From an uncultured Gammaproteobacteria bacterium (GTDB lineage: Bacteria; Pseudomonadota; Gammaproteobacteria; JABCZS01): a stretch of DNA of 64,000 bases. Position numbers and translations under genes: made by a program. The DNA lies in NCBI GenBank assembly GCA_964389615.1, contig CAYMDW010000001.1, forward strand, positions 6,475-70,474, written 5' to 3'. Of this stretch, positions 1 through 64,000 are shown piece by piece. Below the pieces are notes generated by a model. That model worked only from the letters and a program-made list of their open reading frames with translations, was not told the origin of the DNA and searched no databases. Each line of letters starts with the position of its first letter. Within the stretch, counting starts at the first letter, position 1.

Positions 1-330
1 CATCATTTCCTTAGGTTCTTTAACAGAAACCTCAAGCCCATAGCGTTGACCAATATAAGATTCGATGCATTCTTTCATTTGGGTTAAATGTGAAGGCTGA
101 AAATTCGCCCCTCCCGCAAAATCAAGATCTTCACTCAAGCGCTGCCCCCCATAGCAGAGGCGTAATGCCGTTCCGCCTTGAAAGGTAATCGTATCGAGAA
201 GATTTTCTTTGTCCAGTGCGAACAAAATATCGTAATGCAGCAGCTCCTTTTCAACGACAGGCCTCATCGTTGAAAGCGCGGTTTGTTGCATGGCTTTTTC
301 TACCAGCGTATTAAAATTTTCAATCGACAT
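1..330 (-). CDS. AbiEii/AbiGii-family nucleotidyltransferase toxin, N-terminal ~110 codons; gene runs off the window start
   Basis: Minus-strand translation from ATG at 330 reads MSIENFNTLVEKAMQQTALSTMRPVVEKELLHYDILFALDKENLLDTITFQGGTALRLCYGGQRLSEDLDFAGG. The GGTALRLCY..SEDLDF motif is characteristic of AbiEii (DUF1814). The start overlaps the upstream AbiEi stop by 11 nt (ATGTCGATTGA). Confidence 0.6.
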   Translation of the reverse strand, partial: MSIENFNTLVEKAMQQTALSTMRPVVEKELLHYDILFALDKENLLDTITFQGGTALRLCYGGQRLSEDLDFAGGANFQPSHLTQMKECIESYIGQRYGLEVSVKEPKEMM

Positions 331-859
331 CCATCACCTCGGTATCCACCATATTGATATTTCGCCCCACTCGTTTCAAGTCACGCCAAGCAGCAGCTTT
401 TGTCGCAATACGCAAAGGCCGTTTGGGAACGATACGAATATTTTCTAGAATATCTGCGGTGGACCGTCGTGTATGGGTAAACTCAATGGTTCCATAGGGG
501 GTATGGTAAAGCCCCTCTCGGCCTGTGGTCATCACGGTCAATCTATCAATCAAAAGTTGAGAAATCCCGCCGTATTCCCCAAGCATGGACTCAAGACTGA
601 CGTAATTAAATTCACCTCGGCGCAACGACTTAGCGATTTGTTCGAGAATCCAGGCATCTTTAGATAAGGCATAAGGGTTCACATAGACCCCTCGACAAGC
701 ATGGATGAGCAGGCCAGCCTTCACCAAACGGGCTAGGCCCTCACTGAAAGCCTTAGGTTTATCTTCAGGGAAGAGCTTACGAAGATCCCCGTGATTAAAC
801 ACATAGCGCCCCTGCTGATCCCAGCTTCGAAGTGCTTGAATTGCATCAATCTTATTCAT
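320..859 (-). CDS. AbiEi-family antitoxin / transcriptional autoregulator (type IV TA / abortive-infection module)
   Basis: ~180 aa with an N-terminal wHTH-like region (AIQALRSWDQQGRYVFNHGDLRKLF...LARLVKAGLLIHACRGVYVN) in the size and partner context typical of AbiEi. The track ORF begins at 919, but the ATG at 859 (MNKIDAIQ) sits behind a sigma70-like promoter, so I take 859 as the start. Confidence 0.55.
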   Translation of the reverse strand: MNKIDAIQALRSWDQQGRYVFNHGDLRKLFPEDKPKAFSEGLARLVKAGLLIHACRGVYVNPYALSKDAWILEQIAKSLRRGEFNYVSLESMLGEYGGISQLLIDRLTVMTTGREGLYHTPYGTIEFTHTRRSTADILENIRIVPKRPLRIATKAAAWRDLKRVGRNINMVDTEVMDVD

Positions 860-919
860 GTATACACCTATACCATGAAAATATAGGATAATTGTATACT
901 TAAATAAGGGAAAAGTCAA
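859..919 (-). promoter_or_regulatory. sigma70-like promoter with two TGTATAC(A) palindromes as candidate AbiEi autoregulatory operator
   Basis: Minus-strand read: TTGACT (919-914), 17 nt spacer, TACAAT (896-891). The palindrome TGTATACA lies at 859-866 (overlapping the ATG) and TGTATACT at 893-900 (overlapping the -10 box). An inner CCTATA/TATAGG inverted repeat lies between them. Confidence 0.4.
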
Positions 920-932
920 ATAGTGCCCTCTC

Positions 933-2282
933 TTAAGGTTGAGTCATCGGTCCTGTGGGGCTGGGGGATAAATTGATTGTGAGCTGGGTGTTGATCACAT
1001 CGCCATACAAATGCCCTGTCCCCACGTTGTGGACGGTGGAATCAGAATCGTAGGTGTCGATGTTTTCTTCTTGGAAGAAGGAATGCGAATAGCCGAGTTC
1101 TAAGCGCACCACATTATTGAATTGGTATCCCCCGCTGAAGCCCAGGACCCAGACATCGGAATCTGGGAATTCAACGCCACGATACTCATCACTCATCGGC
1201 GTTTCGTCAAAACGGAAGCCGACGCCTAAATAAAGTTTGGGATTGAAGTGATAATAGGTGGCGGCGGCCACCGTCCAAGCGTTGGAATAATCTTGAGGAA
1301 TCGTTTTATCGCCCCCAGGCACGTTCACCACATTCGTCATTTTGATGGAATCATAGACATTCCATTGGGTGTATTCTACGGTTCCTAGGACATCCCATTT
1401 CTCATCGACCTTATGAAATACCGACAGGGTGTAGACGGGGGGGAGATCAAGAGCCACCGTGAAACTTCGGTTGGTAATTTCAGGCCCAAATATCGGTGCA
1501 GTCGGATTGACCGCCGCTGTTGCATAACTTTTTCCGCTCGCATCATGACTGATCTGAGAGCGATAATTGAAACCCACGCGCGATTGTTCTTCATTGAATT
1601 GATAAAGCACCCCACCGTGCCAACCGAACTGCCAATCATTGGCCTCATTTTTGGTATAAAGCGATGGCTGAATGAGCAGAGGCATGGGGAAAATATTTTC
1701 AGCGATAAAATCCAGGCGTTGCACATCAAAGCCCGCACCAATCGACCATTGTTTGTTGATCGCATAGCCCAATGAATTGGCGATGTTCCAGGTGATCAAA
1801 GTGGCTTCGGTGACTGTCGTATTCACAATCGAATTTTCAGGAAAGTTAACACTTTGACCAAAGGGGTTATTGAAGCTAAAACCGTAGACCAAAAAATCGC
1901 GAAGAGGATAAGAATAATGAATCGCCAACAAAGGGGCATTGAGTTTACCGTTGGCCTCGCCACTGCGTGTTGAGGGCTTCAGCTCGCTCCCCGCATAACT
2001 TTCCACCGTCACGGTCCCATCAAATTCAGTGCTGGTGAAAGCAGGATTGACTGCGACCACCAATTCGGGATTCTGCAATCTGACCAGGCCGGCAGGGTTG
2101 GTGATCCCGGTCGAGGCGTCGATCGCCAAAGCCGCGCCGCCTGCAGCCCCTGGGGTACCCAAGCCGTTATCAATAGGAACGCGAAGTCCAGCAGCGTGTA
2201 AAACCAGCGGATTCGCCAAACCCAGCGTCGTAAACATGATGGCACAATGTGAGCGCAATCCTTGCATGGTGAGTTCCTTCAT
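933..2282 (-). CDS. FadL/OmpP1/TodX-family outer-membrane transporter for hydrophobic compounds
   Basis: 449 aa with a signal-peptide-like N-terminus. Blocks resemble E. coli FadL: WHGGVLYQF~WNAGILYEL, RVGFNYRS~RYALTYRS, LGVGFRFDETPM~RTGIAFDDSPVP. Confidence 0.6.
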   Translation of the reverse strand: MKELTMQGLRSHCAIMFTTLGLANPLVLHAAGLRVPIDNGLGTPGAAGGAALAIDASTGITNPAGLVRLQNPELVVAVNPAFTSTEFDGTVTVESYAGSELKPSTRSGEANGKLNAPLLAIHYSYPLRDFLVYGFSFNNPFGQSVNFPENSIVNTTVTEATLITWNIANSLGYAINKQWSIGAGFDVQRLDFIAENIFPMPLLIQPSLYTKNEANDWQFGWHGGVLYQFNEEQSRVGFNYRSQISHDASGKSYATAAVNPTAPIFGPEITNRSFTVALDLPPVYTLSVFHKVDEKWDVLGTVEYTQWNVYDSIKMTNVVNVPGGDKTIPQDYSNAWTVAAATYYHFNPKLYLGVGFRFDETPMSDEYRGVEFPDSDVWVLGFSGGYQFNNVVRLELGYSHSFFQEENIDTYDSDSTVHNVGTGHLYGDVINTQLTINLSPSPTGPMTQP

Positions 2283-2336
2283 TCAGATCATGTTATAGTG
2301 CACTATATTCCACCCCCTGTAAAGTGAGAGGCCTCT

Positions 2337-3008
2337 ATGAGCTGGGAAAATCGGCTGAAAATCGAGTACGAACAAGTCTATTTCAAGCGATTGAAGGAAT
2401 TTTTAAAGAAAGAACAGGAATCCGGTTATACAGTCTACCCTGAAAAAACCCATATTCTGAATGCATTCCGACTCACAGAATTTGAAGACACTCGGGTCGT
2501 CATCCTAGGACAGGATCCCTATCATGGCCCAGGCCAAGCCATGGGGCTGGCTTTTTCAGTGCCCAAAGGGATCCCTTTCCCGCCCTCCTTGCGCAATATT
2601 TTTCAAGAATTAAACACCGATTTGAATATTGAAATCCCCAAGAGCGGCGATCTCACGCCCTGGGCAAAACAAGGCGTCTTATTGCTCAACACGGTGCTGA
2701 CCGTGCGTGCGGGGCAAGCCCATTCCCATGCAGAGCAGGGTTGGGAAGCCTTTACTGACAAAGCGATCCGCTTACTGAATGAGGAATCAAAACATCCCGT
2801 GATTTTTTTACTCTGGGGAGCACATGCAAATCGCAAGGCCAAGCTCATCACAAACAAACAACACCTGATCTTGTCAGCCCCCCACCCCTCCCCTCTGTCC
2901 TCCTATCGTGGTTTTTTCGGATGCAAACATTTTTCCAAGGTGAATGAATTATTGAAGGCTCGCGGTTCCAAGGAGATCAACTGGGATCTTGAACAACAGC
3001 ATAAATGA
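2337..3008 (+). CDS. ung: uracil-DNA glycosylase (family 1)
   Basis: GQDPYH motif, HPSPLS motif, 223 aa. Confidence 0.9.
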   Translation: MSWENRLKIEYEQVYFKRLKEFLKKEQESGYTVYPEKTHILNAFRLTEFEDTRVVILGQDPYHGPGQAMGLAFSVPKGIPFPPSLRNIFQELNTDLNIEIPKSGDLTPWAKQGVLLLNTVLTVRAGQAHSHAEQGWEAFTDKAIRLLNEESKHPVIFLLWGAHANRKAKLITNKQHLILSAPHPSPLSSYRGFFGCKHFSKVNELLKARGSKEINWDLEQQHK

Positions 3009-3042
3009 GAATACTATTCGAGGAGTTTGTTAACAGGGAATT

Positions 3043-4263
3043 TTGCAGATGAAGGTACTTATTCTGGGCGCAGATGGATTTTGTGGTTGGCCCACTGCAT
3101 TGCATCTTTCACATTTAGGGTGCGAAGTGATTATCGTTGATAATCTTTCGAGACGAAACATCGATAATGAGCTTGAGACCTCTTCACTCACGCCGATTAA
3201 ATCCATGGGCGAGCGGATCCGTGCCTGGAAAGCCTTGACGGGTCGAACCCTCACCTTTCATAACATCGACATTGCCCAAGACTATTCATCCCTTCTTCAG
3301 CTTTTAGTCAACCAACGTCCAAATGCGATCGTTCATTTCGCAGAACAGCGCGCTGCGCCTTATTCCATGAAAAGTGCCAAGCACAAATGCTACACCGTGT
3401 TTAATAACCTCAACGCCACCCATAATCTCTTGGCTGCGCTCGTCGAAGCTAACCTTGATTCCCATCTGGTTCATTTGGGCACCATGGGGGTTTACGGCTA
3501 CGGCACTGCTGGATTAAAAATTCCAGAAGGGTATTTAAAGATCAAGGTGGAGACAGACGAGGGAGAAGCACTGTCACAAGACATTCTCTATCCGGCTAAT
3601 CCAGGCAGCATTTACCATTTAACCAAAACACAGGATCAGATGTTTTTTGCGTATTACAATAAAAACGATAAGATCCGAATCACCGATTTACACCAAGGCA
3701 TTGTTTGGGGCACTCAAACGGAAGAAACGCGCCGAGACGAGGCCTTAATCAACCGTTTCGATTACGACGGGGACTATGGCACCGTACTGAATCGATTTCT
3801 GATGCAAGCGGCCATCGATTACCCGCTCACCGTACACGGCACCGGGGGTCAAACCCGCGCCTTCATCAATATTCAGGACACGGTGCGATGCATCCAGCTG
3901 GCGATTCTTCATCCTCCCGCCAAAGGGGAACGCGTGAAAATCATGAATCAAATGACCGAAACCCACCGCGTGATTGATCTGGCCAAGCTCATTTCCAAGC
4001 TCACCGGTGTTCCGATCCAACACATCGCTAATCCTCGCGTTGAGGCAGAATCCAATGAGCTTCACGTAGAAAATTCTACCCTGCTCTCTTTAGGGTTAAA
4101 ACCGATCACGATTGAAAATGATTTGCTGTTTGAAATCAAAGAAATCGTCGAGAAATACGCGCATCGCGTCGACCTGAGCAAGATCCCCTGCAGCTCGACC
4201 TGGCGCCCTGAGCTCAAGGTCGAACGCACAGCAAGCCATGAGGCGATTTGCCTTGCAGAATGA
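3043..4263 (+). CDS. sqdB: UDP-sulfoquinovose synthase-like SDR (SQD1/SqdB family)
   Basis: N-terminal GADGFCGWPTALHLS...VIIVDNLSRR...LTPIKSMGERIRAWKALTG and FAEQRAAPYSM closely track plant SQD1 (GGDGYCGWATALHLS...CIVDNLVRR...LTPIASIHDRISRWKALTG, FGEQRSAPYSM). Length 406 aa is typical of SQD1/SqdB and longer than GalE-type epimerases. Confidence 0.75.
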   Translation: MQMKVLILGADGFCGWPTALHLSHLGCEVIIVDNLSRRNIDNELETSSLTPIKSMGERIRAWKALTGRTLTFHNIDIAQDYSSLLQLLVNQRPNAIVHFAEQRAAPYSMKSAKHKCYTVFNNLNATHNLLAALVEANLDSHLVHLGTMGVYGYGTAGLKIPEGYLKIKVETDEGEALSQDILYPANPGSIYHLTKTQDQMFFAYYNKNDKIRITDLHQGIVWGTQTEETRRDEALINRFDYDGDYGTVLNRFLMQAAIDYPLTVHGTGGQTRAFINIQDTVRCIQLAILHPPAKGERVKIMNQMTETHRVIDLAKLISKLTGVPIQHIANPRVEAESNELHVENSTLLSLGLKPITIENDLLFEIKEIVEKYAHRVDLSKIPCSSTWRPELKVERTASHEAICLAE

Positions 4264-5353
4264 ACCCAAGGTCATCGGCTTGATCCAAGCCTACAATGAG
4301 GGCCCCTTGTTGGCCCTCAGCATTTCTCATGCCCTGCATTACCACGTGGATGAAGTGTTTCTGTTGAACCATTTTCGTGATAATCAAGGTTTTGCCCAAA
4401 CCAGGGCCTTAAAAAAATTATGGGGCGACCGACTCCATCTGATTGATTATTTCAAGAATGAGTATTATCAAGAAGCGCAGACCAATGCCCTGATTGAAAT
4501 CAGCAAAGCAGCTTCCCCTGACTGGATCTGGGTGCTTGATGCCGATGAATTTTTGTTATGCCCTGCACATCAATCGCTTAAAAAAATCTTGAGTGAAGTT
4601 GACTCTCAATGCATCGCTGTTCGTTATGAGCTCAAAAACTGGGTATCACAAAACGATTTCGATGAAAATCAACTGAGCCAATATTTGAGACTAGAAGACA
4701 GATCCCTCGCGAATAAGCATTATGCAAACCTATGGTCAAAAACCATGCATGATGAAATCGTCCGCGGGAAGCTGAATTTCTATGACATTCCTTTCAATTC
4801 AAAAGTGATATTCAGAGGCAATATTCCAGAAATATGGTTGGCGACCGGTGCACACACGCTTCTTAGCCCAAATCCTGCGAATGAAATACTGACTGATCAA
4901 TTGGAAGTGGCCCATTTCCCTTTTCTCAGTAAAAATCGTCTCGCCAGCCGGGTGAGCCGTAAAAAACAGCTGACCAATCAAGGCTTTTCTCCTATGCAAG
5001 GCTGGCAAAGCCAGATGATTGCAACCTTTCATCACGAAAATCGTCTCGATGACTTCTGGAACGCACATTCGATCTCCAAGAATCCTGCCATCGGCAAAAA
5101 ACCGAGCACTGTAAAAGATCAGCGCTTTATCCAAAGCATTCAACCGATTATTGCATTATTGGAAAATACACTTGAAAGTCCTGAGCACTTCCCCAGTTCA
5201 GGCGAAGACACCCAGGTTTCCTTTGATGTGATGGTTCAGTCTTACAAGAAATTTAAACTCATGTCCCCTGCCCTGCAAGTTAAGCGCAATTGGTGGCGCT
5301 TGCTGAGGCCCACGGCCTTGTGGGCACTCGCACGGGTGAAGCTCTTTAATTGA
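4238..5353 (+). CDS. glycosyltransferase, GT-A fold (GT2/GT92-like) with a DxD motif
   Basis: VIGLIQAYNEGPLLALSISHALHYHVDEVFLLNHF...WIWVLDADEFL fits a GT-A Rossmann-like N-terminus with DADE as the DxD motif. The ORF overlaps the sqdB 3' end by ~26 nt, implying co-transcription and coupling. Confidence 0.45.
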   Translation: MRRFALQNEPKVIGLIQAYNEGPLLALSISHALHYHVDEVFLLNHFRDNQGFAQTRALKKLWGDRLHLIDYFKNEYYQEAQTNALIEISKAASPDWIWVLDADEFLLCPAHQSLKKILSEVDSQCIAVRYELKNWVSQNDFDENQLSQYLRLEDRSLANKHYANLWSKTMHDEIVRGKLNFYDIPFNSKVIFRGNIPEIWLATGAHTLLSPNPANEILTDQLEVAHFPFLSKNRLASRVSRKKQLTNQGFSPMQGWQSQMIATFHHENRLDDFWNAHSISKNPAIGKKPSTVKDQRFIQSIQPIIALLENTLESPEHFPSSGEDTQVSFDVMVQSYKKFKLMSPALQVKRNWWRLLRPTALWALARVKLFN

Positions 5354-6050
5354 TTGCATACACCATGTTAACGGTACTGCTGACTGTCAGCTCCCCTGGC
5401 ATCACCTGAGAAGCGGTACCCCGGGCATCCATGGCCATGGCCATTTCGCGGTAAACGGGGCCTGGGTTGCTCTCAAAGCTCGCGATTTCTTTAATCCCTT
5501 TGATCGTCACGCCCGCCGATTTCGCAATCACCTCTGCGGTCACTTTAGCCTGGGCAATGGCCTGTTCTAAAGCTTTTTTCTGGAGCGCTGCGATATCCGT
5601 GTGACCAAACCGTAAATTATCGATTTGATTAATTCCGGAATCAACCAGGGTATCCAGCAAGGAGCCAAAAGTATTCAGATTGTGGTATTCCACGGTGATT
5701 TGATTCGACACGCGATACCCTGTGATTTTGGTTTCACTGCTTTCACGGTCATGGAAATACACGGGAATGAGTTGGTATTGGCTGGTTTGCAAGGTATCGT
5801 TTTTGGCAAGTTTGGCTTGCAAGGCTTTAGTGACCTTTTCCATGCGCTTGGCATTGTCCTTCACTGCAGCATCCGCTGTTTTAGCCTGGCTTGTGACCGC
5901 AATGGTGATCGAGGCCATGTTGGGCTCCACCTTCACCTCGCCTGTCGAGGAAAGGCGAATTACATTGCCATCCAGATCATCCGCCAAAGCCAAGGGAGCG
6001 AAACCTAAGGCTAAGACCAGAGGGATTAAACGAAGGGATTGTTTTAACAT
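5346..6050 (-). CDS. SIMPL/DUF541 periplasmic protein (YggE-like oxidative-stress defence protein)
   Basis: Signal peptide MLKQSLRLIPLVLALGFAPLALA. The LRFGHTDIAALQKKALEQAIAQAKVTAEVIAKSAG block is typical of DUF541. Confidence 0.55.
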   Translation of the reverse strand: MLKQSLRLIPLVLALGFAPLALADDLDGNVIRLSSTGEVKVEPNMASITIAVTSQAKTADAAVKDNAKRMEKVTKALQAKLAKNDTLQTSQYQLIPVYFHDRESSETKITGYRVSNQITVEYHNLNTFGSLLDTLVDSGINQIDNLRFGHTDIAALQKKALEQAIAQAKVTAEVIAKSAGVTIKGIKEIASFESNPGPVYREMAMAMDARGTASQVMPGELTVSSTVNMVYAIN

Positions 6051-6099
6051 GATAGATAGGCTCCAAGGGGTAACAACCCCTGGAGCATATCACAACCGA

Positions 6100-8847
6100 T
6101 TACTGAGTCAAAGCCACCGTGCGCTTATCGAAAGAGGGCGTTTTGCCTTGGTGTGCAAAGGCATTTTTCTCTGCAATCATCCGGTGGGCGAAAGGTGGAA
6201 TCTTAATGCCCGAATTTTTGAGCTGATTGTAGAGCTCTGCCATTTCCACCTGGATCATGGTTTTTCGTTTAGGGTGTGTAGAGGATGTTTCGTCAAGCCA
6301 TTGCTGACGTGCTTCAATCGCCTCCATCACATCCGATCGCATTTTCTTTTCATGATCATCCTTCCAAGTCACCGCGTCTGCCTCGAAGCTCTTAAACATC
6401 GAATGCTCCGTTTGCGCACTGAAATCAACCCCTGGCCACTCTCGAATCGTCTGCTTCATCAGATGATTCAAGCCTTTGGTCAGGGTTTCTTCGTTGATCT
6501 TGAGGCTTGCAATCGTGCCCAATTGCAATAAAACTCCCTGATAAAATTTGATCTGAACGTCTTCGTCTTCGGCTATCTCGAGCAAATGCAAGGCCCCGTT
6601 ACGGATCACATTCAAGGTTGGATAATCGAAGAGTGAATTGACCAGCACACGAGCTCCCTTGAGGTTGATCTGCTCCGCGATGGCGGCGAGCTTGATCAGA
6701 TCGTGTTTCAACTCGAATAAATCGTTTGATATATTTTCCGGAGATTGATAAGGGGTAACCAGCGCCATCCATTCCAAAAGCAAGGCCTTGACCTGGTCAG
6801 CATCTTCTTTGCTTGAAAAGCCAATAAGAGGAGTTGAGCTGCTGCTGGATGAGGACGAGGAAGAGGACACAACCGGTGCCTTGACCTTGGCTTTTCCTTT
6901 TTCAATCGTATAAAGCGCTTTATTCAGTATCATCCGTTCATTTTCAGCGCGCTCTGCTTCTTCAGCTTTCCTTCGTGCTTCTTCAGCAAGACGCGCAGCT
7001 TCTTCTTGGGCAAGCTCTGCTGCTTTTGCATCTTCCAAGGCCTTGCGTGCTCGAACCGCGTCTTCCCCTTTTTCATAAATCTCGTCGAATTTTTTGACGA
7101 GATCCAAGTGAAAGTGGCCAGTGACACCCAATTTACCCAAGATATCTTTGGCTAAAAGTTTTTGATTGATCTCATGGCTTCCTTCAATGAAATAATCGAT
7201 CCCGCTTTGAAGAATTTTAGTGAGGGTGGTCTGACGCAAACCTGAGCCTTTGAATAATTTCTCAACACTGCCTTTATCACTTTTCAGTGATGATAGGGTT
7301 TTGTAAACCCGATTAAACACCTCTTCGAGGATCGCGTCCCGCTTAGCCTGCGCTTCTCTGATCTCTCTGCGTGCCTCAGCCTGTGCCTTCTCTTGCTGGT
7401 CGCGCGCTTCTCTGGCCTCTGCTTGCTTCTGTTCATAATCTTTCAGCGCTTCCAAACGTACTTTCTCTTGAGCAGCCAACACTTCGGGGTCAGAAGTCAC
7501 GATCTTGGAAACCTTGGCTTCGATTTTTTTATTACGCTTTGTCTCTTTCACTGTTACGTCGGGAGCAGGTTCTGGCGACTCGGGTTTTGTTTCATCAACC
7601 GGCAAATTCCCTTTCGTGAAATACCTCAGAATATTATCTAAGATTTCAACCTGATCTTGATACAGCCCACTTCTTTTGAGCAAGGAATGTATCAAAAGGA
7701 CGATGACGCCAAGTTTGAATGATCTCAAAGAGGAATACAGATCACCGGACAACTCTCTGGATTTCGCTTTGACTCTGTCCGCAAGATCTTTGGCCTTTTC
7801 ATCAATTTCCGATTGGAGTTCTTTGAACTCGTCTAGATCGAGTTCTCCCGCCGTATGTTGTGAATACAACTGCCTGTATTCGTCATCTAAAGAGCGACGC
7901 TCATCTCCAAATATTTTACCCGCAGACTCAAATCCCAGTGAATCCAAGAGCGCTTCAAAGCGCCCCAGAGAATGCTCATTCGCTTGAGAGAAATCATAAG
8001 AGGTGTCACGAAGCGCACGTTTGATGTAAGCCTCCACCAATTTTTTGGCGAGATTAAGGCTCGCATAACTCGCGTCAAGTTCAGCTCCAGAGCTGGCTTT
8101 TCTAATTCCTTCATGGAATTCCAGCATATTGGCAAAAACGCGACGGATGATTCGAGTGTCATGAAAATCAGCATTCATCAATCTTTCACGCTCAATCAAA
8201 TACACCACGAAATTATGGAGGTACCCTTCCACGACGAGCCTCTCAGGAATGTCCTTTTTCAATAATTGACTCAAAGAGTTAATATGCTTATCGGTGTAAT
8301 GGTAGAGTTTACCCTCTGTATCACTGAGAAGTTTGCTTGAAAAGCCCACCAAATCAGCAATCGCAAACAGCTCAAATTCCGTGAATGACTGGAGTTTCCC
8401 ATTATCTGATTTAAAACGAGTCAATGCACCAGATTGCTTGATGCGCGTGATGGATCTGATGTTATTTTTAATGGTGATCTCAAGGTACTTGTCATTCAAG
8501 GCATGCATGACCCTCATCGCTTTCTCTTCATTCGCTTCGAATTGTTCTTCACCCTTATCATCCTCAGACAAAAGCTTTTTCACGCCCTCTAAAAACAGCT
8601 CAGCAGGCGCTTCATCGAGCATGCCAACGTAAAATTTGTATTCGATTGAAGAAAAATCCACTGGAGCAAGGGGCTCAATCTCGGGGCTCGCATCAAAAAA
8701 CTCTCCTTGTCGAGTCAGCAACCCTCGTGGATGAGGTGCATTTTGTCCCCCCATGACCTGAGGCATCACGGCCGTGAGCGCCAAAAATCGTACCAATCCA
8801 TGGCTTAATCGTGTGAATAAACTGGGCGCTTTTTTTACCTTTTTCAT
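6100..8847 (-). CDS. large (915 aa) coiled-coil protein with a poly-Ser tract, paralog A; effector-like, function unknown
   Basis: Long ORF. K/E/A-rich heptad-like stretches (AEEARRKAEEAERAENER), an 11-Ser tract, and a C-terminal ~415 aa nearly identical to the downstream paralog. Confidence 0.5.
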   Translation of the reverse strand: MKKVKKAPSLFTRLSHGLVRFLALTAVMPQVMGGQNAPHPRGLLTRQGEFFDASPEIEPLAPVDFSSIEYKFYVGMLDEAPAELFLEGVKKLLSEDDKGEEQFEANEEKAMRVMHALNDKYLEITIKNNIRSITRIKQSGALTRFKSDNGKLQSFTEFELFAIADLVGFSSKLLSDTEGKLYHYTDKHINSLSQLLKKDIPERLVVEGYLHNFVVYLIERERLMNADFHDTRIIRRVFANMLEFHEGIRKASSGAELDASYASLNLAKKLVEAYIKRALRDTSYDFSQANEHSLGRFEALLDSLGFESAGKIFGDERRSLDDEYRQLYSQHTAGELDLDEFKELQSEIDEKAKDLADRVKAKSRELSGDLYSSLRSFKLGVIVLLIHSLLKRSGLYQDQVEILDNILRYFTKGNLPVDETKPESPEPAPDVTVKETKRNKKIEAKVSKIVTSDPEVLAAQEKVRLEALKDYEQKQAEAREARDQQEKAQAEARREIREAQAKRDAILEEVFNRVYKTLSSLKSDKGSVEKLFKGSGLRQTTLTKILQSGIDYFIEGSHEINQKLLAKDILGKLGVTGHFHLDLVKKFDEIYEKGEDAVRARKALEDAKAAELAQEEAARLAEEARRKAEEAERAENERMILNKALYTIEKGKAKVKAPVVSSSSSSSSSSSTPLIGFSSKEDADQVKALLLEWMALVTPYQSPENISNDLFELKHDLIKLAAIAEQINLKGARVLVNSLFDYPTLNVIRNGALHLLEIAEDEDVQIKFYQGVLLQLGTIASLKINEETLTKGLNHLMKQTIREWPGVDFSAQTEHSMFKSFEADAVTWKDDHEKKMRSDVMEAIEARQQWLDETSSTHPKRKTMIQVEMAELYNQLKNSGIKIPPFAHRMIAEKNAFAHQGKTPSFDKRTVALTQ
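6160..7345. repeat. direct repeat copy 1 (~1.2 kb), shared 3' coding module of the paralog pair
   Basis: By-eye alignment of 6241-6720 with 8990-9470 shows roughly nine in ten positions identical. Similarity decays near 7340 / 10100. Confidence 0.6.
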
Positions 8848-28840: not shown

Positions 28841-30460
28841 ATGTTTGGATCCAATGCCCCAACCCCAGAAAAATCTTTGCCTGAGCTGCGCAACTTCAGC
28901 CCAGAATTTGTAGAGGGCATTACCGATAATGCCAGCCTGACTAAGGCATGGGGTCATTTCGCGGCAAGCTTCACCTCGCAGGACCCTGATGTGCAGCATA
29001 TCAAAACTGTTTTTTTAGCTGTGCAAACGGCATTTCCCGAATTAGCCAATCCGAGCTGGCGTATTCCCATCTCGTTAAATGCTTGCAGACAGACACTCCT
29101 CCAACATCCGATCCACACCTTTGCGCATATCAAGGTCACCAATGAAAACGAAGAAGATTTAGCCCGATACGCTGAAATCCTCGGGATTTTAGAGTATGTC
29201 TTAACTCACCAGATCCAAAATAATACGAATTCATTTCTCTGTTGGTTTGCCAGAAAAACGGTGGATAGTCTATTAGCAACTCAGCGTCTGGCAAACCAAG
29301 CCCAAGGAAGACCCAAGGTCGGCACACTCGAGGAAGAGCTCAAAGAAATCGAGGGCAAATTTTCCCGATGGCGAGAGACATTGAAGACCAATCTGTCTCA
29401 TCATCAACAAAGAAAATTACTCAAAAGCGCCGAGGAAACACTCCTCGAGGAAATCAGCCGTCTCAACACCCTCAGCGATGAGGAGGCTCTTTATGAATTA
29501 TTCGTCCGTATCAACAATCATCGAAACAAAATCGCCAATATTTCTGACAGCGCCACGGAACTAAAACAGATTGAGCAAAATACTTTTTTAGTCACTGTGA
29601 TTGAAGCATTGTTTACAAAATACACTTCGATGACTTTCACGACAGATTCACCCTTGGAGAATTTTCTTCAGGAACTCATGAAATCCGTGAATGATTCGAA
29701 TAAAACACTGCAGGATACCATGGACCGAATCAGGGGGAATACCGATGATGACGGTCTGTGCGATGCTGATGAACAATTTTTTCAAGCCTACATTAGCTAT
29801 TTTCGATTCTTTCTCACCAAAAAACAAATGCTCTCAAACAAACTTGAATTGACCCTGCCCGAATCCACGAATCAATCGCCCGTGACCCAGGCGGAGAGCT
29901 CAAGCACTTCCAGTCATCCAGAAGCCCCGGTCTCACTCGCCCCTCCCCTAGATTCTGCCCCTCAAGCGCATGAGAATAAATTGAATCGATTGCACGAAGA
30001 AATGCAGGATTATGTACTTAAACGTGAGCGTGAGCGCGTCCTCAGGGAAGCAAAAATGAATTTGAAGCCGTTGCCGCCAAAGCCGGTTGCGCGCAACGTC
30101 ATGAGGGAGAACGATAACGAGATCATCAATAGAGCAATTGTTGAACGAAACATCACCGAGCACCCTGTGAACCCAGTCAATGCCGCCGCCACTGCCCGCC
30201 CTTTCTTGAATGCAAGACGCACATCCGAGGTCATGACTTCATCACTTTGCTTATTGTATGCTGGGGGAGTGGGTTTAGAAACCTTAGGCAAAATCAGCCT
30301 GGCCTCAAGCATTGAGCCATTTTTTGTTGCAGCGAGTTTCGCCAGCCCGGTTGCGATTGCGGCTCTGGCTGCCTGTGCACTCGTTTTGGTGATTGGCATG
30401 GCGGAGATGGCGTACACCTATCATGAAAATACGCAGGTGACCCGGCCTACCCTCACCTAA
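28841..30460 (+). CDS. hypothetical 539 aa coiled-coil protein with a C-terminal hydrophobic anchor (effector-like)
   Basis: No family motif. C-terminus SLCLLYAGGVGLETLGKISLASSIEPFFVAASFASPVAIAALAACALVLVIGMA is predicted membrane-embedded. Ser/Pro-rich linker. Confidence 0.4.
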   Translation: MFGSNAPTPEKSLPELRNFSPEFVEGITDNASLTKAWGHFAASFTSQDPDVQHIKTVFLAVQTAFPELANPSWRIPISLNACRQTLLQHPIHTFAHIKVTNENEEDLARYAEILGILEYVLTHQIQNNTNSFLCWFARKTVDSLLATQRLANQAQGRPKVGTLEEELKEIEGKFSRWRETLKTNLSHHQQRKLLKSAEETLLEEISRLNTLSDEEALYELFVRINNHRNKIANISDSATELKQIEQNTFLVTVIEALFTKYTSMTFTTDSPLENFLQELMKSVNDSNKTLQDTMDRIRGNTDDDGLCDADEQFFQAYISYFRFFLTKKQMLSNKLELTLPESTNQSPVTQAESSSTSSHPEAPVSLAPPLDSAPQAHENKLNRLHEEMQDYVLKRERERVLREAKMNLKPLPPKPVARNVMRENDNEIINRAIVERNITEHPVNPVNAAATARPFLNARRTSEVMTSSLCLLYAGGVGLETLGKISLASSIEPFFVAASFASPVAIAALAACALVLVIGMAEMAYTYHENTQVTRPTLT

Positions 30461-30464
30461 TCCA

Positions 30465-31223
30465 CTACTGGAAGTGGTAAGCCACCCCTGCAAAAAAACT
30501 CCACTGGATTTGGTCTTGAACCACATCCGATTGCCCTGGTTGGGTGCCTAGGGTGAGAACCCCTGCCGTACCAAAAAACCGCCAAGGATCAAAATAACTG
30601 TTGGCAAGGGCAAGAGTATAGCCTGCACTGTAAAGCCCCCACTGAGGCTTGTATTCAGCAAAACCCGTGGCCTTGGCCTCAGAGTCTGAAACGCCAAAGA
30701 ATGCATTCATGTAACTCTGACTTCCATACATCAACGAAAAAGTAGAGACCATGGTCCAGTAAGTATCAACCTCGATGCGATAAAGCAAACCAATATCGCC
30801 GTAAGCGCCCTGATGCCCCGCTTGAGTAATCGCTGTTTGCAGGTCAAGGGTCCAAACCCAGGGCAAGGTGAGGTATTTGACGAAGGCTCCGCCATCGATA
30901 CTGCCCGGCAGATCATCCATGTTTTTCACATAACCCGAACTGGGGCGTCCCGTATTGTAGGTTAAGCGTGGGCCGAAAACCCAATCATCGTAACGAAATT
31001 GCGCGCCCACCCCAGTCACCGCGGCAAAAAGCACCTGCTTGTAGACCACATCCACCAAAGGAAGAGGCAGGTATTCGTAGGTATTAGCACCGGGATAGGT
31101 GGGGAAGATGGACAAGCCTCCGCCGACACTTCCGGTGAAATCGCTGACCTGATTTTTAGCAAAAGCGGAGGTGATGAAGGCGGTGAAAATGAGGATTGAA
31201 ATGAATGGATGGCGAAACTTCAT
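30465..31223 (-). CDS. mipA: MipA/OmpV-family outer-membrane protein
   Basis: Signal peptide MKFRHPFISILIFTAFITSAFA. YLPLPLVDVVY and a beta-strand-rich pattern ending ...GVAYHFQ typical of MipA/OmpV. The track ORF (to 31364) adds 47 non-signal residues upstream. Confidence 0.55.
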   Translation of the reverse strand: MKFRHPFISILIFTAFITSAFAKNQVSDFTGSVGGGLSIFPTYPGANTYEYLPLPLVDVVYKQVLFAAVTGVGAQFRYDDWVFGPRLTYNTGRPSSGYVKNMDDLPGSIDGGAFVKYLTLPWVWTLDLQTAITQAGHQGAYGDIGLLYRIEVDTYWTMVSTFSLMYGSQSYMNAFFGVSDSEAKATGFAEYKPQWGLYSAGYTLALANSYFDPWRFFGTAGVLTLGTQPGQSDVVQDQIQWSFFAGVAYHFQ

Positions 31224-31302
31224 GAAAAATCCTTTTTCGATGTGGCCGGAGGGCGGATGGAATGTACCCATTCCATCCGCCCTTAATTCGAATCGCCCAA
31301 GA

Positions 31303-32220
31303 TTACGAGCTGGCCAAAGCCCAATGACAAACCGCCGGCGCATGACGAACGGCATCGTTTTCAAAGGTCACAATTTCCCAAGCATCTGGGTTGGCCATCA
31401 AGGCTTTGAGCAACTGATTGTTCATCCCATGACCGGATTTAACCCCATGGAAAGAGCCTAACAGGTTTTTACCCAAGAGGTACAAATCGCCAATGGCATC
31501 TAGAATTTTATGACGGGCAAATTCATCGTCGTAACGCAGACCGTCGTCATTGAGAACGCGGTACTCGTCGATAACAACGGTGTTATCCATGCTAGCGCCC
31601 AAGGCCAGGTTTGCCGCACGCATGCGCTCTGCATCGGAAAGGAAGCCAAAGGTGCGAGCACGGCTGACTTCTTTCACGAACGAAATTTCAGAGAAATCGA
31701 TGCAGACGGATTGCGCTGATTCACGGAAAACGGGGTGGTCAAAGGCGATGTCAAAGGTCACACGGAAACCATGGTAAGGTTCGACGGAGGCGAATTTGTC
31801 ACCCTCATGAACGACGACCTTTTCTTTGATACGAATGAACTGTTTAGGCGCGTTTTGCTCAATAATGCCCGCCGATTGGATCAGGAAGACAAAAGGCGCC
31901 GCAGAGCCGTCCATGATGGGAAGCTCAACGTCGTTGATTTCAACATAGGCATTGTCGATTCCTAGACCCGCCATGGCAGCCATCAGGTGCTCAACGGTAG
32001 AAACGGTTGCCCCTTGGTGTGACAAGGTGGTTGAAAAGCGAGTATCCCCGATGTATTCAGGGAGGGCAGGAATTTCAACGACGGGGTTCAGATCAACGCG
32101 TCTGAAAATAATCCCGGTGTTAATGGGGGCTGGTTTGAGGGTCAATAAGACCTTTTTGCCCGTGTGAACACCAATACCGGTGGCACGAATCACGTTATTG
32201 AGGGTTCGTTGTTTAATCAT
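31303..32220 (-). CDS. lpxC: UDP-3-O-acyl-N-acetylglucosamine deacetylase
   Basis: [32 protein letters not shown] matches the E. coli LpxC N-terminus. The start is the ATG at 32220; the track ORF starts at the upstream TTG at 32241. Confidence 0.9.
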
Positions 32221-32249
32221 ATAATTTAAATTCTTAATCAAATCTGCAA

Positions 32250-32255
32250 ATTATA
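32250..32255 (-). promoter_or_regulatory. perfect TATAAT -10 hexamer for an lpxC-proximal promoter in the ftsZ-lpxC spacer
   Basis: Minus strand reads CTGCTATAATTTGCAG with ~29 nt to the lpxC ATG. The -35 is weak (TAGCAA). Confidence 0.35.
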
Positions 32256-32335
32256 GCAGGATGTTTAGGAATTGCTAGAGTTTTTTCGCGTTAAATCCCC
32301 CCGATCTGAGGTGCGCGGATGATTTTCACGGGTTT

Positions 32336-32369
32336 CCCCCCCTTTAGGAAAGGGGGGCGGGGGGGGGGG
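32336..32369 (-). promoter_or_regulatory. GC-only hairpin (C7TTT-AGG-AAAG6) abutting an 11-nt G homopolymer, 7 bp after the ftsZ stop
   Basis: Plus strand CCCCCCCTTTAGGAAAGGGGGGCGGGGGGGGGGG at 32336-32369. As RNA (minus strand): C11-G-C6UUUCCUAAAG7. Confidence 0.5.
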
Positions 32370-32375
32370 ATTTAA

Positions 32376-33527
32376 TCACTCCCCCTGTCTACGTCTCAAA
32401 AACGCAGGAATATCCAGGTAGCTCTCATCATTATCATTGAACTTAGCGCTCGGACGAGCCTGCTGCTGAACTTCACGACGCATGACGGTAGGTTTGTCTA
32501 ACCGTGCGTAATCAGGGGTGCCATCAGAACGGGTAGAACCGAGTAGAGGCTTGTTTTTGCCCACCCCTGCGTTTTGGCCCAGGCCCGTGGCGACCACGGT
32601 GACGCGCATTTCATCGCCCAGGTCAGGGTTAACCACCGTTCCAATGACGACGACGGCGTCATCTGAGGTGAACGACTTAACCACATCGCCGACTTCTTCA
32701 AACTCGCCGATGGTCATGTTCATCCCGGCGGTGATATTCACCAAGACACCTTGAGCGCCTTGAAGGTTGATATTTTCAAGCAAGGGGCTGGAAATGGCGG
32801 TTTCAGCCGCTTCACGCGCGCGGTTTTCACCGGTGGCATGACCGGTTCCCATCATGGCGAGGCCCATTTTAGACATCACGGTGCGCACGTCAGCAAAGTC
32901 AACGTTAATCAAACCGGGATGGGTAATGAGGTCTGCAATGCCTTGCACAGCGCCCAGAAGAACATCATTGGCGGCTTTGAAAGCATCCAGCAAAGACACG
33001 CCTTTGCCTAAGACGGTCAGCAATTTTTCATTAGGAATAGTGATCAGCGAATCCACATGTTTTGCCAGCTCTTGAATACCATGATCAGCCACTTGCATGC
33101 GTTTACGACCTTCAAATGGGAAAGGACGTGTCACGATGGCCACGGTCAAAATGCCTAATTCTTTGGCGATTTCAGCCACAATCGGAGCCGCACCGGTTCC
33201 TGTGCCACCGCCCATGCCAGCGGTAATGAAGAGCATGTCAGCGCCACTGATCGCTTCGACGATGCGGTCACGATCTTCGATCGCAGCTTCGCGACCGATC
33301 TCAGGGTTGGCGCCCGCGCCGAGCCCTTTCGTAATTTGTGAACCAATGGTCAGACGGGTTTGCACTGACGAATTTTCGAGGGCCTGCTTATCGGTGTTCG
33401 CGATGATGAAGCTCACGCCTTCAATATCTTGACTGACCATGTGGTCAACGGCATTGCCACCGCCACCGCCCATGCCTATGACCTTAATCACTGCATTTTG
33501 TAACTCATCGTCGACAAGCTGAAACAT
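32376..33527 (-). CDS. ftsZ: cell division GTPase FtsZ
   Basis: [19 protein letters not shown] tubulin signature. Start taken as MFQLVDDE (383 aa, matching E. coli length). The track ORF starts at 33560. Confidence 0.9.
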
Positions 33528-33538
33528 ACCCTCTCCCC

Positions 33539-34792
33539 TCAAAAACTGTTTTGAAACCATTGTTGCATGCGTTGCCAGACTGAATCAGCCTGTTGAGACC
33601 AGAAAGGCGAACGCCGTCTAATACTCTCGCTGCGTGCATATAATAATAGACCAACACCCGTGGCATACATGGGATTATTCACAACATCAGAAAGACCACT
33701 GACATTCTGAGGATACCCAACGCGCACAGGCATATGAAAAACTTCTTCGGCTAACTCGGCCGCGCCGTCGATTTTAGCACTTCCACCCGTCAGTACGATA
33801 CCCGAAGCGATAAAATCTTGCAGGCCAGAACGACGAATCTCTTGTTGAATGAGCGTATAGAGCTCTTCGTACCGAGGCTCAATCACCTCTGCCAAGGTTT
33901 TACGCGACAATTGACGAGAAGGACGATCGCCGACGGTGTAGACCTCGATCATATCGTGCGGATCCACCAAGCTGCTTAAGCAACAACCGTACTGCTTTTT
34001 GAGATTTTCAGCTGATTGACTTGGCGTACGCAGGGCCATGGCCACGTCGTTAGTGACCTGATCACCGGCAATCGGAATAACGGCCGTGTGACGAATCGCA
34101 CCGTCCGTGAAAATAATTAAATCGGTGGTGCCCCCACCAATATCGATCAGGCAAACGCCCAGATCTTTTTCGTCTTCGGTCAGGACAGAATAACTGGAAG
34201 CCAGCTGTTCCAGCACCAAATCTTCGACTTCCAGGCCACAGCGGCGCACGCATTTGATGATGTTTTGTGCCGCGCTGATCGAGCCGCTCACCATGTGAAC
34301 TTTTGCTTCTAAACGGATGCCTGACATGCCGATGGGCTCGCGAATGCCGGCATGATCATCGATGATGAATTCTTGTGGAATGATGTGCAGAATTTTTTGA
34401 TCCGCAGGAATGGCGACAGCACGAGCCGCATCAATGACACGCTCCACATCGGCTTCACTCACCTCGTGATCACGAATCGCCACGATGCCATGAGAATTGA
34501 GCGAATGCACATGACTGCCTGCAATGCCGGCATGCACAGAATGAATTTCACAACCCGCCATCAACTCGGCTTCTTCAATGGCCCGCTGAATCGAATTCAC
34601 GGTGGCTTCAATATTGACAACCACGCCTTTTTTAAGCCCACGGGAAGGGTGATGGCCAATACCAATCACGTCAACACCGCCAGTGTCTGTGAGTTCTCCC
34701 ACGATGGCCACCACTTTGGAAGTGCCAATGTCGAGGGCGACCACTAAATTTTTGTCCTGATGTTTAGCCATCGGGCTGCTCCTTGATTTCAT
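33539..34792 (-). CDS. ftsA: cell division protein FtsA
   Basis: [19 protein letters not shown] actin-like fold. Start ATG overlaps the ftsQ stop as ATGA. Confidence 0.9.
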
Positions 34793-35487
34793 TGCGCCGT
34801 TTCCTTTGCAATGACAAAACCATTTGTATACCGCAAATCCACATAACGAACCTGAGAAGCATTCTCCGCAAGTGCAGAGGGATAACTTTTCAAAAACCGT
34901 TCAAATCGTTCCACTACGTCTACCGAACCTAACTGAATATGCATGCCATTGTCTAAATCTGCCTGCCATGCACGACGAGCATTTAACTTCAAACCCACCA
35001 GGTGAACCTCATGATCGGCTAACAACCGATTCAAGGTATTGAACATTCCCAACACAGCGAGGGTCTGATCATCAGGCCCATGCAGGCGGGGCAGCTCAAT
35101 CGCTGGCAAATTGTCCGGTCTAAACAGCACCGTTTCTTGGCTGATCAGACCCTCCGTTCCCCAATAGGCCAAGGGTTCATGCTCTTGCACCTGCACCAAG
35201 ACGGTATCAGGCCAGACACGACGCACACTGCTGTGCGCCATCCAGGGCTCTTGCAACAAGGCCTGCTGGATCGAGTGAACATCTAGCATGAAAAAACTTT
35301 GGACCATGTGTGGTTCAATGACAGCTCGCAGCTGATCCTGACGCAGGTAATTCAGTTTGCCATCAACCTTGACTGTCTTGATCGGCAAATGCCCAGGATC
35401 TTTCAAATAGTTATAGCCTACTATTAGCAATATAGCCAACAATAAGAGGATAACTGCGCTTAATATGTATTTAATTTTTGACCACAT
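34789..35487 (-). CDS. ftsQ: cell division protein FtsQ
   Basis: Single N-terminal TM (ILSAVILLLLAILLIVGY) plus POTRA-like domain. Position between ddl and ftsA. Confidence 0.8.
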   Translation of the reverse strand: MWSKIKYILSAVILLLLAILLIVGYNYLKDPGHLPIKTVKVDGKLNYLRQDQLRAVIEPHMVQSFFMLDVHSIQQALLQEPWMAHSSVRRVWPDTVLVQVQEHEPLAYWGTEGLISQETVLFRPDNLPAIELPRLHGPDDQTLAVLGMFNTLNRLLADHEVHLVGLKLNARRAWQADLDNGMHIQLGSVDVVERFERFLKSYPSALAENASQVRYVDLRYTNGFVIAKETAQ

Positions 35488-35590
35488 GCGGAACGATCCC
35501 TAAATAATACATGTATTTCAAGTGATTATGCAAGTTTGTTCAAGTGAATAATGCGCCAGATTTTCAAAATCTTACGCGACTATGGCACCC

Positions 35591-36559
35591 TCACCCGGCT
35601 CGCGCGAGCAATCTCTGTCGATTGACAGCACTCTCCAATATCCCAAACACCAAATCAGTAAAACTAAATCCTAGAGAATAAACCGCCTTGGGAACCAGAC
35701 TGTGATCAGTTAATCCCGGCACGGTATTAATTTCGAGCAACCAAAATTTCCCGTCTTTATCACGAATTAAATCCAAGCGCGCCCAACCTTCGCAACCGAC
35801 GGCTTTATAGGCTTTCAAACACATGTCCTGCAATGCTTTTTCTTCAGCGGCACTTAAACCTGAAGGCACTAAATATTCCGTATCATTGGCCTGATATTTC
35901 GCGTGATAATCGTAAAACGAAGAGGCCGGTTTGATTTTGATCGAAGGCAAGACCTGATCACCGATAATACCGACGGTGTATTCGTCGCCAATGATCCATG
36001 ATTCCGTAAGGGTATAATGGCCAAATTTTTGCGCCTCGTTAAAGGCAGGCACTAATTCACTCACGGAATTCACGCGTGTAATACCCACCGTCGAGCCTTC
36101 GTGCGCAGGTTTCACGGCAAGGGGCAAACCCAACTGCGCAATGACCTCTTGCGGAGAAAAACCCTCTTCTAAACGCATGCCAGGGATAATGGGCAGCCCA
36201 TGTGTTTGCCAGACATTTTTGGTGAGCTGTTTATTCATGCAAAGCGAAGAAGCTTCCATCCCAGAGCCCGTGTAAGGAATGCGAAGAAAATCTAAAAGCG
36301 CTTGAATTTGACCGTTTTCACCGGCGCCGCCGTGCAAGGCAATAAACACTAAATCAAAATTTTGCTGCTGTAACACGTTCAATAAAGTCGCATGTCGGAC
36401 ATCCACGCCGTGCGCATCCACGCCGGCCTTTTGCAAGGCTTCCAGAACCGCCTTCCCGCTGTTCATGGACACTTCACGTTCAGCGGATTCACCGCCCATC
36501 AGAACACCCACTTTTCCATAAGCGGAGGGATTAAGACGAGAGGAAGCCAGGCTTGTCAT
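35591..36559 (-). CDS. ddl: D-alanine--D-alanine ligase
   Basis: KVGVLMGGESAEREVSMNSGKAV...ATP-grasp. 322 aa. Confidence 0.9.
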   Translation of the reverse strand: MTSLASSRLNPSAYGKVGVLMGGESAEREVSMNSGKAVLEALQKAGVDAHGVDVRHATLLNVLQQQNFDLVFIALHGGAGENGQIQALLDFLRIPYTGSGMEASSLCMNKQLTKNVWQTHGLPIIPGMRLEEGFSPQEVIAQLGLPLAVKPAHEGSTVGITRVNSVSELVPAFNEAQKFGHYTLTESWIIGDEYTVGIIGDQVLPSIKIKPASSFYDYHAKYQANDTEYLVPSGLSAAEEKALQDMCLKAYKAVGCEGWARLDLIRDKDGKFWLLEINTVPGLTDHSLVPKAVYSLGFSFTDLVFGILESAVNRQRLLARAG

Positions 36560-36561
36560 GT

Positions 36562-37455
36562 TTAAAAATCTCCTAAAAAATGCACTTCAGGTTTCAGCAA
36601 AATTCCCATCTTTTGATGGACTGTTTCTTGCACGTGAAAAATCAAGGCTTCAATGTCAGCGGATCTTGCTTTTCCCGTATTAATAATGAAATTAGCATGC
36701 TTGGGTGAGACCTGTGCCTCACCGATCATGTATCCCTTAAGACCGCAGGCTTCAATTAAACGCGCCGCATGATCATTAGGTGGATTACGAAACACCGAAC
36801 CGCAGCTGGGCAAACCGATGGGTTGAGTTTCATTGCGTCGCGCGAGTAAGGCTTTAATGCGCTGCTCCGTATCGGTATCAGATTTTTGCGTGAATGATAA
36901 ATGCCCAGCGACAAACCAGGTGTCGGGCGCACGAGGCACCTCACGGTAACCTACCTGATAATCCGATTTGGAGTGGACAGTCACCAGACCCTGACGATTG
37001 ATCACCTCAACCTTGGAGACCACATTCCAGGTTTCCCCACCAAAAGCCCCCGCATTCATGGCCAAGGCACCTCCCATGGTGCCTGGAATGCCAGCAAAAA
37101 AATCTCCTTCGGGCCACTGATGCTTCGCACAATATTTTGCGATTTTGGCACAGGTCACGCCGGCCTCTACCCGAATGGTCTGATCATCCAGAGGCGCAAT
37201 CGAATTCAAGGCAGCCAGAGTCAAAATGACCGTGCCACGAATGCCGCCATCACGCACCAAAACATTGCTGCCCAACCCCAACCAAGTAATCGGTTCGGTC
37301 GGTGGCAAAGACTGTAAAAAAACGGATAAATCCAGCAAATCCACAGGGCGATAGGTTTGATCGGCCACGCCACCGCAATGCCATGAATTTAACATGCGCA
37401 GGGATTCATGGGGCGTCAAGACACCCCGGAACTGTGGGGAGGATTCTGCTTTCAT
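36562..37455 (-). CDS. murB: UDP-N-acetylenolpyruvoylglucosamine reductase
   Basis: FAD-binding MurB motifs. Start ATG at 37455 overlaps the murC stop (ATGA). The track ORF extends further, into murC. Confidence 0.85.
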   Translation of the reverse strand: MKAESSPQFRGVLTPHESLRMLNSWHCGGVADQTYRPVDLLDLSVFLQSLPPTEPITWLGLGSNVLVRDGGIRGTVILTLAALNSIAPLDDQTIRVEAGVTCAKIAKYCAKHQWPEGDFFAGIPGTMGGALAMNAGAFGGETWNVVSKVEVINRQGLVTVHSKSDYQVGYREVPRAPDTWFVAGHLSFTQKSDTDTEQRIKALLARRNETQPIGLPSCGSVFRNPPNDHAARLIEACGLKGYMIGEAQVSPKHANFIINTGKARSADIEALIFHVQETVHQKMGILLKPEVHFLGDF

Positions 37456-38903
37456 GCGCGCTTCACCTGCTCCTGCTCGCCGTGCTGCTCTAAAATACTC
37501 GAGGCCAAACGACCAATGCTGCCCGCCCCTTGCATCACGACTAATTCGTCGCCCTTGCATACCTTGTCTAGGACAGAAACAAGGCTCGATTGATCCGTGA
37601 TTAAAATAGGTTCGATGTGTGAACGTTGACGAATGGCGCGGATCAACTCATTACTCGTTGCCCCTGCGATCGGTTGTTCCCCCGCCGGATAGACTTCCAA
37701 GAGCAATAATTCGTCTGCGCGCGAAAGGACTTCGGCGAACTGATCAAATAAATCGTGTGTCCGCGTGTAACGATGCGGCTGAAAGACCATGACGAGTCGC
37801 GCCTTAGGCCAACCTTCGCGCACGGTATTCATGATCGCCAAAATTTCATTGGGATGATGGCCGTAATCGTCGATCATCGTGACTGTGCAACTGGGCAAAT
37901 TCACTCGGGAAGATTGGAAGCGTCTGCCCACTCCTCCAAATTTTTGCAAGGCCTGTCCAATTTTATCGATCGCAATTCCTTCTTCACGTGCGACGGCAAT
38001 CGCCGCACAGGCATTCAAGGCATTATGACGACCAGGAATATTCAGATGAAATAAATGGCTTTGCCCCTGGATTAATGCCTCAAAGGAACAGGTCAACTCA
38101 TGCTGATGGTATTGGGTGATGCGAATATCCGCATCTTCAGAAAAACCATAAGTCACGACCGGACGGGAAATATCACGCAAAATACTGCGGTTCACCGGAT
38201 CATCAATGCAAATCACCACGGCCCCATAAAAAGGCACTTGATGCATGAAATTTAAAAAGGCTTGCTTGAGCTGATCGACATCCCCTTTATAAGTACTCAT
38301 GTGGTCTTGATCAATATTCGTGACGACAGCAATGATGGGGTGTAAAAGAATAAAAGAAGCATCACTTTCATCAGCTTCAGCAATCAAATATTTGCTCTCA
38401 CCTAATTTGGCATTACAGCCTGCGCTGTTCAATAAGCCGCCAATCACAAAAGTCGGATCGAGCCCTGCGTGTGCGAATACGGAAGCAATTAAACTGGTAG
38501 TAGTTGTTTTGCCATGGGTGCCCGCGACTGCAATACCAAAACGGAATCGCATCAGCTCGGCCAACATTTGAGCACGAGGCACAATCGTGATGCGCTGGGC
38601 CTTAGCCGCCAACATTTCAGGATTATCTGCCGACACCGCGCTGGAATACACGACCACATCAGCGCCCTTCACGTGCGCTTCGTCGTGTCCGAGATAACAG
38701 GTGATCCCCATGCCCTGCATCCGCTGAGTCACCGCGCCCTGAGCTAAATCGGAACCGGTGATCGTAAAACCTTGGTTATGCAAAACCTCAGCGATGCCGC
38801 TCATGCCGACACCCCCAATGCCAATAAAATGAATATGCTTGACTTTATTAAAGGGTTGCACCGGCGGCCTCCATACAAAATTGGGCAACCGTTGCCGTGG
38901 CAT
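37452..38903 (-). CDS. murC: UDP-N-acetylmuramate--L-alanine ligase
   Basis: VKHIHFIGIGGVGMSGIAEVL matches E. coli [21 protein letters not shown]. Confidence 0.9.
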   Translation of the reverse strand: MPRQRLPNFVWRPPVQPFNKVKHIHFIGIGGVGMSGIAEVLHNQGFTITGSDLAQGAVTQRMQGMGITCYLGHDEAHVKGADVVVYSSAVSADNPEMLAAKAQRITIVPRAQMLAELMRFRFGIAVAGTHGKTTTTSLIASVFAHAGLDPTFVIGGLLNSAGCNAKLGESKYLIAEADESDASFILLHPIIAVVTNIDQDHMSTYKGDVDQLKQAFLNFMHQVPFYGAVVICIDDPVNRSILRDISRPVVTYGFSEDADIRITQYHQHELTCSFEALIQGQSHLFHLNIPGRHNALNACAAIAVAREEGIAIDKIGQALQKFGGVGRRFQSSRVNLPSCTVTMIDDYGHHPNEILAIMNTVREGWPKARLVMVFQPHRYTRTHDLFDQFAEVLSRADELLLLEVYPAGEQPIAGATSNELIRAIRQRSHIEPILITDQSSLVSVLDKVCKGDELVVMQGAGSIGRLASSILEQHGEQEQVKRA

Positions 38904-39966
38904 GGGGTTGCATCAGGGCGCGTGCTTTTTCAGCACGCAAGGATAATTCAGCACGATCTTGATAACGATTGAGTAAAAGCGCAGCCAACCCTTCGGCACT
39001 GAGATCTTTTTGTTGAACCAAATCTGCCGCGCCTGCTTTCACCAAGGCGGTGGCATTTTTGGTTTGATGATCATCCACGGCTTGGGGAAATGGAATCATC
39101 AAGGCAGGCAGGCCGGCGGCAATGAATTCCGTGACAGTCAAGGCCCCTGCCCTGGAGACCGCATAATCAGCCCAGGCATAGGCTTCGGCCATGTCTTTAA
39201 TAAAGGGGGTCAACTTCACTTCCAGGCCTAATTGCGCATAAAGCGCACGGGTAGATTCCGCGTGTTTTTCACCGCATTGATGCCAAATCACGGGCCGCTT
39301 TTCTGCAGGCAATAAGGCCAAGGCCTGAGGCAGAGTTTCGTTTAAAGCCTTGGCCCCTAAACTTCCCCCCAGAACCAATAAATGAAGCGGGCCTGAGCGT
39401 TGGGCGTAACGGGCTTGGGGTTCAGGCAAGGATTCGATCGTGGCGCGCACCGGATTACCGGTGGTGTGACATTTTTTAGGCAGATCAAAGGTGGCTGGAA
39501 AAGATTCACAAACAGTCAACGCCAATGAGGTTAAGAGTTTATTCGTCACTCCAGCCACTGCGTTTTGCTCATGAATGATCAGCGGTTTGCGCAAAAGCCA
39601 GGCAGCCACGCCGCCCGGCCCCGAAGCAAAGCCGCCCATGCCCAAGACGACATCGGGATCACGGCGTTGAATCACGCGATAAGCCTGCCAGGTCGCTTTA
39701 ATCAAACGCCAAGGTGCGACAAACCAGGACATCAGCCCATGGCCGCGCAGGCCTTCGATCTCGATGGTATCAAGCGGAATTCCGTATTCAGGCACCAACT
39801 TCGCCTCCATGCGGTAGGGCGTGCCCAACCAGCTGACCTCAAAGCCACGCTGTTTCATGTAATCGGCCACAGCCAAGGCTGGGAAGACGTGTCCGCCCGT
39901 GCCACCGGCCATGATCAACATGCGATAAGATTTTTCCAAAACACCCTCACTTGGGTCTGAGTTCAA
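38848..39966 (-). CDS. murG: UDP-GlcNAc:lipid I GlcNAc transferase
   Basis: LIMAGGTGGHVFPALAVA signature. Confidence 0.9.
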   Translation of the reverse strand: MNSDPSEGVLEKSYRMLIMAGGTGGHVFPALAVADYMKQRGFEVSWLGTPYRMEAKLVPEYGIPLDTIEIEGLRGHGLMSWFVAPWRLIKATWQAYRVIQRRDPDVVLGMGGFASGPGGVAAWLLRKPLIIHEQNAVAGVTNKLLTSLALTVCESFPATFDLPKKCHTTGNPVRATIESLPEPQARYAQRSGPLHLLVLGGSLGAKALNETLPQALALLPAEKRPVIWHQCGEKHAESTRALYAQLGLEVKLTPFIKDMAEAYAWADYAVSRAGALTVTEFIAAGLPALMIPFPQAVDDHQTKNATALVKAGAADLVQQKDLSAEGLAALLLNRYQDRAELSLRAEKARALMQPHATATVAQFCMEAAGATL

Positions 39967-41062
39967 GATGTACGCGTACTAATAAACCGATCGCGGCCAG
40001 GCAAATCATCAAACTTGACCCGCCCGAGCTGATCAAGGGAAGGGTTAACCCTTTCGTCGGTAACAACCCCATGTTCACGCCCATCGCAATAAAAGCTTGC
40101 ATGCCCATCCATAAGCTTAGGCCATAGGCTAAATAAGCGTTGAAGGATTTACCTTGTTGGGAGGATTGTTGACCGGCTTTGAATCCGAGATAAGCCAGCA
40201 AACCATACAATAATAACACAACTAAGGCCCCGACAAGCCCCAGCTCTTCCGCAATCACCGCATAAATAAAATCGGTGTGCGCCTCAGGAAGGTACAACAG
40301 TTTTTGAACTCCGGACCCCAAGCCCATCCCAAACCAATCCCCACGCCCAAAGGCGATGAGGGCTTGGGTCAGCTGATATCCCGAGTCGTATTGATCGGCC
40401 CAAGGATTTAAAAAAGCCGTCAGGCGTTGAAAGCGATAAGGCGCAGAAATAGCCAGCACAGCCATCCCGGCCACCCCCAGTCCCAAAATCACGGAGAAGG
40501 GCCAAAAAGGAGCACCGGCCAGAAATAATAAGCCAAGACAGCAGGCCAAAATAACCACCACAGCCCCGAAATCGGGTTGAAGCAAAATCACGCCGCAAAT
40601 CATTAAGGCGGGGATCATGGGTTTTAAAAAAGCCCAGGTGCGGGTGCGTAAGGCTTCTTCGTGCTGAGCGCAATAGGCCGCAAAATAAATCAATAAACAG
40701 AGTTTTGCAAATTCGGAGACCTGGATCCCGATGGGCCCGAGACGAATCCAACGCAAACTTCCATTGACCTCACGGCCTAAGCCCGGGATAAATAACATGA
40801 GTAAAAAAACCATGGCCAATAAAACTAAAGGACGGGAAATCTTCGCCCAAAAATTTAAAGGGATCCGTGAAATAACCAAGGCTCCGCCCACCCCCAAGCC
40901 TAAAAAAATGGCCTGGCGTAACACATAATAAAAAGGCGACTGAAAATTCACATAAGCGATCGCCATCGAGCTGGAGGCCACCATGACCAATCCCAGGCCG
41001 AGCAGGCAAGAAACCACGATCAGGTAGGGTTGTAAGGAAACTATTGGGGATTCTGCACGCAT
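39947..41062 (-). CDS. ftsW: peptidoglycan glycosyltransferase FtsW (SEDS family)
   Basis: Polytopic membrane protein with SEDS motifs, between murD and murG. Confidence 0.9.
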   Translation of the reverse strand: MRAESPIVSLQPYLIVVSCLLGLGLVMVASSSMAIAYVNFQSPFYYVLRQAIFLGLGVGGALVISRIPLNFWAKISRPLVLLAMVFLLMLFIPGLGREVNGSLRWIRLGPIGIQVSEFAKLCLLIYFAAYCAQHEEALRTRTWAFLKPMIPALMICGVILLQPDFGAVVVILACCLGLLFLAGAPFWPFSVILGLGVAGMAVLAISAPYRFQRLTAFLNPWADQYDSGYQLTQALIAFGRGDWFGMGLGSGVQKLLYLPEAHTDFIYAVIAEELGLVGALVVLLLYGLLAYLGFKAGQQSSQQGKSFNAYLAYGLSLWMGMQAFIAMGVNMGLLPTKGLTLPLISSGGSSLMICLAAIGLLVRVHLELRPK

Positions 41063-42315
41063 TTTACGAATAGCTCTCCTCTTTCTGCATAATTATTAAA
41101 CATATCCCAACTTGTGCAAGCCGGCGCTAAGATCACGGCATCGCCAGGAGTCGCCAATACTTTGGCACGCGCGACGGCGGCGGGAAGATCATCGCAGTAT
41201 TCGCAAGGAGCCACGTCATGGAGGGTTTTCATCAAAAGCTCGCGTGCTTCGCCTATCAATAAGACATGTTTCGCATACCTGCCAACCGGATCACGCAGAG
41301 AAGAAAAATCGTCTGTTTTAGGTTGCCCGCCCATGATGAGCACGGCCTTGCCCGAGATCGTCTTCCCGACATTTTCGATGGCCGCAATGGCCGAATGTTC
41401 GTTCGTGGCCTTGGAATCATTGAACCAAACCACCCCATCCTGGGTGGGCACTAATTGCAACCGATGGGGCAAGCCTTTAAATTCCAGAGCAGCTTGGAAG
41501 CAAGTCTCTAAATCCCAGCCCATGGCCTGAGCAATATGCAAGGCGGCCAGCACATTGCATAAATAATGATTCGCCTGAATCGGCAACGCCTTGAAATCGA
41601 ATGAGTGATAAAGGGGATCCAAAGTGGGATCCATCGGAAAGCTTAAGTCGATTCCCTCGGAGGGCCAGGTCGCCGGATCATCGCTATTGCAGACCGTGCG
41701 CTCGGCGCCTGAATAAATCCGCTGTTTACTTTGAATGTAATGTTCCATGGAACCGTGCCAATCGAGATGATCAGGACTGATATTCAAAATGCAGGCCACA
41801 TCCGCATGCAAAGAATGGGTGGAAGCCAATTGAAAACTAGATAACTCCATCACGGCCAAATCATAGTCCTTGCCTAAAAAATCAAGGACCGGGGTTCCGA
41901 TATTCCCCATGACCGCAGGGTGAAGTCCACAGGCCTTAGCCATCTCACCCACAAGCGTCACTGTCGTGCTTTTGCCATCCGATCCGGTGATTCCAATGAT
42001 GGGTTGCGTGTTGGCACGGGCAAAGAGTTCGATATCGCCGATCACCGGTTTCCCCTGCGCTAAGGCACGGGCAATGGCAGGAGTCGTGAGGGGTAAGCCG
42101 GGACTGAGGACCCACACTTCTGTCTGGGCTTCCACGGTGTCAGGAAGGGCCCCGTAATACCGCGGGACAGAAGCGAATTCTTCGTCAATGTGTGCCTGAT
42201 CGGCGAGATGTTCACGGGTATCCCAAAGCGCAAAGGGGACTTTTTGTTTAAGCAAATAACGAGCACAGGATTGCCCCGTGACTCCCAGGCCAACGACTAA
42301 ATACCGCTCTGTCAT
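41041..42315 (-). CDS. murD: UDP-N-acetylmuramoylalanine--D-glutamate ligase
   Basis: MTERYLVVGLGVTGQSCARYL...Mur ligase motifs. Confidence 0.9.
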   Translation of the reverse strand: MTERYLVVGLGVTGQSCARYLLKQKVPFALWDTREHLADQAHIDEEFASVPRYYGALPDTVEAQTEVWVLSPGLPLTTPAIARALAQGKPVIGDIELFARANTQPIIGITGSDGKSTTVTLVGEMAKACGLHPAVMGNIGTPVLDFLGKDYDLAVMELSSFQLASTHSLHADVACILNISPDHLDWHGSMEHYIQSKQRIYSGAERTVCNSDDPATWPSEGIDLSFPMDPTLDPLYHSFDFKALPIQANHYLCNVLAALHIAQAMGWDLETCFQAALEFKGLPHRLQLVPTQDGVVWFNDSKATNEHSAIAAIENVGKTISGKAVLIMGGQPKTDDFSSLRDPVGRYAKHVLLIGEARELLMKTLHDVAPCEYCDDLPAAVARAKVLATPGDAVILAPACTSWDMFNNYAERGELFVKCVQNPQ

Positions 42316-42319
42316 AGTG

Positions 42320-43378
42320 TCACCGAATTTTTAAGGTTGCTAAACTGATCAAAACTAAAACGACTGAAATAATCCAAAAACGGACGATGACCTTCGTCTC
42401 AGGCCAGCCTAATAATTCAAAATGATGATGAATGGGCGCCATTTTGAAGACACGCTTGCCTCGGGTTTTGAAGGAACCGACCTGAATCACGACCGATAAG
42501 GTTTCAATGACGAAAATACCGCCCATGACTACCAAGAGGATCTCTTGACGCACCATGATCGCCAGCACGCCGATCACGGCCCCCAAGGCCAAGGAACCGA
42601 CATCGCCCATGAATACTTGAGCAGGATAAGAATTGAACCAGAGGAAACCTAAACCCGCCCCGACCAAGGCGGCGCAAAAGACCACGACCTCCCCCAGATT
42701 CTCGATGTAGGGGTAATGCAGGTAATCGGCAAATTTGACATGGCCCAAGACATAAGCAAAGACAGCCAAGGCCCCCGCACACAAGATCGTGGGGACGATG
42801 GCCAGGCCATCCAGTCCATCGGTCAAGTTCACCGCATTGGAGCTGCCCACAATCACGAGGTAGACGAAAGGAATGAACAAGAGCCCCATCGACCAAGAAA
42901 AATCTTTAAAAAACGGAACAATCAAGGCGGTTTCAGCGGGAGAATGCGCGGAAAAATACAAAGCACAGGCGATCACCAGACCAAAGACCGATTGCCAAAA
43001 ATATTTCCAACGGCTGGCCAGCCCCTTAGGATTTTTCTGAATCAGTTTTTTATAATCATCCACAAAACCAATCGCCCCAAAACTCCAGAGCGTGGCCAAT
43101 AAAATCCAGATGTTACGATTGGTGAGATCCGCCCAGATGAAAATAGAGACCGAGATCCCCAGGAGCATCAAGACCCCGCCCATGGTCGGCGTCCCCGTTT
43201 TGGCAAGATGGCTTTGTGGGCCATCGTCGCGGACATGCTGTCCGATTTTAAACTGGGTGAGTTTGCGGATCATGGCGGGACCCACCGCCAGGGCGATCAC
43301 CAGAGCAGTCAAGGCAGCCATGATCGAACGAAAGGTCAGGTACTGAATAAGGTTATGATTGACTAGCCAAAGTAGCAT
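42320..43378 (-). CDS. mraY: phospho-N-acetylmuramoyl-pentapeptide transferase
   Basis: Polytopic membrane protein. [13 protein letters not shown] signature. Confidence 0.9.
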
Positions 43379-43419
43379 GGTGATTCCTCAAGAATTAAGC
43401 GAATGGTCCTGATTCAGCC

Positions 43420-44754
43420 CTACGATTTCAATGCTTCCGTAATGGTTTCCAGTTTTCTACTGCGCGACCCTTTGATCAAAACAGTCATGTGGTCATGCAG
43501 CTTCGGTTTAAGCGCTTCAATCAGCGCTTCTTTGCTATTAAAGTGTAGCCCGCCCTTTCCAAAAGATTGCAGGGTGAGCAGACTTTGTTCGCCGACAGCA
43601 TACACCTGATCGATGCCTAATTCACGCGCCTTTTCACCGACTAATTGATGGTAATGCGCACTTCGCTCCCCAAGCTCCGCCATGTCCCCAAAGACCCAGA
43701 CTTTTTCACCAGGACAGGAGGCTAAAATTTCCAAGGCCGCCATAATTCCGACGGGGCTGCCATTGTAACAATCGTCGATGAGCTTCGCCCGGTTATGCCC
43801 CACATAGACCTGAAGGCGTTTATCGGCGGGTTCCACACTGGCCAAGGCCTGAGCGATGGTCGCCAATGGAATATTGTAAGCCACGGCGACAGCCGTCGCG
43901 GCCAACGCATTATAGATATTATGACGACCGAGCAGCGCCATCTTCAGCGCAAAAGATCCCAAGGGGGTGCGCACCGTGGCCGAGGTTTGCCCACCCGAAG
44001 TGATATGAATGTCCTGGGCAGTGACATCAGCCTCGGGCGAAAAACCAAAACTGATTTGACGAATCTCGTCATGAGCAGCCCGCTGGGCAAACTGCGCATA
44101 AAACTGATCGTCTCTTGGCAAAACAGCGACCCCATGGGGTCGAATGTGAGGGTAAATCGCCCCTTTTTCGATCGCAATTTTATCTGCAGTGCCCATGCCC
44201 TCGACATGAACTTCTGCCACCATCAAAACCATCCCGCAATCGGGTTCAGCCACCCGTGAATTCCGGTCGATTTCACCGGGACTGTTCGCCCCGTTTTCAA
44301 TCACGGCCCACTGATGCTCAGGCTTGAGCTGAAGCAGGGTCATTGGCACGCCAATTTCATTGTTAAAATTCTTTTGCGTGGCCAAGGTAGGACCGACTGC
44401 GCCAAAAATCTTCGCCAGCATATTTTTCGTGGTGGTTTTTCCCGCACTGCCGGTTAGGGTAATCACTTGGGCTGGCATGCGGTTGCGATGCAAGCGCGCG
44501 ATTTCTCCGTAAGCAGCCGTCGTATTGGGAACGAGGCACTGAGGAATATCAACCTCAATGGGATGATCGACCACGGCGATCACGGCCCCCTTGTCTTTGG
44601 CTTGTTGAAGGTAATCATGCCCATCAAACTGTTCGCCCCGCAAGGCCACAAAGGCCGCGCCAGGCACCAGGGTACGGGTGTCTGTAGAAATCGGGCCAGT
44701 AAATGTCTTGAAAAATTCGTTTAAATTCATGAGTTGCTCCGGAGTTGCAAGCAA
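43420..44754 (-). CDS. murF: UDP-MurNAc-tripeptide--D-alanyl-D-alanine ligase
   Basis: Mur ligase P-loop TGSAGKTTTKNM. Confidence 0.9.
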   Translation of the reverse strand: MLATPEQLMNLNEFFKTFTGPISTDTRTLVPGAAFVALRGEQFDGHDYLQQAKDKGAVIAVVDHPIEVDIPQCLVPNTTAAYGEIARLHRNRMPAQVITLTGSAGKTTTKNMLAKIFGAVGPTLATQKNFNNEIGVPMTLLQLKPEHQWAVIENGANSPGEIDRNSRVAEPDCGMVLMVAEVHVEGMGTADKIAIEKGAIYPHIRPHGVAVLPRDDQFYAQFAQRAAHDEIRQISFGFSPEADVTAQDIHITSGGQTSATVRTPLGSFALKMALLGRHNIYNALAATAVAVAYNIPLATIAQALASVEPADKRLQVYVGHNRAKLIDDCYNGSPVGIMAALEILASCPGEKVWVFGDMAELGERSAHYHQLVGEKARELGIDQVYAVGEQSLLTLQSFGKGGLHFNSKEALIEALKPKLHDHMTVLIKGSRSRKLETITEALKS

Positions 44755-46211
44755 TCGCTTGCATAGCTTTTGTCACAAAAATCTATCGTTCGGTCATTTA
44801 AAATTTGCTTGGTTTCGTGGCCCTTGCCCGCGATTAAAATGCAATCTTCAGGGTGCGCGGACTCGATAATCGCCGAAATCGCCTGCCCGCGGTCATGAAT
44901 CACCTTCACGGCAGAATAATTTCCCATGCCCGCCAAAATCTCGTCTGTAATCGAAGCAGCATTTTCAGAGCGCGGATTATCGTCGGTTAAGATCACCTGA
45001 TCACACAGGCGCGCGGCCACTGCTCCCATTTGCGGCCGCTTGCCCTTGTCTCGATCTCCCCCGCAACCAAAAACACCGATCAGTTTGCCGGTGCATAAGG
45101 GCTTCAAGGCTAAGAGGGATTTTTCAAGCGCATCGGGCGTGTGGGCATAATCGATCACCACCAAGGGTTGCCCTTCCACGTGAACGACTTCCAAGCGTCC
45201 CGGCACTGTTTTTAAGGCAGGGATCAAGGCGGTGATTTCCATCAGGCTGAATCCATCCGCCATCATGGCGGCGATCATGGCCAGGATATTGCTGACATTA
45301 AACTCGCCCAATAAGCGAGTGCTGACAGGGAAAGCTTTGTCTAAATAGTGCAGAGTGAAGGTTTGCCCCATCAAACTCGAACGAATATCCGTCACAGACA
45401 AGACAGCCGCCAACCGAGGGTGCGTTTTATTCTGCAGGGTATAACCGATAATGATTTTTTCTTGAGGGATCTGATCGATCATGGCGTAGAAATAGGGACA
45501 GTCTAAATTAACGACGACGTGTTTCACGCTGTTAAAGTGCAATAAACGCGCCTTTGCCTCAGCATAAGCTTCCATGGTGAGGTGGTAATCCAGATGATCA
45601 CGCGTGATTTGAGTCAAGATGGCCACGTCAATATCGACCGCGGATAAGCGGTGCTGGTGGAGCGCATGCGAAGAGGCTTCGAGCGCAATATTCTCGATGC
45701 CCTGATCGCGCAAGGATTTCAGTGTTTCTTGAATCTTGATGGGATCCGGCGTGGTCAGCTGGGCGTTCTTTAAATCCGACAAGACCCCAATGCCTAAGGT
45801 GCCAATCATGGCGATCGGCTCATTCAACATCCCATAGAGTTGGTTCAACCCGTGCACGATGGAAGATTTTCCATTGGTGCCCGTCACAGCGATCACGTGT
45901 TGATCTTCGCTGGGCTTGCCGTGGAAGCGCGCAGCAAGCGCCGACACATGCTCTGCAAGCTTGGGGTAAGCCACGCAAGGGATCGGGGCAGTTTCAAGCC
46001 ATGAAGCTTGTATTGAACTGAGGTGATCTGGATCGTAGACCAGGGCCGCGGCTTGTTGCGCCGCCTGTTCCATGTAATCTCTGCCATCGCCTTGATGACC
46101 AGGATAGGCAAAAAAACAATCCCCGGGTCGAACCGTACGGCTGTCCAAGGCTAAACCTGAAATCTCGACATCAGCGAGTTCCGGGCGTTGTAATAAAGCA
46201 GATAATTTCAT
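44727..46211 (-). CDS. murE: UDP-MurNAc-L-Ala-D-Glu--2,6-diaminopimelate ligase
   Basis: GTNGKSS P-loop. DNPR motif (TDDNPRSE) for the meso-DAP-adding type. Confidence 0.9.
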   Translation of the reverse strand: MKLSALLQRPELADVEISGLALDSRTVRPGDCFFAYPGHQGDGRDYMEQAAQQAAALVYDPDHLSSIQASWLETAPIPCVAYPKLAEHVSALAARFHGKPSEDQHVIAVTGTNGKSSIVHGLNQLYGMLNEPIAMIGTLGIGVLSDLKNAQLTTPDPIKIQETLKSLRDQGIENIALEASSHALHQHRLSAVDIDVAILTQITRDHLDYHLTMEAYAEAKARLLHFNSVKHVVVNLDCPYFYAMIDQIPQEKIIIGYTLQNKTHPRLAAVLSVTDIRSSLMGQTFTLHYLDKAFPVSTRLLGEFNVSNILAMIAAMMADGFSLMEITALIPALKTVPGRLEVVHVEGQPLVVIDYAHTPDALEKSLLALKPLCTGKLIGVFGCGGDRDKGKRPQMGAVAARLCDQVILTDDNPRSENAASITDEILAGMGNYSAVKVIHDRGQAISAIIESAHPEDCILIAGKGHETKQILNDRTIDFCDKSYASDCLQLRSNS

Positions 46212-47923
46212 TGAGCGTTCCGATAAGCAGCTTCGTCGTCTAAGGGGATGTCCATCAAGCGCAAGGCACCCGCCATGATTTCACCAAACACGGGCGCAGC
46301 CACGGCACCCCCATAATATTGTCCGTTGGTAGGATTATCAATCACGACCAAGCAGACTAATCGAGGATGCTCCAGCGGAGCCATGCCCACAAAGGTGCCG
46401 ATGTGCGAATTTTCCAGGTACCCGGTTTCACCCACTTTACGCGCGGTGCCCGATTTTCCTGAGACATGATACCCGCGGACCCGAGCGCCCTGCCCCGAGC
46501 CTCCGTCTTTGGGTTCAATCAATAACATTTCACGCATGTCACGGGCAATTTTCGCATCCACGATTTGCGTGCCTGATTGATTGGCATTTTGTTTAATCAA
46601 GGTGGCAGGAATCGATTTTCCGTCCGCGGCGATCACCGCATAGGCTTTTGCGATCTGCAGAGGCGTGGCTGACATGCGATAACCGAAAGCCAGGGTCGCG
46701 TAAGTGAAAGGATCTAATTTGCGAGTGACATCGAGTTGGCCCGCTCGCTCGCCGGGAAACTCAATCGAGGTGGGGATCCCAAAGCCTAAGCGTCGATACA
46801 GATCAATCAGCTGGTCTTGAGGCACTTCAAACACAATTTTAGCCGTTCCCACGTTACTGGATTTACGCAAAATACCGCGCATGTCGAGTGCGCCATAATC
46901 GTGAATGTCTTTAATCTTATTGTGATTGACGGTCATCTCCCCAGGAGAAGTTTGAACCACGGTATTGGGTGTGGCGACTCCGGCCTCGAGGGCCGCGAGC
47001 ATGCTGAAGGTCTTCATCACAGAACCGGGTTCAAACACGTCGGTGATGGCCCGGTTACGCATGGAATTGGGTTTATAGTCGCGTCGGTTATTCGGATTAT
47101 ACGAAGGCTGATTGACCATGGCTAAAATTTCGCCCGTTTGCACGTCCATCAAGACCACGCTGCCCCCGGCAGCCCCGTGTTGGATCACGGCGTTCTTCAA
47201 GGCGCGGTAAGATAAATATTGCAGACGATTATCGATCGTCAGCTGCAAAGGGCTGCCCTGTTGTGCGGCCTGCAGGGTTTGCAAATCTTGAATGATATGG
47301 CCCCGTCTGTCTTTGAGCACGCGTTTAGAACCGTTGGATCCGGTCAAATAGCGATCGTAGGCTAATTCGATGCCTTCGACTCCTTTCCCATCCAGATTCA
47401 CCGTGCCCAAAACATGGGCCGCGGCTTCGCCCCCGGGATAATAGCGTCGATACTCACGTGTCACGTTCACCCCAGGCACCTTCAAGGCTAAAGCAGCCTT
47501 AGCCTTGCTGGGTTCCATCTGCCGTTTGAGGTAAACGAATTCTTTGCGCTGAGCCAAGGATTCACGAAGACGATCTTTTAAGGTTTGTGGAGAAAGTTCG
47601 AGCGCATCCGCCAAGGCTTTAAGATCTTTGGGGCTGGCGGTGGAAAAGGCATCGGGCACTGCCCAGACCGAATCCACGGGAGTGCTCACGGCCAAAGGTT
47701 CTCCATGACGATCGGTGATGATCCCGCGCAGGGCCTCCAGCTCCACGGTGCGAATGCTGCGCATGTCACCCTGGGCTTGCAAGAAATCTTTGTGCCTCAG
47801 CTGCAAATACATCATGCGAACAGCCACAGCCATGCAAAGTACGCCCAAGGCGCCCAGCACGAAATAATAGCGCCAATGGTATGCGGCCCCGTTTTGTTTG
47901 CCTTTGATCATTGTTTCACCCAA
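46208..47923 (-). CDS. ftsI: peptidoglycan transpeptidase FtsI (PBP3)
   Basis: Single N-terminal TM. Transpeptidase motifs SVMK (STxK), SSN, KSGT. Confidence 0.9.
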   Translation of the reverse strand: MGETMIKGKQNGAAYHWRYYFVLGALGVLCMAVAVRMMYLQLRHKDFLQAQGDMRSIRTVELEALRGIITDRHGEPLAVSTPVDSVWAVPDAFSTASPKDLKALADALELSPQTLKDRLRESLAQRKEFVYLKRQMEPSKAKAALALKVPGVNVTREYRRYYPGGEAAAHVLGTVNLDGKGVEGIELAYDRYLTGSNGSKRVLKDRRGHIIQDLQTLQAAQQGSPLQLTIDNRLQYLSYRALKNAVIQHGAAGGSVVLMDVQTGEILAMVNQPSYNPNNRRDYKPNSMRNRAITDVFEPGSVMKTFSMLAALEAGVATPNTVVQTSPGEMTVNHNKIKDIHDYGALDMRGILRKSSNVGTAKIVFEVPQDQLIDLYRRLGFGIPTSIEFPGERAGQLDVTRKLDPFTYATLAFGYRMSATPLQIAKAYAVIAADGKSIPATLIKQNANQSGTQIVDAKIARDMREMLLIEPKDGGSGQGARVRGYHVSGKSGTARKVGETGYLENSHIGTFVGMAPLEHPRLVCLVVIDNPTNGQYYGGAVAAPVFGEIMAGALRLMDIPLDDEAAYRNAQ

Positions 47924-48189
47924 ACAATTTCGTTGGATTTGGGTGGGTGCATGTTCAACTTCTCATGGGCGATGCGATCAACGCGGCCATCCGTTGCCAA
48001 GGTGGATTGTTCCAATAGTAATTGTGTCCATTCATTGTTCAGAGCGTCTCTGTTCATCTGCAATTGGGATAATTCACTGAACATTTGACGGGTAGCATAC
48101 TTCACGTAAACCATGCTTAAACTGGTGGTCATCAAGCTGGTGCCGATGAACCCGAGTAATAATGTTTGTCCCCATTGATTTTTTTTCAT
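47908..48189 (-). CDS. ftsL: cell division protein FtsL
   Basis: 93 aa bitopic with coiled coil, between rsmH and ftsI. Confidence 0.7.
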   Translation of the reverse strand: MKKNQWGQTLLLGFIGTSLMTTSLSMVYVKYATRQMFSELSQLQMNRDALNNEWTQLLLEQSTLATDGRVDRIAHEKLNMHPPKSNEIVWVKQ

Positions 48190-49115
48190 ACAACCTTCTC
48201 AGCCATGCGCATCATGGCACTTCGAGCTCTGGGATTTTGTTTGACCTCGGCTTCCGAGGCTTTGGATTTGCCGAGTAATTTGATTTCCCCCCCGGTTTTA
48301 TCTGCCAGGATGGGGATATAAAAAGGAATCTCTTCGCCTTGAGAAGCACGTTTCAGGGCTTTTTTAATGGCGCGATCTTCCAAGGAATGGAAGCTGATCG
48401 CGACGAAACGCCCGCCTTTGTTCAGGCAAGCAATGGCTTGCAAGGTCGCAGCTTCGATGTCTTGAATTTCATTGTTGATGAAAATACGAATCCCTTGAAA
48501 ACTCCGCGTGGCGGGATGTTTGAATTTATCACGAACGGGCTGGGCACTCACGATCAAATCAGCCAGGTCTTTTGTGGTGACTAAAGGTTTTTCAGCACGA
48601 CTTTCCACGATTTTGCGAGCGATGCGTTTGGCAAAACGTTCTTCGCCGAATTCTTTGAGGACAAAAGCAATGTCTTCTTCTTTGGCGGAATTCAGCCAAT
48701 CGGCCGCAGAGATCCCTTCGGTGGGATCCATCCGCATGTCCAGAGGACCTTCCTTCATGAAGCTAAAGCCACGTGCGGGATCGTCTAACTGCGGGGACGA
48801 GACCCCCAAATCAAATAAAATTCCGTCCACCTTGCCTAGCCAGCCGAGCTCTTCCACCCAAGTTTGCAGGCGTTTAAAAGAGCCATGACGAATCTCAATC
48901 GGATAACCTTCATTTTGCAAGACCTGGGCCATGTGGATGGCATCGGGGTCCTTGTCGATCACCAGTAAGCGCCCGCCATGAAGCTGTTCCAAAATAGCCA
49001 TGCTGTGTCCGCCGCGACCAAAGGTTGCATCGACATACAAACCCGTGGGTTTGATGTTCAACGCAAGGATGGCTTCATCCCGCAACACGGTGTCATGGAC
49101 AAACAACTTATTCAT
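48186..49115 (-). CDS. rsmH: 16S rRNA m4C1402 methyltransferase
   Basis: VHDTVLRDEAILALNIKPTGLYVDATFGRGGHS SAM-binding motif. Confidence 0.9.
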   Translation of the reverse strand: MNKLFVHDTVLRDEAILALNIKPTGLYVDATFGRGGHSMAILEQLHGGRLLVIDKDPDAIHMAQVLQNEGYPIEIRHGSFKRLQTWVEELGWLGKVDGILFDLGVSSPQLDDPARGFSFMKEGPLDMRMDPTEGISAADWLNSAKEEDIAFVLKEFGEERFAKRIARKIVESRAEKPLVTTKDLADLIVSAQPVRDKFKHPATRSFQGIRIFINNEIQDIEAATLQAIACLNKGGRFVAISFHSLEDRAIKKALKRASQGEEIPFYIPILADKTGGEIKLLGKSKASEAEVKQNPRARSAMMRMAEKVV

Positions 49116-49117
49116 GG

Positions 49118-49573
49118 TTACAAGGACACTCCTTTCAAAACATCGGTCAATTCGTGTAAGTTAACCCCGGATTTTAGCCAGTCTTGGCTGCGTTTTTTCC
49201 AATGGGAAGCATCCCAAAGTTCAAACTTATTACCTTGGCCGAGGAGGATAACATTCTTTGAAAGTTTCGCATAATCATTCAGCAAAGAAGGGATTAAAAT
49301 GCGTCCTTGAGGGTCGGGACTGAGCTCGGTGGCGTGCCCCAAGATCAAACGCTGGATTTGTCTTGTTTGGGGATCTAAATTTGGGAGTGCTAATAAGGCG
49401 GTTTCGATCTTTTCCCAGGCTTTCAGGGGATAGGCTAATAAACATTGTTCGACCACATCAATCGTGATCACGAGATCGGGGCTGGAATGGGCGTCAAGAA
49501 TTTGGCGCAAGCGTGCAGGGAGCATCACTCGCCCCTTCGCGTCCATTGTGACCTGCTGTGCACCCCGAAACAT
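49118..49573 (-). CDS. mraZ: transcriptional regulator MraZ
   Basis: MFRGAQQVTMDAKGRVMLPARLRQ matches E. coli [23 protein letters not shown]. 152 aa from the ATG at 49573. The track GTG at 49594 lies inside the operator. Confidence 0.85.
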   Translation of the reverse strand: MFRGAQQVTMDAKGRVMLPARLRQILDAHSSPDLVITIDVVEQCLLAYPLKAWEKIETALLALPNLDPQTRQIQRLILGHATELSPDPQGRILIPSLLNDYAKLSKNVILLGQGNKFELWDASHWKKRSQDWLKSGVNLHELTDVLKGVSL

Positions 49574-49589
49574 AGACTGCCCCTCTTGC

Positions 49590-49614
49590 TCCACAATTTA
49601 CCACATTTTCCCAC
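49590..49614 (-). promoter_or_regulatory. MraZ-box operator: three GTGG[GTA] direct repeats with 10 bp periodicity upstream of mraZ
   Basis: Minus strand reads GTGGG-aaaat-GTGGT-aaatt-GTGGA, the canonical MraZ-binding-repeat arrangement. A TTGACA hexamer lies further upstream at 49653-49648. Confidence 0.6.
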
Positions 49615-49683
49615 TATTAATAGGAGTGTGGACGAGGGGGAGAATTATGTCAAGTTAGCAACTGAGTTTCTGGGGGGGCGTAG

Positions 49684-49718
49684 GGGTGAATACGCATGGT
49701 ACTCCATGCAATTCACCC
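49684..49718. repeat. palindromic intergenic element, intact copy (GGGGTGAAT-AC-GCATGG-TACT-CCATGC-A-ATTCACCC)
   Basis: Nested inverted repeats give a ~14 bp interrupted stem. The first 28 nt are near-identical to 24609-24636. Confidence 0.5.
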
Positions 49719-49765
49719 GCAAATGTGCAACATTTGACATCCGTTCACAATCCCTGCGGGCTTGC

Positions 49766-49800
49766 GGATAAATTGGCCGGAGTACCGGCCGTATTTATCC
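49766..49800 (-). terminator. stem-loop immediately 3' of rnpB (GGATAAATTGGCCGG-AGTA-CCGGCCGTATTTATCC)
   Basis: 15 bp near-perfect stem. Lies ~20 nt past the rnpB 3' end on the minus strand. Confidence 0.4.
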
Positions 49801-49821
49801 CTACGCACAATTCAAAATTAA

Positions 49822-50169
49822 GTTCAGAGCCGATCGATAAGCCGGGTTCTGTCGTGAACAGCCATTCATCTAGGCCTGGCATCACTGCCAGGCTCAAGCA
49901 ACCTACCCGAACCCAAGCGTGGGTACGCTCTGTGTGGGTTCCTATTTGGTCTTGCTCCAGGTGGGGTTTACCCTGCCACGCTTGTTACCAAACGCGCGGT
50001 GCGCTCTTACCGCACCTTTTCACCCTTACCCCCCGAAAGGGGCGGTATATTTTCTGTGGCACTTTCCGTCGGCTTGCGCCGCCCAGGCGTTACCTGGCAC
50101 CTTACCCAATGGAGCCCGGACTTTCCTCTAAGGACACAAGGCCCCTAGCGGCTGTTTGTTCGACTCTGA
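49822..50169 (-). ncRNA. rnpB: RNase P RNA (bacterial type A)
   Basis: Minus strand contains GAGGAAAGUCCGGGCUCCAUUGGGUAAGGUGCCAGGUAACGCCUGGG, ...GGGUGAAAAGGUGCGGUAAGAGCGCACCGCGCGUUUGGUAACAAGCGUGGCAGGGUAAACCCCACCUGGAGCAAGACCAAAUAGGAACCCACACAGAGCGUACCCACGCUUGGGUUCGGGUAGGUUGCUUGAGCC... and ACAGAACCCGGCUUAUCGAUCGGCUCUGAAC. These are near-identical to E. coli M1 RNA conserved regions (P4, P10-12, P15-18, 3' P1 strand). Confidence 0.85.
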
Positions 50170-50260
50170 GGGGCCTATTCTACGCCTCCCGCCCCTCAGT
50201 CTCAAGCTGAAATCTCAATTCTCATATATAGTAAATCAATGACCCCAAGGAACCGCGTTT

Positions 50261-51520
50261 ATGCAACACCTCAGCCCCATGAAGCGACTCGTTATTTCCT
50301 GCATGATAGGGAACGCCCTCGAGTGGTACGATTTTGCCCTCTACGGCTTTTTTGTGGGGATGATTGGCCATCACTTTTTTCCAGCGCATGATCCCCTCAC
50401 CTCGATTATTGCGAGTTACGGGGCTTTTGCGGTGGCTTTCTTATTGCGTCCCGTGGGCGCGCTGGTCATTGGGGAGATGGGCGATAAAATTGGACGAAAA
50501 CCGGCCTTGATCTTGTCCCTTTACCTCATGGCCCTCCCGACCGCCCTGATGGGTTTACTTCCCACCTACGCGATGATCGGCATCCTGGCCCCGATTTTGC
50601 TCACCCTGGTCCGCTTTTTTCAAGGATTTTCCATGGGAGGGGAATTCACGGGTTCGATGATCTTCATTGCAGAACACACGCACGAAAATCGCCGCGGCTT
50701 GATGACCAGCTTCACTCCCTGCAGCTTATTCATCGGCCTGGTGATCGGCTCGAGTATCGCCAGCCTCACCACCTTCCTCCTCAGTCCTGCGGATCTGGAA
50801 TCCTGGGGTTGGCGTATTCCGTTTTTAATTTCCTTGCTCGGAGCAGCACTCGGGATTTACATGCGTTCACACCTCACCGAAACAGACACCTTTGATCGCA
50901 TGAAAAAAGCGGTTGATCACAGCAGTCAACTTCCGATCAAACGTCTGTTCACGCGTTACTGGCGAACGATTTTATTAACCGTCTTGATTGATTGCGGTGT
51001 GGGGGTCAGTGGCTTTTACATGATCACGTTTTTGAGCACTTACATGATTCAGTTTCATCATATTCCTGCTGAAACTGCGCTGATGATTAACTCATTCAAT
51101 ATGATTCTCTGTGCCCTCTTGATTCTCTTTTTCGGCTGGCTGAGCGATAAAATCAAAAAACAATGGGTGATGATCTCAGGCTGCCTGGGCTTTATCTTTT
51201 TTTCTTACCCCTTGTTTCAAGCCTTCAGTTCTGATCCGCTCACCACCGCCTTGGCACAAGCAGGATTGGTCGTTTGCTTCGCCGCGCTCTTTGGGCCCCT
51301 GCCGAATTTATTAATCAGCCTCTACCCTCCGAGCGTGCGTTACTCGGGCATGTCGTTCGCGCATAATCTTGCCATGGCACTTTTTGGGGGGACGGCCCCG
51401 ATCTTGGCGACTTATCTTATTCAGCAAACCGGCAATCTTGCCATCCCTGGGATCTATTTGGCGATTTCTTTGGGTTTAACGCTCGTCGGATTATTACTGA
51501 GCTTAAGACACAGTCACTGA
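50261..51520 (+). CDS. MFS transporter, metabolite:H+ symporter (MHS; ProP/KgtP-like) family
   Basis: LEWYDFALYGFFVGMIGHHFF and 12 TM segments. 419 aa. Confidence 0.7.
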   Translation: MQHLSPMKRLVISCMIGNALEWYDFALYGFFVGMIGHHFFPAHDPLTSIIASYGAFAVAFLLRPVGALVIGEMGDKIGRKPALILSLYLMALPTALMGLLPTYAMIGILAPILLTLVRFFQGFSMGGEFTGSMIFIAEHTHENRRGLMTSFTPCSLFIGLVIGSSIASLTTFLLSPADLESWGWRIPFLISLLGAALGIYMRSHLTETDTFDRMKKAVDHSSQLPIKRLFTRYWRTILLTVLIDCGVGVSGFYMITFLSTYMIQFHHIPAETALMINSFNMILCALLILFFGWLSDKIKKQWVMISGCLGFIFFSYPLFQAFSSDPLTTALAQAGLVVCFAALFGPLPNLLISLYPPSVRYSGMSFAHNLAMALFGGTAPILATYLIQQTGNLAIPGIYLAISLGLTLVGLLLSLRHSH

Positions 51521-51574
51521 GGCAAGACAATCAATATCAGCTATACTAGCGATACTCTGCAACGCCAAAAGGAT

Positions 51575-52432
51575 TTGGTTATGAAATACATCGCCCCCGC
51601 TCTCCTCGCCCTCACCAGCGCGACCTGTTTAATCATTGCCCACGCAGGCGATAATGGCCAATTTAATGGCGTCTACCTGGGCGGCGCGATTGGCGGCATG
51701 GTGACCTCTGCTAACATGGACAGCGCTTCTGAATTTACCGTGGATGGGGGCGATTTTTTCAATTCAGCCGCCTACAGAACGGCTGGCAGTGATAGTTTTT
51801 ATGGCACCGTCACTGAAAACAGTTCTGACTCCCTATCCACCCAGTCTACGGTTTGGACAGCACGTCTGGGCTACGGTTCAGGCATTTATGATTGGCCCTT
51901 ATGGTTGGGGCTTGAGATTTTCGGTGATTTTGGCGATCGCGAAATCGAGCAAAACGGCTTTGGGGAATACGGTCCCATCGCAGTCTCGCATTGGAGTGAA
52001 ATGAGCCTCAATCAAAATGAATTCGGGATTGATTTTCGACCCGGTATTCTCGTCACCCCCAGCAGTTTATTGTATGCCCGGGTAGGTTTTGCCTACAACA
52101 TCCTCCACCTGGATTCAACAGTCGAGGGGTACTATTATGGTGAGCCTTCCGCGCTGAATATGGATGAAAGCGAGAAGGTCTTCGGCCTCAGACTCGGGGC
52201 AGGATTCGAACAAAAGATGAGCTGTAATCTTTCTTTTAGTCTGGATTATATCTACACAGATTATGGCAATATCAGCAACTCCGGCTCCTATGATAATCTT
52301 TACCTTCGTCAAGTCTGCTTTCAACCCGACTGCGGCGAATACATTGCTGGCTCAAGCGATGTGGATCGGGTCAAAACCCAAGCGGTCATGTTAGGCGTGA
52401 ATTATTACCCGATGGCCAAAGGTTGTGAATGA
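51575..52432 (+). CDS. outer-membrane beta-barrel protein (OmpA-like/porin PF13505-type; Legionellales MOMP-like), paralog 1
   Basis: Signal peptide. Alternating amphipathic beta pattern. C-terminus ...AVMLGVNYYPMAKGCE. ~45% similar to the 53888-54757 product. Confidence 0.45.
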   Translation: MVMKYIAPALLALTSATCLIIAHAGDNGQFNGVYLGGAIGGMVTSANMDSASEFTVDGGDFFNSAAYRTAGSDSFYGTVTENSSDSLSTQSTVWTARLGYGSGIYDWPLWLGLEIFGDFGDREIEQNGFGEYGPIAVSHWSEMSLNQNEFGIDFRPGILVTPSSLLYARVGFAYNILHLDSTVEGYYYGEPSALNMDESEKVFGLRLGAGFEQKMSCNLSFSLDYIYTDYGNISNSGSYDNLYLRQVCFQPDCGEYIAGSSDVDRVKTQAVMLGVNYYPMAKGCE

Positions 52433-53829
52433 AGTTTCGCTACAGTCTGATCGCATTCCTGACGGTGATGGTGTATTCGAATATTTTCACGATTCCTTTT
52501 TTGTACAGTGAAAATTTTTTAATCTCTCAGGATCTCATTCAAGATCTGGGCTTGTTTTTCGACAAGCTCGCTGGGCAAGAGTGGAAAGCCCTGCTCTCGC
52601 GGCCGCTTTCCACGCTCAGCTTTGCCCTGAATTTCGCCTGGGGCGGAAAAAACCCTGCAAGCTACCACCTGGTGAATTTGATCATTCATTTAATCAATGT
52701 GTTTGGGGTGTATGCGATCGCACAACGCTTTTTTAAATTTCCTCTGATCTCTGCCTCGCTCTTTGCCCTGCATCCCATCGGCACCTCTTGTGTGAGTCAA
52801 ATCTTTGGTCGCTCTTATTCGCTGGGCACCTGTTTTATGCTGGGGGCACTCTATGTTTATCTGGCCGCAAAAGAGCGGAAGGATCTGACCCTAAAAACCG
52901 CAGCCCTCTTGACTGGATTATTCGTGTTGATGCTGTTGTCCAAACAAAGCTTCGTCTTTTTCCCCTTCATTTTGATTTGGCACCGGATGCAAAGCCCGAT
53001 CAAATTCGACATTAAGATTCCCCTCTTGTTGGCGGGGATTGGCGCAGTCACCCTTTTTTACATTCAATTTTATGCCGCGCCTTTTTCGGCCCGGGCAGCC
53101 GTCGACAGCCAGACCTTCGCGCTCTCGCAATTGGGCAATATTTACAAGCTGGTGACCTTTTATTTTTCCCCCTTTCAAACTGCCTTGCGCCATGAGCTGC
53201 CTTTTTACACACACTTTTTTTCACCCTACGTCTTACTGGGTTTTTCTTACCTCCTGGGTTATTTGACTTTGGCGATTTATTTTAGAAAGAGCCCTCTCGG
53301 CTTTTTAATGGGTGCCCTCTTGTTATCCCTGCTGCCAACCAATTCGATTTTCCCCAAAGACGAGGTCATTCTTGAATGGCGGCTCTACCCCAGTTTGGTT
53401 TTTTTCTGTTTGTTGATGGGGCAGCTCTGTGAGGCCTCTCAACACTATTGGAAACCTATCGCCAAGCCTGCTTGTTTACTTTATCTGGTTTATTTAATGT
53501 CTTTTGCGTGGACCATTCGTGAGACCAATCAACATTACCAAAGCAATGTCAGTGCCTGGGAAGAAGTGCGTTCGCGCTACCCTTACTCAGCTAACCCTCT
53601 TAATAATTTAGGGGTGATTTATTCAAGCAAGCACGAATATCTTCGCGCTCAGGAATATTTTCGCATGGCCTCAGAGATGAATCCTCGATCGAGCGTTTAC
53701 AAAATGAATTTAGCAAAGACAGAACTTTCTCTGGGGCATACCCGTTTGAGTGAGAAATTATTCGAGGAAGGCTTGGCCTTGCAATCGCAATACGGGCAGC
53801 AAGTGGTCAGCGTTTACATGCGGCATTGA
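52429..53829 (+). CDS. polytopic membrane protein with C-terminal TPR repeats; GT-C-like glycosyltransferase (TMTC/PMT/DUF1736-type architecture)
   Basis: N-terminal ~11 TM segments with HLVNLIIHLINVFGVYAIAQ (TMTC/DUF1736-like motif). C-terminal TPR-like NNLGVIYSSKHEYLRAQEYFRMASEMNPRSSVYKMNLAKT. The start overlaps the upstream OMP stop as ATGA. Confidence 0.45.
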   Translation: MKFRYSLIAFLTVMVYSNIFTIPFLYSENFLISQDLIQDLGLFFDKLAGQEWKALLSRPLSTLSFALNFAWGGKNPASYHLVNLIIHLINVFGVYAIAQRFFKFPLISASLFALHPIGTSCVSQIFGRSYSLGTCFMLGALYVYLAAKERKDLTLKTAALLTGLFVLMLLSKQSFVFFPFILIWHRMQSPIKFDIKIPLLLAGIGAVTLFYIQFYAAPFSARAAVDSQTFALSQLGNIYKLVTFYFSPFQTALRHELPFYTHFFSPYVLLGFSYLLGYLTLAIYFRKSPLGFLMGALLLSLLPTNSIFPKDEVILEWRLYPSLVFFCLLMGQLCEASQHYWKPIAKPACLLYLVYLMSFAWTIRETNQHYQSNVSAWEEVRSRYPYSANPLNNLGVIYSSKHEYLRAQEYFRMASEMNPRSSVYKMNLAKTELSLGHTRLSEKLFEEGLALQSQYGQQVVSVYMRH

Positions 53830-53887
53830 TTATCAACAATCCTATTCTATACTCAAGTCACTGCCCATCCAATGTTAGGAGCTTTCT

Positions 53888-54757
53888 ATGCACTCCACTT
53901 CCGGAAAAATAATAACGAGTTTGACTGCCGCCTTGCTGGGTCTAAGCACTGTCGGCGCAGTGATCATCGCACAAGCGAAAGACAATACCCAGTTCAATGG
54001 GGTTTACATGGGTCTGTCTGCAGGGGGATTGAACACTGCGATGGATTTGGAAAGTTTGTCTACTTACAACTTTAATCAGAGTTCCTACTCACCTGAAAGT
54101 GTCACCTCCGACTCCTACCAAGAAGCCAATGATACCTCAACGGTATGGGCTGGAAGACTGGGCTATGGAACGAACATCTACGATTCGATTGCCTGGCTAG
54201 GATTAGAAATTTTTGGGAATCTTGCTAACAGAGAAGTAGAGAATGACAGCTTTAAGATTCATCCATCCCTTGTAGAGGTGATGAGCGATACTCAAGCCTC
54301 ACTAAATAATGGCGAATATGGAATTGATTTGAAGCCCGGCGTTTTGCTTGGTTCTAGCAGTTTGCTTTATGCGAGAATCGGCGCTGCTTTTAACATATTA
54401 CGTGTCAACTCAGAGGTTTTTGGCGATAATAACCCATATCACTATCATACCTATCTTCCCCTCAATCTGAACCTGCAAGAAAGCAAGCATGTCACAGGAT
54501 TACGCTTAGGCCTAGGTTTTGAGCAAAAAGTCTCTTGCCAACTCTCCTTTGCTCTCGATTATATTTATACGACTTACGGCAGCATCAGTAACTCGGGCAG
54601 TGGCTATAATGTGTACGAAGAATTCAATAACAACGGCAGAACATCTCCGCATGCATACGCTAGCCTCAACACCTCCAACGAAGCTGAAAACGTCAAAACC
54701 AATGCTGTGATGTTGGGCGTTAATTATTATCCTATGGTGAATGATTGCAAACAATGA
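53888..54757 (+). CDS. outer-membrane beta-barrel protein, paralog 2
   Basis: Signal peptide. Same architecture and shared blocks as paralog 1 (NGVYMGLSAGG, WAGRLGYGTNIYD, LLYARIGAAFNIL, GLRLGLGFEQKVSCQLSFALDYIYT, NAVMLGVNYYPM). Confidence 0.45.
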   Translation: MHSTSGKIITSLTAALLGLSTVGAVIIAQAKDNTQFNGVYMGLSAGGLNTAMDLESLSTYNFNQSSYSPESVTSDSYQEANDTSTVWAGRLGYGTNIYDSIAWLGLEIFGNLANREVENDSFKIHPSLVEVMSDTQASLNNGEYGIDLKPGVLLGSSSLLYARIGAAFNILRVNSEVFGDNNPYHYHTYLPLNLNLQESKHVTGLRLGLGFEQKVSCQLSFALDYIYTTYGSISNSGSGYNVYEEFNNNGRTSPHAYASLNTSNEAENVKTNAVMLGVNYYPMVNDCKQ

Positions 54758-56334
54758 AGTCATTTTTAAGTATTAGCTTATTGTCTGTGGCTGTAGCAGT
54801 ATGGGGGGCTCCTTCTTCTCAAGAGGTTTTTGGCCGAGCCCAAAGCACTCTGGAAGCGTTTCAGGGAGCCCCCCTGATTTCTGCTAACTGGGAAGGTCGT
54901 TTTCGCCCGTATTTGTATACAGAGGGGAAATTCAATCCCCTCTTTCCCGCTGAGCTCTCGAATCAATATCCTCAAACGGATTTTTTAAACCCGAAACCGC
55001 TCAATGACTCACAATTTTTGATCTACGCTGAAACATTGGGTCAGGCCAATTCGGATCTTCTTGTCTTTGATGACTCTTCCAAAAAAATTCAAAAGATCTC
55101 GTACACCGCCCACACGGAACCTGGTTGGTATGATCACAGCTGTGTCTCTCGAGATAACAACCTGATCTCAATGCCGACAAAAACGGGCCAAGCTTTTTTT
55201 AAACTTGATTTCACTCGCCTCAGCGCCGATCCGATCGATGCGGGCGGATCAGCTCCTGCTTTCTCTCATTGCCTTTGGGTCAATCCAACTACTCTGCTAG
55301 GATTATCGAAAAATAATAAACTTTATCATTGTGAATTCGGGAACGAATCTGCTTCCTGCCAAGCCACTCTCGCCTTGACTGGCTTTGTCTCCACCAGCCA
55401 ATTTTTTCAAGATAAATCCGGTCGCCCCGGCGTGATCGGCATCCAAAAAGGCGAGACCTTCAAACAAGCCTATGTCCTTTCCAAGGACTATACGAAAGCC
55501 ACCCTTCTCAAGACTCCCATGAAATTAATGGGGGATATTTTAGATGTTCAACAAGGGCATTTTCGCGTCGGCCTGCATGGACGTTTTGTGACGGATTTAA
55601 CCCGAGACCCCGCTCCCAAAGACATTATTTCTCGGTTTAAAAAAATTGGGGACACTTGGTATGCGATTGCGACGAATGCGCAGTATCCCCGAACCTTGGC
55701 CGTGCTTGAAAAAGAGGCCTGGAAATTCTTGCCCTATCATCCACCGGTCTCGAGTTCCATTCAAACCCCAGTAGAAGTCATTACAAAATCTGCGACGGGA
55801 AAACATTATCAATCCTTTCTATATGGCCCAGCCACGAATAAAAAAGTCGTGGTTTGGTTGCACGGGGGGCCGCACGAAAGTTTTTCTCCCCGCTTTCATC
55901 CTTATATTTACAGTTTGAATGAGAAAGGCTACTCCGTCTTAGCAGTGAATTACCCTGGCAGCACAGGCCGTGGACTCGCTTATTCACAAGCCACCTCTTC
56001 GCATTACCACCTGGATTGCATGCAATCGATCGCTCAGTATTTAAAAGAGAATCAGGCAGAAGAAATTGTGGTCTGGTCAGTGTCTTATGGAGATAAACTT
56101 CAAAAAGACATGTTGGAGCATGATTTTCCGATCAGCAAAGTCGTGGATCAGGTCGGCGTCCTTCCCAAAGGGGTCTTGAAACAATTGGCCCAAGAAAAGA
56201 GTGTTCCTTATTTTTCGATTCGAGGGAAATACGATACGCTTTCTTCGGCAGAAGGCGCGGATTTTGTGTACGAGGGCGCACATGATCTGACGTATTATCA
56301 GGATTTTGAGCGGTTGATGGGGATGTTCATGTAA
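54754..56334 (+). CDS. secreted S9-family (prolyl-oligopeptidase/DPP-IV-like) serine peptidase
   Basis: Signal peptide. VVWLHGGPHESF...VNYPGSTGRG...VVWSVSYGD matches the S9 HGGP / NYRGSxGYG / GxSYGG pattern, with substitutions. The start overlaps the upstream OMP stop as ATGA. Confidence 0.5.
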   Translation: MKSFLSISLLSVAVAVWGAPSSQEVFGRAQSTLEAFQGAPLISANWEGRFRPYLYTEGKFNPLFPAELSNQYPQTDFLNPKPLNDSQFLIYAETLGQANSDLLVFDDSSKKIQKISYTAHTEPGWYDHSCVSRDNNLISMPTKTGQAFFKLDFTRLSADPIDAGGSAPAFSHCLWVNPTTLLGLSKNNKLYHCEFGNESASCQATLALTGFVSTSQFFQDKSGRPGVIGIQKGETFKQAYVLSKDYTKATLLKTPMKLMGDILDVQQGHFRVGLHGRFVTDLTRDPAPKDIISRFKKIGDTWYAIATNAQYPRTLAVLEKEAWKFLPYHPPVSSSIQTPVEVITKSATGKHYQSFLYGPATNKKVVVWLHGGPHESFSPRFHPYIYSLNEKGYSVLAVNYPGSTGRGLAYSQATSSHYHLDCMQSIAQYLKENQAEEIVVWSVSYGDKLQKDMLEHDFPISKVVDQVGVLPKGVLKQLAQEKSVPYFSIRGKYDTLSSAEGADFVYEGAHDLTYYQDFERLMGMFM

Positions 56335-57515
56335 CGCTGCGCGCGAATCACATACAACAGCATCATCAAACCCACAGAAATAATCGCCATCAGAATGATC
56401 CCTATGTTTTGAAATGATCCTGCATAACAATAGCCTGCGACTTGCAAAGCCAGCCCCGTCACGATCAATTTAATCGCCTGAAGGAGTGCGGAAATTTTTC
56501 CCTTGGCCTTGGGCATCAGGTTCAGGACAATCGGGTACAAAATCGTACTGGGAATAATCAAGCCCACAATAAAGACGAGAAAGGTCACCGTGATCCAAAC
56601 TGGACTCGACGAATCCACGGCTGTCACCCAGCCAAGGCCCAGCAGACTTACCATAAAAACCCAACAAGAAGCATAGAGCGTTTTCTCTTGATTTAAGCGA
56701 TTCAAAACAAAACCAAAAAGAAGACTGCCTACAGCAAAAGCCATGGCAAAGGCCCCTTGATAATAACCAAAATGGGCAAGACTGACCCCCAAATCTTCAA
56801 TGAAAAGTAAGGGCGACATTCCCACAAATACCCAATAAGGCACGAACAAAAAAACAAGACAGAGAATCGATAAAAACGTTGTCTTCGATCGGAAAATAGG
56901 AAAATACCCTCGAAGAGAGAGCGTTTCTTTTTCATCCGGCAATGTCGTTTGAGGAATGAAGCATAAGGTCAAGACAAAGACAATCAACCCCAGAATCAGC
57001 AAAGCTGCAAAATTGCCTTGCCAATTGAAATATAAGGTAAGGTAACTCCCGGCAATGGGGGCTGCCCCGACCGTGGCATTAATCACCCCATTTAAGATCG
57101 CCATTAAAAATTGTTGTTCTTTGATCGGATAAGTGTCTGCAATAATCAAAAAACAAAGCGAGCCCGGTGCAGCAATCCCCACGCCTTGAAAAAATCTCCC
57201 TGCAAGCAAAGAGAAAAAATTCCCAGCAAAAAGACAGAACAGAGTGCCAAGTATAAAAATCACCAACCCAAACAGAATAATAGGTTTTCGACCGTACCGA
57301 TCGGCCAAGGGCCCCACAAAAAACAGACTCAAACAAAGCCCAACGAAGTTGACAGACAAGAGAGCCTCTAACCAAAAGGGGGTTAGTTCAAATTGTGATT
57401 GCAATTGAGGAAAACTGGGGACAAACACATCAAGCTCCGCCCCAGCCAAAATTTCCATCAAAATGACTGTAAAAAAGAGCAATGCTTTGGTAAGTGACTT
57501 ATTTATCTTTATCAT
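56298..57515 (-). CDS. MFS efflux transporter (Bcr/CflA-like)
   Basis: 12 TM segments. GPLADRYGRKPIILFGL MFS motif A. Confidence 0.7.
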   Translation of the reverse strand: MIKINKSLTKALLFFTVILMEILAGAELDVFVPSFPQLQSQFELTPFWLEALLSVNFVGLCLSLFFVGPLADRYGRKPIILFGLVIFILGTLFCLFAGNFFSLLAGRFFQGVGIAAPGSLCFLIIADTYPIKEQQFLMAILNGVINATVGAAPIAGSYLTLYFNWQGNFAALLILGLIVFVLTLCFIPQTTLPDEKETLSLRGYFPIFRSKTTFLSILCLVFLFVPYWVFVGMSPLLFIEDLGVSLAHFGYYQGAFAMAFAVGSLLFGFVLNRLNQEKTLYASCWVFMVSLLGLGWVTAVDSSSPVWITVTFLVFIVGLIIPSTILYPIVLNLMPKAKGKISALLQAIKLIVTGLALQVAGYCYAGSFQNIGIILMAIISVGLMMLLYVIRAQRYMNIPINRSKS

Positions 57516-57605
57516 GAAATTTGGTTACACTCTCATGTGATATTGATCATAGGAATAGTTGCAAAGTTGCCTAACAAATGTTAAAGTGTAATTCAACTCA
57601 TTTTA

Positions 57606-58397
57606 TTGGGGTCAAGCATGTCAAATCCACAAGCCCATGATTTTGTTAAAAAAGAGCTCCAAGATGGCATTTTAATCCTTGAACTCAACCACCCCAACAA
57701 GCATAATCCCTTTAACAAGGCATTGGAACAGGCTGTCATCAAAAATCTGAATGAGGCCAACGCTCAGGAAGAGGTCAAGGCGATTGTCCTCACTGGGGGC
57801 GCTGGCAAATCTTTCAGCGTTGGGGGCGATTTCAATGAGGTTAAATTATTGAAAGGCGGAGACGAGGTGGACGCCTGGATTGACGGGGTAATTTCCTTGT
57901 ATGTGAGCTCTCTGCAAGTCACCAAGCCAACGGTGGCCTTGGTCGATGGGTTTGCGATTGGCATTGGTTTTCAATTGGCCCTCACCTTTGATTGGCGGAT
58001 TGGAACCCAGACCACGAAATACCTGATGCCCGAGCTGAAACATGGGATCAGCTGCACCCTGGGGGCCTGCATGCTCGAACGCACGCTAGGACGTGCCAAC
58101 ATGATGAAAATTGTCTTCGGTTGCGATGAAATTTCTGCTGAAGAAGCCAAGTCTATGCAGCTTCTTAATGAAATAGTTGACGCGCAAAACAGCCTGGAGA
58201 TCGCGATTGCAAAAGCCAAAGCCTTAGCCGCCTATCCACAAACAGCGTATAAAAACACTAAGATTTCAGCCAACAGAGGCTTTATTCAGGACCTGATCCA
58301 AGTCGCGCAAGCCAGTAAATTAGCCCATCGGGCTTCCTTCAAGGACGGAGCCCTACAGCAGCATTTCAACACGATTTTGGGTGACAAATCTCAATAA
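57606..58397 (+). CDS. enoyl-CoA hydratase/isomerase (crotonase) family protein
   Basis: AIVLTGGAGKSFSVGGDFNEV oxyanion-hole motif. Confidence 0.75.
   Translation: MGSSMSNPQAHDFVKKELQDGILILELNHPNKHNPFNKALEQAVIKNLNEANAQEEVKAIVLTGGAGKSFSVGGDFNEVKLLKGGDEVDAWIDGVISLYVSSLQVTKPTVALVDGFAIGIGFQLALTFDWRIGTQTTKYLMPELKHGISCTLGACMLERTLGRANMMKIVFGCDEISAEEAKSMQLLNEIVDAQNSLEIAIAKAKALAAYPQTAYKNTKISANRGFIQDLIQVAQASKLAHRASFKDGALQQHFNTILGDKSQ

Positions 58398-64000: not shown

Follow-up and report, generated by a model that had tools for sequence, protein, structure and literature searches.

An sqdB gene overlaps the gene for a GT2-like glycosyltransferase in an apparently host-associated gammaproteobacterium

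Within the 64-kb stretch of DNA analysed here, which we call the window, two overlapping open reading frames lie on the + strand (3043/3049-4263 and 4238-5353), as the ORF listing confirms. Homology identifies the product of 3049-4263 as a genuine UDP-sulfoquinovose synthase of the SqdB type, predicted to be functional, while the second frame encodes a GT2-like GT-A glycosyltransferase (GT). We hypothesize that the pair forms a two-gene cassette that would move sulfoquinovose to an envelope acceptor, with sqdB replacing a pyruvyltransferase as the source of charge, a reading to which we give an even chance. The enzyme identities are in themselves ordinary, and the sqdB gene is intact. A preliminary description of this DNA had paired a SQD1/SqdB-like enzyme with a non-canonical GT; that observation is confirmed, and its interpretation is partly supported.

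Identity of the synthase

Residues 4-389 of the SDR encoded by the first frame align with residues 3-384 of Arabidopsis SQD1, for which a crystal structure exists (1qrr), with an E value of 6e-95 and 45% (44.8%) identity, whereas a GalE model scores only 44 bits, confined to the N-terminal Rossmann part. Because the alignment to 1qrr runs nearly end to end, we regard the entire protein as resembling SQD1 and not GalE, as the preliminary description had it. Identity is 62-64% with the SqdB of Sinorhizobium (S. meliloti), whose function has been verified genetically, and 70-77% with thousands of bacterial SqdBs, those of cyanobacteria (~71%) included. In a neighbour-joining tree rooted on SQD1, the protein falls inside the crown together with S. 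meliloti, cyanobacterial and actinobacterial SqdBs, and so nests within the bacterial SqdB clade.

The residues conserved in the protein are H96, R101, T145, M146, Y149, S180, Y182, H183, K186, Q209 and R327. In SQD1 numbering, the catalytic triad T145, Y182 and K186 is present together with H183, as it is in 119 of 119 close homologues (for the roles of the SQD1 residues, see PMC4388408, citing Mulichak 1999). Mutagenesis of Agl3 found the equivalents of His95, Arg101, Met145, Ser180 and Thr185 to be essential (PMC4388408), and the window SqdB has the corresponding H96, R101, M146, S180 and T185; the equivalent of Agl3 Glu147 was left unscored, as the loop that holds it aligns with different gaps throughout the bacterial clade. 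All the catalytic and substrate-binding residues examined are conserved. Since the enzyme lies within the SqdB clade and retains these residues, rather than falling outside the clade or lacking them, the assignment holds.

The NAD-binding motif GxxGxxG is intact (G8, G11, G14), and position 9, an "x" of the motif, is occupied by alanine where 119 of 119 relatives have glycine. Against the family model NF041015 the window SqdB scores 350.5 bits, below the 575-bit equivalog cut-off, but so do S. meliloti SqdB (332 bits), cyanobacterial SqdB (350) and SQD1 (485). Given that a verified SqdB and SQD1 also fall short, the cut-off does not define the family, and we reject the low score as a sign against function.

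Organization of the locus

The first frame, sqdB, encodes 404 residues from an ATG at 3049 (3049-4263, + strand), or 406 from a TTG at 3043; the ATG is the more likely start, and the 404-aa product is 100% identical to database protein P0001. The GT gene (4238-5353, + strand) encodes 371 residues, with its DxD at D101/D103; an alternative TTG start at 4253 would yield the 366-aa P0121. The 3' end of sqdB and the 5' end of the GT gene thus overlap at 4238-4263 (+ strand) by 26 nt, or by 11 nt with TTG 4253, and this implies translational coupling. Upstream on the same strand, after a gap of 34-40 nt, lies ung, encoding uracil-DNA glycosylase (2337-3008, + strand; NF003589, 336 bits), and beyond it on the left flank a gene for a FadL/TodX-type outer-membrane transporter (933-2282, - strand), which is syntenic in the related locus L003. 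On the right, a convergent SIMPL/DUF541 (YggE-like) gene (5346-6050, - strand) bounds the two-gene unit, and its synteny is kept in L003 and in two further related loci, L029 and L030. Scans of the locus for promoter and terminator consensus sequences gave sites no more numerous than in shuffled controls. The GC content of sqdB is 0.488 against 0.487 for the whole window. Recent horizontal transfer of sqdB was considered and rejected, as its GC and GC3 match those of its neighbours and the gene is common to L029.

Elsewhere the window contains genes of the Wip-like Dot/Icm effector, ankyrin and cyclin-like types, and FtsZ has ~69% identity to its best named relatives, which are gammaproteobacteria, and 85-94% to metagenomic relatives. 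This gene content suggests that the organism is a Legionellales-like gammaproteobacterium, host-associated and non-photosynthetic, in agreement with what had been supposed. Within the 64-kb window we found no sulfite source (cysH, cysIJ), no other sqd gene (sqdA and sqdC included) and no other candidate transferase. The pair is flanked by fadL, ung and the SIMPL gene, with no gene of an acceptor pathway and no flippase or polymerase in the vicinity.

The glycosyltransferase and its family

The GT passes Pfam PF13704 (Glyco_tranf_2_4) with 32.6 bits against a cut-off of 27.5, and the same model is matched by 36 of 36 members of the GT family. Its DxD motif, D101-A-D103-E-F, is invariant in the family, and the window GT retains every one of the 23 invariant family columns, including DADEF, H206, H226 and GWQ. 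An AlphaFold (AF2) model with a pLDDT of 87 has a GT-A fold, for which the top PDB matches in Foldseek are SunS, AvpGT, LARGE1, TarP and BcsA; the Foldseek probability is 1.0 for SunS, TarP, BcsA and LARGE1, yet the TM-scores are low (0.3-0.4). Sequence searches of the PDB returned zero matches, whether the query was the GT itself or the profile of its family, so that the family is as unclear as first described.

The partner had also been described as neither SqdX (GT4) nor SqdD (GT8), and this is borne out. Aligning the family profile with S. meliloti SqdD in hhalign gave a probability of 1.6%, that is, no detectable homology to SqdD/GT8; nor does the GT contain a GT-B/Glycos_transf_1 domain, its matches being only to GT2-type Pfam families with a GT-A fold, and it is not SqdX/SQD2 (GT4). 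Inverting enzymes (GT2, GT92, SunS, TarP, BcsA) make up most of its matches in Pfam and Foldseek, and judging from these sequence and model comparisons the mechanism is probably inverting. The protein is soluble, having no transmembrane segment (maximum KD19 hydropathy 1.09), and its terminal tail is basic and aromatic (WWRLLRPTALWALARVKLF); the ERDA-repeat coiled coil that is C-terminal in most family members is absent from the window subclade. We considered the GT as a secreted Dot/Icm effector and rejected this, as the family is present in free-living Actinomycetota, Cyanobacteria, Planctomycetota and others.

The family is rare and widely scattered. Contigs were scanned for it with the motif [YW][VIF]FDADEF, outside which the WVLDADEF of the window itself falls. 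In ~22 metagenomic or genomic loci, spanning Actinomycetota, Planctomycetota, Cyanobacteria, Pseudomonadota and others, a homologue of the GT follows directly after a polysaccharide pyruvyltransferase (PF04230) gene, never after sqdB, and these pairs sit among unrelated housekeeping genes. The layout of this module is that of the window pair, with the partner directly upstream and overlapping or abutting the GT start, and the module GTs, 30-48% identical to that of the window, keep all the invariant residues. The window pair differs in that the partner is SqdB and the GT lacks the C-terminal ERDA-repeat coiled coil. No pyruvyltransferase homologue is found anywhere in the 64-kb window, where sqdB holds the upstream slot. 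Since the usual partner is a polysaccharide pyruvyltransferase, glycan acceptors are indicated for the family.

Conservation of the pair in close relatives

The sqdB-GT arrangement has been seen in two cases only, one of them the window; the other is L029, from an about 74%-identical relative, where the overlap is 8 nt. Across the C-terminal 147 codons of sqdB, the two share 85% amino-acid identity with synonymous sites saturated, and dN/dS of the GT is 0.07-0.10 against L029 and L003. Both genes are, by these substitution patterns, under purifying selection. The closest orthologue of the GT (72%) is that of L003, where it comes directly after ung, with no sqdB between them, and the stop codon of ung overlaps the GT start (TTGA). 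Two metagenome scans revealed no further close (>50%) relatives of the GT, so that the count of sqdB presence and absence in the subclade comprises three genomes only.

Across the wider family, sqdB is near the GT in none of more than 30 other members. Together with the L003 locus, this indicates that the family has no intrinsic tie to sulfoquinovose. The coupling of synthase and GT put forward in the preliminary description is real as an overlap of reading frames and only putative as a functional tie, given that no sqdB accompanies the GT in L003 and that the partner typical of the family is a pyruvyltransferase.

These observations bear on a possible but doubtful explanation in which sqdB and the GT are neighbours with no common pathway, the GT using another donor such as UDP-Glc or UDP-Gal, as its L003 orthologue presumably does, and UDP-sulfoquinovose being consumed by a transferase encoded elsewhere. 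On this explanation the GT was resident, and sqdB came to stand before it by insertion or was retained there, as the ung-GT arrangement of L003 would suggest; all other members of the GT family function without sqdB, and compact genomes do overlap unrelated ORFs, the GT and ung of L003 among them. However, the sqdB-GT overlap has been kept in two genomes diverged to saturated dS, the gene directly after sqdB encodes the sulfoquinovose transferase in characterised sqd operons, and the 64 kb hold no alternative transferase. We also observed that W22G, T108C and A203T/S are found only in the sqdB-linked GTs; as these are two sequences whose shared ancestry may explain the substitutions, we treat them as a lead and not as evidence.

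Comparison with known sulfoquinovose systems

The SqdB/SQD1 enzymes of Arabidopsis, S. meliloti, R. sphaeroides and Synechococcus have the same length and catalytic residues as the window SqdB, and in characterised operons too sqdB comes first, with a transferase gene immediately after it. What sets the window SqdB apart is its Legionellales-like host, the glycine-to-alanine change in the GxxGxxG loop and a partner of another family. Both the sqdB-sqdX operons of cyanobacteria (GT4) and the sqdB-sqdD-sqdC operons, with sqdA, of Alphaproteobacteria (GT8) place the synthase before an adjacent or overlapping GT, as here; in S. meliloti sqdB and sqdD overlap, and a Microbulbifer plasmid carries sqdB with a GT1-family gene. 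SqdD, like the window GT, is a soluble GT-A-fold DxD enzyme. In contrast to these sulfolipid operons, the window has a PF13704/GT2-like GT with neither sqdC nor sqdA nearby, and its acceptor is probably not diacylglycerol. Expressed in E. coli, the S. meliloti sqd operon gives sulfoquinovosyl glycerol (bioRxiv 10.1101/2022.08.18.504050). Records of SQDG and sqdB extend to Rhizobiaceae, Caulobacter, Gram-positives and heterotrophs from the environment (bioRxiv 10.1101/2022.08.18.504050; PMC4796936); the presence of sqdB in such organisms, and on the Microbulbifer plasmid, runs counter to the preliminary view that sulfoquinovose is unexpected in a non-phototroph.

The closest SqdBs (72-77%), which come from uncultured bacteria (L004, L005, L036-L039), are encoded in envelope-glycan clusters, where their neighbours are GT2 genes, a second SDR, DegT, methyltransferases and the GT-C genes YfhO or PMT_2. 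These clusters resemble the window in that sqdB is paired with a GT2-superfamily enzyme and not with SqdX or SqdD. They differ in that their GT2 (PF00535, 258-310 aa) shows no homology to the window GT at a tblastn threshold of E 1e-5 and in that they are multi-gene clusters, whereas the window holds an isolated pair. The GT2 and GT-C genes beside the closest SqdBs favour a glycan over SQDG. There is precedent for the use of UDP-sulfoquinovose on a non-lipid glycoconjugate in the Agl3-dependent sulfoquinovose of the Sulfolobus acidocaldarius N-glycan (PMC4388408), but this precedent is an archaeal one from a distant synthase clade (haloarchaeal homologues are 35-37% identical), and it is not known to share a homologous transferase with the window.

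We consider it unlikely that the GT-A enzyme simply replaces SqdX or SqdD, passing sulfoquinovose to diacylglycerol, glycerol or dihydroxyacetone to make phosphate-sparing SQDG or a related membrane sulfolipid. It is true that all bacterial sqdB operons characterised so far lead to SQDG, with the transferase directly downstream (S. meliloti, Microbulbifer), and SqdD too is a soluble GT-A-fold enzyme (GT8) whose acceptor is small (bioRxiv 10.1101/2022.08.18.504050). A lipid or small-molecule acceptor would also suit a unit of two genes that has no glycan-assembly neighbours, and the basic, aromatic tail of the GT (WWRLLRPTALWALARVKLF) could bind membranes. Against this, the GT is unrelated to SqdD (the hhalign probability of 1.6%) and to GT4, and it resembles inverting GT2/GT92 enzymes, whereas SQDG is alpha-linked, the product of retaining enzymes. 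The polysaccharide pyruvyltransferase partner of the family and the glycan-type clusters around the closest SqdBs point to glycan acceptors, and sqdA and sqdC are absent from the window.

Legionella-type bacteria are often cysteine auxotrophs without sulfate assimilation, which counts towards a last and very improbable explanation, that the SDR yields no UDP-sulfoquinovose in vivo, being inactive or halting for lack of sulfite at UDP-4-keto-glucose-5,6-ene or UDP-glucose-5,6-ene and feeding the GT another deoxy-sugar. Although Agl3 without sulfite releases UDP-glucose-5,6-ene (PMC4388408), sulfite-generating genes were not seen in the window and the G-to-A change in the glycine-rich motif is unusual, this explanation sits poorly with the conservation of all catalytic residues, the 70-77% identity to sulfolipid-making SqdBs, the strong purifying selection and the many possible sources of sulfite beyond the reach of the window.

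Proposed pathway

[quoted passage not shown] Under the cassette hypothesis, the gene for the soluble GT-A enzyme would share a transcript with sqdB and be coupled to it in translation, and the enzyme would take UDP-sulfoquinovose as its sugar donor. The sugar would pass to an acceptor whose synthesis is encoded elsewhere in the genome; an envelope glycan linked to a lipid, or another envelope glycoconjugate, is more likely than diacylglycerol. Because the GT resembles inverting GT2/GT92 enzymes, the product would probably be a beta-sulfoquinoside, unlike the alpha-linked SQDG. An unusual anionic surface sugar could matter to the host interaction of a Dot/Icm-type host-associated bacterium. That a conserved, selected sqdB stands with an unrelated GT2-like GT hints that sulfoquinovose is also placed on other bacterial envelope molecules.

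As for the origin of such a cassette, we suppose that in the self-contained pair which the GT family forms in most bacteria, the GT adds a hexose and the pyruvyltransferase then adds the negative charge of a pyruvate ketal, and that the Legionellales-like lineage lost the pyruvyltransferase, with sqdB moving into its place upstream. With sqdB in that slot, the negative charge would come ready-made on the donor sugar. More generally, although we regard this as improbable, the PF13704 GT might be the constant half of a modular "anionic sugar cap" cassette whose variable half is a pyruvyltransferase in most phyla and a UDP-sulfoquinovose synthase in the Legionellales-like lineage. If this is true, the product would be the first beta-sulfoquinosylated envelope glycoconjugate of bacteria other than the sulfolipid SQDG; the bacterium that displays it on its surface is probably intracellular, and recognition by the host could be affected. 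A simple and testable idea is that a terminal hexose may acquire its negative charge by either of two chemically different routes, one interchangeable with the other. The pyruvyltransferase-GT module itself is an uncharacterised one that this analysis has brought to light.

The overlapping sqdB and glycosyltransferase genes

As the preliminary description had it, two overlapping open reading frames (ORFs) lie on the plus strand: sqdB (3043-4263, 406 amino acids from a TTG) and a glycosyltransferase (GT) gene (4238-5353, 371 amino acids). An ATG at 3049, two codons after the TTG, gives a 404-residue SqdB identical to the database protein P0001, and a TTG at 4253 gives a 366-residue GT, P0121; the overlap is 26 nt and shrinks to 11 nt if the GT starts at this TTG. 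Upstream lie ung (2337-3008, plus strand; NF003589, 336 bits) and, further left, a gene for a FadL-type porin; downstream is a convergent SIMPL/DUF541 gene (5346-6050, minus strand). At the left edge, a 199-residue minus-strand ORF (320-919) has a weak, below cut-off match to the AbiEi_4 antitoxin domain (18.6 bits).

A phmmer search of the PDB matched SqdB to the Arabidopsis enzyme SQD1 (1qrr, 1i24) at an E-value of 6e-95 over residues 4-389, the remaining short-chain dehydrogenases/reductases (SDRs) scoring at most 37 bits; identity to SQD1 is 44.8% in the alignment. Among 5.8 billion proteins, thousands are 70-77% identical to SqdB, many labelled UDP-sulfoquinovose synthase by JGI and some cyanobacterial (e.g. 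Xenococcus PCC 7305). Tblastn against plasmid and chromid records found 64% identity to S. meliloti SqdB, whose gene is followed by an overlapping sqdD glycosyltransferase gene; that operon yields sulfoquinovosyl glycerol when placed in E. coli (bioRxiv 10.1101/2022.08.18.504050). We aligned SqdB with SQD1 and 119 homologues and examined residues (SQD1 numbering) that are catalytic in SQD1 or essential in its archaeal counterpart Agl3 (PMC4388408). SqdB keeps the triad T145, Y182 and K186, as well as H183, H96, R101, M146, Y149, S180, T185 (Thr in Agl3, Ser in SQD1), Q209 and R327. The sole oddity is an alanine at residue 9 (window 3070-3075), the second position of the NAD-binding GxxGxxG loop and one of its "x" residues, which is glycine in SQD1 and in all 119 close homologues. 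In a neighbour-joining tree rooted on SQD1, SqdB falls within the bacterial SqdB crown. The assignment to the SQD1/SqdB type thus stands on a full-length 1qrr match, tree placement and retained residues; the last two dispose of both objections foreseen in the preliminary description, a place outside the SQD1/SqdB/Agl3 clade and absence of the sulfite-binding residues characteristic of SQD1.

SqdB scores 350.5 bits on the NCBIfam equivalog NF041015, below the 575-bit cut-off, which evidently delimits a narrower clade and is no argument against function, because the genetically verified S. meliloti SqdB (332 bits), a cyanobacterial SqdB (350) and near-full-length SQD1 (485) also fall below it. 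Owing to this cut-off, bacterial SqdBs carry no annotation beyond "NAD-dependent epimerase/dehydratase". As an enzyme, SqdB is ordinary; judged by homology, it very probably makes UDP-sulfoquinovose from UDP-glucose and sulfite.

A rare GT-A family, elsewhere paired with pyruvyltransferases

The downstream protein is a GT-A-type, GT2-like transferase. Its family is rare and uncharacterised: at word-index sensitivity, a search of the 5.8 billion proteins found only 38 clusters. The protein scores above the Pfam threshold for PF13704 (Glyco_tranf_2_4); in the aligned family PF13704 is matched by 36 of 36 members, PF00535 by 26 and GT92 by 16. All 23 invariant columns of the alignment are kept, including D101-A-D103-E-F, D183, H206, H226 and G255-W-Q. 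An AlphaFold model built from the family alignment (pLDDT 87.3) matched SunS, AvpGT, LARGE1, BcsA, TarP and heparosan synthase in a Foldseek search of the PDB with probability 1.0. The TM-scores are low (0.3-0.4), which means that the match is confined to the core GT-A domain and does not extend to the whole protein. The invariant DADEF motif and this core bear out the earlier DxD GT-A assignment. Sequence searches of the PDB, also with the family profile, gave no match. Compared with S. meliloti SqdD by hhalign, the family reaches a probability of 1.6%; it is unrelated, in keeping with the claim of a different partner. The GT has no hydrophobic segment (KD19 maximum 1.09), so it is a soluble or peripheral protein.

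We gathered genomic contexts of the family from several sources and screened them by tblastn. In about 22 loci, a PF04230 polysaccharide pyruvyltransferase gene ends exactly where the GT gene starts (L001, with the module at 7153-9197; L002, 7144-9194; L007-L009, L011, L012, L015-L019, L021, L022, L025, L027; L031/L032, 1730-3806 in L031; L040, 3684-5569; L041, L042, L044, L045). The module is scattered over many phyla; among its carriers are Thermoleophilia, Kuenenia, Pirellulales, Actinomycetes, Synechococcaceae and a betaproteobacterial MAG. The flanks are non-conserved or hold unrelated housekeeping genes (uvrA, rho, a tricorn-like protease), and therefore the canonical unit is a self-contained pyruvyltransferase-GT pair. 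The screen found sqdB in none of these loci, and the 64-kb window holds no pyruvyltransferase homologue. A C-terminal coiled coil of ERDA repeats and an SWRxT tail are present in most GTs of the module and absent from the subclade of the window.

The GT has only three relatives above 50% identity. The JGI metagenome locus L029 is collinear with window 3818-5765 at 74% nucleotide identity, in the order sqdB C-terminus, GT (8-nt overlap), SIMPL gene. Locus L003 has the order fadL, ung, GT without sqdB, with the stop of ung and the start of the GT overlapping in TTGA, followed by an IS66-family transposase fragment (3667-4191) and a SIMPL remnant; L030 is truncated upstream. The three GT sequences form a near-trichotomy (73, 72 and 68% identity), and two histories of sqdB fit: a single gain followed by loss in L003, or a gain later than the divergence of L003. 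The GC and GC3 of sqdB equal those of neighbouring genes, so it is no recent arrival. Pairwise Nei-Gojobori dN/dS of the GT is 0.07-0.10, and over the sqdB C-terminus window and L029 share 85% of amino acids, with saturated synonymous sites (pS 0.80); therefore, selection maintains both genes. Three substitutions, W22G, T108C and A203T/S (approximately window 4301, 4559 and 4844), are common to only the two sqdB-linked GTs, that of the window and P0122 of L029; every remaining family member, including the sqdB-less L003 orthologue, has the alternative residue there. All three sites adjoin conserved motifs, and the changes may represent adaptation of the donor site or just common ancestry.

A possible role for the gene pair

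[quoted passage not shown] The product would be a β-sulfoquinoside on an acceptor encoded elsewhere, the β linkage being suggested because the GT resembles inverting families. The swap of partner, pyruvyltransferase in most lineages and SqdB here, suggests that the cassette adds an anionic hexose. In pyruvylated hexoses the ketal usually spans O4 and O6, and sulfoquinovose carries its sulfonate at C6. The further step, an interchangeable "anionic cap" cassette producing a bacterial β-sulfoquinosylated envelope glycan, is tentative and, on balance, improbable.

That the two genes are mere neighbours and the GT uses a different donor, presumably like its L003 orthologue, is a lesser but appreciable possibility; the sqdB-less L003 locus speaks for it, and against it stands the sqdB-GT overlap, which L029 also has at saturated synonymous divergence. 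Somewhat more doubtful is synthesis of an SQDG-type lipid through a non-homologous transferase. Characterised bacterial sqdB operons all make SQDG; the window holds no sqdA or sqdC, though, and the nearest SqdBs point elsewhere. These (P0002, P0004, P0006 and P0007; 72-77% identity, uncultured bacteria) adjoin a small PF00535 GT2 and a second SDR epimerase, in clusters (L004, 1-11573; L005, 1-8198; L036, 600-8500; L038, 2000-10300) that also hold DegT aminotransferase, methyltransferase and GT4 genes and the GT-C genes YfhO (L004) and PMT_2 (L036). Such clusters are of envelope-glycan or polyprenyl-phosphate-sugar style, unlike sqdX/sqdD operons, and therefore the SqdB subclade seems generally used with GT2-superfamily partners. 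Their gene content suggests that sulfoquinovose or a derivative may be built into envelope glycans, not SQDG, in these bacteria. The literature searched contained no report of bacterial sulfoquinovose other than SQDG or SQGro; the known non-lipid precedent is the archaeal Sulfolobus N-glycan (PMC4388408). An inactive or non-sulfonating SDR is very improbable with its catalytic residues kept, the altered loop position notwithstanding.

The view that sulfoquinovose is unexpected in non-photosynthetic bacteria had to be dropped, sqdB being already established there (bioRxiv 10.1101/2022.08.18.504050; likewise a passage of PMC4796936 that cites Villanueva 2014); a Microbulbifer plasmid is another such carrier. 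What is new is the partner, from an uncharacterised PF13704 GT-A family elsewhere paired with a pyruvyltransferase, and the Legionellales-like host.

The wider window and its host

The window is chromosomal, with pheST, thrS, infC, secA, lpxC, the dcw cluster (ftsZ, ftsA, ftsQ, ddl, murB), mraZ, rsmH, tRNA-Val and a class A RNase P RNA (49822-50167, minus strand, 342 bits), which is overlapped by a spurious, mechanically called ORF (49686-50210, plus strand). Its 64 kb contain no cys or sulfite genes and no sqdA, sqdC, sqdD or sqdX. Three eukaryote-like or effector-like minus-strand genes encode a homologue of Wip-family Dot/Icm effectors (17404-18630; 190 bits, below the 300-bit cut-off), a protein whose match to the cyclin N-terminal domain is borderline (21919-22554; 22.9 bits against a cut-off of 23) and an ankyrin-repeat protein (23264-24544); together they point to a Legionellales-like intracellular lifestyle. 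FtsZ has metagenomic relatives at 85-94% identity, its best named relatives being generic Gammaproteobacteria at about 69%. All this fits an uncultured, Legionellales-like gammaproteobacterium that is probably host-associated.

Two tandem giant minus-strand ORFs (6100-8847 and 8844-11534; 915 and 896 amino acids) have no Pfam match. Over the C-terminal ~467 residues, a stretch with a coiled coil and a run of 11 serines, they are 81% identical, but their N-terminal halves show no relation. The pair resembles effector-type proteins that have been duplicated and are diversifying. The 648-residue PheT ORF (13380-15326, minus strand) begins to match the bacterial pheT profile at position 158, and therefore the usual N-terminal domain (~120-150 residues) seems to be absent; the gap between pheS and this ORF is 15 nt.

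What the first reader, a model, noticed from the sequence alone, without database searches (positions are those of the whole stretch)
51575..56334. Two-module cluster of a beta-barrel OMP stop/start-overlapped (ATGA) with a TPR-bearing GT-C-like membrane enzyme, and a paralogous OMP overlapped with a secreted S9 peptidase
Four co-oriented genes form two modules with identical junction architecture. OMP paralog 1's stop overlaps the start of a polytopic membrane protein with C-terminal TPRs (gaATGAag at 52429-52432). OMP paralog 2's stop overlaps the start of a signal-peptide-bearing S9 peptidase (caATGAag at 54754-54757). The polytopic protein has a TMTC/PMT-like HLVNLIIHL motif, the architecture of eukaryotic O-mannosyltransferases. 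The two OMPs are paralogs (~45% similar) ending in ...LGVNYYPM followed by a short Cys-containing tail. The arrangement suggests a dedicated surface-protein maturation system (glycosylation and/or proteolytic processing of a porin-like antigen), or a pair of OMP-partner export units. I know of no described system with this composition.
Basis: inference. Interest (0 to 1): 0.6.

Follow-up and report, generated by a model that had tools for sequence, protein, structure and literature searches.

The report
Membrane protein, serine hydrolase, porin cluster
The four genes are real and their linkage is conserved, but the evidence points to a rare, undescribed cell-envelope module tied to the cell wall (peptidoglycan), built from a glycosyltransferase-like membrane protein that lacks the usual catalytic acids and a secreted serine hydrolase, not to a plain porin-mannosylation system.

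Summary
All four co-oriented genes, both ATGA overlaps, the OMP paralogy (46% identity) and the Cys tails are confirmed. The neighbourhood is conserved. The conserved core is the pair: polytopic TPR membrane protein plus secreted hydrolase. They are adjacent in at least 15 distinct loci across Gammaproteobacteria, Myxococcota/"delta", Bdellovibrionota and others, and fused into one ORF once.

The hydrolase is a very rare S9C-like family (beta-propeller plus alpha/beta hydrolase, Ser447-Asp497-His513 intact). It has about 37 full-length representatives among 1.84 billion and no Pfam or NCBIfam model. Elsewhere it is fused to O-antigen-ligase-like (Wzy_C) membrane domains, and to two unrelated MurNAc-L-Ala amidase domains. 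It also sits beside GT51 transglycosylases and an SLT lytic transglycosylase.

The membrane protein is homologous to TMTC/PMT/ArnT GT-C enzymes. In every hydrolase-linked member, though, the catalytic Asp (DD to Ser27-Glu28), the HPxxTE Glu and the metal-binding Glu (KE to Lys172-Gln173) are replaced.

The OMP travels with the pair only in a gammaproteobacterial clade (four loci, three arrangements).

Best reading: a peptidoglycan/outer-membrane-interface remodelling module with the OMPs as clade-specific clients. O-mannosylation is weakly supported. The biochemistry is untested.

The parts
51581..52432 (+). OMP paralog 1. Small beta-barrel outer-membrane protein of the PF13505 opacity/Omp25-like family, 283 aa from ATG 51581 (the ORF opens at TTG 51575). 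Signal peptide, predicted mature N-terminus GDNGQF, C-terminus ...LGVNYYPMAKGCE.
   Evidence: (PF13505, 5e-12)
52429..52432 (+). ATGA overlap of the OMP1 stop with the start of the membrane-protein gene.
52429..53829 (+). GT-C-like (TMTC/PMT/ArnT-related) inner-membrane protein, 466 aa. About 11 TM helices (residues 1-369) plus a short periplasmic TPR domain (373-455). Non-canonical periplasmic-face motifs: Y26-S27-E28 in place of FDD; H115-P-I-G-T-S120 in place of HPxxTE; K172-Q173 in place of KE; E316-W-R318-L-Y320.
   Evidence: motif definitions from PMC7801869
53830..53887 (+). 58-nt intergenic gap with a sigma-70-like match (TTGATT-16-TATACT at 53826-53853) and a ribosome-binding-like AGGAG before OMP2. 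A possible internal promoter.
   Evidence: consensus match only
53888..54757 (+). OMP paralog 2, 289 aa, PF13505. Predicted mature N-terminus KDNTQF, C-terminus ...LGVNYYPMVNDCKQ.
54754..54757 (+). ATGA overlap of the OMP2 stop with the start of the hydrolase gene.
54754..56334 (+). Secreted S9C-like (acylaminoacyl-peptidase-like) serine hydrolase, 526 aa from ATG 54754 (529 aa from TTG 54745; residue numbers below use the 529-aa frame). Signal peptide; beta-propeller at about 37-360 with four invariant Cys (133, 176, 196, 205); alpha/beta-hydrolase domain at 365-529 with HGGP (373-376), NYPGSTGRG (402-410), Ser447 (W-S-V-S-Y-G), Asp497 and His513.

Best explanation
The cluster is a lineage-specific version of a rare, widely scattered two-part periplasmic module.

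Part 1 is an inner-membrane protein derived from the TMTC/PMT/ArnT GT-C fold, with a short periplasmic TPR domain. It keeps the residues that in GT-C enzymes hold the phosphate of a polyprenyl-phosphate carrier (Lys172, Arg318, Tyr320). It has lost the canonical catalytic Asp and the metal-binding Glu. I therefore infer that it works as a lipid-carrier/glycan-binding platform or a non-canonical transferase, and that it docks the partner enzyme or a client through its TPRs. It is probably not a classical O-mannosyltransferase.

Part 2 is a secreted S9C-type serine hydrolase (beta-propeller gate plus alpha/beta hydrolase) with an intact Ser-Asp-His triad. It cleaves an amide or ester bond in a peptidoglycan-associated substrate.

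The two parts act together at the periplasmic face of the inner membrane. Elsewhere, the same hydrolase uses an O-antigen-ligase-like (Wzy_C-TPR) membrane module in place of part 1.

In this gammaproteobacterial clade the module is tied to a small family of PF13505 beta-barrel OMPs. Here that OMP gene is duplicated, and each copy is translationally coupled to one enzyme gene. The OMPs are most likely the clade-specific client or partner. The module would then mature or remodel the connection between these OMPs and the peptidoglycan, or trim the OMPs themselves.

Shown by the evidence: gene structure, family assignments, residue conservation, and conserved linkage and fusions.
Inferred: physical cooperation of the two parts, peptidoglycan-related chemistry, and the OMP as client.
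Untested: every enzymatic activity.
For: 1. Linkage of hydrolase and GT-C-like gene.
- They are adjacent in L001, L002, L003/L004, L011, L013, L014 and L018. L028 has a divergent S9 instead.
- Same-contig pairs, inferred mainly from matching contig lengths: P0143/P0021 (overlapping genes), P0128/P0007 and P0144/P0023.
- In the reciprocal metagenome scan starting from the membrane protein, the hydrolase is adjacent in 9 of 15 loci.
- In L024 the two are fused in frame in one ORF.

2. Alternative membrane partner. Wzy_C(-TPR)-hydrolase fusions occur in L015, L017, L020, P0154, P0160, P0163, P0164 and P0174. A separate, divergent Wzy_C gene lies beside the hydrolase in L007, L021 and L023.

3. 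Peptidoglycan link.
- Amidase_3 is fused C-terminally in P0127, P0129-P0131, P0153, P0163 and L012.
- The unrelated Amidase_2 is fused N-terminally in P0165.
- A monofunctional GT51 Transgly overlaps the GT-C-like gene in L047, L049 and L053. Another follows the hydrolase in L011, with an SLT lytic transglycosylase next to it, and one lies near the hydrolase in L046.
- In an Oligoflexia relative the GT-C-like gene sits beside an OmpA-domain beta-barrel OMP.

4. Hydrolase identity. Full-length Foldseek matches to acylaminoacyl peptidases (E 4e-22, TM 0.71-0.73). Profile hits to POP and AAP at 1e-7. Ser447 and Asp497 are invariant and His513 nearly invariant, with HGGP and NYPGSTGRG present.

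5. GT-C-like identity and its changed site. The window protein hits FDD-bearing relatives at E 1e-16 to 1e-23 over 85-95% of its length, and some of those hit PMT_2 or PMT. The model has pLDDT 93, with 11 TM helices plus TPRs. Every hydrolase-linked copy carries x-E / KQ / EWRLYP and none carries DD / KE.

6. OMP linkage. An OMP paralog lies next to the pair in the window, L001, L002 and L039, in three different arrangements and with different flanks.
Against: - No activity has been measured for any component.
- The OMP link is confined to one clade. It is absent within 8 kb in L003 and in all non-gammaproteobacterial loci.
- L038, a syntenic relative, has the two OMP genes in tandem between rnpB and rsmI with no enzyme genes between them, so the OMPs do not strictly need adjacent enzymes.
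- Several hydrolase genes have no membrane partner within 8-10 kb: L005, L006, L019.
- Some GT-C-like genes have no family hydrolase nearby: L040, L045, L048.
- Glu28 and Glu316 are invariant in the alignment A5 of 27 members and could provide catalysis, so an active, unusual glycosyltransferase is not excluded.
- The peptidoglycan inference is guilt by association.
Confidence: 0.45

Rival explanations
1. The membrane protein is an active TMTC/PMT-type O-glycosyltransferase that uses a polyprenyl-phosphate sugar to glycosylate the Ser/Thr-rich loops of the adjacent OMPs. The S9 peptidase then trims them. Together they form a dedicated OMP maturation system.
For: - The architecture is that of TMTCs (GT-C TM domain plus C-terminal TPRs) and the HxxNxxxH and LFALHP motifs are shared.
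- JGI's automatic name for the identical protein is 'protein O-mannosyl-transferase'.
- The hydrolase's two alternative partners are GT-C-TPR and Wzy_C-TPR domains, the two membrane folds known to carry out periplasmic protein O-glycosylation (PMT/TMTC type and PglL type; own knowledge).
- The OMPs have S/T-rich stretches such as SSDSLSTQSTVW and SSYSPESVTSDS.
- The OMP travels with the pair in four loci.
Against: - The first Asp of the EL1 motif is Ser27. The KE metal ligand is Gln173. The HPxxTE Glu is Ser120. This holds in all linked relatives. PMC7801869 states that these positions are critical for catalysis and that substitutions cause loss of function.
- In the L024 fusion even Glu28 and Glu316 are replaced.
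- Most lineages that carry the pair have no linked OMP.
- The amidase and transglycosylase associations are not explained by this model.
Confidence: 0.15
2. The pair acts on peptidoglycan or lipid II alone, for example by trimming or removing stem peptides on nascent glycan strands, or by turning over wall peptides. The OMPs are bystanders, or serve only as a pore, and stay adjacent for regulatory or historical reasons.
For: - All non-gammaproteobacterial loci lack the OMP but carry Amidase_2/Amidase_3 fusions, GT51, SLT and an Amidohydro_3-like neighbour.
- In L038 the OMP pair sits alone at the same rnpB-rsmI locus. This suggests the enzyme genes were inserted into a pre-existing OMP locus.
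- S9 carboxypeptidases are among the structural matches (8wt1, 7ep9).
Against: - An OMP paralog accompanies the pair in four gammaproteobacterial loci, with three different gene orders and unrelated flanks. Such persistence is hard to explain without selection for linkage.
- Both window junctions are ATGA-coupled.
- An unrelated, peptidoglycan-binding OMP flanks the GT-C-like gene in Oligoflexia.
Confidence: 0.22
3. There is no functional unit. Four envelope genes lie side by side by chance and share ordinary operon overlaps.
For: ATGA overlaps are common. The only Pfam hits are to generic families.
Against: Adjacency is conserved across phyla, gene fusions exist, and the reciprocal scan recovers the partner.
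Confidence: 0.03

Closest known systems
TMTC1-4 (eukaryotic O-mannosyltransferases), with PMT (GT39) and ArnT (GT83), in the GT-C superfamily
   Same: - N-in polytopic domain of about 11 TM helices followed by lumenal/periplasmic TPRs.
- Conserved positions map onto the TMTC motifs M2 (..RP), M4 Lys, M6 (PTNSxxP) and M7 (ExRxY). They also include HxxNxxxH and LFALHPxxT, the latter matching TMTC3's LLFAVHPIHT.
- Relatives hit PMT_2 and PMT.
- ArnT is the best non-TPR fold match.
   Different: - Only about 2.5 TPRs.
- No DUF1736 hit and no direct Pfam hit for the TM domain.
- M1 DD is S-E, the M4 Glu is Gln, and the HPxxTE Glu is Ser/Ala.
- It is obligately linked to an S9-like hydrolase, which is not known for TMTC, PMT or ArnT.
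- Activity is unknown.
Acylaminoacyl peptidase / S9C prolyl-oligopeptidase-family enzymes (e.g. Aeropyrum pernix AAP, PDB 1ve6, 3o4g)
   Same: Beta-propeller plus alpha/beta hydrolase over the full length (TM 0.71-0.73). HGGP and N-Y-x-G-S-T-G-x-G motifs. Ser-Asp-His in the canonical order.
   Different: - About 14% identity.
- Below Pfam's S9 threshold (19.8 bits against 22.6).
- The nucleophile elbow is S-x-S-x-G/A rather than G-x-S-x-G-G.
- The catalytic domain is short, about 165 aa.
- Four invariant Cys in the propeller, and a secreted protein.
- The family is tiny, about 37 representatives, and is fused or linked to membrane and peptidoglycan-hydrolase domains.
Wzy_C family (O-antigen ligase WaaL, PglL O-oligosaccharyltransferases)
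   Same: In other lineages the hydrolase family uses this membrane module, also followed by TPRs, in place of the GT-C-like protein. Like GT-C enzymes, it handles undecaprenyl-linked glycans at the periplasmic face (established knowledge).
   Different: The window protein is not a Wzy_C member. It has no PF04932 hit, and the GT-C-like HMM does not detect the Wzy_C partners.
Beta-barrel OMP tethering to peptidoglycan in Lpp-less proteobacteria (Coxiella BbpA/BbpB, Legionella MOMPs, made by LD-transpeptidases), and DpaA, which detaches Lpp
   Same: It concerns small beta-barrel OMPs and peptidoglycan in Legionellales-type Gammaproteobacteria. Tethered N-termini begin with G or K (GGPDYV..., GGIEVPH, GTVGEA..., KTPAPP...; PMC11841132). 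The predicted mature N-termini here are GDNGQF and KDNTQF.
   Different: No LD-transpeptidase is part of this cluster. No evidence exists that these OMPs are tethered. The enzymes are from entirely different families. This resemblance is only a lead.
PF13505 OMP_b-brl proteins (opacity/Omp25/Omp31-like)
   Same: Both OMPs score above the gathering threshold. JGI names the identical OMP2 'opacity protein-like surface antigen'.
   Different: The subfamily is very small: 4 clusters by word search, plus L001, L002 and L039. It has a YYP end followed by a short tail, M-x-x-(x)-C-x in four members.

Membership tests
GT-C glycosyltransferases (TMTC/PMT/ArnT clan) | Polytopic N-in membrane domain with a long first periplasmic loop and 11-13 TM helices. 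| tested here: met
   AlphaFold model, pLDDT 93, pTM 0.92. The helix order is consistent with 11 TM helices, with EL1 at 22-75 and EL4 at 227-265.
GT-C glycosyltransferases (TMTC/PMT/ArnT clan) | Detectable homology to curated GT-C families or to solved GT-C structures. | tested here: inconclusive
   - The window TM domain has no Pfam hit and the TM-only profile has no PDB sequence hit.
- It does align at E 1e-16 to 1e-23 over 85-95% of its length with FDD-type relatives. Of the 15 sequences in the TM-only alignment A3, 3 hit PMT_2 (1.4e-5) and 1 hits PMT (3e-7).
- Foldseek: ArnT 5f15 TMq 0.37, STT3 TMq 0.32.
GT-C glycosyltransferases (TMTC/PMT/ArnT clan) | Catalytic Asp at the first position of the EL1 DD/DE motif (motif M1 of PMC7801869). 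| tested here: not met
   Ser27-Glu28 in the window. It is S/T/N/F/V/Y followed by E in nearly all subfamily members and hydrolase-linked copies examined (the exceptions are P0030, FND, and the L024 fusion, below). Eight canonical relatives keep FDD. The L024 fusion lacks even the Glu.
GT-C glycosyltransferases (TMTC/PMT/ArnT clan) | Metal-binding Glu of motif M4, KE(T/Q)xxT. | tested here: not met
   Lys172-Gln173, with KQ invariant in the subfamily. Canonical relatives have KE (one has RE).
GT-C glycosyltransferases (TMTC/PMT/ArnT clan) | Phosphate-binding Lys (M4) and Arg/Tyr (M7, ERxxY). | tested here: met
   Lys172, Arg318 and Tyr320 are invariant. Their roles are taken from PMC7801869.
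GT-C glycosyltransferases (TMTC/PMT/ArnT clan) | Transfer of a sugar from a polyprenyl-phosphate donor. | not testable with these tools
   Requires biochemistry.
TMTC-type architecture | C-terminal TPR domain on the non-cytoplasmic side, and a DUF1736 loop. | tested here: inconclusive
   TPRs are present (TPR_12 at 1.7e-6, TPR_1 at 2e-5; helices 373-455) and lie after an odd number of TM helices. There are only about 2.5 repeats and no DUF1736 hit.
Peptidase family S9 (prolyl oligopeptidase family, S9C-like) | N-terminal beta-propeller plus C-terminal alpha/beta-hydrolase fold. | tested here: met
   Model pLDDT 90. Full-length Foldseek matches to acylaminoacyl peptidases, E 4e-22, TM 0.71-0.73.
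Peptidase family S9 (prolyl oligopeptidase family, S9C-like) | Ser-Asp-His triad in that order, after strands beta5, beta7 and beta8. | tested here: met
   Ser447 and Asp497 are invariant and His513 is at least 90% conserved in 24 sequences. They follow strands 440-446, 489-494 and 507-509.
Peptidase family S9 (prolyl oligopeptidase family, S9C-like) | Signature motifs HGGP, N-x-R/P-G-S-x-G-x-G and G-x-S-x-G-G. | tested here: inconclusive
   HGGP (373-376) and NYPGSTGRG (402-410) are present and align to POP and AAP. The nucleophile elbow is W-S-V-S-Y-G, that is S-x-S-x-G.
Peptidase family S9 (prolyl oligopeptidase family, S9C-like) | Curated family threshold (Pfam PF00326; NCBIfam). | tested here: not met
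   19.8 bits against a cut-off of 22.6. No NCBIfam hit. The family profile hits POP and AAP only at about 1e-7.
Peptidase family S9 (prolyl oligopeptidase family, S9C-like) | Peptidase activity and specificity (MEROPS assignment). | not testable with these tools
   No MEROPS library or assay was available.
OMP_b-brl (PF13505) | Score above the gathering threshold, and a signal peptide. | tested here: met
   46.7 and 46.9 bits against 28.7. Hydrophobic N-termini end in AHA and AQA.
Peptidoglycan-tethered beta-barrel OMPs (BbpA/MOMP type) | Covalent link from mDAP to the mature N-terminal residue. | not testable with these tools
   There is only a resemblance of the predicted N-termini (G.., K..) to published tether peptides. 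In relatives the N-termini vary (R, V, Q, K).

The most novel reading that the evidence does not exclude
The S9C-like hydrolase and its membrane partner (GT-C-like-TPR or Wzy_C-TPR) form a previously unrecognised periplasmic machine. It works on undecaprenyl-linked or nascent peptidoglycan and on proteins attached to it. In the Lpp-less gammaproteobacterial clade it would control the covalent OMP-peptidoglycan tether. One route is acylaminoacyl-peptidase-type cleavage of the N-terminal residue that is amide-linked to mDAP, a 'de-tethering' enzyme analogous to DpaA for Lpp. Another is serine-acyl-enzyme transpeptidation of the OMP tail onto a carrier-bound acceptor. The GT-C-like protein would be a catalytically repurposed pseudo-glycosyltransferase that presents the substrate.
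Probability: 0.12. Interest if true: 0.8.

Novelty: new variant of a known kind. Interest (0 to 1): 0.55.

Why it matters
If the module acts at the peptidoglycan / outer-membrane interface, three things follow.

1. It would add a new enzyme pair to cell-envelope remodelling in lineages that lack Braun's lipoprotein: Legionellales-like Gammaproteobacteria, Myxococcota and Bdellovibrionota.
2. It would give a function to an S9-type hydrolase family that has no curated model.
3. It would supply a natural example of a GT-C fold whose catalytic acids have been replaced while the protein stays strongly conserved. That bears on how GT-C enzymes work and on how automatic pipelines label such proteins 'protein O-mannosyl-transferase'.

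The fusions to Wzy_C, Amidase_2 and Amidase_3 make the hypothesis directly testable.

Tried and rejected
- Exact look-up of the window's membrane protein returned nothing, so the organism could not be named. Cluster look-up gave only JGI function names.
- Foldseek of the membrane-protein model against the PDB was swamped by TPR proteins.
- The full-length profile against PDB sequences gave only TPR hits. The TM-only profile gave none.
- NCBIfam gave nothing for the OMPs or the hydrolase.
- The idea that the 544-aa neighbour of the Oligoflexia GT-C-like gene is a divergent member of the hydrolase family was rejected. It gives no HMM hit and is a beta-barrel/PEGA/OmpA protein.
- The idea that a conserved x-Asp mature N-terminus, as in Brucella Omp25, marks these OMPs was dropped, because the N-termini vary among relatives.
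- An Amidohydro_3-like neighbour seen in six other loci has no counterpart in the window.
- Three literature searches for this gene combination found no description of it.
- Large stop-free ORFs on the opposite strands of GC-rich loci were treated as shadows and ignored.

Full report
**1. Observation**

The ORF listing finds four consecutive + strand ORFs: 51575-52432, 52429-53829, 53888-54757 and 54745-56334. The two ATGA junctions were read directly: gaATGAag at 52429-52432 and caATGAag at 54754-54757. The likely true starts are ATG 51581 for OMP1, which follows AAGGA, and ATG 54754 for the hydrolase, which matches the 526-aa database entry P0121.

Both small proteins hit PF13505 OMP_b-brl above threshold. 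They are 46% identical and end in LGVNYYPM followed by a Cys-bearing tail. The 466-aa protein has C-terminal TPR hits only. The 529-aa protein has sub-threshold S9 and alpha/beta-hydrolase hits at residues 365-449.

The ATGA overlap is the commonest operon overlap and is not remarkable in itself. A promoter-like match lies in the 58-nt gap before OMP2.

**2. Is the neighbourhood conserved?**

Yes. The two closest relatives of the membrane protein are P0002 (52% identity) and P0003 (47%). Both lie in the order hydrolase, then membrane protein, then a convergent OMP (L001 and L002). Their hydrolases are 46% and 45% identical to the window's, and their OMPs 38-40% identical. In L039 a hydrolase with 50% identity has a divergent OMP homolog directly upstream. 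In L003/L004 the membrane protein and the hydrolase are divergent neighbours with no OMP within 8 kb. The flanking genes differ in every case, so the genes move as a set.

L038 is a syntenic relative. Its order is rnpB, OMP, OMP, then rsmI and lpoA, and it carries only the two tandem OMP genes where the window has the interleaved four genes plus two MFS genes, an enoyl-CoA hydratase and a GS-like gene.

**3. The conserved core is the membrane protein plus the hydrolase**

A scan of species-representative genomes with the hydrolase profile gave 30 loci. Searches with tblastn and HMMs show the membrane protein adjacent in L001, L002, L011, L013, L014 and L018. L028 has a divergent S9 instead. 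In L024 (Bacteriovoracaceae) the two are fused in one reading frame. Three further pairs appear to share a contig, inferred from matching contig lengths: P0143/P0021, P0128/P0007 and P0144/P0023. For P0143/P0021 the gene list confirms overlapping genes.

The reciprocal scan of metagenome contigs, starting from the membrane-protein subfamily, found 15 loci. The family hydrolase is the immediate divergent neighbour in L042/43, L044, L046, L050/51, L052, L055 and L056.

Taxa represented include uncultured Gammaproteobacteria, 'delta'/Myxococcota, Bdellovibrionota, Binatia and Competibacteraceae. No family other than the two enzymes and an Amidohydro_3-like protein recurs across the non-gammaproteobacterial loci. 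The PF13505 OMP appears only in the gammaproteobacterial clade.

**4. The hydrolase**

The word-indexed search found 26 clusters among 5.8 billion proteins, none with a precomputed Pfam domain other than a fused Amidase_3. The exhaustive HMM search of 1.84 billion representatives found only 59 hits at E 1e-30 or better, of which about 37 are full-length members. Below them there is a sharp gap to generic S9 proteins.

The alignment has invariant Ser447 (in W-S-x-S), invariant Asp497 and nearly invariant His513. It also shows HGGP, NYPGSTGRG, and four invariant Cys in the N-terminal domain. The family profile hits prolyl oligopeptidase and acylaminoacyl peptidase at about 1e-7 through the HGGP...GSTGxG region.

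The AlphaFold model (pLDDT 90) is a beta-propeller followed by a compact alpha/beta hydrolase, with the triad residues after the expected strands. Foldseek matches acylaminoacyl peptidases over the full length (E 4e-22, TM 0.71-0.73) and also S9 carboxypeptidases.

It is therefore a secreted, probably active, S9C-like serine hydrolase. It falls below Pfam's S9 threshold and has no NCBIfam model.

**5. Domain architectures of the hydrolase family**

- About 22 representatives are stand-alone proteins.
- P0154, P0160, P0163, P0164 and P0174, and the ORFs in L015, L017 and L020, carry an N-terminal Wzy_C (O-antigen-ligase-like) membrane domain.
- P0163 reads Wzy_C, a weak TPR, the hydrolase, then Amidase_3.
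- A separate Wzy_C gene lies divergent to the hydrolase in L007, L021 and L023.
- Amidase_3 is fused C-terminally in P0127, P0129-P0131, P0153 and L012.
- The unrelated Amidase_2 is fused N-terminally in P0165.

Two non-homologous MurNAc-L-Ala amidase domains joined to the same hydrolase family are a strong pointer to peptidoglycan.

Gene neighbours agree with this. A monofunctional GT51 transglycosylase overlaps the start of the GT-C-like gene by 14 nt in L047, L049 and L053, with a canonical S9 peptidase divergent upstream. Another GT51 follows the hydrolase in L011 and is itself followed by an SLT lytic transglycosylase. A further one lies near the hydrolase in L046.

In an Oligoflexia relative (L040/L041) the GT-C-like gene has no hydrolase within 8 kb. 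Its divergent neighbour is a beta-barrel protein with a C-terminal OmpA peptidoglycan-binding domain.

**6. The membrane protein**

The window protein has 274 homologs at E 1e-3 or better. Close ones are 460-500 aa. More distant ones, at E 1e-16 to 1e-23 with 85-95% coverage, carry many TPRs, and some carry PMT_2 or PMT. The model (pLDDT 93, pTM 0.92) has about 11 TM helices and five C-terminal TPR helices. The order of helices puts every conserved motif on the periplasmic side, as in the TMTC topology of PMC7801869.

Using that paper's motifs, 28 members including the window protein form a distinct subfamily:

| Motif | Canonical relatives | This subfamily |
|---|---|---|
| M1 (EL1) | F-D-D | Y-S-E |
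| HPxxTE | HPxxTE(A/S)V | HPLATACV (window: HPIGTSCV) |
| M4 | K-E | K-Q |
| M7 | (D/E)-R-x-x-Y | R-E-W-R-L-Y-P |

Eight canonical relatives in the same alignment keep FDD, TE and KE, apart from single substitutions in two of them (TQ in P0033, RE in P0053). Every GT-C-like gene found next to the hydrolase is of the x-E/KQ type. The L024 fusion has lost even Glu28 and Glu316. The phosphate-binding Lys172, Arg318 and Tyr320 stay invariant.

PMC7801869 reports that all GT-C transferases recovered in its homology search have the first Asp of the DD motif, that these positions are critical with substitutions causing loss of function, and that the M4 Glu binds the metal.

**7. The OMPs**

The family is very small. 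The word search found only the two window paralogs and a tandem pair on L038. tblastn adds L001, L002 and L039. Four members end in YYP followed by M-x-x-(x)-C-x. L001 and L002 end in DFDF and GIGFDD.

The predicted mature N-termini, GDNGQF and KDNTQF, resemble published N-termini of peptidoglycan-tethered beta-barrel proteins of Coxiella and Legionella, which begin with G or K (PMC11841132). Relatives vary at this position, so this is only a lead.

**8. Interpretation**

Shown:
- a conserved, sometimes fused pair of a GT-C-like membrane protein and an S9C-like hydrolase;
- interchangeability of the membrane partner with Wzy_C-TPR modules;
- repeated fusion or adjacency to peptidoglycan hydrolases and synthases;
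- clade-specific linkage to a PF13505 OMP.

Inferred:
- the two proteins work together at the periplasmic face of the inner membrane;
- the substrate is a peptidoglycan-associated amide or ester bond;
- in this clade the OMPs are the client or partner.

The missing catalytic Asp and metal ligand count against it, and it does not explain the peptidoglycan associations.

My literature searches found no description of this combination.

**9. Verdict**

This is a new variant built from known folds. Interest is moderate to high for envelope biology, and everything functional is still untested.

Noticed in passing
window 49822-50167 (-): Bacterial RNase P RNA class A (342 bits) lies between mraZ and the MFS gene. 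The 174-aa ORF at 49686-50210 (+) is a spurious reading across it. The same rnpB sequence begins contig L038, which made the synteny comparison possible.
   Followed up: yes
window 56298-56334: The 3' end of the hydrolase gene overlaps the convergent MFS transporter gene (56298-57515, -) by 37 nt. The window's hydrolase also ends about 15-20 residues earlier than its relatives, which continue ...PFLAQAKPWTY.
   Followed up: partly
window 58398-59714 (-): A 438-aa ORF whose only hit is a short, weak match to the glutamine synthetase catalytic domain (PF00120, 3.5e-6, residues 222-258). It is an odd protein wedged between an enoyl-CoA hydratase gene and rsmI.
   Followed up: no
window about 32000-49600 (-) and 59720-62409: By eye, the cluster lies between the start of a division/cell-wall (dcw) gene cluster (mraZ 49118-49594, rsmH 48186-49115, ftsL 47908-48189, with long ORFs further upstream) and rsmI (59720-60562) plus a 611-aa ORF at 60574-62409. 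That ORF corresponds in position to the LppC/LpoA-family gene next to rsmI in L038. Both flanking blocks are related to peptidoglycan synthesis. These genes were not scanned individually against family libraries.
   Followed up: partly
L003 10331-17662 and L004 5034-12365: A giant HEAT-repeat protein of more than 2600 aa lies about 700 nt downstream of the hydrolase, separated from it by a 112-aa ORF, in the relative that lacks a linked OMP.
   Followed up: no
L002 5415-7157 (P0003): The GT-C-like protein of this relative carries a low-complexity tandem insertion (QFPSLREQFPSSRAQFPSSRAQFPSSRTQFPSLRAQ...) in a loop after TM4, and a 40-residue N-terminal extension.
   Followed up: no
L046 4149-5933 (-) and 785-2638 (+): A Sulfatase-family (PF00884) membrane protein sits between the hydrolase and the GT51 transglycosylase. 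A GDSL/SGNH hydrolase with a weak AlgX-like match lies beyond them. This suggests a larger envelope-modification cluster in that lineage.
   Followed up: no
L011 5973-7409, L012 2520-4010, L014, L017, L024 4939-6366, L046 10167-11579: A protein of about 480 aa, weakly Amidohydro_3-like, recurs next to the pair in six non-gammaproteobacterial loci. It has no counterpart in the window.
   Followed up: partly
L013 1763-4321 (-) and L018 1344-3932 (-): In these Myxococcota/'delta' loci the stop-free ORF holding the GT-C-like protein runs about 380 residues past the TPR domain, with no Pfam hit there. This could be a real C-terminal extension or an artefact of GC-rich sequence.
   Followed up: no
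window 22639-22710 (-): A single tRNA gene (Rfam, 66.6 bits).
   Followed up: no
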